A stretch of DNA of 22,398 bases from a virus. Its lineage: Duplodnaviria; Heunggongvirae; Uroviricota; Caudoviricetes. The notes beneath the pieces were generated by a model, which had not been told where the DNA came from, did not search any database, and saw nothing but the letters and a program-made list of their open reading frames with translations. The DNA lies in the IMG/VR virus record IMGVR_UViG_2563366887_000003. One strand, written 5' to 3'. The translations under genes and the position numbers were made by a program. This document shows positions 1 through 22,398 of this stretch, in pieces (positions within the stretch are counted from its first letter, which is position 1; each line of letters begins with the position of its first letter).

Positions 1-1236
1 CTACGATAACCGCGCATTCAACATGGCTACCTGTTCGTCGTTCATGTCATCAATCCACATACCGTAAATTTCATACACCATCTGCGCAGTTTCATGCCCC
101 ATCTGGCTGGCTATAAACGCCGGGTTCGCTCCTGCCGTCAACAGCCAGCAGGCAAAAGTATGCCGCGTATGGTACGGATTACGGCGGCGAATACCAGCAC
201 GTTTTACTGCTGCATTCCATCTCGCACCCAAACTGCTTACCGAGTAATAAGGTTTCTGTTTTCCGTTACACACTCTGGGCATGAAAACAAAATGCAGTTT
301 TTGCTTTTCGGTTCTGCCGTACTCCCGATGATAAAAAGTGATTTCGCTTTTGCGATGATGCCCGGTCAGTTTGTATTGCTCCTTCAGTGCTTCAAGAGCA
401 GGCTGCAGTAGTGTTACCGTCCGGATCCCCGCATTTGTTTTTGGGGGACCGAACATATCCAGTATCGTCAGGTTTCTTCTGACATTCACAACTCCCTTCT
501 CGAAATCCACATCCTCCCACGCCAGAGCAGCCAGTTCCCCGTGACGAAGCCCGGAGTATACGGCAAATTTCCACAAGTTCTGGCTCTGTCCTTTTTCACT
601 TTCCATTAATGCATTGAATTCTGTTTTAGATAACGGGTCAGGCTTTATTCTGTTTCTCTGTAATTTCTTTACTCCTTCAAATGGTTTGGTTGATATAAAT
701 CCCGACTGATACGCAAAACGTAACAACGAACAGAGCAGGGCGATATAGTTATCAACTGTGCGCACGGTTCTTCCTTTTTTGTTGGATCTTGGATTATCCA
801 GGTAAAGCGTTTCTCCATGCAGCAGTTCATTCCGGTAGTTTAAGATATCGCTATAACGAATATGCGATATCGGAGTACTCTCACAAATTATTATCCTGAG
901 TGTTTTTAATTGTGATTTCGTTTTCTTCATTGTGTTTGTTGTTAACTCTGTTTCTTTAATTTTTGTCCAGATATCACAAAGCTCCCCGAACGTTTTTATG
1001 ACCCTCGTTGTCACCATTTTTGCCCCAGTGCTGGACTGGGGAAAACGTCTTAAATACTCAAACTCACCGGAATTGATTTCATGAACTATCAACGCTCTTA
1101 AATTCCCGGCTTTTTTAATGTTACTGTTAGTAACCTCCCAGCCTTTCAATGTTTCCCGACATCGTTTTCCTCGAAACATGAACCAGATGCGAATGTATTT
1201 ACCTCGAATCTCGACACCTGTTGGTAATTTAGACAT
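1..1236 (-). CDS. intR: Phage tyrosine integrase, Rac IntR-like (411 aa)
   Basis: Full-length minus-strand ORF; ATG at 1234-1236, stop at 1-3. N-terminal sequence MSKLPTGVEIRGKYIRIWFMFRGKRCRETLKGWEV and C-terminal HxxR...Y region match my recollection of Rac/lambdoid integrases. Sits directly beside an excisionase-like gene. Confidence 0.9.
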   Translation of the reverse strand: MSKLPTGVEIRGKYIRIWFMFRGKRCRETLKGWEVTNSNIKKAGNLRALIVHEINSGEFEYLRRFPQSSTGAKMVTTRVIKTFGELCDIWTKIKETELTTNTMKKTKSQLKTLRIIICESTPISHIRYSDILNYRNELLHGETLYLDNPRSNKKGRTVRTVDNYIALLCSLLRFAYQSGFISTKPFEGVKKLQRNRIKPDPLSKTEFNALMESEKGQSQNLWKFAVYSGLRHGELAALAWEDVDFEKGVVNVRRNLTILDMFGPPKTNAGIRTVTLLQPALEALKEQYKLTGHHRKSEITFYHREYGRTEKQKLHFVFMPRVCNGKQKPYYSVSSLGARWNAAVKRAGIRRRNPYHTRHTFACWLLTAGANPAFIASQMGHETAQMVYEIYGMWIDDMNDEQVAMLNARLS

Positions 1237-1237
1237 A

Positions 1238-1453
1238 TCATGAGTCTTTGATAAACTGATTTATCTTTGGATAGTTATACCAGATAATCCCTCGCTTACT
1301 GTCTGGCTTCCCTAAAGGAGATACTCGTTTGAAGTGGAAGCCTTCCACCCAACAGTTCTGGCGGTATGCTTCAATTTGTCTGGCCCCCAGACCAGTGCGA
1401 AGCATCAGGCCGTATTCAACCATCCACTCTTCATTAAAGATTACTTGTGCCAT
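1238..1453 (-). CDS. xisR: Excisionase-like small DNA-binding protein (71 aa, XisR/YdaQ-like)
   Basis: ATG at 1451-1453 preceded by GAGGTGA Shine-Dalgarno; stop TGA lies 1 nt from the int start codon. The 79-aa track ORF starts at an upstream TTG, so I trimmed it to the ATG. Position next to int is typical for xis. Confidence 0.7.
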
Positions 1454-1552
1454 CGCATCACCTCTGGCAGGCGCCAATGTTAGACTTAAATTGACGCCCG
1501 ATGTTGATTATTAATAATCAGCTATGAAGTTTTAATTTGAATACAATGCAAT

Positions 1553-1753
1553 TCACGAGGACTGAAGTTTCTCGCAATTAAAATTTATCAGTTTTACTTT
1601 CTGCTCTCTGGAAACGCCTGCTTCTTTTTTACCTGAGAGCATTTTTTCGCATTCTGATTTCGTTAGTTTAGATTTTGAATATCTTGTCCAGTTAGTAGGA
1701 GTGCCACCTTCCTTTTCAATAGTGGCGGTAATTTTATACATGAACACCTCCAT
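1553..1753 (-). CDS. ydaC: Small Rac protein YdaC-like (about 62-66 aa)
   Basis: ORF MEVFMYKITATIEKEGGTPTNW... matches my memory of Rac YdaC. Start is ambiguous between ATG at 1753 and ATG at 1741, which has a GGAGGTG Shine-Dalgarno just upstream. Confidence 0.55.
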   Translation of the reverse strand: MEVFMYKITATIEKEGGTPTNWTRYSKSKLTKSECEKMLSGKKEAGVSREQKVKLINFNCEKLQSS

Positions 1754-1778
1754 TATTATTTCCAGTGGTTCGTTTATT

Positions 1779-1928
1779 TCATCGTTCGAGTGCTTCTTTT
1801 TCACTTCCACCATAACCGGTTCGGGATTCGCATCCGTTACACTTCGCTCGGTAATATCCTGAAATGGCTTTCACCGTTACTGATGGACAACCACAAAATG
1901 GACATGGTTTAACATTGTCATATCTCAT
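1779..1928 (-). CDS. ralR: Restriction-alleviation protein RalR/Lar, truncated to 49 aa by a premature TGA
   Basis: Minus-strand translation MRYDNVKPCPFCGCPSVTVKAISGYYRAKCNGCESRTGYGGSEKEALER then TGA. The next 14 in-frame codons (NKRTTGNNNGGVHV, then TAA) reproduce the C-terminus of the 64-aa K-12 protein as I recall it, so codon 50 is TGA where TGG (Trp) is expected. Confidence 0.7.
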   Translation of the reverse strand: MRYDNVKPCPFCGCPSVTVKAISGYYRAKCNGCESRTGYGGSEKEALER

Positions 1929-1983
1929 AATTTTTCTCATAAAAATATTTCAAGTTGGCGGTGCATTACACCGCCAGGCTGAA

Positions 1984-2792
1984 TTATTCCTCTGAATTAT
2001 CGATTACACTGTATTCCCCGGTTAATACAGAGGAATCTGCAGGATCGATTGTCAGTGGTTCCTTTTCATCCATTGATACTGCACGCTGGATCTCAATTGA
2101 TACGGGCAGATATTTGAACAGGCGACGAATAGCCGTTTTCTTTGCCATTTCTTCCCAGTGAGTTACCCACGGCCCGTTATTACCAGCTTTACTCTGGCTG
2201 CGCACCAGCTCAATCTGTTTGCGCGTCATAACTTCAAACTGAGTACCTCCGTCTTTCAGTCTTGCGACAGCATAGACGTGGGTAACAGGGGCATCTTCGT
2301 TTTCTCCTGGGCGGTGTATTAACTTTTCATCAAGGCCAAATTCGAAATTAAACTCGTCACCTTCACGGACAACACGGGCTGACAGGCTGGCGATTTGACC
2401 TGAACGGCGAGCCAGATCAATCATGCCGCGATAGCCAATGATTAGCTGAACGTTTTTTTACCGCTCTTTTCGTTTTTATTACCAAAAGGCAGTAAATATG
2501 CATGACCGAGGGCGCTACCGGGCTCAAGTCCGAGCTGTGAACACTGTACGATTGCACTGACAAAACTCATAGTGTCACAGTTTCCTAACGCCGGAACTTT
2601 ACGAATTTCTGTGGTGGCGATACGGATCATACGTTCAGCCGTCATATGGCGTGGAAGAGCTGCTGCCAGTTGCTCTTTCATTGATGGCTGGTTAATAAAA
2701 CTAATCACGTCGTTATTTTTAATTGCTGCTGGTGCACGGTTTCCCTGAGTTTTTTGCAGATCGGCTTTTGCGATTGGTGGTTGCTTAGTCAT
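1984..2792 (-). pseudogene. recT: recT (RecT single-strand annealing recombinase) disrupted by a -1 frameshift in a homopolymer
   Basis: Two adjacent minus-strand ORFs (2442..2849 and 1984..2424) together give exactly the 269-aa RecT sequence if one A is added to the A7 run (plus-strand T7 at 2453-2459). The N-terminal fragment ends ...NEKSGKKTFS*; the downstream frame continues NVQLIIGYRGMIDLARR... Confidence 0.85.
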
Positions 2793-5385
2793 TTGCATAT
2801 TCCTTAGCCCAGCGGGGCAGTGATAACGTCTTAATAGCTGGCCATTCATCGGTATTGAGGCAGTCAGCCAGGGTTCGCAGATTGCGGTGATATTCCAGCT
2901 GACCTGCCAGTTTTGCTTCTTCGCCCATCATGAAAATTTCAACCGGATAACGTCCGCATTCAATAGTTGTGCTGGCAACCAGAAAAACGAAAGTTGGCTG
3001 CACTCCAAACTGTGCTTCATAACCGTCACTGTAGAATGCATCCTGAACGTGATAGCGGTAGTCGTAATAAGCGGTTTTGAATCGTTGAATATCCGCCGTA
3101 GTTTTCACGTCCATGATCCAGTGAAATTCAGGGATAATTTTGTCCGGACGGCACCGACACAAAATTGCTGTTTCAGGATCTTCCCAGTAAATTGATGATT
3201 CAGCGTGTCCGGCGCTTTCAACAAGCCATTGCCCCAGCGGCAAAGCCATAACGCTCTGATACATGAGTTCAATTTTCCGGCCTTCTTCGGCAGTGATAAC
3301 CGTTTTTCCTGTGCTTGCGCATTCCCTCAGAAACGCTTTCTCTTCTTCTTTTCCGGAGTTTGTCCGGCGGTTAAATTCAGGTGCTACGATAAAGCGGTTA
3401 CTGAATTCTTCCGGCTCAAGTACCCGGCAGTGGAAAGCGGTTCCTAAATCGAGCGTTTTTGTCTTTGTGGTGTCCACGGGGGCATTTTTACGCCACAAAT
3501 ACAGTGCCGGAGTATCAGCAATGTCATCGAGCTGAGACTTACTGACACCGGGACCCGCGTGGTAATTCTCATTCGAAATTCCGTAATAAATACCTGGCTC
3601 TATGTCTTCTACGATTACGGGATCTGCGACTTCGCCAGTTTCATCACTGCAATCGCGATGCGGATCGCTGCCAGCATTCTCATTGTGCGGATGTTCAGCG
3701 CCTTCCATTTCCTCCGGATCATTTTCCTTAGCTTCAACCTGACTCTCTTCATCGAATGTTTCCTGGTATGTTGCGTCGCCCATCACCGCACCACAGTCAG
3801 GGCAGTTATCCCCGCCAGTCTGGCCGCAGGCATTGCAGGCTATTTCCGGTTCCTGTTGCACTACTGGCTCAGGTTGATTCATATCCGGGCTGGTTTTTTC
3901 CGTTTCTGGCTGGTTCTGGTACACACAATCGCGAGTCTGGATCCCCTTTACCCATTTCGGATCGTTCGGGTCGCTAATTCCGTCAACAAATTCACCACGT
4001 GATGCAGCAAGCAATTTATCGGCATCGACAGGATTTTTTGATGGAATGTTTTTCCGGGCTTCATGGAGTTCTGCCCGCAGTTCCTGATATTTCGCATCAA
4101 CAGAATTTACCTGTGACTGAGCATCCAGCGGCTGCGTGTCCTGATGATGTTCAGTTGCGTCCGGTTCCATTGTTTCAGCCTCTCCCTGTTCAACTGCCGT
4201 TGTTCCAGATGGTTGCGGTTTTTCTTCATCATCCTGTTTTCCTTCTTCTGTTACTCGCTGCGGCATCGGGGCAGAGGAGCGACCGCAGGCAATATCCACG
4301 ATTTCCGGATCAGGGTTGGCATGATCGGTTTCAGTCAGTACTTTGTTCAGATATTCAGTGACGTGCGCGGGGATGACCTCGATCCCAATTGGTGCTTCTT
4401 TTACGGACGCAACCACGATGGCGCGGGAATAATCCAGCCCGCCAGGCATGGTGATGAATTTGTCGCGGAAAACAGAAAAGGGCGGTTTATTTTCAGCGAT
4501 AATTTCCTCAATGCGTTTAGCGTGTGCCGGATGAAGGTTATAGATGTCCAGATCCATTGAACGGGCCAGTACGCCAGTGGCTACGTCCCGCGCCAGTGAC
4601 GTCAGATCGTGTACGAAACCTTCGCCGCGATCGGTGAGGTTTCCGCCGCCAGCATTAGCACCGGAAGCCGTGCGAGTGATGTGTGAAACACGATTACCCT
4701 TCATCCACTCTTTTGTCAGCAGTCCTCGATCGGTGTAGTCAGCGTTCAGGTATGCTTCGAAAAAAGCAGTTATCAGTCCCAGGTTTGAATTACCAGGATT
4801 AGGGAAAACTTTGTCAGTGTCACGAACCAGTTTGTGGAGTTCGCGAATTTCCAGCGGGTCGAGCAGGCTGGTTTTGTGGGAAACAGCCAGGGCAGTAACA
4901 GCCGGTAGTTCTTCAGCCCGAGCAATGTGTAATGCCTGGAGTCCGTCGCGTGAAACGTGCGTTACCGGTTTTTCGCTGCCGTGTTGAGCAAGCCAACGAA
5001 TGGGCAGTTCCTGGCCAGAAATTGGGAGTAGCATATTCTCCTCAATCTCAGTCATGTCTTCGCCGTTGACGTTGGTATTGCCTTGATAGTGAGCGTTGTC
5101 TGGTGCTGCTCCCGGTTTTAGTTCCCATGTCATGGAGTCTTTGCTGAGTTGATAGCGTTCACTCCAGGTAAAATCGATCTCACCTTCAGCGGGCAGGTCA
5201 TTAACGACAGGAAAATTCGTGGCAACAGCTTTAAAATAGCTGCTCAGTTTTTTACCTGACTTAACGATCAGGTAGTCCAGAGTGGCACAGGTCGATTCAA
5301 AATCGTTGCTTGCCCACAGGACGACGTCAGGTTCACCGGATGATTTTTTCGCTTTCCGTAACAGGAAGAGTGGTTTTGTGCTCAT
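2785..5385 (-). CDS. recE: Exodeoxyribonuclease VIII RecE (866 aa), intact
   Basis: Uninterrupted 866-aa minus-strand ORF, the same length as K-12 RecE; recognisable acidic central region and C-terminal nuclease region. Its stop overlaps the recT start by 8 nt. Confidence 0.9.
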
Positions 5386-5457
5386 TGTTTTTTAACCTCA
5401 ACTCAGATTAAAATTCGTTTTGTTCAGTGAATGATCTTGCCGGATACACACTGTTCA

Positions 5458-5480
5458 TAGCCTGCGCCATACGCAGGCTA
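5458..5480 (+). other. Perfect 9-bp stem-loop in the racC-recE intergenic region
   Basis: tagcctgcg-ccata-cgcaggcta followed by tttctttc on the plus strand, i.e. oriented as a terminator for antisense (plus-strand) transcription. On the coding (minus) strand no U-run follows it. Confidence 0.3.
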
Positions 5481-5486
5481 TTTCTT

Positions 5487-5762
5487 TCAGATTTCACCTT
5501 TTAATTTCATTGCAATTAGAGTTGCCAGAAATTCGGCTTTTTTTTCTGCGGGCAGATTCTTTCCGATATGCACCAGGCACATTTTTTTGACACCTTCATC
5601 AAGTGTTTTTACGTTGCCTGATGGACCATCGATATCAACCACAGTGAATGGGGTTTCTTTATTTTCTGTTTTAATTACGTAGCCAATGCGCTTTCCTTCC
5701 AGATTCACCTCGTGAACAATGTCATCGGTAGTTACAACAGTGGCTTCATAATTGGTAATCAT
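5487..5762 (-). CDS. racC: RacC (91 aa)
   Basis: MITNYEATVVTTDDIVHEVNLEGKRIGYVIKTENKETPF... matches my recollection of Rac RacC. ATG at 5760-5762 is preceded by AAGGAG; the 107-aa track ORF has no Shine-Dalgarno at its upstream start. Confidence 0.8.
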   Translation of the reverse strand: MITNYEATVVTTDDIVHEVNLEGKRIGYVIKTENKETPFTVVDIDGPSGNVKTLDEGVKKMCLVHIGKNLPAEKKAEFLATLIAMKLKGEI

Positions 5763-5836
5763 GTTTTTCTCCTTAATTAAGGTTGAGCGAATACCTGCCA
5801 TTTCTGGCATAAATTCAGTTTCGAATAGTCAATTAA

Positions 5837-6007
5837 TTAAAGTTCATGTGCCATCTGGTCTTTTTCGGCACAAGCTTCACTGCAATATTTTCTCGGTTCG
5901 TCTTTTGATAAAATCCCGTGCATGAAGTGAAGCATTCTTTCAATAGCTTTGCTTTCTTCAACGTCTTTTTTGCAAAGGTGGTAAGCACATTTTATTTTCT
6001 TAGTCAT
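5837..6007 (-). CDS. ydaE: YdaE-like small Cys/His-rich protein (56 aa)
   Basis: Below the track's size cutoff; my translation is [56 protein letters not shown]. Its start codon overlaps the kilR stop (TGATGA). Confidence 0.75.
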   Translation of the reverse strand: MTKKIKCAYHLCKKDVEESKAIERMLHFMHGILSKDEPRKYCSEACAEKDQMAHEL

Positions 6008-6228
6008 CACCATGACTCCGCCTTTACAGGTAAACCATCACGACCGAGGAAGACTTTAATCATGCGGTCAGTAATGCATGTTTTTGTGGTCAGGTTACGA
6101 ATATATAGTTTTCGCTTTTTAATATTGTTTGCCGAGGCAATATATGTCCGGCCTTCATGAAGAACATAATCGCCAGGAGTCACACACTGACGTGGTATTT
6201 CATCAGTTCCGAAGTGATGTGCAATCAT
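6007..6228 (-). CDS. kilR: KilR, FtsZ-targeting cell-division inhibitor (73 aa)
   Basis: [46 protein letters not shown]... matches my recollection of Rac KilR. ATG at 6226-6228 has a GGAGA Shine-Dalgarno; the track ORF starts 4 codons upstream. Confidence 0.85.
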
Positions 6229-6669
6229 AATTATCTCCATTTTTACAAATGAACTTTGTTGATGCGGTGCCTGGTGCCTCCAGGTGACTGCAACCAGTTA
6301 ACAATTACAGTCGGCTTTCCCACCCAAACCAATAAGGACTAACATGACTTTTAACTGTGCCACGTGCGCTTAGCCGCATTCACCGCATCACAAAATTCAC
6401 TTTAAAAAGGGCGGACATCAGCCGAACTTCAAGAAAAAAACTGATGCCGCCAGGACTACACACAGCAATGTCGTTATTTACAACCGGAGGCGCACTCCCA
6501 CCATTTAAATTTAACAGACAAGACCGACTCTTTATGGATACCGGAAATGCGCCTTCGTGTTGTGCCCGGTTTTATTTCACCACCTCCGGGCTTCGGTGGT
6601 CTCGGCTATACCCCTACAGCGAGAGCTTGTGTTAACATTTCAATACCCTTACAGTTGAGAGTTATTGAT

Positions 6670-7158
6670 ATGTTGGATGTATTTACTCCATTGTTGAAAC
6701 TTTTTGCTAACGAGCCACTCGAAATACTTATGTATACGATTATCATTTTTGGTCTCACTCTCTGGCTGATACCGAAAGAGTTTACTGTCGCATTCAATGC
6801 TTATACTGAAATACCTTGGCTCTTTCAGATTATCGTTTTTGCCTTTTCTTTCGTGGTCGCCATTTCCTTCTCAAGATTGCGAGCACATATTCAAAAGCAT
6901 TATTCATTACTACCAGAGCAACGAGTATTGCTTCGTTTATCTGAGAAAGAAATCGCTGTATTTAAAGATTTCCTTAAAACAGGAAATCTTATTATCACTT
7001 CTCCTTGCCGTAACCCGGTTATGAAAAAATTAGAACGGAAGGGCATCATTCAACATCAGAGTGATAGCGCAAACTGTTCTTATTATCTCGTCACCGAAAA
7101 ATACTCCCATTTTATGAAGTTATTCTGGAACAGCAGGAGTAGACGTTTTAATCGTTAG
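6670..7158 (+). CDS. sieB: Superinfection exclusion protein SieB (162 aa)
   Basis: MLDVFTPLLKLFANEPLEILMYTIIIFGLTLWLIPKEF... with hydrophobic N-terminal segments; matches my recollection of Rac SieB. The track ORF begins upstream at a non-ATG position. Confidence 0.85.
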   Translation: MLDVFTPLLKLFANEPLEILMYTIIIFGLTLWLIPKEFTVAFNAYTEIPWLFQIIVFAFSFVVAISFSRLRAHIQKHYSLLPEQRVLLRLSEKEIAVFKDFLKTGNLIITSPCRNPVMKKLERKGIIQHQSDSANCSYYLVTEKYSHFMKLFWNSRSRRFNR

Positions 7159-7310
7159 CTTACTGTGTGCTTCTCCAACCATCGGCGCGCACCAGTTTCG
7201 GTTTTAAATGTTTTGCTTTTGGTATACGTCATGGCAGTGAACGTTCCATCCTGGTTGGGGAACACGCCGCACACCAGGGATTCGTTGTTGCCGAGGTCGA
7301 TTTTTTGCAT
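7155..7310 (-). CDS. ydaF: YdaF-like small protein (51 aa)
   Basis: Below the track cutoff; my translation is MQKIDLGNNESLVCGVFPNQDGTFTAMTYTKSKTFKTETGARRWLEKHTVS. Overlaps sieB tail-to-tail by 4 nt. Confidence 0.7.
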   Translation of the reverse strand: MQKIDLGNNESLVCGVFPNQDGTFTAMTYTKSKTFKTETGARRWLEKHTVS

Positions 7311-7320
7311 TTTGCGAATC

Positions 7321-7455
7321 TCACATCTTGTTGCTGTGTATAGCGACTTCTGCCTGCCAGAGATCCCAGTCGTTGCTGCGTAAAGCCTGCACAGCCTGGT
7401 TGTAAGTGATACCGCAACAATCCATCAAATACTGAACTACTTCGTAATGCACCAT
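7321..7455 (-). CDS. ydaG: YdaG-like small protein (44 aa)
   Basis: Below the track cutoff; my translation is MVHYEVVQYLMDCCGITYNQAVQALRSNDWDLWQAEVAIHSNKM. Confidence 0.7.
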   Translation of the reverse strand: MVHYEVVQYLMDCCGITYNQAVQALRSNDWDLWQAEVAIHSNKM

Positions 7456-7504
7456 CTTATCTCTCCCCTTAACGCCGGGTGACCTAGTTTTACCATCGCT
7501 GCAT

Positions 7505-7648
7505 ATGGCAAACCGCGAACTGCGTCGGGCGAAAAATCATGTCCAGAAGTGGGAGCGAGTCTGCGCCGCGCTGCGGGAGCTGAACAAGCACCGGGATATT
7601 GTCCGACAGATTGTCGATTCCTCCAGTCGTATTGTGTCGGAAAAGTGA
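7505..7648 (+). CDS. Small charged ORF (47 aa), possibly the N-terminal part of a gene split by an in-frame TGA
   Basis: ATG at 7505; translation MANRELRRAKNHVQKWERVCAALRELNKHRDIVRQIVDSSSRIVSEK; no obvious Shine-Dalgarno. It is in the same frame as the 7664 ORF, separated only by TGA (7646-7648) and five codons. Confidence 0.25.
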   Translation: MANRELRRAKNHVQKWERVCAALRELNKHRDIVRQIVDSSSRIVSEK

Positions 7649-7663
7649 TTGCCGGAGGCGCTT

Positions 7664-8080
7664 ATGGCAAAAGTTTTTACACAGGAAGAGCGTGAAAAAA
7701 TTAAGGAGCAGGTTGTTGAGTTGGTACGCCAGAGTGGGCGCGAGACGTTAAGGCAACTGGAGGCCAAGACAGGTGCGACAAGATATCTGATGAGCATTCT
7801 TGCCAGAGAGTTGGTTGCCAGTGGCGATGTATACAACTCTGGCTATGGGTTATTCCCGTCTGAACAGGCTCGTAAGGATTGGAAAAACGCCCGCAAAAAA
7901 CTATCCAGGGCAAAGGTGAAAAAAACGGTTGTGGTTGATCCTGACCTTATCTGGTCATTACCAGACGGAGAAATACGCCGCTATGACAGGCGTCAGAACA
8001 TAATCTGTCGCGAGTGCCGGAAGAGTGAAGTTATGAAACGTGTACTGGCATTTTATCAAGGAAATCTTCGGTATTTATAG
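7664..8080 (+). CDS. Hypothetical protein (138 aa), basic, possibly DNA-binding
   Basis: ATG at 7664 with GGAGG 5 nt upstream (the track ORF starts at TTG 7649). GC content and codon usage look host-like. I cannot assign a family. Confidence 0.55.
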   Translation: MAKVFTQEEREKIKEQVVELVRQSGRETLRQLEAKTGATRYLMSILARELVASGDVYNSGYGLFPSEQARKDWKNARKKLSRAKVKKTVVVDPDLIWSLPDGEIRRYDRRQNIICRECRKSEVMKRVLAFYQGNLRYL

Positions 8081-8218
8081 ACGTTACTAGATCAAAGAGC
8101 ATTAGTTCATATGTAAATTGACATTTTTCTGGCACAGGGGAGAGCTAGCGTGGTTGTCCGCTTTGTGCCAATAGCGGACATTGCTGGCTCATGGTATGTT
8201 AGTTTAAGGAGGCAGGTT

Positions 8219-9241
8219 ATGCCCTGTATTTCGCTGTGGTATAATAGTTGCGCAATTGATACAAGGGAGCGTTACATCGTGAAAATTGTTTTCGAGGTTA
8301 ATGGAAAGAAAGTTCCACTAAAATCTTTAAAATACATAAGCAAAAAAGATCAACTCGAAGTAATGAAAAACTGGTTCTTTGAAAACTTTGAAGATCCGGC
8401 AAATGCTTGTCCGTATGAAAGTAGAGAAGGTGGCTATGCTTACATATATGGCGGGCCGTATGATGCGAGCGAAGAACTACAATCCATCTTCGGTCAATAT
8501 GTTAAATCTGAGTATATTGAGGAATTAGTAGATGAATTACAAACACAATGTTTTGACTGGTCTGGAAACTCAAATAATATAGATGATTGGTACGATGATG
8601 ATATCTACGACGCTGTAACGTCTTCCGGTAATCCGTATTTAAAATTCATTGATAATATCGATAAAATAAAAAAACTTGCAAAAGATAAAACTGAACAACA
8701 GCAAAAAAACCACTTGCTTAGTTTGCTCTACACGAATGTTATTACAGCTTTGGAAACGCTTTATGTTGAGCTATTCATTAATTCTATAGAGAAAGATGAT
8801 GTCTACATAGCCAATTGTATAGAAAAAGGTAAGACTGAATTTAAAGTAAGCAAAGATATTGCTGCGTTGCCTTTCAAGGGTGAACCCATCGAGAAAATTA
8901 GGGGAGAGCTAATCAGGTCAATCAAGGAACACTTGATCAGTGCAAGCTGGCATAGCACTAAAAAGGTAATCGACCGCTATGAAGCTACATTCGATATAAA
9001 AGTACAAAAAGACTGTCCGATAGAAGCTATTGAATTGGCAACCCTCAATCGAAATCACTTAGTGCATCGTGGTGGAAAGGATAAAGAAGGGAACCTCGTA
9101 GTGATTACAGACCAGGATCTTGAAACGCTGATTGAAAATGCATCGAACCTGGCAATTATGCTCTACAACAGTTTAAATGTAGCAACGAATAAAACCACCA
9201 TTTTGCAACCAGATGACAAACCGTTCATTCATGAATTTTAA
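8219..9241 (+). CDS. Hypothetical protein A of an AT-rich two-gene operon (341 aa from ATG 8219, or 320 aa from GTG 8279); C-terminal region carries an R-x4-H motif (RNHLVH) reminiscent of HEPN domains
   Basis: Long ORF with a sharp shift to AT-rich composition from about 8280. ATG 8219 has a perfect TAAGGAGG 6 nt upstream. Alternative GTG 8279 has AAGGGAG upstream and follows an extended -10 (TGgTATAAT at 8237-8245). No family recognised by eye. Confidence 0.7.
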   Translation: MPCISLWYNSCAIDTRERYIVKIVFEVNGKKVPLKSLKYISKKDQLEVMKNWFFENFEDPANACPYESREGGYAYIYGGPYDASEELQSIFGQYVKSEYIEELVDELQTQCFDWSGNSNNIDDWYDDDIYDAVTSSGNPYLKFIDNIDKIKKLAKDKTEQQQKNHLLSLLYTNVITALETLYVELFINSIEKDDVYIANCIEKGKTEFKVSKDIAALPFKGEPIEKIRGELIRSIKEHLISASWHSTKKVIDRYEATFDIKVQKDCPIEAIELATLNRNHLVHRGGKDKEGNLVVITDQDLETLIENASNLAIMLYNSLNVATNKTTILQPDDKPFIHEF

Positions 9242-9256
9242 TAGCGCAGGTCATAC

Positions 9257-10258
9257 ATGGATATTCGCACACGAAAGACAAAATTTTTAGAGTCGTTAGA
9301 TTCAACTGAAGTGATACGCAAAGCAGTAAGTCTCGCTATAGATTGCATTATTGATAATCATAATAGTAATGAAGATACCCCCTTAGTTATTACCAGCTAT
9401 GATGATCTCTGTAGAATCCAGGTGCTAAATTATGTACAGGAGTTTTGCGAAGCTGCATTCCCTGATATGGATGAATATTACTTTAGTCCTAACATACTTC
9501 GCATCAACGGCAAGACTAGTGAAGAAGCTTGTATTAACTTAATTAAACTCTTAAGAAGTACAAAAGGCATGCTATTCTGGTCCGATGCCCCATCGTGGTT
9601 CGCTAGCCTCCCCGACGGATTATTCCATGTTGTTAACATTGATCAAAAAATCGTTACTCGCGGCCTTAATAAGAAAAACTCTAAGCCGACAATAATCAAT
9701 AAAGATTACAGTGTAGATACACTACTATCAGAGCTATTTTTGAATGGCGCACACATGGAGCAACCCAACGTACACAACGTTTCTGAGGGAAACATGAAGT
9801 TCTATGATGAATGCCATGCTGGATTAATCAGACCAATACCCGCTCCAATAGGCGCGTCATACGATGAAGAGATCACAATTAATTCTCCAGATTGGCAAAA
9901 GCTCGCGTGTGTAGCTTTACGCCGCTATCAGTCGAAGGAATGTCATGACGGAATGCAATGGGATACAACCGATCATGGTTGGACTGATGTAATCGCGTAT
10001 CCATTCGTCGAAGAAATACAATCAATGGATAATAGTGGTTATCGACAATGTTTAGTTGGGCTGGTCACAATAAACAATTCAAATGCAAATTCTCCGTACC
10101 TATCTACCGTTTGGATACATCCATTTTATCGCAGGAGAGGGTTATTAAGTAAGTTATGGCCAAAATTACAAGAGTTATATGGAAGTAACTTCGAAATTGA
10201 GCGACCTAATGAAAATATGAAAGCATTTCTGAAAAGTGCGAAACACGCAGATTACTAA
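9257..10258 (+). CDS. Hypothetical protein B of the two-gene operon (333 aa)
   Basis: ATG 15 nt after the stop of protein A, same strand, same AT-rich composition. C-terminus (WIHPFYRRRGLLSKLW...NENMKAFLKSA) loosely resembles GNAT motifs A and B but the tail is too short for a canonical GNAT fold. Confidence 0.75.
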   Translation: MDIRTRKTKFLESLDSTEVIRKAVSLAIDCIIDNHNSNEDTPLVITSYDDLCRIQVLNYVQEFCEAAFPDMDEYYFSPNILRINGKTSEEACINLIKLLRSTKGMLFWSDAPSWFASLPDGLFHVVNIDQKIVTRGLNKKNSKPTIINKDYSVDTLLSELFLNGAHMEQPNVHNVSEGNMKFYDECHAGLIRPIPAPIGASYDEEITINSPDWQKLACVALRRYQSKECHDGMQWDTTDHGWTDVIAYPFVEEIQSMDNSGYRQCLVGLVTINNSNANSPYLSTVWIHPFYRRRGLLSKLWPKLQELYGSNFEIERPNENMKAFLKSAKHADY

Positions 10259-10812
10259 TTTATGAATCAGTCTGTGGAGTTAGGGTTGGTGTGAACAAGT
10301 AGGGTAAGAGCCTCAACGTGATGCTATGCCGACCTGCTCCCTGAGAATTCACACAGAAGGCTGCTAGCAATGTCTGCAGATCGCTCAAAGCGGACTAAAA
10401 TGTTGGCTTGTTTCTGACTTAGAGCATTTAAGGAAGTGCTGGTGGTGACTGGTTGTTGTGTTCCATTTCTACAGAATAAAATCACAGAAACTATACCCAA
10501 TAGTTGTATTGAATCACTGACGAGACAGCCTCATATTTATCAGGACTGGTGTGCGTCTAATACAGGGGGTTGTCGTGCTGGTTCTCAAATGTGCGCTGGC
10601 TATTGCGGCTGTAATGGCAATTTATTGTCTTGCTGTTGTTCTTATGGAGCGGCTTTCTGATTGATTACATACTGGCTAGAAAAAAGGTGTTACCTTGGTT
10701 TATCTTTGTCCGGCAAGGTGCGCTCATTAATCTTAAGTAAATTTATTGCTCAAGTATTCAGATTACTTCTTATGGTTGAAGTCTCCTGTCAATGTAGAAC
10801 CAATATATTTAC

Positions 10813-10850
10813 AAAAATGAGACCCGTCGGGGATAGCCCTGCCGGGTCTG
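10813..10850 (-). terminator. Rho-independent terminator downstream of the YeaR-like gene
   Basis: On the minus strand: GC-rich hairpin agacccg...cgggtct followed by cattttt, about 30 nt after the stop at 10879. Confidence 0.5.
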
Positions 10851-10878
10851 ACTGTTAAAGCATTTTTAATATGATCAT

Positions 10879-11217
10879 CTATTTTTTGGTGCTATAGACT
10901 TTTTCGCCCGAAAAGTCTGGAGCGACCCAAAAGTTAATATTAAACTGAGCATCATCGCTTAGTTCAACACGGTGCCAGTATTGTGGTGGGCTTGTTGCAA
11001 AAGCGCCAGCATTAATGACTACTTTTATCTCCGGTTCAGTAGCATTCTCATCAGTAAAACCATAATATGTTACAGTGCCTTCCATTACGCACAACTGCCC
11101 AAAAACACCTGCTGCTGTATTATGATGTGTTAATAACGCTGAAGGTACGTTCTCTTTTGTGAAGAACGGAGTTGAGCGTTTGATTACCCAATCTTTAGGA
11201 ATTCTCTTGTGTGTCAT
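10879..11217 (-). CDS. YeaR-like DUF1971 (cupin-like, TehB-N-domain-like) protein, 112 aa
   Basis: ATG at 11215-11217 with GGAGGAGGTGG Shine-Dalgarno. Sequence pattern RSTPFF...LCVMEGTVTYYGF...EP...AGAFA..PP..WH...FNINFWVAP parallels E. coli YeaR as I remember it. The track ORF starts 8 codons upstream, inside the palindrome. Confidence 0.7.
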   Translation of the reverse strand: MTHKRIPKDWVIKRSTPFFTKENVPSALLTHHNTAAGVFGQLCVMEGTVTYYGFTDENATEPEIKVVINAGAFATSPPQYWHRVELSDDAQFNINFWVAPDFSGEKVYSTKK

Positions 11218-11225
11218 AACCACCT

Positions 11226-11272
11226 CCTCCAAAAGATGCATTAAAAATGCATCTTTTGGAGGGTTATGTCAA
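11226..11272 (-). promoter_or_regulatory. Perfect 17-bp inverted repeat (3-nt spacer) resembling an NsrR operator, with a consensus -35 TTGACA immediately upstream
   Basis: cctccaaaagatgcatt-aaa-aatgcatcttttggagg at 11226-11262. Its core AAGATGCATTAAAAATGCATCTT matches the NsrR box (AAGATGCATTT-N-AAATGCATCTT, as I recall it) at 22 of 23 positions. On the minus strand TTGACA (plus 11267-11272) lies just upstream; the repeat ends 9 nt before the start codon. Confidence 0.6.
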
Positions 11273-12030
11273 GCTGTTATGAAACACATAATTGATATGT
11301 TGATTAGAGGAGAAGATAGAATAAATATGGTTGTTTTTCGTATAACTATTTGTTTTACTTTTAGTTTATGCATTCTGTGTGTTAGGAATAAGTTATTAAA
11401 GTTTAATCAAAAAATCTCGATGTAGTCCACATAGATTACTGTTACTGAACCTTATTGTGTGTATTAGTTGTGTTCTGAAATTTCAGCTTAATTATTTATG
11501 ATGTATTTTTTAACGATAAATATTTCCCCAGGATACCTTTACTGTGTATATAAATAAATTATATACGCATAAATAATGTAAAGGCGTCCTTTTAGATATA
11601 TCTTATCAAATGTTAATGACTTGAGTGGGAAATATGATTCCAGCAACTTATCATGTGGCTACTTTATAAAAATAATGCCCATATAAAACAACAAGCGAAA
11701 AGGATTACGGATAAAAAAGGAGCGAGATGTGCGAACTTGTTATTTTCCATGTTTAACCACCTTAAATAATTGATGATGACGGGATGATTGCATCTGTAAT
11801 GCTTTTATTGAAATGTTATGATAAAAAAGAACTTTTGCATAACATTAAAATGTAATTTATCTAATCGTTTTTAATAATAAGTGTCGTATTTCTATCCTTG
11901 TACCAGCTATTTGATATGTAGTGTTTGTTCATGCTATGTGGGGCTTTACACCATAGCCAGTTTATTTATACTTTATTCGTCAGCCTGAACAACTGGCATC
12001 TGCTGCGCTGCGCCATCGAGAGATTGAGAA

Positions 12031-12630
12031 ATGGCGCATATACAACTGGTCAAACAAACCTCTTCTGGTTTACTTCTCCCGGCGACGCCGGAGAGTTGCG
12101 ATTTTCTGCATCAAATCAAAATAGGTGAGTGGATACACGCAGACTTTAAGCGTGTGCGTAACTACGCATTCCACAAGCGTTTTTTCAAACTCCTGCAACT
12201 GGGATTCGATTACTGGACTCCGGTCGGTGGGGCGATCACGCCTCGCGAACGAGAACTGCTGTCTGGTTTCGTTGATTACCTGTGCGAATCAGTTGGTCGG
12301 GAACACACGCCAGCCCTGAGTGATGCCGCAGAGCAATACCTTAACACCGTTGCGACTCGTAGAACCCGGGATACGGCGTTGCTAAAGTCGTTTGAGGCTT
12401 TCCGCGAGTGGGTAACCATTCAGGCCGGATTTTACACCGAGCATATTTATCCGGACGGTAGCCGTGGGCGTCGGGCAAAATCCATCGCTTTTGCGAATAT
12501 GGACGAAGTCGAGTTTCAGCAGGTTTATAAATCTGTACTGAATGTGCTGTGGAACTGGATTCTGTTCCGTAAATTCTCCTCTCAGGAGGAAGTTGAAAAT
12601 GTGGCCGCACAACTACTGGAGTTTGCGTAA
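12031..12630 (+). CDS. Lambdoid nin-region protein, DUF1367-like (199 aa)
   Basis: ATG at 12031; the stop overlaps the next start (TAATG). Placement directly before the YbcO-like and Q-like genes is typical for nin regions. The family assignment is from memory and not certain. Confidence 0.65.
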   Translation: MAHIQLVKQTSSGLLLPATPESCDFLHQIKIGEWIHADFKRVRNYAFHKRFFKLLQLGFDYWTPVGGAITPRERELLSGFVDYLCESVGREHTPALSDAAEQYLNTVATRRTRDTALLKSFEAFREWVTIQAGFYTEHIYPDGSRGRRAKSIAFANMDEVEFQQVYKSVLNVLWNWILFRKFSSQEEVENVAAQLLEFA

Positions 12631-12920
12631 TGGTGAATTTACGTAAAGCGGCTAAAGGCCAGATGTGCCAGATCAGAATCCCTGGCTACTGCAATCACAA
12701 TCCCGAAACCTCTGTGCTGGCGCATTACAGGCTGGCGGGGACGTGCGGAACAGCGACAAAACCACATGATATGCAGGCGGCGATAGCCTGTAGCTCATGC
12801 CACGATCTAATCGACGGGCGGGTAAAAACCAGCGATTACACCAAAGAAGAATTGCGCCTGATGCATGCTGAAGGGGTTTTTCGCACACAAGAAATCTGGA
12901 GAAAGAAAGGTCATTTATGA
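12630..12920 (+). CDS. YbcO-like DUF1364 protein (96 aa, Cys/His-rich putative nuclease)
   Basis: MVNLRKAAKGQMCQIRIPGYCNHNPETSVLAHYRLAG..CSSCHDLIDGR contains a Cys/His cluster. Same length and position (just before Q) as DLP12 YbcO. Confidence 0.7.
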   Translation: MVNLRKAAKGQMCQIRIPGYCNHNPETSVLAHYRLAGTCGTATKPHDMQAAIACSSCHDLIDGRVKTSDYTKEELRLMHAEGVFRTQEIWRKKGHL

Positions 12921-13459
12921 TTTACCCAACGAATACAGGAAAAAGCGGAGAACACCTTCGCCTCACCACGCTGGAAAGTGTCTGGATTCAGGGAAAACTA
13001 CGTATGTGGGGGCGCTGGTCGTATATTGGCGGTGGCAGGTCAGGGAATATGTTCAATCAGTTGTTGGCATACAAAAAACTGACGAAAACAGCCATTAATG
13101 AAGCCCTGCGCAGAATGAAAAAAGCGGGAATAGAGAAAGCTGAGCTGGAAGCGTTTTTGCGAGAGATGATCAACGGCAAGCAAAAGAGCTGGCTGGCGCA
13201 TTGTACTGATGCAGAGGCGTTATGTATTGATCGAGTCATAAGTGAGGTGCTGGCAGAGCATCCAGGATTGATTTGCATTCTCCGGCAACGCTATGAAGGG
13301 CGGGGGATGACTAAGCGCAAAATGGCTGAATTGCTAAATGATGCACACCCAGAGTGGTGTTTTAGCACATGCGAAAAACGGATTGCTAATTGGTTAGCTG
13401 TTGCTGAGTATGCCCTATATATTCCCATGCGTGAATCATTTGCTGAGAAAATGGCTTGA
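12917..13459 (+). CDS. Late-gene antiterminator Q-like protein (180 aa)
   Basis: ATGA start/stop overlap with the preceding gene. Last gene before terminators and the lysis cassette, which is the canonical Q position. Family called from position and general resemblance only. Confidence 0.55.
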   Translation: MIYPTNTGKSGEHLRLTTLESVWIQGKLRMWGRWSYIGGGRSGNMFNQLLAYKKLTKTAINEALRRMKKAGIEKAELEAFLREMINGKQKSWLAHCTDAEALCIDRVISEVLAEHPGLICILRQRYEGRGMTKRKMAELLNDAHPEWCFSTCEKRIANWLAVAEYALYIPMRESFAEKMA

Positions 13460-13540
13460 TTTCTTACGTATAAACTGCTTCAATTTTGCTATGCTTCGCA
13501 AAGCTGTATCGCGAGGCGGATTGCAGACATGGACATCGTA

Positions 13541-13566
13541 AAAAAACCGCTTAATGCGGTTTTTTT
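13541..13566. terminator. Bidirectional rho-independent terminator after the Q-like gene
   Basis: aaaaaaccgc-ttaat-gcggttttttt: a short GC stem flanked by an A6 run and a T7 run. Confidence 0.6.
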
Positions 13567-13886
13567 ACGTCAGGAAAGCAGGGGAGAATGCTGCTAGTTG
13601 GGCAACTGGTCTTTCTGCTCCAAATTATAACAGAGACCAGTTATAGTTTCGGTGCTGTGTTTTTTTTACAATATTGTGATAACACATTGCTGGCGGGAGT
13701 TTTGATATTTCTTGGCAGGGGCTGATGATGCGTTATCCTGATGTCGTCAACTCATATAAAATGAGATGAGAGATCATTGCAGGGTGGTTTGTAATTCGCT
13801 GTTTAGCGGGACAATATGTTGTCTGATACAAGACACCCGACGCCTCAGATTACTATAATAAAGACGAAGCATCCTTTGTATTGACC

Positions 13887-13912
13887 AACCGCCTGTTTAG
13901 GCGGTTCTTTTT
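13887..13912 (+). terminator. Rho-independent terminator (tR'-like candidate)
   Basis: aaccgcc-tgttta-ggcggtt followed by cttttt. Confidence 0.55.
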
Positions 13913-14444
13913 GGGCTGGTTTATTGTATGCCAAATGATTATTAAAAAGGTTGTGTTAATAACAAAATCCGAAATAATATGCCTGCATATTTTTATCTTG
14001 CTTATATTCTGCATATTGTGCATAGCAGGCTCATCCCTGCAATCAAAACTGTATGATGAGTATTTTTTGTTTTCCTTTTTTCCAGTCATCTGATGATGAC
14101 CTGCTTCTTTTTAATCCGGATCGACATCAGTTTTTTAAGATAATTCCTGCGAGTTATATGCATAAATGCCACAAACTCCGCATTTTATGTGGTTGGGAGT
14201 TGCCGGGCGCGCAGTGAGTTTGCTAAGAAAACTCCTGCATGGTGAATCCCCCTGTGCGGTGGGGTGATACCATTAACCTTTTCTGTCGCCGACAGGTATC
14301 ACGAACATTTTGTTCACCGGGAGGCACCCGGCACCATGCACTTCAATAGATTCTCTCCACATTATGGATATTCTTTCAGAATATCCCACGCAGACTTTGT
14401 GTAAATGTTAACAAATGTGCGTTTTATTTGATCTGATTCGCTGT

Positions 14445-14474
14445 TTGAGCGTCCAAAACAACGGTATATATAAT
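14445..14474 (+). promoter_or_regulatory. Candidate sigma70 promoter for the first TolA-like lipoprotein gene
   Basis: TTGAGC (14445-14450), 18-nt spacer, TATAAT (14469-14474), about 30 nt upstream of the start codon. Confidence 0.4.
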
Positions 14475-14503
14475 CCTTTACTATATGACATATGTGAGGA
14501 AAA

Positions 14504-14932
14504 ATGGGTTTTCGTAGCGCATCAATTCTTACGTTGATTATTAGTGGGATTATTATCGGGTGCACTGATGCTGTATCGACAAATTATCATGACCGTACAT
14601 CATATTACTCCGATAAAGCAATAGAGACACAGTATGTGAGTTCATCTGAACGTACTTCTGATGTTAGTGAGGATATCCGTCTGTATGCCCATCAAATCAA
14701 GAGCGCCATCGAAAAACAGTTCGGGGATGCGAGTAAGTATTCAGGAAAAGAGTGTACACTGAGAATGCATATGGCCCCGAATGGCCTTCTACTGGAGGTT
14801 AAAAGAGAAAGTGGAGACCTCGATTTATGTCGTGAAGCGATGAATGCGATAAAGAATGCTGATATACCTGCCCCCCCTTCGCCGGAAGTATATAAAGTAT
14901 TTCAAAATGGGGTGCTGGATTTTAAACCCTGA
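14504..14932 (+). CDS. Lipoprotein with a C-terminal TolA-domain-III-like domain (142 aa)
   Basis: Signal peptide with lipobox IIGC (MGFRSASILTLIISGIIIGC). C-terminal 85 aa, YAHQIKSAIEKQFGDASKYSGKECTLRMHMAPNGLLLEVKRESGDLDLCREAMNAIKNADIPAPPSPEVYKVFQNGVLDFKP, closely parallels the TolA C-terminus as I recall it (YAGQIKSAIESKFYDASSYAGKTCTLRIKLAPDGMLLDIKPEGGDPALCQAALAAAKLAKIPKPPSQAVYEVFKNAPLDFKP). Confidence 0.8.
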   Translation: MGFRSASILTLIISGIIIGCTDAVSTNYHDRTSYYSDKAIETQYVSSSERTSDVSEDIRLYAHQIKSAIEKQFGDASKYSGKECTLRMHMAPNGLLLEVKRESGDLDLCREAMNAIKNADIPAPPSPEVYKVFQNGVLDFKP

Positions 14933-15082
14933 TATTTATTGTTTTGTAATAAACGGTTTCGGCTTAGGTTTGTTCTGACACAGCTACGGCACTGAGCTAA
15001 ATTTAGCGGATAGTCAGCTCTGAGCCAGTGGCGGACGTAACAACTACTATTGCTGAGATTTTAATGGATTGAGGAGCAAGAA

Positions 15083-15478
15083 GTGGGATTAAAGAAAATC
15101 GTTATGTTGACTTTTTGGGTCGGTTTTGTTGCGGGATGCACACCTTTACACCCTTCAGATTGCCACAAAACTACTGCTACAGGTAGTTGCAGTTCAGGAC
15201 GCTGGGATGATCAGGATGAATGGGGGGCGCAAGCGCGGGGAATCAGAGCTGCAATTAATGCCAAACTTGATGAGCCGCATAACTGGAAAGGGAAAAAATG
15301 CAGGTTGCATATGGAATTCTCTCAGGATGGCACGGCGTTAAAAATATCTACCAGTAACGGTGATAAAGCCTATTGCGAAGCGATAAAGTCCGCAGCTCAT
15401 AAAGCCAAATTTCCGGCCTTCAACAATCCGGAAGTCTACAGAGATTTTCAGAAATCTGGCTTTGACATGCGAGGTTAG
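15083..15478 (+). CDS. Second, more divergent TolA-domain-III-like lipoprotein (131 aa)
   Basis: GTG start at 15083 with GAGGAG 6 nt upstream. Lipobox VAGC (MGLKKIVMLTFWVGFVAGC). C-terminus KKCRLHMEFSQDGTALKISTSNGDKAYCEAIKSAAHKAKFPAFNNPEVYRDFQKSGFDMRG keeps the two Cys residues and the PEVY motif of the first copy. Confidence 0.7.
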   Translation: MGLKKIVMLTFWVGFVAGCTPLHPSDCHKTTATGSCSSGRWDDQDEWGAQARGIRAAINAKLDEPHNWKGKKCRLHMEFSQDGTALKISTSNGDKAYCEAIKSAAHKAKFPAFNNPEVYRDFQKSGFDMRG

Positions 15479-15729
15479 CTCTTCAATTACTATATCTCAT
15501 TCATAGCAAACTGACAGATTTGATGATGTTCTATATACGAAACCTGTGATGTCAAGTCTGAGCTAATACAAATAAACATAATATCAGAGAAATACATTTT
15601 ATTAGCTCGCTACGGCGAGCTTTTTATATTGCATCGTCTCCAGCATATATATCAATTAAGGCTCTGATTGATGTGTCTGAAAGCCTACACATAATAACTA
15701 TGCCATCCGTTCCGTGCGGAGGTGAGGCT

Positions 15730-15945
15730 ATGAAATCCATGGACAAAATTTCAACAGGCATTGCCTACGGCACCTCCGCAGGCAGTGCTGGCTACTGGTT
15801 TTTACAGTTGCTCGATAGAGTAACTCCGTCACAGTGGGCTGCAATCGGTGTGCTGGGTAGTCTGGTATTTGGCCTGCTGACGTACCTGACAAACCTTTAT
15901 TTCAAGATTAAAGAAGATAAGCGCAAGGCTGCGAGAGGTGAATAA
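15730..15945 (+). CDS. Phage 21-type pinholin (S21-like, 71 aa) with dual-start motif
   Basis: [71 protein letters not shown]. Two in-frame ATGs (15730 and 15739; M-K-S-M) as in S21 antiholin/holin. GGAGGTGAGG Shine-Dalgarno upstream; TAATG overlap with the endolysin. Confidence 0.85.
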
Positions 15946-16442
15946 TGCCTCCATCATTACGAAAAGTCGTTGCTGCTGCTATTGGTGGCGGAGCAATTGC
16001 TATAGCATCAGTGTTAATCACTGGCCCAAGTGGTAACGATGGTCTGGAAGGTGTCAGCTACATACCATACAAAGATATTGTTGGTGTATGGACTGTATGT
16101 CACGGGCATACAGGAAAAGACATCATGCTCGGTAAAACGTATACCAAAGCAGAATGCAAAACACTCTTGAATAAAGACCTTGCCACTGTCGCCAGACAAA
16201 TTAACCCGTACATCAAAGTCGATATACCGGAAACAACGCGCGGCGCTCTTTACTCATTCGTTTACAACGTGGGTGCTGGCAATTTCAGAACATCGACGCT
16301 TCTTCGCAAAATAAACCAGGGCGATATCAAAGGCGCATGTGATCAGCTACGTCGCTGGACATATGCTGGCGGTAAGCAATGGAAAGGTCTCATGACTCGT
16401 CGTGAGATTGAGCGTGAAATCTGTTTGTGGGGTCAGCAATGA
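15945..16442 (+). CDS. SAR endolysin (R21-like lysozyme, 165 aa)
   Basis: N-terminal Gly/Ala-rich weakly hydrophobic signal-anchor-release segment ([20 protein letters not shown]) followed by a lysozyme-like domain; overlaps the holin stop and the Rz start. Confidence 0.85.
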
Positions 16443-16903
16443 ACAGAGTAACCGCGATTATCTCCGCTCTGGTTATCTGCATCATCGTCTGCCTGTCATG
16501 GGCTGTTAATCATTACCGTGATAACGCCATTACCTACAAAGCCCAGCGCGACAAAAATGCCAGAGAACTGAAGCTGGCGAACGCGGCAATTACTGACATG
16601 CAGATGCGTCAGCGTGATGTTGCTGCGCTCGATGCAAAATACACGAAGGAGTTAGCTGATGCGAAAGCTGAAAATGATGCTCTGCGTGATGATGTTGCCG
16701 CTGGTCGTCGTCGGTTGCACATCAAAGCAGTCTGTCAGTCAGTGCGTGAAGCCACCACCGCCTCCGGCGTGGATAATGCAGCCTCCCCCCGACTGGCAGA
16801 CACCGCTGAACGGGATTATTTCACCCTCCGGGAACGACTGGTAATGATGCAGGCCCAACTTGAAGGTGCTCAGCAATACATAACCGAGCAGTGTTTAAAG
16901 TAA
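16439..16903 (+). CDS. Rz-like i-spanin (154 aa)
   Basis: ATG at 16439 overlaps the endolysin stop (ATGA). N-terminal TM segment followed by a coiled-coil-like Ala/Arg/Asp-rich periplasmic domain. The track ORF starts at GTG 16427. Confidence 0.8.
16659..16844 (+). CDS. rzoR: Rz1-like o-spanin lipoprotein (61 aa), embedded in the +1 frame of Rz
   Basis: [24 protein letters not shown]...[15 protein letters not shown]: lipobox VVGC and a proline-rich tail; matches my recollection of Rac RzoR. Confidence 0.8.
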
Positions 16904-17040
16904 AATCTTAACTACAATATGATTCATTTTGATGATTGTTTCATAAGGAACAGTGAAGTAAGATCTAAGAGGAGTTAAATTTTATACAGTATAATCATAA
17001 TATTGCAGCAAGGTGGTTATAATTGAAAGAATATTTAGAT

Positions 17041-22398: not shown

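Follow-up and report, generated by a model that had tools for sequence, protein, structure and literature searches.

When the toxin gene of a type I toxin-antitoxin pair stops short at codon 50, does its product still act as a toxin, and what has become of the antitoxin? The question is raised by ralR in a viral sequence of 22,398 nucleotides (IMG/VR record IMGVR_UViG_2563366887_000003), which is referred to here, over its whole length, as the window. The answer that we favor, at a probability of roughly 0.75, is that the window carries a derived nonsense allele (W50opal) of ralR (also named lar), a case of toxin-first decay in which toxicity would be lost or strongly reduced. The RalR/RalA locus of Rac is known, the nonsense allele is catalogued but undiscussed, and full-text searches of the literature for a truncated ralR found nothing relevant.

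The first genes of the window, all of them on the minus strand, form the left arm of a Rac-type prophage. The preliminary description had correctly named the gene as ralR; it is the ralR of the Rac prophage, with intR, xisR, rcbA, recT, and recE as its neighbors:

1..1236, minus strand: intR.
1238..1453, minus strand: xisR.
1553..1741, minus strand: rcbA (ydaC), encoding a 62-aa DUF1187 protein (Pfam PF06688, 132 bits, profile positions 1-61 of 61; PGAP).
1734..1928, minus strand: full reading of ralR, including its tail (coordinates the same as those of K-12 b1348).
About 1984..2793, minus strand: recT, split into two open reading frames (2442..2849 and 1984..2424).
2785..5385, minus strand: recE.

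The split in recT falls at a homopolymer run (2453..2459, minus strand) that has 7 A in the window and 8 A in the closest genomes, E2865 and FORC_081 (the K-12 sequence there is AAAAAGAA). The reading frame changes near codon 134; in near-identical genomes, recT is intact according to PGAP. The A7 run may reflect either a true frameshift or a sequencing error in the homopolymer. Further along, at about 7480/7481, the window is without 2.4 kb of the closest complete genome, FORC_081 (7983..10381 of locus L008), corresponding to the prophage immunity and replication region (a racR-like repressor, a ydaS-like HTH gene, ydaT, and partial ydaU), and a search of 5,426 complete genomes turned up the contiguous junction in only 1 (strain S3, 98.3% identity). 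Repression of ydaS and ydaT reportedly makes RacR essential in K-12; in the window, the repressor and both toxins are gone together. A match to the STnc100 sRNA family (RF02076; 86.6 bits, gathering score 47) lies in the late prophage region (14207..14393, plus strand). At the right end of the FORC_081 region that matches window positions of about 21170..22398, a partial terminase small-subunit gene abuts a partial sitB, with sitA intact, and it seems that the sit iron/manganese transporter locus truncates the late prophage region there; for several genomes that are otherwise near-identical, the match is confined to window positions 1..21171.

Minus-strand translation of window positions 1734 to 1928 yields MRYDNVKPCPFCGCPSVTVKAISGYYRAKCNGCESRTGYGGSEKEALER, a stop, NKRTTGNNNGGVHV, and a second stop, so that the gene falls into the following parts:

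1779..1928, minus strand: shortened reading frame of ralR, 49 sense codons closed by an opal stop (translation, codon table, and list of open reading frames).
1782..1784, minus strand: codon 49, CGA, which marks the haplotype background of the stop (alignments and haplotype counts).
1779..1781, minus strand: premature stop TGA at codon 50 (alignment with K-12 and five other E. coli alleles).
1734..1778, minus strand: orphaned 3' part of ralR, 14 codons (NKRTTGNNNGGVHV) plus TAA, identical to K-12.

The reference ralR of K-12 MG1655 (b1348) encodes 64 aa and has coordinates in its own locus equal to those of the window gene. Its codon 50 is TGG (Trp), where the window has TGA (1781..1779); the altered base is window position 1779, a G-to-A change in the third base of the codon. 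Codon 49 also differs (CGA in the window, AGA in K-12), both codons specify Arg, and, as this difference is synonymous, the change at codon 50 is therefore the sole coding difference from K-12 ralR. Residues 1-49 equal those of K-12 RalR, and the 14 tail codons with their TAA are nucleotide-identical in the alignment. The nucleotide alignment thus bears out what had been proposed from the window alone: a single G-to-A change from TGG to TGA, 14 following codons that encode the rest of the 64-aa protein, and a Cys-rich N terminus of 49 residues that is kept, its four-Cys part included. An alternative, 53-aa reading of the truncated gene would start at an in-frame ATG four codons upstream (1940). 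Just upstream of that ATG, between the recT-ralR hairpin (GGCGGTG..CACCGCC) and ralR, a T-run (about 1941..1945) is one T shorter than in K-12, and the shorter run is common to CM2010-0578/1 and E2865, both carriers of the TGA.

Comparison with relatives shows that the TGA at codon 50 is derived and that RalR is not natively short. TGG is kept in five other aligned E. coli ralR alleles, including diverged ones beside a different RecT-family gene, and the Salmonella and Citrobacter orthologues likewise keep the Trp (RWNKR or RWNRR). Word-indexed protein searching recovered close relatives only, and the family became visible just by exhaustive search: HMMER with a 64-aa homologue returned 1,690 family representatives at an E value of ≤0.001. 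Trp was kept in 144 of the 144 listed representatives (50% identity), always with at least 4 residues after it, and none of those 144 was 52 aa or shorter or ended before the Trp. A natively 49-aa RalR, which the preliminary description had named as the finding that would speak against a truncation, was accordingly found among none of them, and K-12 has 64 aa with the same downstream codons. In 56 aligned single-domain proteins of the Lar family, the invariant columns were C9, P10, F11, C12, C30, C33, W50, and N51, with R53 conserved in at least 90%. Since W50 is invariant in the family, the stop replaces one of eight invariant Lar-family residues.

The 49-aa product retains the zinc ribbon, C-P-F-C ... 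C-x-x-C (C9, P10, F11, C12, C30, and C33), and is without the W-N-x-R motif that ends the domain helix: the stop stands in place of the invariant Trp, and the N-K-R after it is encoded but untranslated, as is the whole orphaned 3' part, barring read-through of the UGA. AlphaFold modelling of a 64-aa homologue with 92% identity (mean pLDDT, 77) gives a beta-hairpin (17-22 and 25-30), one helix (43-57), and a tail that is disordered; the stop would split this sole predicted helix in half. A search of the PDB found no Lar-family structure, and the profile and Foldseek matches were weak, generic zinc ribbons (eIF2-beta, Elf1/ELOF1, and RPC11). Profile scores for the 49-aa product remain above threshold, at 39 bits for PF14354 (Lar_restr_allev; cut-off, 28.6), barely above at 40.3 bits for TIGR03655 (anti_R_Lar; cut-off, 39.6), and 126.9 bits for NCBIfam NF007260 (the RalR equivalog; cut-off, 113). 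Coverage of PF14354, whose profile ends at 58, falls from 2-58 in the 64-aa form (53.5 bits) to 2-52 in the 49-aa form, and the NF007260 match spans positions 1-49 only of the 64 that make up the full length. PGAP annotates the same 150-nt coding sequence (WP_001443846.1) as ralR in E2865, CM2010-0578/1, and FORC_081, and its PGAP/RefSeq name is [quoted passage not shown]; because the NF007260 score exceeds the 113-bit cut-off, the RalR name is kept and no pseudogene flag is raised.

What the missing part is likely to cost the toxin can be judged from published mutants. Error-prone PCR yielded mutants in which changes at amino acids 14, 37, 39, 49, 51, and 52 reduced toxicity, and a purified position-52 mutant, named both K52Q and K52G in the paper, did not cleave DNA (Guo et al. 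2014, PMC4041452). The window product lacks W50 and residues 51 and 52. Because W50 and N51 are family-invariant and point mutants at 51 and 52 had reduced toxicity, loss or strong reduction of RalR toxin activity is the most likely effect of the stop. The suggestion in the preliminary description that truncation may detoxify RalR thus has indirect backing, from this invariance and from the point mutants. The course of events that we propose would have begun when one G-to-A transition, in a haplotype with CGA at codon 49 (Arg49), turned the family-invariant Trp50 codon into UGA. The resulting 49-residue fragment keeps the four-Cys zinc ribbon; gone from it are the W-N-x-R motif, residues 51 and 52, and the distal half of the predicted C-terminal helix. 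In a chromosomal type I pair, the toxin would thereby be the half that decays first, with ralA and its 16-nt target unchanged, and the allele is now present on Rac-like prophages of about 6% of the complete E. coli genomes, major EHEC serotypes included. We regard this as ordinary gene decay in a prophage toxin. As a counterpoint, the fragment keeps its zinc ribbon entire, scores above the Pfam, TIGR03655, and NF007260 cut-offs, and may have some activity.

The antitoxin side of the locus consists of the following features:

1557..1735, plus strand: ralA sRNA, 179 nt, antisense to rcbA (Rfam RF02694, 225.1 bits, gathering score 170, model positions 1-179 of 179).
1619..1634, plus strand: RalA pairing segment, 16 nt, TGCTTCTTTTTTACCT (matching the sequence of Guo et al. 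2014).
1791..1806, minus strand: RalA target in the ralR mRNA, 16 nt, AAGTGAAAAAGAAGCA, codons 41-46 (K-12-identical; repeat from Guo et al. 2014).

The sRNA, which could not be located by eye when the window was first described, is thus present and intact by both the Rfam match and 100% identity to K-12, where ncRNA b4714 lies at the same coordinates. In the literature, RalA represses toxin translation in an Hfq-dependent manner, and 16-nt repeat sequences have been given for RalA-ralR pairing (Guo et al. 2014, PMC4041452). An unconstrained RNAduplex calculation with RalA and the ralR mRNA paired the two over their whole length, which is not meaningful, and the published 16-nt site was used instead. 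The target is intact, with an 11-nt perfect core at 1791..1801, and ends 10 nt upstream of the premature stop. An adjacent RalA gene on the opposite strand and 16 nt of complementarity within the ralR coding region, the marks of the RalR/RalA type I system, are both found in the window. A simple terminator/promoter scan returned no terminator-like site and one promoter-like site, on the plus strand (hexamers, 1491..1518), ending some 40 nt before position 1557, the mapped 5' end of RalA.

The survival of ralA beside a broken toxin gene can be explained by rcbA, which is intact in the window and whose coding strand is the complement of ralA, ralA being the exact complement of most of it. As ralA is the complement of an intact rcbA, selection on rcbA alone would preserve it, with no toxin-antitoxin function needed, and the antitoxin has probably survived because it is the antisense strand of rcbA. 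The two reading frames also meet directly, the rcbA start overlapping the original ralR stop over the last 8 nt of the ralR 3' part (in K-12, this overlap of stop and start is ATGTATAA). The rcbA Shine-Dalgarno sequence, GGAGG (1747..1751), lies inside the orphaned 3' part, 5 nt upstream of the rcbA ATG. Ribosomes would be released at the early stop 37 nt upstream of that ATG, and because rcbA has its own GGAGG, little polarity on it is expected.

Two further observations concern rcbA. In the window, and likewise in 5 of the 6 other E. coli alleles aligned, a TGA (window positions 1553..1555, minus strand) closes the gene at 62 aa; K-12 has AGA in that place and reads on to 69 aa, so that its RcbA, the reference form, looks like the product of a stop-loss. 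In some E. coli strains, RalR and RcbA are fused into one protein (P0012 and P0015). The P0012 fusion reads GGSEKEA followed by GVSREQKVKLINF, with its junction exactly at the 16-nt repeat common to ralR and rcbA, and the P0015 fusion is joined at another short EKE(G) homology; from these junctions, the RalA-pairing repeat appears also to be a deletion hotspot, removing the toxin C terminus together with part of ralA.

To place the allele among its relatives, codons 49-50 were scored by exact-haplotype searches of 5,426 complete E. coli genomes with 32-mer and 66-mer probes:

CGA-TGA (window): 310 of 5,426 genomes (about 6%).
CGA-TGG: 126 of 5,426 genomes.
AGA-TGA: 0 of 5,426 genomes (exact 32-mer search).
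AGA-TGG (K-12; exact 66-mer): 1,122 of 5,426 genomes.

In total, about 1,875 of these genomes match the ralR probe of 66 nt. Exact matches to the window probe over its full 66 nt likewise number 310 genomes, the carriers thus being without variation over 66 nt, tail included; this sample is biased, as STEC genomes are over-sequenced. Carriers include O157:H7 (86-24, ATCC 43890, and ATCC 43894), O55:H7, O111:H8, O26, O103, and many non-STEC isolates; the exact 49-aa protein was found on at least 1,000 contigs of a large protein collection, and the truncated allele is present in three GenBank phage records (vB_EcoS-666R9, -673R7, and -613R10). W50opal is a common natural allele, neither a private mutation nor a sequencing error. 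The stop noticed in the preliminary description is therefore real, and it is not peculiar to the window, the allele being frequent (310/5,426) and annotated in RefSeq as an ordinary RalR coding sequence. Independent recurrence on the K-12 (AGA) background was considered and rejected, the exact 32-mer search having found 0 genomes with the stop on that background among the 5,426. Because AGA-TGA is absent and CGA-TGG is present, we infer, from haplotypes and not from a tree, that the stop most likely arose once, on the CGA background. The high frequency of the allele and the invariant 66 nt in its 310 carriers fit recent spread and fit a selectively maintained form equally well. Many STEC genomes have two ralR places; strain 10153 (NZ_AP027191.1; 2056081 and 2678648) carries the truncated TGA copy and, elsewhere on the chromosome, a diverged full-length copy (WP_042853000.1). 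Loss of the toxin at one ralR locus need not leave the cell without RalR.

An alternative to a dead toxin is one that is attenuated and still made. Of the stop codons, UGA is the leakiest in E. coli, and a tRNA-Trp that read through it would restore the wild-type protein exactly; low-rate decoding of the UGA by this near-cognate tRNA might then supply a trickle of authentic 64-aa RalR under RalA control. The tail codons are intact, the 66 nt around the stop are identical in the 310 carriers, ralA and its target site are unbroken, and the window stop is a UGA followed by A, a relatively weak terminator context in E. coli, all of which such read-through would accommodate. We nevertheless consider it unlikely, since the 52 nt that begin with the UGA have no advantage in folding over shuffled sequence (z 0.29) and offer no recoding signal, since basal read-through typically stays well below a few per cent, and since recent origin and the overlap with the rcbA ribosome-binding site and start codon account more simply for the intact tail. 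Recoding by selenocysteine (SECIS-type) is ruled out by the same fold, no stable hairpin following the UGA. That W50opal as an allele is a tuned-down toxin, with a small, RalA-controllable amount of 64-aa RalR made by read-through, strikes us as slightly less probable again; if true, it would explain why tail, ralA, and pairing site are kept in 310 genomes across EHEC and other lineages.

A second alternative is separation of function, the 49-aa fragment being without DNase toxicity yet useful and harmless through, for example, the restriction alleviation/modification enhancement ascribed to Lar. King and Murray reportedly proposed a restriction-alleviation role in 1995. The fragment does pass the two family profiles (PF14354, 39 bits versus 28.6; TIGR03655, 40.3 bits versus 39.6), and the allele is frequent and occurs in the phage-deposited records vB_EcoS-666R9, -673R7, and -613R10. 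However, W50 and N51 are invariant in the whole Lar family, and a function shared across the family would probably need both; moreover, RalR was without restriction-inhibiting activity in the work of Guo et al. (2014, PMC4041452). This reading is accordingly improbable. The role as a restriction-alleviation factor that the preliminary description gave to RalR is thus disputed between the 1995 proposal and the 2014 result.

The two weakest explanations can be set aside briefly. An artefact or one-off mutation of the source strain, for which the 1-nt homopolymer difference in recT of the same window (A7 versus A8), itself possibly a sequencing error, might be cited, has next to no chance of being correct, because the ralR stop is a substitution and not a homopolymer indel and because identical 32-mers and 66-mers recur in 310 independent complete genomes, with at least 1,000 contigs and the three phage records in addition, and sequencing error is thereby ruled out. 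Equally negligible is the prospect that K-12 is the odd one out, its TGG being a stop-loss extension of a native 49-aa RalR: K-12 does have a stop-loss in the neighboring rcbA (TGA to AGA, lengthening 62 aa to 69 aa), and the majority form of that gene is the short one, but at ralR the TGG haplotypes amount to at least 1,248 genomes against 310 with TGA, and the divergent alleles, the Salmonella and Citrobacter orthologues, and the 144 representatives all have Trp followed by conserved residues, so that family conservation and haplotype counts together rule it out.

With decay of the toxin as the preferred reading, the allele is of small importance, in three respects. RefSeq and UniRef carry the 49-aa WP_001443846.1 as a normal RalR toxin, and surveys of toxin-antitoxin systems in E. 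coli, with O157:H7, O26, O103, and O111 strains among them, will count a probably inactive toxin as functional. The allele is also a natural truncation with which to ask which part of RalR carries DNase activity and toxicity or the disputed restriction alleviation, and it would add one more case in which the toxin half of a chromosomal toxin-antitoxin pair decays first.

Set beside the Rac pair of K-12, RalR (Lar, b1348, 64 aa) and RalA (b4714) (Guo et al. 2014, PMC4041452), the window has the same locus, neighbors, and coordinates, with identical residues 1-49, ralA, 16-nt pairing sites, and 14 tail codons (as DNA); it differs in the TGA at codon 50, with the product stopping at Arg49, in CGA rather than AGA at codon 49, in a T-run before the ATG at 1940 that is one T shorter, and in an RcbA of 62 aa instead of 69 aa. 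With the full-length RalR on a CGA background (WP_021500490.1; E. coli MEI003 and O157:H7 7.1_Anguil), it shares the CGA at codon 49 and the tail; unlike the window, that allele has TGG at codon 50 and a 64-aa product, and in MEI003 and 7.1_Anguil, the two examples read, the 5' part of ralR and the upstream sequence have diverged and the neighboring recombinase is a different RecT-family protein. The CGA-TGG haplotype (126 genomes) may plausibly be the immediate ancestor of the truncated allele. Compared with the Lar family (PF14354 and TIGR03655), the window product has the CPFC...CxxC zinc ribbon and scores above both profile cut-offs but is without the invariant W-N-x-R end of the domain. 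Its closest counterparts in kind are type I toxins of the chromosome that have decayed, for example the hok-like loci that Guo et al. (2014, PMC4041452) cite as inactive in E. coli K-12: in both, a prophage or chromosomal toxin gene is inactivated by mutation and the locus persists, whereas in the window one nonsense codon accounts for the damage, the antitoxin RNA is unaltered, and it doubles as the antisense strand of an intact rcbA.

What the first reader, a model, noticed from the sequence alone, without database searches (positions are those of the whole stretch)
7456..12030. No repressor, cro or replication genes; the immunity region is replaced by cargo
Between ydaG and the nin-like genes, where Rac carries its repressor, cro-like and replication genes, the only candidates are a 47-aa ORF, a 138-aa basic protein, the AT-rich two-gene module, a Cys-rich small ORF and the YeaR-like gene. 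None looks like a cI/Cro-type repressor or an O/P-type replication protein. Yet toxic or lytic functions are retained: kilR is intact and the holin-endolysin-spanin cassette is intact. The element is therefore probably a defective prophage held silent by other means, such as loss of the early promoter or H-NS binding of the AT-rich DNA.
Basis: inference. Interest (0 to 1): 0.5.

Follow-up and report, generated by a model that had tools for sequence, protein, structure and literature searches.

The report
Rac prophage with deleted immunity region
This is an ordinary decayed Rac-type prophage of E. coli in which one clean 3.7-kb deletion removed the repressor, its promoters and the replication genes, so the leftover killer and lysis genes probably stay quiet because nothing drives them any more.

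Summary
Window 7456-12030 has no repressor, cro-like or replication gene. The reading "replaced by cargo" does not hold.

Relatives that are 99.97-100% identical (NCTC9112, FORC_081) carry the same cargo and also an extra block. That block holds OL/PL, an HTH repressor, OR/PR, a cro-like gene, ydaT, ydaU, ydaV and DUF1627. The window lacks exactly 3,677 bp of it. The junction is at 7481|7482 (CCGGGTG|ACCTAG, TG microhomology).

- The 47-aa ORF is the C-terminal stump of DUF1627.
- The 138-aa protein is a Ren-like DUF977 winged-helix protein that also sits in intact phages.
- "Protein A" is a HEPN-fold protein with an invariant Rx4H motif.
- Its partner has a weak GNAT-like C-terminus.

Both operator/promoter sets went together with the repressor and the toxic ydaT-type genes. 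This matches K-12 genetics, where racR can only be lost together with ydaS/ydaT. kilR keeps its local KilS leader. The element also lacks all structural genes.

The same junction occurs in strain S3. BL21(DE3) and 62 other genomes carry a larger deletion with the identical left end.

This is a known kind of prophage decay, so interest is low. Two side observations stand out: a left breakpoint reused to the base by four different deletions, and an uncharacterised mobile HEPN + GNAT-like cassette.

The parts
6007..6228 (-). kilR, intact FtsZ-inhibitor toxin gene
   Evidence: It is 99.5% identical to the K-12 kilR region and the protein differs by one residue, F51C. It is annotated as killing protein KilR in identical relatives.
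6404..6501 (-). KilS, the kilR 5'-leader sRNA; a local RacR-independent transcription unit that is retained
   Evidence: 100% identical to K-12 kilS, b4833. PMC8175672 reports that KilS has its own TSS.
6670..7158 (+). sieB superinfection-exclusion gene
   Evidence: RefSeq annotation of identical relatives.
7155..7310 (-). ydaF (DUF1391)
   Evidence: Annotation of relatives.
7321..7455 (-). 44-aa ydaG-like ORF, the last gene kept on the left of the deletion. Only 26 bp of its upstream region survive.
   Evidence: phrog_14709.
7480..7483 (.). Deletion junction, ...CCGGGTG|ACCTAG..., with TG microhomology at 7480-7481. It replaces 3,677 bp (L001 3083-6759).
   Evidence: BLAST of the window against NCTC9112 and FORC_081, and base-level alignment. 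The identical junction occurs in S3 and in L117.
7482..7648 (+). C-terminal remnant of the DUF1627 gene (last 55 codons).
   Evidence: Pfam DUF1627 E 2e-19, profile positions 120-155 of 155. It is collinear with L001 6760-6926.
7664..8080 (+). DUF977 / Ren-like protein (138 aa) with an N-terminal winged helix. A phage backbone gene, not the immunity repressor.
   Evidence: Pfam 108.6 bits. phrog_142 'Ren-like exclusion protein' 1e-46. AF2 model and Foldseek winged-helix hits. Present downstream of DUF1627 in intact relatives.
8279..9241 (+). Protein A: HEPN_RES_NTD1 N-terminal domain plus a RiboL-PSP-type HEPN domain with invariant R258-x4-H263
9257..10258 (+). Protein B: unknown N-terminal region plus a GNAT-like C-terminal domain, 15 nt downstream of A
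   Evidence: Acetyltransf_1 E 9e-4, just below the cut-off. 10 of 28 homologs match, best 6e-6. The pair is conserved in Aeromonas caviae.
10575..10664 (+).
   Evidence: GTG start with an AGGGGG SD. The S3 copy differs by synonymous and conservative changes in this frame. No family hit.
10879..11217 (-). DUF1971 (YeaR / TehB-N-like) cargo gene
   Evidence: Pfam 91.8 bits; NCBIfam TehB N-terminal region 5e-13.
11242..12030 (.). AT-rich (GC 0.31-0.34) non-coding spacer before the nin-like genes. It holds the best sigma-70-like site of the region, at 11945-11972 (+).
12031..13459 (+). DUF1367 (YbcN-like), YbcO and a DUF1133 Q-like antiterminator; the start of the retained late-control region
   Evidence: Pfam; PHROG 'anti-termination protein Q-like' 1e-78.
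15730..16903 (+). Lysis cassette: essD holin, rrrD endolysin, Rz-like spanin
   Evidence: RefSeq annotation of the 100%-identical FORC_081 DNA, with no pseudogene flags.

Best explanation
The window is a Rac-family cryptic prophage remnant at the ttcA locus. A single illegitimate deletion of 3,677 bp, with its junction at 7481|7482, removed a contiguous block:
- the leftward operator/promoter (OL/PL) and its leader;
- the HTH_3 repressor gene;
- the rightward operator/promoter (OR/PR);
- the cro-like gene;
- the cII-like ydaT;
- the replication genes ydaU and ydaV;
- the first four fifths of the DUF1627 gene.

The cargo was already there before the deletion. It comprises the Ren-like DUF977 gene, a HEPN + GNAT-like cassette and DUF1971. 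It occupies the variable ren-nin slot of this phage family.

The repressor and both promoters it controlled were lost together, along with the toxic ydaT-type early genes. The element therefore needs no repressor. The leftward operon (ydaG-ydaF-kilR-recET) and the rightward path to the Q-like antiterminator and the lysis genes have no early promoter left. This step is inferred.

kilR keeps only its local KilS leader unit. In K-12, kilR toxicity is held down by Rho/NusG-dependent termination; applying this to the window is an inference from the literature.
For: Shown here:
- The window aligns with NCTC9112 as two gapless blocks, 4400-7481 and 7476-14500, at 99.97% identity. 3,677 bp are missing between them.
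- The missing block encodes HTH_3, cro-like HTH, YdaT, DUF1376, IstB/DnaC-like and DUF1627 proteins.
- It also holds four copies of an ATGTACTnnnnnGTTCA-like operator. Two lie at L001 3225-3270 and overlap a minus-strand TTTACA-17-CATTAT site. Two lie at 3791-3829 in the repressor-cro spacer.
- Only 26 bp remain upstream of the ydaG-like ATG.
- No minus-strand promoter-like site was found between 7456 and 8650.
- The cargo is identical in intact relatives.
- The same junction is in S3 and L117.
- Homology with K-12 Rac stops at window 7481 and resumes at 16459.

From the literature:
- racR can be deleted only together with ydaS/ydaT and their intergenic region. An engineered sieB-ydaU deletion that leaves kilR in place is viable. 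ydaS always co-occurs with racR, and kilR (48%) is commoner than ydaS (33.7%) in 154 genomes (PMC5700373).
- RacR depletion or titration derepresses ydaG, ydaF, kilR, ydaE, racC, recET, xisR and intR.
- Deleting kilR confers resistance to bicyclomycin, a Rho inhibitor.
- KilS has its own TSS, and it is 100% conserved here.
Against: - No expression data exist for this strain, so silence is inferred, not shown.
- The consensus promoter scan is weak evidence. Counts were at or below shuffled expectation.
- No terminator-like site lies between sieB and 10599 on the + strand. Read-through from sieB could therefore transcribe DUF977 and the cargo.
- A 10/12 sigma-70-like site sits 59 nt upstream of the DUF1367-YbcO-Q-like genes, so Q might not be fully silent. 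The same site exists in intact lysogens.
- The exact order of events relative to FORC_081 is unresolved. FORC_081 shares the right breakpoint but keeps the repressor.
Confidence: 0.82

Rival explanations
1. Replacement. A cargo cassette was inserted in place of the immunity and replication region by substitution or module exchange.
For: The slot between DUF977 and DUF1367 really is a variable cargo site in Rac-like prophages: DUF262+TPR+Hok in S3, KilA-N+Hok in DP051, and another gene in 1217KP. The DNA is AT-rich.
Against: Intact relatives at 99.97% identity have both the immunity/replication block and the identical cargo. The junction truncates DUF1627 in frame with the parental sequence. 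No foreign DNA lies at the junction.
Confidence: 0.03
2. Substitute repressor. The winged-helix DUF977 protein, or another retained factor, now represses kilR and the late genes.
For: The N-terminal 80 residues of DUF977 are predicted as helix-strand-helix-helix-wing. The best Foldseek hits are MarR/GntR/IclR/Z-alpha winged helices, with probability about 0.99 and E about 0.02. phrog_2391 'DNA binding protein' matches at 1.5e-6.
Against: DUF977 sits after the replication genes in intact phages that already have a canonical repressor/cro pair. It is classed as Ren-like. A65EC and BL21(DE3) have lost it yet keep kilR and the lysis genes. No operator-like repeats were seen near kilR.
Confidence: 0.05
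3. Silencing is mainly by host factors. H-NS on the AT-rich DNA and Rho-dependent termination in the kilR leader, rather than promoter loss, keep the toxic genes off.
For: GC is 0.31-0.43 over 8000-12000. The KilS leader with its own TSS is retained at 100% identity. kilR toxicity appears when Rho is inhibited, and H-NS controls Rac excision in K-12.
Against: These mechanisms also operate in intact lysogens. There, RacR loss still derepresses kilR 40-70 fold. So they do not by themselves explain survival without a repressor. They complement promoter loss rather than replace it.
Confidence: 0.1
4. Assembly or collapse artefact. The immunity region exists in the real genome but was dropped by the assembler.
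For: The closest relative, FORC_081, differs only in this region.
Against: There are no repeats at the ends beyond a 2-bp microhomology. The identical junction is found in an independent complete genome (S3) and in an IMG/VR contig. Several other natural deletions of the same region exist.
Confidence: 0.02

Closest known systems
Rac cryptic prophage of E. coli K-12 (b1345-b1375)
   Same: The left arm, intR-xisR-ralR/RalA-recT-recE-racC-ydaE-kilR-KilS-sieB-ydaF-ydaG, is collinear at 98.8% identity up to window 7481. The Rz-trkG-ynaK segment is 99.3% identical.
   Different: K-12 keeps racR-ydaS-ydaT-ydaU-ydaV and the N-terminal part of DUF1627 (ydaW). It has lost DUF977, the cargo, the nin-like genes, Q, holin and endolysin. 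The window has the complementary deletion. The parental immunity type of the window (139-aa HTH_3 repressor) is heteroimmune to RacR.
Rac remnant of E. coli B / BL21(DE3), plus 62 other complete genomes
   Same: kilR, sieB, ydaF and ydaG are retained, and the lysis genes and trkG are retained. There is no repressor, cro or replication gene. The left deletion end is identical to the base...CCGGGTG|.
   Different: The right end lies inside essD. DUF977, the cargo, the nin-like genes and Q are therefore also gone.
Engineered racR-containing deletions in K-12 (Krishnamurthi et al. 2017, PMC5700373)
   Same: Viable only when racR is removed together with ydaS/ydaT and the intergenic promoter region. 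A sieB-ydaU deletion leaves kilR intact without a repressor.
   Different: Those deletions are laboratory constructs. The one here is a natural microhomology deletion that keeps sieB, ydaF and ydaG.
HEPN toxins of HEPN-MNT toxin-antitoxin and Abi systems (for protein A)
   Different: The partner is a GNAT-like protein, not a MNT nucleotidyltransferase. There is an extra HEPN_RES_NTD1 N-terminal domain. No PADLOC model matches. Distant homologs occur without the partner.
Lambda Ren (for the 138-aa DUF977 protein)
   Same: Same map position, directly after the replication genes and before the nin region. PHROG label 'Ren-like exclusion protein'.
   Different: Function was not tested. The predicted winged helix suggests nucleic-acid binding.

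Membership tests
Rac-family lambdoid prophage | Collinear intR-xisR-recT-recE-racC-ydaE-kilR-sieB-ydaF-ydaG arm with high identity to K-12 Rac | tested here: met
   Window 1-7481 is 98.8% identical to K-12 1,412,000-1,419,482.
Rac-family lambdoid prophage | Integration next to ttcA | tested here: inconclusive
   The window starts inside intR. The 100%-identical FORC_081 copy and the S3 and DP051 copies lie directly next to ttcA.
Lambdoid immunity region (repressor / cro / operators) | Divergent HTH repressor and cro-like genes | tested here: not met
   No HTH_3/Cro/cI hit for any ORF of 50 aa or more in 7456-12030. Both genes are present in relatives at L001 3347-4100.
Lambdoid immunity region (repressor / cro / operators) | Repeated operator sites flanking the repressor gene (OL, OR) | tested here: not met
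   The four operator copies of the parental type lie at L001 3225-3270 and 3791-3829. All are inside the deleted 3083-6759.
Phage replication module (YdaU/YdaV or lambda O/P type) | Initiator (DUF1376 or O-like) plus DnaC/IstB-like or P-like helicase loader | tested here: not met
   Absent from the window. Present in L001 at 4532-6142.
HEPN superfamily (protein A) | Conserved Rx4-6H motif | tested here: met
   R258, H263 and R264 are invariant in 32 homologs down to 26% identity.
HEPN superfamily (protein A) | All-alpha HEPN fold | tested here: met
HEPN superfamily (protein A) | Ribonuclease activity / toxicity | not testable with these tools
   Needs biochemical or expression assays.
GNAT acetyltransferases (protein B) | Match to the GNAT profile above the curated threshold | tested here: inconclusive
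   19.9 bits against a 20.7 cut-off for the window protein. 10 of 28 homologs match at E<=0.01, best 6e-6. No PDB sequence match.
DUF977 / Ren-like (138-aa protein) | Pfam PF06163 above threshold and position after the replication genes | tested here: met
   108.6 bits against a 22.1 cut-off. phrog_142 1e-46. Synteny in L001.
Known anti-phage defence systems (PADLOC) | Any PADLOC model hit for the cargo proteins | tested here: not met
   No hits at E<=0.01 for five cargo proteins.

The most novel reading that the evidence does not exclude
The loss of the immunity region may not be a random accident. It may be the product of a site-preferring deletion process. The left end, 26 bp upstream of ydaG (CCGGGTG|GCGG, inside a sequence conserved across heteroimmune Rac-like phages), is used to the base by at least four deletions with different right ends:
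- window/S3, ending in DUF1627;
- DP051, ending in ydaV;
- A65EC, ending upstream of the HEPN gene;
- BL21-type, ending in essD.

The window's right end is shared with a different deletion in FORC_081.

A specific break or stall at this module boundary could repeatedly 'disarm' Rac prophages, removing repressor, promoters and toxic early genes in one step. The site might be Chi-like (2 mismatches; the FORC_081 site is 1 mismatch from Chi).
Probability: 0.25. Interest if true: 0.5.

Novelty: already known. Interest (0 to 1): 0.2.

Why it matters
For the finding itself, little. It is one more example of how cryptic prophages decay. It also gives a natural confirmation of a rule worked out in K-12: a prophage repressor can be lost only together with the promoters and toxic early genes it controls.

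It corrects the annotation in three places:
- the 47-aa ORF is a gene stump;
- the Cys-rich ORF is probably the wrong reading frame;
- the cargo is not a replacement.

Two by-products could be worth a bench test:
- the recurrent, base-identical left breakpoint, which points to a deletion hot spot at a phage module boundary;
- the mobile HEPN + GNAT-like pair, an uncharacterised candidate toxin or defence cassette shared between E. coli prophages and Aeromonas mobilisable elements.

Tried and rejected
- Rfam at gathering thresholds on the window and L001 found only RalA and STnc100. Nothing was found in 7456-12030 or in the deleted PL leader.
- Folding the about 169-nt PL leader of the intact relative gave z = +1.46, so it is not a structured put-like RNA.
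- PADLOC gave no hit for any cargo protein.
- The DUF977 homolog search returned only sequences at least 88% identical, so the AF2 alignment was shallow and the C-terminal half is low-confidence.
- No hok gene or remnant was found in the window by tblastn.
- The 138-aa gene upstream of the Aeromonas A-B pair is unrelated to DUF977, so there is no three-gene cassette.
- IS-mediated adjacent deletion was considered for the fixed left end. The IS2/IS3 copies in relatives sit between DUF977 and the cargo, not at the hot spot.
- Direct-repeat slippage was considered. The only 8-nt repeat (ACTGAAAC) is out of register with the junction.
- Scans of IMG/VR and JGI metagenomes for further junction partners found only BL21-type and S3-type alleles.
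- No paper describing the hot spot was found.
Full report
**What is in the interval.**
The window is a Rac-type prophage. Positions 1-7481 are collinear with K-12 Rac (intR through ydaG) at 98.8% identity. Positions 16459-18889 match K-12 rzpR-trkG-ynaK at 99.3%.

None of them, nor any other ORF of 50 aa or more on either strand, matches a repressor, Cro, O/P, YdaU or DnaC-like family.

**What happened.**
A megablast of 5400-13500 against 5,426 complete E. coli genomes found relatives that are 99.9-100% identical but 2.4-3.7 kb longer.

In NCTC9112 (L001) the extra DNA lies between the 44-aa ORF and DUF977. It encodes the following:
- a 139-aa HTH_3 repressor on the minus strand;
- an 84-aa cro-like HTH protein;
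- YdaT;
- YdaU (DUF1376);
- YdaV (IstB/DnaC-like);
- a 253-aa DUF1627 protein.

The window aligns to L001 as two gapless blocks, window 4400-7481 = L001 1-3082 and window 7476-14500 = L001 6754-13778. There are three mismatches in all. So the window lacks L001 3083-6759, which is 3,677 bp. The junction reads CCGGGTG|ACCTAG and only TG is shared by both parental sites.

The 47-aa ORF (7505-7648) is the tail of DUF1627: Pfam profile positions 120-155 of 155, E 2e-19.

DUF977, the two-gene module and DUF1971 are present and identical in the intact relatives. The cargo therefore did not replace anything.

**What was lost besides genes.**
The intact relative has four copies of an ATGTACTnnnnnGTTCA-like motif.
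- Two copies, 24 bp apart, lie at L001 3225-3270 between the repressor stop and the ydaG-like gene. They overlap a minus-strand TTTACA-17-CATTAT site.
- Two copies, 24 bp apart, lie at 3791-3829 in the 79-bp repressor-cro spacer, around a TTGAAT-N17-TATAGC site.

This is the classical OL/PL and OR/PR layout. It is an inference from the sequence pattern. All four copies lie inside the deletion. Only 26 bp remain upstream of the ydaG-like start codon.

**Why the element can live without a repressor.**
K-12 work shows the following.
- racR can be deleted only together with ydaS/ydaT and their intergenic region (PMC5700373).
- A sieB-ydaU deletion leaving kilR is viable (same paper).
- ydaS never occurs without racR in 154 genomes, while kilR is more frequent, 48% against 33.7% (same paper).
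- RacR depletion or titration derepresses ydaG, ydaF, kilR, ydaE, racC, recET, xisR and intR as well as ydaS/T.

The natural deletion here removes the repressor, both early promoters and the toxic ydaT-type genes at once. This is the tolerated combination.

kilR retains its own leader. The KilS sRNA region is 100% identical at 6404-6501 and is reported to have an independent TSS. kilR toxicity in K-12 surfaces when Rho is inhibited. Rho/NusG attenuation probably remains the second layer of control.

The Q-like gene (DUF1133, 12917-13459) and the lysis cassette are intact. In lambdoid phages they depend on rightward early transcription, and that promoter is gone here. This step is an inference from established lambda biology.

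Caveats:
- the promoter scans are weak;
- no terminator-like site separates sieB from the cargo;
- a 10/12 promoter-like site precedes the DUF1367 gene.

The prophage is defective anyway. The small-terminase gene is truncated and fused to a sitB fragment at about 21170, and no structural genes remain.

**The candidate proteins.**
*The 138-aa protein.* It is DUF977 (108.6 bits) and falls in phrog_142, 'Ren-like exclusion protein'. Its N-terminal 80 residues model as a winged helix, and the best Foldseek hits are MarR/GntR/IclR/Z-alpha domains. It is probably a nucleic-acid-binding protein, but it is not the immunity repressor. It coexists with one in intact phages. A65EC and BL21(DE3) lack it and still keep kilR.

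*Protein B (9257-10258).* It has a weak GNAT-like C-terminus.

*The pair.* A and B recur at 86% and 79% identity on an Aeromonas caviae mobilisable element next to SIR2/cREC genes. More distant A homologs stand alone. No PADLOC model matches.

*The Cys-rich ORF.* The 74-aa ORF is probably the wrong frame. A 29-aa hydrophobic peptide ORF (10575-10664) with a good SD shows synonymous and conservative changes in S3.

**How common, and the breakpoints.**
The exact junction is found in 1 of 5,426 complete genomes (S3) and in one IMG/VR contig. In S3 the DNA is nearly identical for about 70 bp past the junction and then diverges into another DUF977 allele and different cargo.

Other natural deletions of the same region exist:
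- DP051: ydaG-like ORF joined to the ydaV C-terminus;
- A65EC: joined just upstream of protein A;
- BL21(DE3) and 62 other genomes: joined inside essD;
- FORC_081: internal ydaU/ydaV deletions.

Unexpectedly, the window/S3, DP051, A65EC and BL21 alleles share the left end to the base (L001 3082). FORC_081 shares the window's right end.

The left site lies in a sequence (CCGGGTGGCGGAAC) conserved among heteroimmune Rac-like phages, just before their immunity cassettes diverge.

I could not explain this. IS-mediated deletion and direct-repeat slippage do not fit. A Chi-like sequence is a speculative lead.

**Verdict.**
The thing itself is a known kind of prophage decay, and the finding is of low interest. 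Two side observations are recorded for follow-up: the breakpoint hot spot and the HEPN + GNAT-like cassette.

Noticed in passing
window 7481 (= L001 3082), also L003, L004, L006, L007: The left deletion end, CCGGGTG|, 26 bp upstream of the ydaG-like ATG, is identical to the base in four deletions with different right ends: DUF1627, ydaV, upstream of the HEPN gene, and essD. All junctions have TG or TGG microhomology. The mechanism is unexplained.
   Followed up: partly
window 7482 (= L001 6759/6760); L002 5482: FORC_081 is 100% identical to the window elsewhere and still has the repressor. It carries a different deletion (ydaV-internal to DUF1627) with the same right end as the window. A Chi-like octamer (GCAGGTGG) lies 5 nt left of its other end.
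   Followed up: partly
window 10575-10664 (+): A 29-aa hydrophobic peptide ORF (VLVLKCALAIAAVMAIYCLAVVLMERLSD) with an AGGGGG SD. It is conserved in strain S3 with synonymous and conservative changes. It overlaps, in another frame, the 74-aa 'Cys-rich ORF'. It resembles a type I toxin-like peptide, but no family hit was found.
   Followed up: partly
window 8279-10258 (+): A mobile two-gene cassette: a HEPN protein (HEPN_RES_NTD1 + RiboL-PSP type, invariant Rx4H) plus a GNAT-like protein. It is also found at 86%/79% identity on an Aeromonas caviae mobilisable element beside SIR2/cREC genes. It is not in PADLOC.
   Followed up: partly
window 8081-12030; L003 9763-14505; L004 7486-10984; L141 6558-11471: The slot between DUF977 and DUF1367 is a variable cargo site in Rac-like prophages. 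Contents seen: HEPN+GNAT+DUF1971; DUF262+TPR+Hok; a hypothetical gene+KilA-N+Hok+DUF1971; and a 455-aa hypothetical gene. It is also a target of IS2/IS3 insertions.
   Followed up: partly
window 6404-6501 (-): The KilS sRNA (kilR 5' leader) is 100% identical to K-12. KilR itself differs from K-12 by F51C.
   Followed up: yes
window 7482-16458 versus K-12 1,419,483-1,423,199: The window and K-12 Rac carry complementary deletions. K-12 keeps the immunity/replication block and lacks everything from the DUF1627 C-terminus to Rz. The window keeps that stretch and lacks the block.
   Followed up: yes
L001 3065-3222: The about 160-bp PL leader of the intact relative is shared at 88-94% identity by lambdoid prophages in well over a thousand other genomes, with unrelated genes to its left. 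It is not notably structured (z +1.46) and has no Rfam match.
   Followed up: partly
window 20540-21484: The small-terminase gene is truncated (20540-21172) and abuts a sitB fragment followed by sitA. All head, tail and packaging genes of the prophage are missing.
   Followed up: no
window 1557-1735 (+) and 14207-14393 (+): Rfam matches to the RalA antitoxin sRNA (225 bits) and to STnc100 (86.6 bits, downstream of the Q-like gene).
   Followed up: no
window 11945-11972 (+): The best sigma-70-like site of the region (TTTACA-16-TATACT, 10/12) lies 59 nt upstream of the DUF1367-YbcO-Q-like genes. It could give repressor-independent expression of the Q-like antiterminator.
   Followed up: no

What the first reader, a model, noticed from the sequence alone, without database searches (positions are those of the whole stretch)
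8219..10258. AT-rich two-gene operon of unknown function sitting where the prophage immunity/replication module should be: candidate novel defence or abortive-infection system
Two long same-strand ORFs (341/320 aa and 333 aa) separated by 15 nt are much more AT-rich than the flanking prophage genes, which suggests a separately acquired cassette. They occupy the slot between ydaG and the nin region where Rac-type phages carry repressor and replication genes, none of which is present. The module has its own expression signals (TAAGGAGG plus ATG, or an extended -10 plus GTG). Protein A has a C-terminal helical region with an R-x4-H motif (RNHLVH) of the kind found in HEPN RNase domains of Abi proteins. 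Protein B has a C-terminal segment resembling GNAT motifs A and B. I recognise neither protein as a known family.
Basis: partly seen in the sequence, partly recalled or inferred. Interest (0 to 1): 0.85.

Follow-up and report, generated by a model that had tools for sequence, protein, structure and literature searches.

The report
Prophage HEPN nuclease plus acetyltransferase cassette
A mobile, AT-rich two-gene cargo cassette in a defective E. coli Rac prophage encodes a predicted sensor-plus-HEPN RNase, the RNase counterpart of the recently described aRES anti-phage proteins, followed by an uncharacterised GNAT-fold acetyltransferase; it is a plausible but untested anti-phage module, and it does not replace the phage immunity genes.

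Summary
The two ORFs are real, co-directional, 15 nt apart and AT-rich (36% and 39% GC against 44% for the window).

**The slot.** Intact Rac relatives carry the repressor and replication genes upstream of DUF977, with A-B after it. This window has a separate 3.7-kb deletion.

**Are A and B one system?**
- A homologues are mostly solitary, and B homologues also occur alone.
- Paired A genes form one clade, so B was acquired once and then co-inherited (matching dS).
- Either gene can be lost while the other stays intact.

Most likely A is a self-contained abortive-infection RNase. B is an add-on of unknown role.

Neither matches PADLOC. Nothing here was tested experimentally. Novelty is moderate: a new variant of a known kind.

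The parts
7476..7481 (.). Deletion junction. 3,671 bp of Rac immunity/replication genes (two HTH regulators, ydaT, ydaU, ydaV, most of DUF1627) are missing relative to intact relatives.
   Evidence: blastn of the window against L001 gives two collinear blocks: 1-7481 and 7476-21171, matching L001 848-8329 and 12001-25696.
7664..8080 (+). DUF977 (Ren-like) gene, the last gene of the replication region. The cassette always follows it in lambdoid prophages.
   Evidence: PF06163, E 3e-31; phrog_142 'Ren-like exclusion protein'. PGAP annotation.
7654..10676 (+). Mosaic block (DUF977 + A + B + about 420 bp) shared at 97% identity with an unrelated lambdoid prophage at ompW in UTI89.
   Evidence: blastn of the window against L068; annotation.
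8237..8245 (+). Candidate extended -10 promoter element, TGGTATAAT, upstream of gene A.
   Evidence: Read directly from the sequence. The -10 is conserved as TATAAT, TACAAT or GATAAT in Citrobacter, Aeromonas and metagenomic homologues. The simple promoter scan did not call it because the -35 is weak.
8263..8269 (+). Shine-Dalgarno AAGGGAG, 9 nt before the GTG start of A.
   Evidence: Sequence. ACAAGGAG plus the GTG is conserved in all five diverged lineages aligned.
8279..9241 (+). Gene A, 320 aa (WP_014639476.1): PF18870 N-terminal domain plus a HEPN RNase domain.
   Evidence: dN/dS is 0.12-0.16.
8279..8578 (+). A residues 1-100: HEPN/RES N-terminal domain 1 (PF18870), the putative sensor or regulatory module. 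Motif: WF..EDP..PY..EGGY.YI.GGP.
   Evidence: PF18870 scores 22.2 bits (curated cut-off 27.4) on the window protein at residues 26-92. It matches 86 of 93 homologues, several above the cut-off. The same domain occurs with PIN_8 or other C-terminal modules.
8633..9202 (+). A residues about 119-308: the helical HEPN domain.
9050..9070 (+). R258-N-H-L-V-H263-R264: the HEPN R-x4-H catalytic motif, with a polar residue after the Arg.
   Evidence: Codons CGA AAT CAC TTA GTG CAT CGT. R258, H263 and R264 are invariant across 93 sequences down to 26% identity.
9242..9256 (+). 15-nt A-B spacer (TAGCGCAGGTCATAC). It is conserved in every paired locus, which implies co-transcription.
   Evidence: Spacer comparison in window, L058, L071, L073, L012 and L061.
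9257..10258 (+). Gene B, 333 aa (WP_000354966.1): a family-specific N-terminal alpha/beta domain plus a C-terminal GNAT fold.
   Evidence: dN/dS is 0.21-0.48.
9257..9706 (+). B residues 1-150: alpha/beta domain of unknown fold assignment, found only in this family.
   Evidence: AlphaFold2 model, pLDDT 90. phmmer against 1.84 billion representatives found only 21 hits: same-architecture proteins of about 330 aa, short fragments, and one marginal 1,253-aa hit (E 5.5e-4). No recurring Pfam hit.
9779..10255 (+). B residues about 175-333: GNAT-fold acyltransferase domain. The motif A-like segment HPFYRRRGLLSKLW is at 10118-10159.

Best explanation
The segment is a horizontally mobile, co-transcribed two-gene cargo cassette. 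It sits in the variable accessory slot that follows the replication-region gene DUF977 in lambdoid prophages. This copy is in a Rac prophage that has separately lost its immunity/replication genes.

**Gene A.** A is a two-domain protein: PF18870 'HEPN/RES N-terminal domain 1' fused to a HEPN ribonuclease domain with an intact R-x4-H site. It is the RNase-effector counterpart of aRES, where the same N-terminal domain is fused to a RES NADase. Like aRES and the solo prophage HEPN protein HepS, it most likely acts alone as an abortive-infection or defence protein:
1. It is made constitutively from its own promoter in the lysogen.
2. It is held inactive. The N-terminal domain is the presumed sensor or regulator.
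3. An infection cue activates it.
4. HEPN domains then pair to form the composite active site and cut cellular RNA, with tRNA or mRNA the likely targets. This arrests growth before the phage completes its cycle.

**Gene B.** B is a GNAT-fold acyltransferase with a private N-terminal domain. One sub-lineage of A picked it up once, and the two have been inherited together since. B is not required for A's viability, nor A for B's. Its role is open: a modulator of A, or an independent cargo function.

**Shown here, by computation only:** domain architecture, motif invariance, folds, purifying selection, the solo and paired distributions, co-descent, mobility and slot variability.

**Inferred:** RNase activity, default-off regulation, sensing by the N-terminal domain, the abortive outcome, and any function of B.
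For: **Architecture of A**
- PF18870 matches 86 of 93 family members and PF18735 HEPN matches 39 of 93.
- E159, W224-H225, R258, H263 and R264 are invariant.

**Link to known defence proteins**
- aRES is defined by PF18870 plus a RES domain. It protects E. coli as a stand-alone protein, with growth arrest.
- HepS is a solo HEPN abortive-infection protein. It lies in the same kind of lambdoid accessory position, is not toxic by default and has no partner.
- PF18870 also occurs with PIN_8 and with other C-terminal modules. That is the pattern of one module paired with swappable effectors.

**A is autonomous**
- 23 of 30 loci with full-length A homologues lack B. They have no conserved neighbour and lie in prophages or next to integrases.
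- A 77%-identical copy sits alone in a chromosome.
- A is intact where B is frameshifted.
- No RNA antitoxin-like repeat or Rfam element lies nearby.

**The cassette is a unit**
- Paired A genes form one clade.
- The 15-nt spacer is conserved.
- dS of A and B match in each pair.
- The cassette is found on five kinds of mobile element.

**The slot is variable**
- QueH, small DUF genes, a TetR/deaminase/SIR2 set, or a methyltransferase follow DUF977 in other strains.
- DUF977 is in 3,900 of 5,426 complete genomes, against 209 for A-B.
Against: - There is no experimental evidence of protection, RNase activity or expression for this protein or any close homologue. Literature searches found none.
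- The window protein itself scores below Pfam's curated cut-off for PF18870 (22.2 against 27.4 bits) and does not hit PF18735. The assignment rests on family-level hits and on the fold.
- No PADLOC model matches A or B.
- The sensing role of the N-terminal domain has not been shown, even for aRES.
- A and B have been co-inherited to dS of about 1, with a fixed spacer. That suggests some functional tie, which this explanation leaves open.
- A was lost independently at least three times with B kept, each with a different breakpoint. This could mean A is costly, but it could also mean B is the selected gene.
Confidence: 0.6

Rival explanations
1. A and B form one obligate two-component module, either a toxin-antitoxin pair or a two-gene defence system. 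The GNAT protein B would control the HEPN nuclease A, for example by acetylating it or its RNA or protein target. This would be analogous to MntA AMPylating the HepT HEPN toxin.
For: - The genes are co-directional with a conserved 15-nt spacer.
- They show co-descent over dS of about 0.04 to 1.1.
- Paired A genes are monophyletic.
- They move together between Rac, a second lambdoid prophage, IncF plasmids, an IncFIB phage-gene-bearing plasmid and an Aeromonas island.
- B's nearest folds are protein-lysine acetyltransferases.
Against: - Most A homologues, including a 77%-identical one, have no B.
- B homologues at 39-62% identity have no A.
- One complete genome keeps A intact with B frameshifted at about residue 262.
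- At least three independent lineages deleted A and kept B.
- Neither pattern fits strict addiction. One caveat: the frameshifted B keeps its N-terminal domain, which could be the part that binds A.
Confidence: 0.22
2. A and B are unrelated cargo genes that happen to be linked. B has its own function, such as acetylation of a host or phage protein, a small molecule or aminoacyl-tRNA, and that function is independent of A.
For: - B occurs alone on a Serratia ICE, in Marinomonas next to an Abi_2-like gene, in a Shewanella phage-like region and in a Neptunicella chromosome.
- B is retained, and still served by A's promoter, after A is deleted.
- The B family is small and self-contained.
Against: Linkage with a fixed spacer is maintained to dS of about 1 and across five kinds of mobile element. 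That is more than casual hitch-hiking would predict, although operon linkage alone could explain it. Nothing indicates B's substrate.
Confidence: 0.15
3. The cassette serves the prophage's own biology rather than defence, for example RNA processing or host takeover during induction, or lysogenic conversion.
For: It sits among early-region genes, downstream of replication genes and upstream of nin/Q. No hit to any catalogued defence system was found.
Against: - The same cassette is on conjugative plasmids and on a relaxase-bearing island that have no lambdoid life cycle.
- It persists in this prophage, which has lost its replication and immunity genes.
- A's relatives sit in unrelated positions of unrelated phages.
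- A's domain partner family, aRES, is defensive.
Confidence: 0.03

Closest known systems
aRES (antiphage RES-domain proteins; Sorek laboratory preprint, bioRxiv 10.64898/2026.01.28.702374)
   Same: Both have the PF18870 N-terminal domain. Both are single polypeptides with an N-terminal module and a C-terminal toxic enzyme. Both are stand-alone in most genomes and are carried on mobile or defence loci of Enterobacteria.
   Different: The effector is a HEPN RNase instead of a RES NAD+ phosphorylase, so the expected damage is RNA cleavage rather than NAD+ depletion. A has not been tested experimentally. In this lineage A has a co-transcribed GNAT partner.
HepS (solo HEPN abortive-infection protein of Salmonella prophage Gifsy-1; PMC13043305)
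   Same: Both are prophage-encoded HEPN proteins with a canonical R-x4-H motif. Both lie in the accessory slot after the replication genes of a lambdoid prophage, and neither has a conserved partner in most homologues.
HepT-MntA (HEPN-MNT) toxin-antitoxin systems
   Different: The partner here is a 333-aa GNAT-fold protein downstream, not a minimal nucleotidyltransferase. A has an extra N-terminal domain. Either gene can be lost, which addiction modules do not tolerate for the antitoxin.
Single-protein HEPN defence systems ApeA, PD-T4-2 and DARNA (PD-T7-3)
   Same: These are one-protein defences with a HEPN effector fused to a non-catalytic domain. Several cleave tRNA and act by abortive infection.
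   Different: The PADLOC models for these families do not match A. DARNA has the HEPN domain at the N-terminus and a 300-aa C-terminal ssDNA-sensing domain, the reverse order with an unrelated sensor.
GNAT-RHH toxin-antitoxin toxins (TacT, AtaT, ItaT)
   Same: B has a GNAT fold and lies on mobile elements.
   Different: B is twice as long and has a private N-terminal domain. It has no small RHH/DUF1778 antitoxin gene beside it. It survives alone. Its nearest structures are protein-lysine and polyamine acetyltransferases, not tRNA-acetylating toxins.

Membership tests
HEPN superfamily (protein A, C-terminal domain) | R-x4-6-H motif with a polar residue after the Arg | tested here: met
   R258-N-H-L-V-H263 at 9050-9067. 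R258 and H263 are invariant in 93 homologues down to 26% identity.
HEPN superfamily (protein A, C-terminal domain) | All-alpha HEPN fold | tested here: met
HEPN superfamily (protein A, C-terminal domain) | Match to a curated HEPN profile (PF18735 RiboL-PSP-HEPN) | tested here: inconclusive
   The window protein has no hit at E <= 1. 39 of 93 homologues hit at E <= 0.01, best 7e-11. P0101 (36.1 bits) and P0113 (29.0 bits) exceed the 28.4-bit cut-off.
PF18870 HEPN/RES N-terminal domain 1 (protein A, N-terminal domain) | Match to the Pfam profile at the curated cut-off | tested here: inconclusive
   The window protein scores 22.2 bits against a 27.4-bit cut-off (E 2e-4). 86 of 93 homologues hit at E <= 0.01, and several relatives are above the cut-off (P0113 29.6; P0116 28.7; L032 29.3).
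aRES defence proteins | PF18870 domain together with a RES domain in one protein | tested here: not met
   PF18870 is present, but the C-terminal domain is HEPN and no RES hit was found. The definition is taken from the preprint's methods. A is a sister architecture, not a member.
aRES defence proteins | Protection against phages with growth arrest | not testable with these tools
   Needs plaque and growth assays.
HepS family | Sequence or specific structural homology to HepS | tested here: not met
HEPN-MNT (HepT/MntA) toxin-antitoxin | Adjacent minimal nucleotidyltransferase antitoxin | tested here: not met
   The only operon partner is a GNAT-fold protein. Upstream is DUF977.
Type III (AbiF-like) HEPN with RNA antitoxin | Tandem-repeat RNA antitoxin next to the HEPN gene | tested here: not met
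   No tandem repeat in 7400-10300 and no Rfam hit near A.
Obligate two-gene system (A with B) | Partner gene conserved next to homologues across lineages | tested here: not met
   B is adjacent in only one A clade (>= 78% identity). 23 of 30 full-length A loci lack it. B homologues at 39-62% identity lack A. Each gene is found intact with the other broken.
GNAT superfamily (protein B, C-terminal domain) | GNAT fold | tested here: met
GNAT superfamily (protein B, C-terminal domain) | Pfam PF00583 at the curated cut-off | tested here: inconclusive
   The window protein scores 19.9 bits against a 20.7-bit cut-off. Homologues P0164 (27.0) and P0166 (26.2) are above it. 44 of 54 members hit at E <= 1.
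GNAT superfamily (protein B, C-terminal domain) | Acetyl-CoA motif A, Q/R-x-x-G-x-G/A | tested here: inconclusive
   The sequence reads R292-R-R-G295-L-L297, with family consensus R-R-x-G-K-L. R292 is invariant, but the last G/A position is Leu. My alignment to the motif is by eye.
GNAT-RHH toxin-antitoxin (TacAT/AtaRT) | Toxin of about 170 aa with an adjacent small RHH/DUF1778 antitoxin | tested here: not met
   B is 333 aa with an extra domain. No small ORF partner is conserved.
Any system in PADLOC-DB v2.0.0 | Match to a system protein model | tested here: not met
   A and B give no meaningful hit. Across the A family there are only weak HEPN-level matches (16 of 93 to RTasHEPN, best 1e-4). 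For the B family there are 2 of 54 to PDC-S04 at 1e-3.

The most novel reading that the evidence does not exclude
B is a dedicated acetyltransferase that covalently switches the HEPN nuclease A on or off, or edits A's trigger or target. That would be an acetylation-based counterpart of the AMPylation control in HepT-MntA, grafted onto an aRES-type sensor-effector protein. It would be a new regulatory layer for solo abortive-infection nucleases, and B's private N-terminal domain would be the A-recognition module.
Probability: 0.12. Interest if true: 0.75.

Novelty: new variant of a known kind. Interest (0 to 1): 0.45.

Why it matters
If A protects against phages, the PF18870 domain becomes a portable module that can drive at least two different suicide effectors: the RES NADase in aRES and the HEPN RNase here. 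PIN and membrane-tail versions are visible in viral contigs. That would make the domain a tractable model for how one module is paired with interchangeable effectors. Domain-swap experiments between aRES and A could test it directly.

The cassette is in about 4% of complete E. coli genomes, including UTI89 and avian pathogenic strains, and on IncF plasmids. It may therefore affect phage-therapy host range.

B is a rare, uncharacterised GNAT family that keeps travelling with a nuclease, and it is a cheap target for a first functional assay.

The finding also documents that the position after DUF977 is a variable cargo slot in Rac-type and Qin-type prophages.

Tried and rejected
- **Sequence-profile searches of both families against all PDB chains.** Only chance-level hits.
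- **Word-index homologue search with A's N-terminal 104 residues.** I hoped to pull out RES-bearing relatives. It returned only fragments of A itself, so homology of A's N-domain to aRES rests on the shared Pfam model and the preprint's definition, not on a direct alignment.
- **tblastn of that domain against plasmids.** It found A homologues and other PF18870 proteins but no annotated RES protein.
- **Pfam and PADLOC on neighbours of B in other genera.** No informative hits and no conserved partner.
- **Rfam and tandem-repeat scans for an RNA antitoxin.** Nothing near the cassette.
- **Literature searches by protein accession and by Pfam names.** No study of A or B.
- **Rejected: ATG 8219 as the start.** It is not conserved outside the E. 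coli/Citrobacter lineage.
- **Rejected: the cassette replaces the immunity module**.
- **Rejected: B as a toxin neutralised by A.** B persists after A is deleted.
- **Rejected: chance ORFs.** Homologues exist and dN/dS is low.
Full report
**1. What is in the sequence**

The window is an E. coli Rac-type prophage. It carries intR, recT/recE, sieB, nin-like genes, lysis genes and trkG.

Two co-directional ORFs lie at 8219/8279-9241 (A) and 9257-10258 (B). They are separated by 15 nt.

Base composition:

| Region | GC |
|---|---|
| Gene A | 36.1% |
| Gene B | 39.1% |
| Whole window | 44.1% |
| DUF977 | 47.2% |
| nin genes | 49.1% |
| recE | 49.8% |
| Right flank, 10259-12030 | 36.9% |

The low-GC tract therefore runs on past the finding, to about 12030.

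Only one set is conserved in diverged homologues from Citrobacter, Aeromonas, two metagenomic contigs and a solitary chromosomal copy. That set is the -10 element (TGGTATAAT, 8237-8245), the AAGGGAG Shine-Dalgarno sequence and GTG 8279. Homologous proteins begin at that position, and PGAP calls the 320-aa form. So A is 8279-9241.

Both genes are under purifying selection. dN/dS is 0.12-0.16 for A and 0.21-0.48 for B.

**2. The slot**

The window is collinear at 99.9% with the Rac prophage of strain JP538, apart from a 3,671-bp deletion at window 7476-7481. The deletion removed two HTH regulators, ydaT, ydaU, ydaV and most of DUF1627.

In JP538, in FORC_081 and in a different lambdoid prophage at ompW in UTI89, the immunity and replication genes lie upstream of DUF977 and A-B lies immediately after it. 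The cassette therefore does not stand in for the immunity module. This prophage is simply defective.

The position after DUF977 is a variable cargo slot. Other strains carry different genes there:
- QueH
- small DUF genes
- a TetR / adenosine deaminase / NTP pyrophosphatase / SIR2 set
- a methyltransferase

DUF977 is in 3,900 of 5,426 complete E. coli genomes. A-B is in 209, always at 99% identity or more. The HepS paper describes the same kind of position in Gifsy-1 as a place where lambdoid prophages keep accessory genes.

**3. Protein A**

The window protein gives a sub-threshold Pfam hit to PF18870, 'HEPN/RES N-terminal domain 1' (22.2 bits, cut-off 27.4). At family level the assignment is firm:
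- 86 of 93 homologues match PF18870.
- 39 of 93 match PF18735 (RiboL-PSP-HEPN), best E 7e-11. Some score above the curated cut-offs.

The alignment of 93 sequences, down to 26% identity, has invariant E159, W224-H225, R258, H263 and R264. This is RNHLVHR, a canonical R-x4-H motif with a polar residue after the Arg.

**4. What A resembles**

A 2026 preprint defines aRES as proteins with PF18870 plus a RES domain. It shows that they protect E. coli as stand-alone genes, by NAD+ depletion and growth arrest. A has the same N-terminal domain with a HEPN RNase in place of RES. The Pfam name anticipates exactly this pairing.

In viral contigs and metagenomes the domain also occurs with a PIN_8 nuclease. 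It also occurs ahead of a 'GHNxPPE' segment with a hydrophobic tail. That is the pattern of one module combined with swappable effectors.

Known single-protein HEPN defences have other architectures: HepS, ApeA, PD-T4-2 and DARNA. The PADLOC models for those included in PADLOC v2 do not match A. I found no paper on A itself.

**5. Protein B**

The C-terminal 110-135 residues adopt a GNAT fold:
- Foldseek's best hits are HAT1, MYST, ESCO1 and ATAT, which are protein-lysine acetyltransferases.
- Pfam PF00583 is just under its cut-off for the window protein and above it for homologues.

The motif A position reads R-R-R-G-L-L rather than R-x-x-G-x-G/A, so cofactor binding is likely but unproven.

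The N-terminal 150 residues form a confident alpha/beta domain. An exhaustive HMMER scan of 1.84 billion representatives found this domain only in B-family proteins and short fragments, apart from one marginal longer hit. There were 21 hits in all. Its function is unknown.

**6. Are A and B one system?**

*For:*
- The 15-nt spacer is conserved.
- dS of A and B match in every pair: 0.04/0.04, 0.14/0.10, 0.41/0.46 and 1.10/0.74.
- All paired A genes form one clade.
- The pair moves together between Rac, a second lambdoid prophage, an IncF conjugative plasmid, a Citrobacter IncFIB plasmid carrying phage-type genes and an Aeromonas relaxase-bearing island.

*Against:*
- 23 of 30 loci with full-length A homologues have no B and no other conserved neighbour.
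- A 77%-identical A sits alone beside sucCD.
- B homologues at 39-62% identity lack A.
- One complete genome keeps A intact with B frameshifted.
- At least three lineages deleted A at different breakpoints and kept B, still behind A's promoter.

The simplest reading is that solo A is ancestral. B was captured once and is a dispensable add-on. No RNA antitoxin-like element is present.

**7. Verdict**

A is very probably a PF18870-HEPN protein, with about 0.95 confidence for the architecture. It is plausibly a self-contained abortive-infection RNase, at about 0.6. Functional coupling with B is possible but not favoured, at about 0.2-0.3.

This is a new variant of a known kind, with moderate interest. 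All functional statements are inferences from homology, fold and genomic context. Nothing was tested experimentally.

Noticed in passing
window 7476-7481: A 3.7-kb deletion removed the Rac repressor and replication genes, so this prophage is cryptic. FORC_081 has a different, partial deletion that shares the same right-hand breakpoint inside DUF1627.
   Followed up: partly
window 10259-12030: The AT-rich tract continues past B. It holds a DUF1971 (TehB-like) gene on the minus strand (10879-11241) and about 800 nt of apparently non-coding DNA at 29-31% GC (11251-12000). UTI89 shares only about 420 bp beyond B, so this is a separate mosaic piece.
   Followed up: no
window 1557-1735 and 14207-14393: Rfam finds the RalA antitoxin sRNA (225 bits) opposite ralR, and the sRNA STnc100 (87 bits) in the late region.
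   Followed up: no
L031-L035, L037-L040, L043-L045, L048 (viral contigs): A recurrent, unannotated architecture. PF18870 is followed by an acidic linker, a conserved 'G(I/M)GHN.PPE' motif and a hydrophobic C-terminal tail ending in PF or similar. It may be a membrane-acting effector version of the aRES/HEPN family.
   Followed up: partly
L046/L047 4996-6279; P0117: PIN_8 nuclease with PF18870 at the C-terminus. The domain order is reversed relative to A.
   Followed up: partly
L061-L063 6392-6844: Downstream of the orphan B in Citrobacter/Enterobacter islands lies a 150-aa ORF with the motif RVRNNLFHGGK, reminiscent of A's RNHLVHRGGK. It has no Pfam or PADLOC hit and may be a minimal HEPN protein. 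The island also carries Fic and an integrase.
   Followed up: partly
L058-L060 (Aeromonas caviae island): The A-B cassette sits next to a convergent SIR2 plus cREC_REC gene pair and a relaxase. This is a defence-island-like neighbourhood on a mobilisable element.
   Followed up: no
L078 4152-7225 (E. coli E275a, same slot after DUF977): The cargo here is TetR, adenosine deaminase, non-canonical purine NTP pyrophosphatase and SIR2. It looks like another defence-type operon in the same hotspot.
   Followed up: no
L024, L027, L029, L042 (Mu-like viral contigs): Distant A homologues (27-29% identity) are inserted between head-morphogenesis genes of Mu-like phages. This is a different moron position from the lambdoid one.
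   Followed up: no

What the first reader, a model, noticed from the sequence alone, without database searches (positions are those of the whole stretch)
10879..11272. Nitric-oxide-type (NsrR-like) operator controlling a YeaR-like gene inside a prophage
A perfect 17-bp-arm inverted repeat lies between a consensus TTGACA -35 and the Shine-Dalgarno of a divergently oriented YeaR-like gene. Its core differs from the NsrR box as I recall it at one position. The chromosomal yeaR is a known NsrR/nitrate-regulated gene, so this looks like a duplicated or captured NO-responsive unit as prophage cargo. One arm of the palindrome includes the complement of the Shine-Dalgarno, so in the mRNA it could also form a hairpin that sequesters the ribosome-binding site.
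Basis: partly seen in the sequence, partly recalled or inferred. Interest (0 to 1): 0.6.

Follow-up and report, generated by a model that had tools for sequence, protein, structure and literature searches.

The report
Nitric-oxide-switched cargo gene in Rac prophage
A Rac-type prophage of E. coli carries a small self-contained gene unit, a relative of the Salmonella nitric-oxide-resistance gene STM1808, whose promoter is overlapped by a near-perfect binding site for the host's nitric-oxide sensor NsrR; this is a known kind of regulatory unit found in a new, mobile place, and the proposed ribosome-site-hiding RNA hairpin is not supported.

Summary
A perfect 17-nt-arm inverted repeat (11226-11242 / 11246-11262) lies between a TTGACA hexamer and the start of a minus-strand DUF1971 gene (10879-11217). 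Its 23-bp core scores 28.8 of a possible 31.6 bits against a matrix built from 27 published NsrR sites. Only ytfE scores higher.

An NsrR box at the same promoter position is present upstream of nearly all enterobacterial orthologs examined. The Salmonella ortholog, STM1808, is a published NsrR-regulon gene. NsrR control is therefore strongly supported, though only in silico.

The gene is not a copy of chromosomal yeaR: it is 41% identical to YeaR and its promoter is built differently. It is about 77% identical to the Salmonella gene at the dsbB-linked position expected for STM1808. In E. coli it occurs only as prophage cargo (457 of 5,426 complete genomes).

The mRNA-hairpin idea is not supported. 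The conserved -35/-10 geometry puts the transcription start inside the palindrome. The arm that complements the Shine-Dalgarno is broken in many prophage alleles and is absent from chromosomal orthologs. Covariation does not exceed the controls.

An unexpected extra is that the operator palindrome is the most variable part of the unit.

Verdict: a new member of a known kind, of moderate interest.

The parts
11268..11273 (-). -35 hexamer TTGACA of the cargo gene's own promoter
   Evidence: Read directly. Invariant in all 13 distinct prophage alleles. A -35-like hexamer lies at the same 17-18 bp spacing in about 60 distinct ortholog upstream regions.
11244..11249 (-). Candidate -10 hexamer CATTTT (positions 7-12 of the NsrR box), 17 bp from the -35
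   Evidence: Conserved geometry [T/C]AT[A/T]TT at box positions 7-12 across lineages. This is inferred and not mapped. The predicted start is about 11237, inside the gene-proximal arm.
11233..11255 (.). 23-bp NsrR box (11-1-11 inverted repeat), AAGATGCATTTTTAATGCATCTT on the gene strand
   Evidence: 28.8 bits of a possible 31.6 against the matrix from Mehta et al. 2015 Table 4. The next-best window hit scores 14 bits. Orthologous boxes of 24-30 bits occur in Enterobacteriaceae.
11226..11262 (.). Full 37-bp perfect palindrome (NsrR box plus 7 bp on each side: CCTCCAA / TTGGAGG)
   Evidence: The extension is specific to certain alleles and is the most variable part of the unit: 15 of 37 columns vary among prophage copies.
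11220..11230 (-). Shine-Dalgarno block GGAGGAGGTGG. The first GGAGG (11226-11230) lies in the gene-proximal palindrome arm.
   Evidence: Read directly. AGGTGGTT-ATG is nearly invariant among prophage alleles, while the first GGAGG varies (GGAGG, TGAGG, TGATG, ATGGG, ATAGG).
10879..11217 (-). 112-aa DUF1971 protein (stop codon included), short stand-alone 'TehB-like' / STM1808-type subfamily
   Evidence: Pfam PF09313 E 2.3e-26. PDB 3DL3 E 3.5e-59; YeaR 3BB6 E 1.6e-24. 77% identical to the dsbB-linked Salmonella gene and 41% to K-12 YeaR.
10812..10849 (-). Intrinsic-terminator-like hairpin (AGACCCG...CGGGUCU) followed by CAUUUUUGU, about 30 nt after the stop codon
   Evidence: RNA fold -19.4 kcal/mol, z -2.05. 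The scan missed it, probably because its apical region exceeds that tool's 3-8 nt loop limit.

Best explanation
This is an autonomous prophage cargo unit (a 'moron') with its own promoter, operator, gene and terminator. It is transcribed against the direction of the flanking phage genes, in the variable slot just left of the DUF1367-DUF1364-Q block of a Rac-type lambdoid prophage. The gene encodes a short DUF1971 protein of the STM1808 / stand-alone TehB-like subfamily. The host's [Fe-S] nitric-oxide sensor NsrR is predicted to bind the 23-bp box. That box overlaps the -10 element and the predicted transcription start, so NsrR would repress by occluding the promoter. Nitrosylation of NsrR under NO stress would release it and switch the gene on. 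The unit was captured together with its operator from a chromosomal enterobacterial locus. It is not copied from E. coli yeaR, and it gives about 8% of E. coli strains a gene the species otherwise lacks. The 7-bp extension on each side, which makes the palindrome perfect over 37 bp and happens to include GGAGG/CCTCC, is most likely a by-product of template-switch (quasipalindrome) mutation at an already strong inverted repeat, and not a selected RNA structure. Shown here: the sequence features, the matrix score, the conservation, the geometry and the distribution. Inferred: NsrR binding, the start site, NO induction, the protein's function and the mutational origin of the extension.
For: Matrix score 28.8 of 31.6 bits, second only to ytfE, and 26.1 bits with ytfE left out of training; the next window hit scores 14 bits (sites). 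About 5e-5 such hits are expected by chance. A box of 24-30 bits lies 15-27 nt from the ATG in nearly all examined orthologs from Kluyvera, Leclercia, Citrobacter, Klebsiella, Raoultella and Salmonella (one Leclercia locus, L010, scores only 12 bits). It is absent from most Vibrio, Aliivibrio and Shewanella orthologs. The -35 / 17-18 bp / box-positions-7-12 geometry holds in about 60 distinct upstream regions. STM1808 is cited as an NsrR-regulon gene with a virulence role (PMC7527575). A 'tehB homolog' was predicted in the NsrR regulon of all enterobacteria and of Photobacterium profundum (PMC1274295). The Salmonella ortholog sits in the order nhaB, dsbB, gene and is 77% identical. A terminator hairpin follows the gene. 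The CDS is 41% GC against 49% for the neighbouring nin/Q genes. The unit is present in 457 of 5,426 E. coli genomes by both stringent and sensitive searches, with one copy in nearly all (at most two) and always at the same prophage position. No Fur, NarL or FNR site exceeds chance in the prophage promoter.
Against: There are no experimental data for this locus: no mapped transcription start, no NsrR binding assay and no expression data. The candidate -10, CATTTT, matches only 3 of 6 consensus positions, and the generic promoter scan did not call it. In the commoner B and C alleles a perfect TATAAT sits 4 bp further downstream, at a 21-bp spacing from TTGACA, so the promoter in use may differ between alleles. 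The commonest allele in the viral-contig sample (allele B) scores only 20.6 bits, about the level of the hmp site. The primary STM1808 paper (Karlinsey et al. 2012) could not be read here. The equation of the dsbB-linked gene with STM1808 rests on locus-tag order as I recall it.
Confidence: 0.8

Rival explanations
1. Dual control. Besides acting as an operator, the 37-nt palindrome is transcribed and forms a 17-bp hairpin that sequesters the Shine-Dalgarno. This could apply to the gene's own mRNA or only to read-through transcripts from upstream, so that only transcripts started at the NsrR-controlled promoter are translated.
For: If both arms are transcribed, the hairpin is very stable (-28.9 kcal/mol, z -6.9) and buries the first GGAGG. 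Among the A and B prophage alleles three arm pairs change on both sides and keep complementarity (CCTCC/GGAGG, CCTCA/TGAGG, CCATCA/TGATGG).
Against: The conserved promoter geometry places the start inside the gene-proximal arm, so the other arm is not in the mRNA. The predicted leader has no significant structure (-5.4 kcal/mol, z 0.7). No promoter-like site on the minus strand was found upstream between 11273 and 12100. The C-allele family breaks 4-6 of the 17 pairs. Covariation does not exceed the controls: three two-sided pairs, a number reached by 193 of 500 shuffles. One compensated allele replaces GGAGG with GATGA, so complementarity is kept while the SD is not. In Citrobacter the equally long extension does not touch the SD. 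A second SD-like AGGTGG lies outside the stem.
Confidence: 0.07
2. The palindrome is not used by NsrR in this context. It could be an inherited relic with no regulatory effect in E. coli, or the operator of another regulator, either phage-encoded or a different Rrf2-family protein.
For: No binding or expression data exist for this locus. Published ChIP data show that many good NsrR-like sites are not detectably bound or not regulatory, and that known targets such as yeaR and ygbA can be missed (PMC5320621). The operator is highly variable among prophage copies, which could be read as relaxed constraint.
Against: The inner GCAT...AT[G/A]C core, the -35 and the spacing are conserved in all prophage alleles. 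All alleles still score 17.5-28.8 bits, within the range of published NsrR sites. The site closely resembles the best-scoring E. coli site in that published table, ytfE. The box is retained across genera that diverged long ago. According to Mehta et al., the NsrR protein of CFT073 is identical to that of K-12 (PMC5320621).
Confidence: 0.08
3. The palindrome extension beyond the 23-bp box is selected at the DNA level, for example for tighter or higher-order NsrR binding or for cruciform formation, and is not a neutral product of template-switch mutation.
For: Extensions of at least 5 bp occur in 27% of distinct operator sequences against 2% in a flank-swapping control. They occur in several independent lineages with different flank sequences and with compensated variants: Citrobacter GCATCTAT/ATAGATGC, GCATTTAT/ATAAATGC, GCACCTAT/ATAGGTGC; Yokenella TCATCTAT/ATAGATGA; Raoultella; one Kluyvera; and prophage alleles A and B. 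The Citrobacter flanks recreate extra AGATGC half-site-like motifs (my reading).
Against: Most lineages, including Klebsiella, most Kluyvera and Leclercia, and Salmonella, have extensions of 0-3 bp. The K-12 ytfE operator has none. The flank sequences differ between lineages, so no shared protein-contact motif is evident. Quasipalindromes are documented hotspots for template-switch mutations that make imperfect repeats perfect (PMC7202029, abstract seen). That mechanism predicts compensated changes without selection.
Confidence: 0.15

Closest known systems
Salmonella Typhimurium STM1808 (NsrR-regulated DUF1971 gene) and its chromosomal orthologs in Citrobacter, Klebsiella, Kluyvera and Leclercia
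   Same: The protein belongs to the same subfamily (77-82% identity). An NsrR box overlaps the -10 in the same -35/-10 geometry, and the leader is short. STM1808 is cited as an NsrR-regulon member with a virulence role (PMC7527575). From my own recollection of Karlinsey et al. 2012, which I could not check here, STM1808 is a zinc protein that needs His32 and His82. The window protein has His at positions 31, 32 and 82.
   Different: Those genes are core chromosomal genes, downstream of dsbB in the Salmonella, Citrobacter and Klebsiella group and next to PTS/MurQ-like genes in Kluyvera. This copy is on a Rac-type prophage, has a lower GC content (41% against 47-57%), a perfect TTGACA, a longer palindrome and no Fur-like box.
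E. coli yeaR-yoaG operon (NsrR-repressed, NarL-activated)
   Same: Both encode DUF1971 proteins, and both are preceded by an 11-1-11 NsrR box.
   Different: The proteins are only 41% identical. The yeaR box (AAATGGTATTTAAAATGCAAATT, 24.1 bits) differs at several positions and lies 64 nt from the ATG, against 15 nt here. There is no yoaG partner gene here, and no NarL 7-2-7 site above chance. The prophage gene is therefore a paralog of yeaR and not its duplicate.
E. coli ytfE NsrR operator
   Same: The 23-bp sequence is nearly identical: the CFT073 ytfE site differs at one specified position plus the centre base.
   Different: The ytfE box sits differently relative to its -35 (the box starts 2 bp after TTGCCT) and has no palindromic extension. 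The downstream gene is unrelated.
Lambdoid prophage 'morons' under host regulatory control
   Same: It is a compact promoter-gene-terminator unit inserted between phage modules, oriented independently of phage transcription and of lower GC content. It is expected to be expressed from the lysogen and to benefit the host. The general concept comes from established knowledge.
   Different: The controlling factor here would be the NO sensor NsrR. I found no paper linking NsrR to a Rac-prophage gene or to this protein in the searched library.
PDB 3DL3, 'tellurite resistance protein B' (119 aa)
   Same: It is the closest solved structure, at E 3.5e-59 over residues 1-111. It is a stand-alone DUF1971 protein of the same length class.
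   Different: It is a structural-genomics entry with no function assigned, as far as the tool output shows. The 'TehB' name is by homology to the N-terminal domain of long TehB proteins. The window protein lacks the methyltransferase domain: its NCBIfam TehB score is 49 bits against a cutoff of 303.

Membership tests
NsrR operator (Rrf2-family NO-sensing repressor site, E. coli type) | Two 11-bp AAGATGCATTT-like half-sites as an inverted repeat with a 1-bp spacer, scoring within the range of validated sites | tested here: met
   28.8 bits of a possible 31.6. The published sites range from 11.8 to 31.6 bits. With ytfE excluded from training the score is 26.1 bits, above every other site in the table (ytfE still scores higher).
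NsrR operator (Rrf2-family NO-sensing repressor site, E. coli type) | Position compatible with repression (overlapping the core promoter or transcription start) | tested here: inconclusive
   The box lies between TTGACA and the SD, and the conserved geometry places the -10 at box positions 7-12. The start site has not been mapped, and the -10 matches only 3 of 6 consensus positions.
NsrR operator (Rrf2-family NO-sensing repressor site, E. coli type) | Conservation of the site upstream of orthologous genes in genomes that use NsrR (phylogenetic footprint) | tested here: met
   Boxes of 24-30 bits occur in nearly all enterobacterial orthologs examined. They are absent from most Vibrionaceae and Shewanella orthologs. 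This agrees with the prediction of Rodionov et al. 2005.
NsrR operator (Rrf2-family NO-sensing repressor site, E. coli type) | Physical binding by NsrR, and derepression in an nsrR mutant or with NO | not testable with these tools
   This needs a gel shift or ChIP and a reporter or qRT-PCR experiment. Only the Salmonella ortholog has published evidence, seen here second-hand.
DUF1971 (PF09313) protein family | Full-length match to the domain model above the curated cutoff | tested here: met
   92 bits against a cutoff of 23.1, covering model positions 1-80 of 80.
YeaR orthologs (E. coli yeaR-yoaG type) | Closest relationship to YeaR, a yoaG partner gene and yeaR-type promoter architecture | tested here: not met
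   41% identity to YeaR against 77-82% to the STM1808-type genes. There is no yoaG downstream, where a terminator follows instead. The box sequence and its distance to the ATG differ.
STM1808-type short TehB-like subfamily | High identity over the full length to the dsbB-linked Salmonella gene, the same length class, and an NsrR box at the promoter | tested here: met
   77% identity over 112 aa to the S. arizonae gene in the order nhaB, dsbB, gene, which also has an NsrR box. Calling that gene 'STM1808' rests on locus-tag order as I recall it.
Long TehB SAM-dependent methyltransferase | Methyltransferase domain, with the equivalog model above its cutoff | tested here: not met
   NCBIfam NF008992 scores 49 bits against a cutoff of 303, and only model positions 11-106 of 289 are matched.
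Prophage moron | An autonomous promoter and terminator flanking a non-phage gene, inserted between conserved phage modules and variably present among related phages | tested here: met
   A promoter-like element and a terminator-like hairpin flank the gene. The unit sits between variable cargo and the DUF1367-DUF1364-Q block. It is present in 457 genomes, whereas 1,982 match part of the 1.5-kb query that also includes the start of the neighbouring DUF1367 gene. Expression from the lysogen was not tested.

The most novel reading that the evidence does not exclude
The operator palindrome may be a self-mutating regulatory hotspot. Template-switch mutation at the quasipalindrome would continually generate operator and -10 variants. 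The observed alleles score 17.5-28.8 bits and carry CATTTT, CATTTA or a centred TATAAT. Different E. coli lineages would then carry heritably different NO thresholds or basal levels for an otherwise nearly invariant prophage-borne NO-resistance gene, a contingency-like tuning of a moron by the structure of its own operator. A second reading that is not excluded is that the perfect-palindrome alleles also block translation of read-through transcripts through an SD-sequestering hairpin.
Probability: 0.12. Interest if true: 0.55.

Novelty: new member of a known kind. Interest (0 to 1): 0.35.

Why it matters
NsrR-controlled DUF1971 genes are already known as chromosomal genes: STM1808 in Salmonella, and a computational prediction for enterobacteria from 2005. 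What this locus adds is that E. coli lacks that gene in its core genome, and about 8% of strains acquire it, with its operator, on a Rac-type prophage. A temperate phage therefore plugs a host-stress gene directly into the host's nitric-oxide-sensing circuit. If the protein does what STM1808 is reported to do, the prophage would confer a strain-variable advantage under host-derived NO or during nitrate/nitrite respiration. This is relevant because carriers include avian-pathogenic, urinary and livestock isolates. The locus is also a convenient natural series of operator alleles on a constant gene for studying how NsrR affinity maps to expression. The finding is sound but incremental: it extends known kinds of system and does not reveal a new one.

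Tried and rejected
1. RBS-sequestering mRNA hairpin. Rejected as the main mechanism on promoter geometry, the unstructured predicted leader, allele comparison and non-significant covariation.
2. Duplication of chromosomal yeaR. Rejected: 41% protein identity and a different promoter.
3. Co-regulation by Fur, NarL or FNR. The prophage promoter has nothing above chance. A strong Fur-like box exists only in the Kluyvera/Leclercia/Buttiauxella chromosomal orthologs.
4. Palindrome extension as a general property of strong NsrR sites. Rejected: the ytfE operator has none, and most ortholog lineages have 0-3 bp.
5. A known RNA family in the region. Rfam finds only RalA and STnc100 elsewhere in the window.
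6. A diverged core-genome ortholog in E. coli. The sensitive blastn returns the same 457 genomes as megablast.
7. Literature. There are no hits for NsrR with DUF1971, for the RefSeq protein accession, or for NsrR with Rac prophage beyond one paper whose title and abstract are unrelated. The two papers that mention DUF1971 concern other genes. Karlinsey et al. 2012 and Lin et al. 2007 are not held, so the details of STM1808 biochemistry and the mapped yeaR start site could not be checked.
8. I did not run the large protein searches or a structure prediction. A 3DL3 match at E 3.5e-59 and 118 fetched loci already answered the questions those would address.

Full report
**1. The observation**

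On the minus (gene) strand the region reads TTGACA (11273-11268), TAAC, CCTCCAAAAGATGCATT, TTT, AATGCATCTTTTGGAGG, AGGTGGTT, ATG (11217). The repeat finder reports arms at 11226-11242 and 11246-11262, each 17 nt, 100% complementary and 3 nt apart. About 2e-5 such repeats are expected by chance in a window of this size and composition.

The ORF 10879-11217(-) encodes 112 aa and matches Pfam DUF1971 over the whole model (E 2.3e-26). A longer in-frame ORF starts at 11241, but that ATG is the ATGCAT of the palindrome itself. RefSeq annotation and all orthologs start at the MTHK/MSH position.

**2. Context**

The window is a Rac-type lambdoid prophage of E. coli.
- A near-identical locus (NZ_CP059907) carries recE, racC, kilR, sieB, racR, ydaS to ydaV, DUF1627, DUF977, cargo genes, the DUF1971 gene, DUF1367, DUF1364, DUF1133 (Q-like), lysis genes and trkG.
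- Pfam confirms SieB, DUF977, DUF1367, YbcO and the Q-like protein in the window.
- Rfam finds the Rac RalA sRNA and STnc100.
- Three induced phages (vB_EcoS-666R9 and relatives) carry the same unit.

In every context examined the DUF1971 gene sits immediately left of the DUF1367-DUF1364-Q block, on the opposite strand. Its other neighbour varies.

**3. Is the palindrome an NsrR site?**

I built a symmetric weight matrix from the 27 11-1-11 sites in Table 4 of Mehta et al. 2015 (PMC5320621).
- The window site 11233-11255 scores 28.8 bits of a possible 31.6. Only ytfE (31.6) scores higher. Hcp scores 26.2 and chromosomal yeaR 24.1.
- With a matrix from the ChIP-positive sites alone the score is 27.2 bits.
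- With ytfE also left out it is 26.1 bits. No other site in the table scores as high; ytfE itself, left out of training, still scores 29.6.
- The next-best hit in the window scores 14 bits.
- On the gene strand the site differs from the CFT073 ytfE site at one specified position plus the free centre base.

**4. Phylogenetic footprint**

A scan of species-representative genomes returned 80 loci whose proteins are 75-82% identical, apart from one 100%-identical Shigella flexneri copy. They come from Kluyvera, Leclercia, Citrobacter, Klebsiella, Raoultella, Salmonella, Vibrio, Aliivibrio, Photobacterium, Shewanella and others. A viral-contig scan returned 36 mostly E. coli prophage copies.

I scored the 250 bp upstream of each.
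- Nearly all enterobacterial orthologs have a box of 24-30 bits, 15-27 nt from the start codon.
- Most Vibrionaceae and Shewanella orthologs have nothing above about 8 bits. The exceptions are two Photobacterium loci (28.4 and 18.2 bits) and one Aliivibrio locus (12.0 bits).

This agrees with Rodionov et al. 2005, who predicted a 'tehB homolog' in the NsrR regulon of all enterobacteria and of Photobacterium profundum (PMC1274295). Gilberthorpe et al. 2007 later tested the tehA-linked tehB and saw no regulation (PMC2884951). That result is understandable if the predicted gene was the short DUF1971 homolog; this is my inference.

STM1808 is cited as an NsrR-regulon gene with a virulence role (PMC7527575). 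The primary paper, Karlinsey et al. 2012, is not held.

**5. Which DUF1971 gene is it?**

- It is 41% identical to K-12 YeaR.
- It is 77% identical to the S. enterica arizonae gene that lies in the order nhaB, dsbB, gene. By my recollection of LT2 locus-tag order, that is the STM1808 position.
- The closest solved structure is 3DL3, a 119-aa stand-alone 'TehB' (E 3.5e-59). YeaR (3BB6) is much more distant (E 1.6e-24).
- It is not a long TehB methyltransferase (NCBIfam 49 bits against a cutoff of 303).
- The yeaR promoter has a different box (AAATGGTATTTAAAATGCAAATT), 64 nt from its ATG.

The unit is therefore a captured STM1808-type gene with its own operator, and not a duplicate of yeaR.

Both megablast and sensitive blastn find the gene in the same 457 of 5,426 complete E. 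coli genomes, almost always as one chromosomal copy. No diverged core ortholog is detectable. The CDS is 41% GC, against 47-57% in enterobacterial orthologs and 49% in the adjacent nin/Q genes.

**6. Promoter geometry and the hairpin idea**

Aligning the upstream regions shows one architecture in all lineages. A -35-like hexamer (TTGACA in the prophage; TTTACA, TTGACG or TTGCCT elsewhere) lies 17-18 bp upstream of box positions 7-12. Those positions read [T/C]AT[A/T]TT and look like a -10. In the window this is TTGACA, 17 bp, CATTTT (11249-11244).

This predicts a start near 11237, inside the gene-proximal arm. The box would then cover the -10 and the start site, which is the classical arrangement for repression by occlusion. 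The distal arm would not be transcribed.
- RNA from the predicted start has no significant structure (-5.4 kcal/mol, z 0.7).
- A hypothetical transcript containing both arms would fold at -28.9 kcal/mol.
- No upstream minus-strand promoter was predicted.

The SD-complementary extension is also not conserved. Among 13 distinct prophage operator alleles, the C family breaks 4-6 of the 17 pairs. Overall covariation does not exceed the controls: three pairs have two-sided changes, a number reached by 193 of 500 shuffles. One compensated allele (CCATCA...TGATGA) keeps complementarity while destroying the first GGAGG. Chromosomal orthologs have no SD in the repeat.

The hairpin idea is therefore not supported. 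It could survive only as a device against read-through transcripts in some alleles.

A terminator-like hairpin with a U-run follows the gene at 10812-10849(-), which completes a moron-like unit.

**7. The unexpected feature: a hypervariable, self-extending palindrome**

Variation among 22 distinct prophage sequences:

| Segment | Variable columns |
|---|---|
| 37-bp palindrome | 15 of 37 |
| CDS | 11 of 339 |
| -35 plus the next 5 nt | 0 of 11 |
| Further upstream | 64 of 327 |

- The palindrome is more variable than the CDS (Fisher p = 1.5e-10) and than the upstream spacer (p = 0.006).
- The excess lies in the 14 flank positions outside the 23-bp core (8 of 14, p = 0.003).
- Independently, the CDS is at least 99% identical in 309 carrier genomes, but the 476-bp unit reaches that level in only 23. 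The window's perfect palindrome is thus a minority allele.

Extensions of at least 5 bp beyond the 23-bp box occur in 27% of distinct operator sequences, against 2% in a flank-swapping control. They are confined to a few lineages: Citrobacter and Yokenella, Raoultella, one Kluyvera, and prophage alleles A and B. The flank sequences differ between lineages and show several compensated variants. The ytfE operator has no extension.

The most economical explanation is the documented tendency of quasipalindromes to undergo template-switch mutations that copy one arm from the other (PMC7202029, abstract seen). This is an inference. Selection for extended NsrR contacts or for a DNA structure is not excluded.

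**8. Other regulators**

No Fur, NarL 7-2-7 or FNR site exceeds chance in the prophage promoter. The Kluyvera/Buttiauxella/Leclercia chromosomal orthologs have a Fur-box-like sequence (up to 17 of 19 matches) just upstream of their -35, which the prophage copy lacks.

**9. Verdict**

- The NsrR-operator interpretation is strongly supported in silico.
- 'Captured as prophage cargo' is supported. 'Duplicated yeaR' is not.
- The mRNA hairpin is not supported.
- NsrR control of this gene subfamily is prior knowledge for chromosomal genes. The prophage-borne E. coli copy was not found in the searched literature.
- I file it as a new member of a known kind, of moderate interest. The variable operator palindrome is the one feature that could repay further work.

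All functional steps remain inferred: NsrR binding, the transcription start, NO induction and the protein's role.

Noticed in passing
window 7158-7649, compared with L001 2746-6605: The window's Rac-type prophage lacks the roughly 3.9-kb block carrying racR, ydaS, ydaT, ydaU, ydaV and the start of the DUF1627 gene. This block is present in the otherwise 99.8%-identical neighbour region of strain 181.1. SieB is followed almost directly by DUF977, so this copy is probably a defective prophage without its immunity and replication genes.
   Followed up: partly
window 8150-10258 (+): Two adjacent uncharacterised ORFs (about 340-363 aa and 333 aa; 38% GC) fill the cargo slot next to the DUF1971 unit. 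They have only sub-threshold hits (HEPN/RES N-terminal domain, 21.8 bits; GNAT, 19.9 bits) and no PADLOC or NCBIfam match. In other Rac-type prophages the same slot holds TetR plus adenosine deaminase, NTP pyrophosphatase and SIR2, or KilA-N plus Hok, or QueH. This looks like a variable hotspot, possibly for defence genes.
   Followed up: partly
window 11273-12030: A 757-bp, 30.6% GC stretch with no ORF of 40 aa or more on the gene's (minus) strand separates the moron promoter from the DUF1367 gene. It is moderately variable among prophages (64 of 327 columns examined) and has no Rfam match. Its role is unknown.
   Followed up: no
L004, L025, L011 and relatives, about 65 nt upstream of the DUF1971 start codon: The chromosomal orthologs in Kluyvera, Buttiauxella, Leclercia and Enterobacter pasteurii carry a Fur-box-like GATAATGAGATT(C/T)ATTATC (up to 17 of 19 matches) 8 nt upstream of the -35. 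This suggests combined iron and NO control there. The prophage copy and the dsbB-linked group lack it.
   Followed up: partly
window 1557-1735 (+) and 14207-14393 (+): Rfam gathering-level matches to the RalA antitoxin sRNA (225 bits) and to STnc100 (86.6 bits). Both fit a Rac-type prophage.
   Followed up: no
L026-L051 (Citrobacter) and L060 (Yokenella), operator region: Citrobacter operators are palindromic over 39-43 bp (for example tggcatctat-AAGATGTATATTAAATGCATCTT-atagatgcca). The flanks recreate AGATGC half-site-like motifs, and species-level variants are compensated on both arms.
   Followed up: partly
window 13518-16439, compared with L001: The segment between the Q-like gene and the end of the lysis region does not align with strain 181.1, although both flanks do (97-99% identity). 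This is an exchanged mosaic module.
   Followed up: no
literature (PMC1274295 and PMC2884951): The 2005 prediction of a 'tehB homolog' in the enterobacterial NsrR regulon was followed up in 2007 by testing the tehA-linked tehB, which showed no NsrR effect. The predicted gene was probably the short DUF1971 homolog, which would explain the negative result. This is my inference.
   Followed up: no

What the first reader, a model, noticed from the sequence alone, without database searches (positions are those of the whole stretch)
14445..15478. Tandem paralogous lipoproteins mimicking TolA domain III, placed between Q and the lysis genes
Both ORFs have lipoprotein signal peptides (lipoboxes IIGC and VAGC), and the first has a C-terminal 85 residues nearly collinear with the C-terminal domain of host TolA. 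TolA domain III is the periplasmic contact used by the Tol-Pal system and is exploited by group A colicins and by filamentous phage g3p. A membrane-tethered decoy copy could exclude such agents or modulate envelope integrity. The genes lie between Q and the holin, so they would be transcribed with the late operon, and the first also has a plausible own sigma70 promoter. The second copy is diverged, suggesting an older duplication.
Basis: partly seen in the sequence, partly recalled or inferred. Interest (0 to 1): 0.75.

Follow-up and report, generated by a model that had tools for sequence, protein, structure and literature searches.

The report
Prophage lipoproteins that copy TolA's tip
A Rac-type E. 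coli prophage carries, between its late-gene activator and its lysis genes, two small outer-membrane lipoproteins whose folded part copies the tip of the host envelope protein TolA; they probably act as decoys for colicins and filamentous phages that grab that tip, but nobody appears to have tested this.

Summary
ORF1 (14504-14932, 142 aa) and ORF2 (15083-15478, 131 aa) both have lipoprotein signal peptides and a C-terminal TolA domain III. ORF1 residues 55-142 align without gaps to E. coli TolA 334-421 (52/88 identical). Its model fits solved TolAIII at 0.6 A. ORF2 is 27/88 identical and fits at 1.1 A. They lie between a Q-like antiterminator and holin/endolysin/Rz of a Rac-type prophage. A promoter-like site precedes them and an intrinsic terminator follows.

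- The pair is not a local duplication. ORF1 is twice as close to TolA as to ORF2, and each type occurs alone elsewhere.
- ORF2-type genes sit on about 600 IncI1 and pO157-like plasmids and in scattered chromosomal sites of many Enterobacterales.
- Both belong to a broad family of short TolAIII lipoproteins, none with the inner-membrane Asp at +2.
- RefSeq wrongly calls ORF1 a tolA pseudogene; dN/dS is 0.09-0.36.

Function is untested, and I found no paper on it. Best inference is an outer-membrane decoy, not coupled to TolQR, for ligands of TolA's beta3 strand (colicins, phage g3p, TolB). That strand is LDFKP in ORF1, identical to TolA, and FDMRG in ORF2. The main rival is Tol-Pal sabotage during lysis.

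The parts
12917..13459 (+). Q-like late-gene antiterminator (DUF1133 type), the gene upstream of the cassette
   Evidence: PHROG 753 'anti-termination protein Q-like', E 1.1e-78. Annotated as a DUF1133 family protein in a 100% identical RefSeq record.
13537..13569 (+). A-run/T-run hairpin about 80 nt after the Q stop codon; probable late-leader terminator (tR'), inferred
   Evidence: RNA fold gives -19.7 kcal/mol. The segment travels with Q: conserved to 13518 in L127 and to 13566 in an EDL933 prophage whose Q is 76% identical.
13887..13915 (+). Second terminator-like hairpin with a T-run, between Q and the cassette
   Evidence: Terminator scan: 8 pairs, 5 G-C. Fold energy -14.3 kcal/mol.
14207..14393 (+). 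STnc100-type prophage sRNA element, directly upstream of ORF1 and at the left edge of the mobile block
   Evidence: Rfam RF02076, 86.6 bits against a gathering score of 47, E 1.3e-17. The block shared with phage mEp460_ev081 starts at 14216. Copies flank ORF1-type genes in other prophages.
14445..14474 (+). Sigma70-like promoter candidate for the cassette (TTGAGC-18-TATAAT)
   Evidence: 10 of 12 consensus matches. This is a consensus match only and is not shown to be active.
14504..14932 (+). ORF1: a 142-aa lipoprotein. It has a signal peptide with lipobox IIG|C20 and Thr at +2. A tether of about 35 residues (low model confidence) follows, then a TolA domain III at residues 55-142.
   Evidence: dN/dS against the 91% and 66% homologues is 0.26 and 0.36 overall, and 0.09 and 0.24 in the domain. 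RefSeq annotates only 14672-14932, as a tolA pseudogene.
15083..15478 (+). ORF2: a 131-aa lipoprotein with a GTG start after an AGGAG Shine-Dalgarno sequence. It has lipobox VAG|C19 and Thr at +2. A conserved Cys-x8-Cys tether follows, then a diverged TolA domain III at about residues 44-131.
   Evidence: The start codon is supported by homologues that begin MGVKKI... at the same place. dN/dS is 0.05-0.16 against plasmid and chromosomal homologues.
15604..15629 (+). Intrinsic terminator (7-bp G+C-rich stem, TACG loop, T-run) between ORF2 and the holin gene
   Evidence: Terminator scan. Fold energy -13.0 kcal/mol.
15730..16903 (+). Lysis cassette downstream: holin essD (15730-15945), endolysin rrrD (15945-16442), Rz (16439-16903) with embedded Rz1 (16659-16844)
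   Evidence: RefSeq annotation of a 100% identical region and the ORF list.

Best explanation
What it is (shown). This is a two-gene accessory cassette ('moron') in the Q-to-holin interval of a Rac-type lambdoid prophage. Each gene encodes a small lipoprotein made of a signal peptide with a lipobox, a short tether, and a copy of TolA domain III.

Localisation (inferred). Thr at +2 predicts sorting to the inner leaflet of the outer membrane, following the established Lol '+2 rule'.

How it most likely works (inferred). The tethered TolAIII domains are not connected to the TolQ-TolR motor. Anything that binds them is therefore captured without energised import.

Proposed ligands, all normally bound by TolA's C-terminal domain through beta-strand addition:
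- translocation domains of group A colicins such as N and A;
- the N1 domain of filamentous-phage g3p;
- possibly the N-terminus of TolB, which nuclease colicins need to reach TolA.
Sitting at the outer membrane, the decoys would meet these ligands as they emerge into the periplasm. The cell would become tolerant or excluded.

Division of labour (inferred). ORF1 keeps TolA's beta3 strand exactly (LDFKP) and 2 of the 3 colicin-A contact lysines. ORF2 keeps only the beta3 character (FDMRG) and none of those lysines. The two copies would then cover different ligands.

Expression (inferred). Transcription would come from the cassette's own promoter in the lysogen, stopping at the terminator at 15604-15629. 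It would also come from Q-modified late transcription after induction.
For: Identity and fold:
- Pfam TolA_C scores are above the cut-off for both proteins.
- Both align without gaps to TolA 334-421.
- The models superpose on solved TolAIII at 0.6 A and 1.1 A.
- The Cys363/Cys388 pair is kept in both.

Binding site:
- TolA D418 and K420 on beta3 are required for colicin N, g3p and TolB binding (PMC4339652).
- The equivalent residues are D139 and K141 in ORF1, and D128 and R130 in ORF2.
- Across 54 short lipoprotein relatives, the L-D-F-K positions are conserved in 0.52-0.85 of sequences. That is at least as well as in 50 full-length TolAs (0.34-0.98 for the same positions, with D418 at 0.72 against 0.34).
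- For the colicin A site (L375-P380, K368, K379, K396; PMC3365938), ORF1 has LLEVKR with H, K, K. ORF2 has ALKIST with E, S, H.

Outer-membrane prediction:
- Both have lipobox matches with Thr at +2.
- None of the lipobox-bearing family representatives listed (62 by a loose lipobox pattern) has Asp at +2.

Real genes:
- dN/dS is 0.05-0.36.

Accessory, defence-like distribution:
- The whole cassette is in 773 of 5426 complete E. coli genomes.
- It sits in at least two lambdoid backgrounds with different Q genes.
- ORF2-type genes are on about 600 plasmids, including IncI1 and pO157-like IncF.
- ORF2-type genes also occur as single genes in non-syntenic chromosomal spots of about 29 species, some next to defence genes such as GmrSD/HEPN.
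- A third type is on about 310 Klebsiella/Enterobacter plasmids.
- Many carriers are conjugative plasmids. Their pili are the primary receptors of TolA-dependent filamentous phages; the If1 g3p-TolAIII complex is PDB 2x9a.

Moron architecture:
- A promoter-like site lies at 14445-14474 and a terminator at 15604-15629.

Precedent for the principle:
- Periplasmic g3p-N1 makes cells resistant to colicin A and to phage by sequestering TolA (PMC10424213).
- From my own knowledge, not checked here: Levengood-Freyermuth, Click and Webster (1993, J Bacteriol 175:222) exported TolAIII artificially to the periplasm. The cells became colicin-tolerant and leaky.
Against: - No experiment or expression data were available, and the promoter is only a consensus match.
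- A decoy that binds TolB's N-terminus should also cause a tol-like leaky envelope. That is costly in a lysogen, and nothing here shows how it would be avoided.
- Binding is by backbone beta-addition, so sequence conservation of beta3 is also explained by fold constraints. The conservation pattern of the lipoproteins mirrors that of TolA generally.
- ORF1-type genes were found only in the Q-holin interval of prophages. That fits a lysis-linked role just as well.
- There is no hit to any known defence model (PADLOC).
Confidence: 0.45

Rival explanations
1. Lysis or release helpers. The lipoproteins are made mainly from the Q-dependent late transcript. They bind the N-terminus of TolB at the outer membrane and cut the TolA-TolB-Pal connection. 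This loosens the outer membrane from the cell wall (a tol phenotype with vesiculation) just before holin, endolysin and spanin act, which speeds or completes lysis.
For: - The cassette lies between Q and the holin on the same strand, downstream of the Q-linked leader and terminator.
- ORF1-type genes were found only in this interval, in several lambdoid backgrounds and always upstream of a holin.
- The block shared with phage mEp460_ev081 runs from STnc100 through the holin gene.
- The TolB-binding strand is conserved.
- The TolA D418P and K420P mutations that break TolA-TolB binding give a full tol phenotype (PMC4339652).
Against: - ORF2-type genes and other family members sit alone on plasmids and in chromosomal sites with no lysis genes.
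- The cassette has its own promoter-like site and is insulated from the holin by a terminator.
- The Q-holin interval is a general cargo site. Related prophages carry tRNAs, esterases, TerB-like proteins and AraC-like regulators there.
Confidence: 0.2
2. Lysogenic-conversion envelope factors of another kind. The tethered TolAIII domains tune the host's Tol-Pal system or outer-membrane vesicle output, or bind a host or environmental ligand. The host would gain fitness or virulence, as with Bor or Lom, without excluding colicins or phages.
For: - The architecture is moron-like.
- ORF2 is under strong purifying selection across genera (dN/dS 0.05-0.16).
- The gene is present on virulence plasmids such as pO157, next to toxB.
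- A review notes that modulating TolB interactions could regulate vesicle production (PMC7391070).
Against: No specific ligand or phenotype is indicated by any result here. The best-conserved surface is the one used by the known TolAIII ligands.
Confidence: 0.12
3. Non-functional debris. On this reading ORF1 is a fragment of tolA picked up by the phage, as RefSeq annotates it ('pseudogene, missing N-terminus'), and ORF2 is a decaying copy.
For: RefSeq/PGAP labels window 14672-14932 as a partial tolA pseudogene. ORF1 reaches the TIGR02794 score cut-off only through its last 97 residues.
Against: - The open frame is intact, with its own start codon, Shine-Dalgarno sequence and lipobox.
- The frame and the lipobox are kept in homologues 66-91% identical.
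- dN/dS is 0.09-0.24 in the ORF1 domain and 0.05-0.16 for ORF2.
- The cassette is 99-100% conserved in 773 genomes.
Confidence: 0.02

Closest known systems
TolA domain III of E. coli (residues about 325-421; PDB 1TOL, 1S62, 3QDP, 2X9A)
   Same: Same fold and the same conserved disulfide. ORF1 is 59% identical and collinear to the last residue, including the beta3 strand LDFKP.
   Different: There is no inner-membrane anchor (domain I) and no long helical domain II, so it cannot couple to TolQ-TolR. Instead it is anchored by a lipid, predicted to be in the outer membrane. Scores against the full-length TolA model PRK09510 are 107.8 and 53.7, against a cut-off of 213.
Laboratory constructs that export TolAIII, or a TolA ligand (g3p-N1), to the periplasm
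   Same: The principle is the same: an uncoupled binding partner in the periplasm competes with the native TolA interaction. The result is colicin and filamentous-phage resistance. For g3p-N1 see PMC10424213. For exported TolAIII I rely on my own knowledge of Levengood-Freyermuth et al. 1993.
   Different: Those are artificial, soluble and overproduced. The genes here are natural and lipid-anchored, under purifying selection, and spread on prophages and plasmids.
Prophage and plasmid exclusion lipoproteins: Cor (phi80/N15), Llp (T5), TraT (F-like plasmids). Comparison from my own knowledge.
   Same: All are small outer-membrane lipoproteins encoded by a mobile element. They protect the carrier cell by interfering with an envelope entry route.
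   Different: Cor and Llp inactivate the receptor FhuA rather than mimic a host protein. No sequence relationship is claimed or was tested. PHROG 5772 carries no function, and PADLOC has no hit.
PHROG 5772 and the NCBI name 'cell envelope integrity TolA C-terminal domain-containing protein'
   Same: Both ORFs match PHROG 5772 over their full length (E 1.6e-62 and 6.7e-65). RefSeq gives ORF2 homologues this NCBI name.
   Different: These are sequence bins with no assigned function. I found no paper describing the family.

Membership tests
TolA C-terminal domain (Pfam PF06519) | Profile score above the curated gathering cut-off (25 bits) | tested here: met
   ORF1 scores 82.6 bits over profile positions 4-96 of 96. 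ORF2 scores 54.6 bits over positions 10-92.
TolA C-terminal domain (Pfam PF06519) | TolAIII fold (three-stranded sheet packed against helices) with the conserved Cys363-Cys388 pair | tested here: met
   Models with pLDDT about 90 match 2x9a_B at 0.6 A and 3qdp at 1.1 A. Both cysteines are present. Formation of the disulfide itself was not tested.
TolA proper (NCBIfam PRK09510 / TIGR02794 equivalogs) | Full-length architecture: N-terminal transmembrane domain I that couples to TolQ-TolR, plus a long helical domain II | tested here: not met
   The proteins are 142 and 131 aa and match only positions 293-386 of 387 (PRK09510). Scores of 107.8 and 53.7 are below the cut-off of 213. ORF1 passes the TIGR02794 score (75.6 against 59.45) through the C-terminal domain alone. 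The N-termini are lipoprotein signal peptides.
Bacterial lipoproteins (Lgt/LspA substrates) | Signal peptide with a positively charged n-region, a hydrophobic core and a lipobox [LVI][ASTVI][GAS]C | tested here: met
   ORF1 has TLIISGIIIG|C20 with R4. ORF2 has LTFWVGFVAG|C19 with K4 and K5. Both match a PS51257-type pattern. Actual lipidation cannot be tested here.
Outer-membrane (Lol-sorted) lipoproteins | No Asp at position +2 after the lipidated Cys | tested here: met
   The residues after Cys are T-D-A in ORF1 and T-P-L in ORF2. None of the lipobox-bearing family representatives listed has Asp at +2. Localisation itself was not tested.
Phage 'moron' (autonomous accessory cassette in a late operon) | Own promoter upstream and a terminator downstream, inserted between conserved phage genes and absent from related phages | tested here: inconclusive
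   A promoter-like site (10/12) lies at 14445-14474 and an intrinsic terminator at 15604-15629. Related prophages carry other cargo in the same interval. Promoter activity was not tested.
Superinfection-exclusion or colicin-tolerance determinants | Expression protects the carrier cell from a defined phage or bacteriocin | not testable with these tools
   This needs colicin and phage sensitivity assays. There is only indirect support from the conserved beta3 site and the distribution on mobile elements.
   ORF1 and ORF2 share 25/88 positions, while ORF1 and TolA share 52/88. ORF2's nearest relatives are other lipoproteins (P0168, P0171). The two fall on opposite sides of the root of a 107-sequence neighbour-joining tree.

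The most novel reading that the evidence does not exclude
Short outer-membrane-anchored copies of TolA domain III would be a widespread and so far unrecognised class of mobile immunity genes in Enterobacterales. They are carried by prophages, conjugative plasmids and small genomic islets. They would protect against Tol-dependent bacteriocins and pilus-specific filamentous phages by mimicking the receptor without any link to the energy source. Different lineages (ORF1 type, ORF2 type, the Klebsiella plasmid type) would be tuned to different invaders. Conjugative plasmids would carry them to offset the phage sensitivity that their own pili create.
Probability: 0.35. Interest if true: 0.75.

Novelty: new variant of a known kind. 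Interest (0 to 1): 0.6.

Why it matters
If the decoy reading is right, about 14% of complete E. coli genomes carry an unrecognised determinant of tolerance to group A colicins and filamentous phages. So would roughly 900 sequenced plasmids, including pO157-like and IncI1 plasmids. That bears on competition in the gut, on colicin- or phage-based antimicrobials that enter through Tol, and on why conjugative plasmids can afford to display pili. It would also be a natural example of host-protein mimicry used for defence rather than attack. It would give a ready-made tool for uncoupling TolA-TolB in vivo. Independently of function, RefSeq mislabels ORF1 as a tolA pseudogene and truncates ORF2's signal peptide. 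This hides the family from automated surveys.

Tried and rejected
- **TolB-box idea.** The ORF2 tether motif GRWDDQDEWG recalled the colicin E9/A TolB box (DGSGW...W; PMC2821528). I rejected this. W47 aligns with TolA I337 inside helix alpha1, and this stretch is modelled with pLDDT about 85 as part of the domain, not as a disordered epitope. The spacing between the two Trp residues also differs.
- **Tandem duplication.** Rejected.
- **Pseudogene status of ORF1.** Rejected.
- **Late promoter just upstream of the holin** (which would put the cassette outside the late operon). Judged unlikely. The region from 14216 to 15946 is 97% identical in a phage with an unrelated Q gene, whereas the segment that travels with Q ends at 13518-13566.
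- **Vertical inheritance of ORF2-type genes.** Flanks are not syntenic across 29 species.
- **Literature.** Ten full-text searches found no paper on prophage or plasmid TolAIII lipoproteins. One paper mentions a 'TolA'-type gene of prophage CP-933O in EDL933 induced 32-fold by ciprofloxacin (PMC11125564). I could not find a homologue in the two EDL933 regions I fetched, so this lead is unverified.
- **Other databases.** The sequenced-phage collection holds only one record with the cassette. PADLOC has no hit.
Full report
**1. What is in the sequence**

The + strand carries two open reading frames. ORF1 is 14504-14932 (ATG, 142 aa). ORF2 is 15083-15478 (GTG preceded by AGGAG, 131 aa). Both begin with a lipoprotein signal peptide. 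ORF1 has R4, a hydrophobic core and IIG|C20. ORF2 has K4K5, a hydrophobic core and VAG|C19. Both fit a PS51257-type pattern and have Thr at +2.

Both score above the Pfam cut-off for the TolA C-terminal domain (82.6 and 54.6 bits against 25). ORF1 residues 55-142 align without a gap to E. coli TolA 334-421, right to the last residue (E about 1e-27 against PDB 1s62, 3qdp, 1tol and 9k49). That is 52/88 identical. ORF2 residues 50-129 align without a gap to TolA 340-419 (E 5e-9), 27/88 identical.

AlphaFold models give pLDDT about 90 for the C-terminal domains and below 50 for the signal peptide and tether. Foldseek puts solved TolAIII structures first:
- ORF1 matches 2x9a_B at 0.6 A over 88 residues.
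- ORF2 matches 3qdp at 1.1 A over 86 residues.

**2. Genomic setting**

The window is a Rac-type prophage. A RefSeq E. coli chromosome that is 100% identical over window 14300-15600 carries kilR, sieB, ydaE, ydaT and a replisome organiser. It then has DUF1367, DUF1364 and DUF1133 genes, the two TolA-like genes, essD (holin), rrrD (endolysin), Rz and trkG. The DUF1133 gene (12917-13459) is a Q-like antiterminator (PHROG 753, E 1e-78).

About 80 nt after its stop codon lies a strong A-run/T-run hairpin (13537-13569, -19.7 kcal/mol). It is conserved together with Q in other prophages. I take this as the late leader terminator; this is an inference. A second terminator-like hairpin lies at 13887-13915.

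The cassette follows in this order:
- an STnc100-type element, 14207-14393 (Rfam RF02076, 86.6 bits);
- a promoter-like TTGAGC-18-TATAAT site, 14445-14474;
- ORF1;
- a 150-nt spacer with no terminator;
- ORF2;
- a clean intrinsic terminator at 15604-15629, about 100 nt before the holin ATG.

This is the classical 'moron' layout. It is readable from its own promoter in a lysogen and read through by Q-modified polymerase after induction. Neither promoter activity nor termination was tested.

**3. Are they real genes?**

RefSeq calls ORF1 a partial tolA pseudogene and starts ORF2 at an internal ATG. Against this:
- Homologues of ORF1 at 91% and 66% identity keep the full frame and the lipobox.
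- Nei-Gojobori dN/dS for ORF1 is 0.26 and 0.36 overall, and 0.09 and 0.24 in the TolAIII domain.
- ORF2 against plasmid and chromosomal homologues gives 0.05-0.16.

Both are protein-coding genes under purifying selection.

**4. Relationship of the two copies**

They are not a local duplication. ORF1 and ORF2 share 25/88 positions in the domain, while ORF1 and TolA share 52/88. ORF2's nearest relatives are other short lipoproteins. In a neighbour-joining tree of 107 TolAIII domains the two fall on opposite sides of the midpoint root. That tree has only 88 columns, so it is indicative only.

Their distributions also differ:
- ORF1-type genes occur without ORF2 in the same Q-to-holin interval of other lambdoid prophages, with other Q types and other cargo.
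- ORF2-type genes occur without ORF1 on about 600 plasmids. Examples are an IncI1 plasmid, just after the relaxase gene, and pO157-like IncF plasmids, between hok/psiA and toxB.
- ORF2-type genes are also single chromosomal genes in Enterobacter, Citrobacter, Klebsiella, Raoultella, Serratia, Leclercia, Lelliottia, Kluyvera, Pantoea, Buttiauxella and Yokenella. Their neighbourhoods are non-syntenic and non-phage, and some are beside defence genes.
- Nucleotide similarity to these copies begins only 30-37 nt before the ORF2 start codon and ends at its stop.

The complete pair, with STnc100 and the holin gene, moves as one block. It is 97% identical in phage mEp460_ev081, which has an unrelated Q and endolysin. 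In 80 IMG/VR prophage contigs it is split about equally between the Rac-type Q and another background. The whole cassette is in 773 of 5426 complete E. coli genomes.

**5. A broad family**

A profile of both types searched against 1.84 billion representative proteins gave 607 hits. Of the best 150, 96 are 190 aa or shorter. By a loose lipobox pattern, 62 of those carry a lipobox, and none of these has Asp at +2. A few have ordinary signal peptides instead. Named members come from Serratia, Erwinia and Dryocola.

Another type (144 aa, LITA|C, ending LDFRL) sits on about 310 Klebsiella and Enterobacter IncF/IncR plasmids. It lies directly after a thioredoxin-fold CxxC protein.

Both window proteins fall in PHROG 5772, 'unknown function'. 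PADLOC has no match. Ten full-text literature searches found nothing on such proteins. The searched library lacks most subscription journals, so this is not proof of absence.

**6. Binding surfaces**

Published work shows that TolB's N-terminus, phage g3p-N1 and colicin N all add a beta-strand to TolA beta3. D418P or K420P abolishes all three interactions and gives a full tol phenotype (PMC4339652; PMC7391070). Colicin A binds the opposite edge, L375-P380, with cation-pi contacts to K368, K379 and K396 (PMC3365938).

Mapping these sites onto the two ORFs:

| Site in TolA | ORF1 | ORF2 |
|---|---|---|
| beta3 strand L417-P421 (LDFKP) | LDFKP, identical | FDMRG (Asp kept, Lys to Arg, beta-formers kept) |
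| Colicin A edge L375-P380 (LLDIKP) | LLEVKR | ALKIST |
| Colicin A lysines K368, K379, K396 | H, K, K | E, S, H |

Across 54 short lipoproteins, the beta3 positions L417, D418, F419 and K420 are conserved in 0.67, 0.72, 0.85 and 0.52 of sequences. In 50 full-length TolAs the values are 0.64, 0.34, 0.98 and 0.50. The colicin A edge varies in both sets.

The beta3 site is thus retained, but fold constraints could explain much of this.

**7. Mechanism**

*Shown:* these are TolAIII domains on lipoprotein leaders. They are under selection and are carried by mobile elements.

*Inferred from the +2 rule:* they are anchored in the outer membrane.

*Inferred from the lack of TolA domains I and II:* they have no coupling to TolQ-TolR.

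*Best explanation (confidence about 0.45):* uncoupled decoys that capture TolAIII ligands at the outer membrane, giving colicin tolerance and exclusion of filamentous phages. This fits three things:
- the spread on conjugative plasmids, whose pili attract TolA-dependent phages;
- the islet-like chromosomal distribution;
- the reciprocal precedent that periplasmic g3p-N1 protects cells by sequestering TolA (PMC10424213).

The main weakness is that trapping TolB should itself damage the envelope.

*Main rival (about 0.2):* deliberate sabotage of TolA-TolB-Pal late in infection to help lysis. The fixed position of ORF1-type genes before the holin favours this. The many non-phage copies disfavour it.

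*Lesser rival (about 0.12):* a different lysogenic-conversion role in envelope or vesicle physiology.

*Debris or pseudogene:* excluded.

**8. Novelty and verdict**

The domain assignment is already implicit in database names, so the sequence family is not new. What appears undescribed is the natural architecture (outer-membrane lipoprotein plus TolAIII), its breadth, its mobility and its likely role. I class it as a new variant of a known kind, namely exclusion or conversion lipoproteins of mobile elements, here working by host-protein mimicry. Interest is 0.6: a clear, cheap set of experiments would decide it.

Noticed in passing
window 14207-14393; L127 4704-4877, 5599-5803, 5854-6061; L126 2589-2802; L002 5891-6081: STnc100-type elements (Rfam RF02076) recur in the Q-to-holin interval and bracket the ORF1-type gene in related prophages. 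The left edge of the block shared with phage mEp460_ev081 (14216) coincides with the start of the element. They may act as repeated recombination or cassette boundaries, or as leaders for cargo genes.
   Followed up: partly
window 14672-14932 and 15104-15478: RefSeq/PGAP annotates ORF1 as a partial tolA pseudogene ('missing N-terminus'). It also starts ORF2 at an internal ATG, which removes the charged start of its signal peptide. Both look like annotation artefacts caused by the full-length TolA model.
   Followed up: yes
window 13537-13569: A strong A-run/T-run hairpin (-19.7 kcal/mol) lies about 80 nt after the Q stop codon and is conserved together with Q in other prophages. It is probably the late-leader terminator. 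The consensus terminator scan missed it.
   Followed up: partly
L129 4217-4765 and 4812-5246 (K. pneumoniae IncF plasmid); same pair in L130: About 310 Klebsiella and Enterobacter plasmids carry a third kind of TolAIII lipoprotein (144 aa, LITA|C, EVDDLLGNL motif, ends LDFRL). It lies immediately downstream of a periplasmic thioredoxin-fold CxxC protein and may form an operon with it.
   Followed up: partly
proteins P0228, P0264, P0302: A few short family members have ordinary cleavable signal peptides instead of lipoboxes. They would be soluble periplasmic TolAIII domains.
   Followed up: no
window 15137-15190 (ORF2 residues 19-36): The ORF2 lineage has a nearly invariant tether, C-x-PLHPS-x-CHKTTATGSC, with two extra cysteines (C27, C36) eight residues apart. 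This suggests a disulfide-stapled loop next to the lipid anchor. Its role is unknown.
   Followed up: no
L103 6001-6387 and 6839-7687 (Lelliottia wanjuensis): In this genome the ORF2-type gene sits directly upstream of tonB and yciA. A TolA-tip mimic next to the gene for the paralogous energy transducer is probably coincidence.
   Followed up: no
window 1557-1735: The RalA antitoxin sRNA (Rfam RF02694, 225 bits) of the RalR/RalA toxin-antitoxin pair is present, as expected for a Rac prophage.
   Followed up: no
window 17041-18498: trkG (potassium transporter, 38% G+C) lies just after the lysis genes, as in Rac of K-12. Here, however, the Q, holin and endolysin genes that K-12 Rac lacks are intact.
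   Followed up: no
PMC11125564 (E. coli EDL933, gene EDL933_2012): A transcriptome paper reports 32-fold ciprofloxacin induction of a CP-933O prophage gene that it links to 'TolA'. This could be expression evidence for a family member. I did not find a homologue in the two EDL933 regions I fetched (1.835-1.930 Mb).
   Followed up: partly

Follow-up and report, generated by a model that had tools for sequence, protein, structure and literature searches.

An intact phage-21-type lysis cassette in a defective Rac-type prophage

Introduction

The lysis pathway that combines a pinholin, a SAR endolysin and a spanin has been reviewed (PMC9636201), and the record of phage 21 (OL657228) annotates all of its parts: a dual-start antiholin/holin, a SAR endolysin, an i-spanin and an o-spanin. 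Escherichia coli K-12 has a cassette of this type, essD-rrrD-rzpD/rzoD, which likewise lies within a defective prophage, DLP12. The DLP12 cassette lyses cells when placed on a multicopy plasmid, its S-R-Rz/Rz1 operon affects the production of OMV under the regulation of host factors, and it has been proposed that it is possibly domesticated (PMC7918800).

The Rac prophage of K-12 is a different case. Rac has been described as mosaic and variable between strains, and ydaS has never been found without racR (PMC5700373). In K-12 Rac, S and R are gone and so are the first ~7 codons of Rz; what remains of Rz, from about codon 8, is fused out of frame behind ydaW, which makes the pseudogene rzpR, and only rzoR is intact. 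An earlier note on the DNA studied here held that K-12 Rac keeps spanin remnants only, and the 5'-truncated rzpR together with rzoR is indeed all that we find in K-12. A literature search revealed no specific account of a lysis cassette in Rac.

Here, we analyse a Rac-type prophage of E. coli in a stretch of 22,398 nucleotides (hereafter, the window). We conclude, with a probability of about 0.85, that it has a lysis operon of the phage 21 family, intact and placed where lambdoid phages usually have theirs, i.e., between a Q-like antiterminator and the packaging genes. The configuration is common, ordinary and already annotated in hundreds of genomes; RefSeq names S, R, Rz and Rz1 in the nearly identical locus of strain FORC_081.

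Results

The four genes of the cassette are tightly packed. S and R share a TAATG stop-start overlap (15943-15947), R and Rz share an ATGA (16439-16442), and Rz1 starts 220 nt past the start of Rz, which puts it in the +1 frame, wholly inside the larger gene. The overlapped junctions and the +1 frame of Rz1 had been claimed before, and both can be read directly from the sequence. Phage 21 has the same gene order, the same two overlaps, the same MKSM dual start and the same +1-frame embedded Rz1, and the DNA of the two elements is 94.4% identical over 15691-16828 (OL657228). Each of the four products matches its own Pfam family and the PHROG assignments agree. Given the Pfam E-values (4e-53 to 2e-19) and the DNA identity to phage 21, these are not chance open reading frames. 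All four are intact, with 90%, 98%, 93% and 95% protein identity to the S, R, Rz and Rz1 of phage 21, so that the description of the cassette as complete and of phage-21 type holds. S, Rz, Rz1 and the Q-like protein matched no specific NCBIfam family. A minus-strand frame of 45 codons (15624-15761) was set aside for want of family support.

S (15730..15945, plus strand) encodes a class II pinholin of 71 aa (MKSMDK...) that matches PF04971, Phage_holin_2_1 or 'Bacteriophage P21 holin S', at 2e-35 and with 120.9 bits against a cut-off of 26. The dual start reported by the earlier note is present: in M1-K2-S3-M4, the first codon (15730) opens a 71-aa antiholin and codon 4 (15739) a 68-aa holin, the two align with the annotated starts of S21-71 and S21-68, and a GGAGG Shine-Dalgarno sequence stands 8 nt 5' of the first ATG. 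Both proteins are predicted to be made. A GTG at 15673 was rejected as start codon because it adds 19 residues that are absent from every homologue and because the Shine-Dalgarno sequence precedes 15730. The first transmembrane domain (TMD1, residues 1-26) is the same as in S21, weakly hydrophobic and SAR-like; TMD2 is hydrophobic, with a glycine-zipper-like face, and only residues 31-60 rise above the hydropathy threshold. Its identity to S21 suggests that S would make small pinholes that collapse the proton motive force (PMF) and not micron-scale holes. S is 94% identical to both EssD of DLP12 and the holin of phage mEp332. Two differences from S21 fall in TMD2, L47F and F49L, and both states occur in EssD and in the propagated phage mEp332. 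The sole residue absent from propagated phages or EssD is R30, in the loop between the TMDs, where others have K or Q. No identical S was found among the phage records, the best match being 97.2%.

R (15945..16442, plus strand; 165 aa) is a SAR endolysin of the GH24 muramidases (PF00959, Phage_lysozyme, 2e-45, 154.8 bits). Its best matches in the PDB are RrrD of K-12 (4zpu) and R21 (3hde and 3hdf), with E-values of 1e-94 to 1e-110. The lysozyme motif E-X8-D-X5-T (PMC9239132) is kept as E35-GVSYIPYK-D44-IVGVW-T50. The earlier note had held that inactivating substitutions in the catalytic residues of the endolysin or in the TMDs of the holin would speak against it; in the alignments we found none, and E35, D44 and T50 are all in place. 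The SAR-type N-terminus that it described corresponds to residues 4-31, a Gly/Ala-rich stretch (54% G, A, S or T) that is the same as in R21 but for A8V. This substitution sits at the start of the SAR helix, makes it more hydrophobic, and could slow the release of R. As in R21, release from the membrane and activation are predicted to depend on the PMF. Among 50,697 phage records, none has an identical R, A8V or A73T; the best match is 98.8%.

Rz (16439..16903, plus strand; 154 aa) is an i-spanin, with a match to PF03245 (Phage_lysis, 4e-53, 179.6 bits) and one over its full length to PHROG 13. It has an N-terminal TMD (hydrophobic stretch 1-27), a periplasmic helical domain, and cysteines at positions 99 and 152. 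Rz1 (16659..16844, plus strand; 61 aa; PF06085, 2e-19) is a proline-rich o-spanin lipoprotein with the lipobox VVGC, whose cysteine is Cys20, the outer-membrane sorting residue Thr21 at +2, and Cys29. It is 100% identical to RzoR of K-12. The similarity to phage 21 and its relatives ends at 16828/16829, inside the Rz/Rz1 overlap. Beyond this point, Rz differs in its C-terminal ~20 residues and Rz1 in its final 4-5 (SGNDW versus SERG); both ends belong to a 3' module linked to trkG. Since one DNA segment encodes both C-termini, the two variants are inherited together, and the Rac-type Rz and Rz1 are predicted to form a complex through these C-termini and to fuse the membranes. In the phage collection, the exact 20-residue C-terminus of Rz and the SGNDW of Rz1 are found only in a set of vB_EcoS records and in one Salmonella record, and the best match to a propagated phage is 86.5%. 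The one vB_EcoS record that we checked, 683R6, is not a propagated phage; it is a prophage predicted computationally in a survey of genomes of clinical isolates.

The near-identity of these proteins to the characterised ones of phage 21 and DLP12 is our basis for assigning them the same mechanism. The S mRNA would give the antiholin S71, which starts at Met1 and has Lys2 in addition, and the pinholin S68, which starts at Met4. S68 would build up in the inner membrane until its weakly hydrophobic TMD1 leaves the bilayer, upon which TMD2 oligomers would form pinholes of nanometre scale and the proton motive force would collapse. R, exported by Sec and inactive as long as its N-terminal SAR helix holds it in the membrane, would then be freed into the periplasm, refold into an active muramidase (E35/D44/T50) and degrade the murein. 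Finally, the complex of Rz in the inner membrane and Rz1, a lipoprotein of the outer membrane, would remove the outer membrane barrier. The cassette is probably competent for lysis; we go no further than probably because R and the spanin have lineage-specific variants.

The element around the cassette is a Rac-type prophage. Its left arm (intR to ydaG, window positions 1-7481) has 98.8% identity to K-12 Rac and shows synteny over intR, xisR, ralR/RalA, recT, recE, racC, kilR and sieB; the RalA antitoxin sRNA lies opposite ralR (1557-1735, plus strand; RF02694 of Rfam, 225 bits), as in K-12 Rac. The identity to K-12 Rac resumes in Rz and runs to past trkG (16459-18889, 99.3%); the fragment of 600 nt that spans the junction (16459-17058) is 98.8% identical. 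Directly 3' of the cassette stands trkG itself, a moron that is a marker of Rac (17041..18498, plus strand; Pfam TrkH 6e-145; annotated in RefSeq), where phage 21 has bor.

Further downstream are a full-length ParB-N-domain protein (18636-19424, plus strand) and a TET-associated glycosyltransferase (TAGT; 19399-20349, plus strand; PF20691, 4e-34). The pair separates trkG from the terminase remnant. In K-12, ynaK and ydaY appear to be its truncated counterparts, and the pair itself may be what is left of a DNA-modification module; no TET/JBP gene was seen within the window.

The prophage is otherwise defective, as had been claimed. No homologues of racR, ydaS, ydaT, ydaU or ydaV and no virion genes (head or tail) are present within the window; the immunity and replication region is missing as well. 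The small terminase is truncated at ~21172, where it abuts a truncated sitB that is followed by an intact sitA, both sit genes on the minus strand (20540-22398); the right arm of the prophage has thus been replaced or deleted up to a fragment of an iron/manganese transporter. The joint absence of racR, ydaS and ydaT agrees with the published finding that ydaS is always accompanied by racR (PMC5700373). The Rac locus of FORC_081 is 99.97-99.99% identical to the window, apart from 2.4 kb that it keeps and the window has lost: the repressor, a cro-like gene, ydaT, ydaU' and a DnaC fragment. The deletion point is at ~7481, between ydaG (7324-7455, minus strand) and DUF1627/DUF977 remnants (7481-8080). 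No single-piece match at 100% to this exact junction was found among the complete genomes searched, in which related but differing deletions occur. Neither chromosomal flank of Rac (ttcA on one side, uspF/ompN on the other) is inside the window; uspF and ompN come after the locus in FORC_081, just as they do in K-12, and in the 683R6 record ttcA lies beside the integrase gene.

Beyond the remnants are two adjacent hypothetical frames on the plus strand that K-12 Rac lacks (8150-9241 and 9257-10258; 363 and 333 aa). Their Pfam matches, to HEPN/RES N-terminal domain 1 and to GNAT, are weak and below threshold, and they may be two morons with a defence or toxin-like role.

Between this part of the prophage and the cassette lies the presumed control region. 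The Q-like late antiterminator gene is intact (12917..13459, plus strand; 180 aa) and matches DUF1133 over its full length (2e-106) and, again over its full length, PHROG 753, 'anti-termination protein Q-like' (1e-78); its match to Phage_antitermQ is weak. Right after its stop codon comes a conserved block of 59 nt (13460..13518, plus strand), and 13518 is the exact point where the similarity to five prophage or phage records that share this Q type stops, as expected of a late promoter cognate to Q. The block is a putative late promoter and Q-binding site, in which TGcTATGCT (13487-13495) resembles an extended -10 element. It is followed by a strong hairpin with a 14-bp stem and a U-run, much like the tR' intrinsic terminator (13537..13569, plus strand): the 86-nt segment that contains it folds at -26.8 kcal/mol (z = -3.2), and 0 of 200 shuffles fold as well. 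A terminator scan and folding revealed another terminator-like hairpin at 13887-13906, and the scan a third one with a T-run, similar to an intrinsic terminator, about 100 nt 5' of S (15604..15627, plus strand; -13 kcal/mol, z = -4.4). With three such hairpins between the Q-like gene and S, efficient transcription of S-R-Rz should need antitermination by Q, which would be supplied by the resident Q-like gene or by a co-resident prophage of the same Q type. Because the early promoter and immunity region is also deleted, we lean towards an operon that is normally silent or leakily transcribed in its natural host.

The same interval contains two tandem morons with TolA C-terminal domains (14504-14932 and 15104-15478, plus strand; Pfam TolA, 2e-23 and 1e-14; also annotated in RefSeq). 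The region that includes both (14313-15720) is 99.9% identical to phage mEp460_ev081. Both genes belong to PHROG 5772, of unknown function, have a promoter-like site of their own (14445-14474) and the terminator at 15604, and lie at the moron site that holds stx in Stx phages. It is tempting to speculate that by mimicking TolA they could provide superinfection exclusion or resistance to colicins or phages. A match to the STnc100 sRNA family (14207-14393, plus strand; Rfam, 86.6 bits against a gathering threshold of 47) lies in non-coding DNA between the Q-like gene and these morons. No tRNA genes were found between Q and S in the window, unlike in phage 21 and 683R6; the 5' side of the phage 21 cassette is made of pR' and tRNAs, whereas here it has a different Q type (DUF1133) and the two TolA-like genes. 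One promoter-like site (15668-15695) is 3' of the last terminator and just 5' of S. It scores 9/12, and sites of that kind are about as frequent as in shuffled sequence (14 found versus 10.3 expected). A regulatory region of DLP12 type was considered and rejected, since the similarity to the DLP12-like phage mEp332 starts at 15715, only 15 nt before the start codon of S.

The cassette is frequent in E. coli. It is contiguous with trkG in 691 of the 5426 complete genomes; the junction between the 3' end of Rz and trkG is present in 1523 genomes, and so ~45% of the Rac-type loci (691/1523) have the whole cassette, a rate of retention that speaks against the cassette being under strong selection. 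For each of S, R, Rz and Rz1, the exact protein sequence is on record for no fewer than 1000 public contigs; the names given there are EssD, RrrD, lysis protein and RzoD/RzoR. All four frames were open in the four other copies of the Rac locus that we sampled, and insertion sequences (IS) lie in or near the cassette in two genomes (H46 and H47) among the best 25 matches. S and R have pN/pS of 0.05-0.19 relative to phage and prophage homologues, where the range for R covers comparisons with more than 3 synonymous differences; these low values reflect constraint across the family as a whole and not necessarily in the prophage state. Between copies of the Rac locus, S diverges by 5-10% and Rz and Rz1 remain 99-100% identical, which indicates that the left side of the cassette has been exchanged by recombination.

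Discussion

The earlier note spoke of a cassette retained in a defective prophage: the four intact genes at the Rac locus agree with this, but part of them may have been replaced instead of retained. We give roughly even odds to a recent mosaic replacement, in which the left part of the cassette and the TolA-like morons came from an active lambdoid phage. The near-perfect identity of 14313-15720 to mEp460_ev081 points this way, as do the N-terminus of S, which reads ISTGI as in phage 21 and mEp460 when other copies at the Rac locus have LTTGV, and the divergence of S between copies with near-identical Rz and Rz1. The data fit either direction of transfer, however, from prophage to phage or from phage to prophage, and the right part (the 3' end of Rz, Rz1 and trkG) is specific to Rac, with 99.3% identity to K-12. 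Replacement is also compatible with the main explanation, an intact operon of the phage 21 family, and does not exclude it.

Two further explanations concern what the operon does now. It could be a domesticated module, expressed at low levels for a host function such as peptidoglycan turnover, control of vesiculation, or biofilm-related or altruistic lysis, as was proposed for DLP12. This would be in line with the DLP12 precedent, where there is an effect on OMV and regulation by host factors (PMC7918800), with the promoter-like site at 15668-15695 past the last terminator, with the very wide distribution of the exact alleles, and with the low pN/pS. Yet the latter comes mostly from comparisons with phage copies and is a mark of selection in phages, the region 5' of S is unrelated to the regulatory region of DLP12, and the promoter-like site, at 9/12, is of a kind about as frequent in shuffled sequence. 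The cassette is, moreover, kept in only 45% of the genomes with the Rz-trkG junction, was lost by K-12, and has suffered IS insertions. We consider domestication unlikely. That the cassette looks intact and is impaired, because A8V and A73T in R, R30 in S and the Rac-type C-termini of Rz and Rz1 weaken or abolish lysis, seems very unlikely to us. The variant states of R, S and Rz/Rz1 are indeed absent from the propagated phages in the collection, the gain in hydrophobicity of the SAR helix by A8V could slow release, and weaker lysis would make the cassette tolerable in an element without a repressor. But the substitutions are all conservative and outside the catalytic triad, the Rz and Rz1 variants are co-inherited and keep their interacting cysteines, near-complete prophages at the Rac locus have the same spanin, and the frames are open in all sampled copies.

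An intact phage-21-family operon, probably silent or only leakily transcribed in its host, remains our preferred reading. One step beyond domestication as such, and distinctly unlikely, is that the Rac-locus cassette is a selected, host-controlled module for lysis or envelope remodelling, i.e., a second and independent domestication of a phage-21-type system besides DLP12. If it were, its expression would not need phage regulators but would start at the site at 15668-15695 or come from transcripts that run on from the TolA-like morons, and the variants of R (A8V and A73T) and of the C-termini of Rz and Rz1 would tune its activity. The two cassettes are close in sequence, with RrrD differing from R at 3 of 165 residues, and differ in their settings: DLP12 is another prophage at another locus, with another upstream regulatory region, the Q type QuuD, and Rz/Rz1 C-termini of phage-21 type.

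Beyond correct annotation, the significance of these results is small. They confirm that rzpR and rzoR of K-12 are what is left of an ordinary cassette of phage-21 type, which persists in complete form at the Rac locus of ~1/8 of the complete E. coli genomes. Such cassettes are a reservoir for recombination with superinfecting lambdoid phages. A strain without the Rac repressor region still has lysis genes that could kill it, and it is the terminators and the lack of Q activity that keep them silent.

The prophage 683R6 (ON470595) gives an idea of the Rac element before its decay. It shares with the window the order Q (DUF1133), S, R, Rz/Rz1, trkG, ParB-like gene, TAGT and small terminase, and is 98.7% identical to it over 15715-20997, with tRNAs in the place of the TolA-like morons. 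It has kept racR/ydaS/ydaT, the replication genes, and the terminase, portal, coat and tail genes. As a near-complete prophage of the Rac locus, it is a useful reference for Rac before decay; it does not prove the cassette to be functional in a viable phage, since it is a predicted prophage with chromosomal flanks. The record itself (ON470595.1, 'vB_EcoS-683R6') includes ~14 kb of chromosomal genes, from abgT to ttcA.
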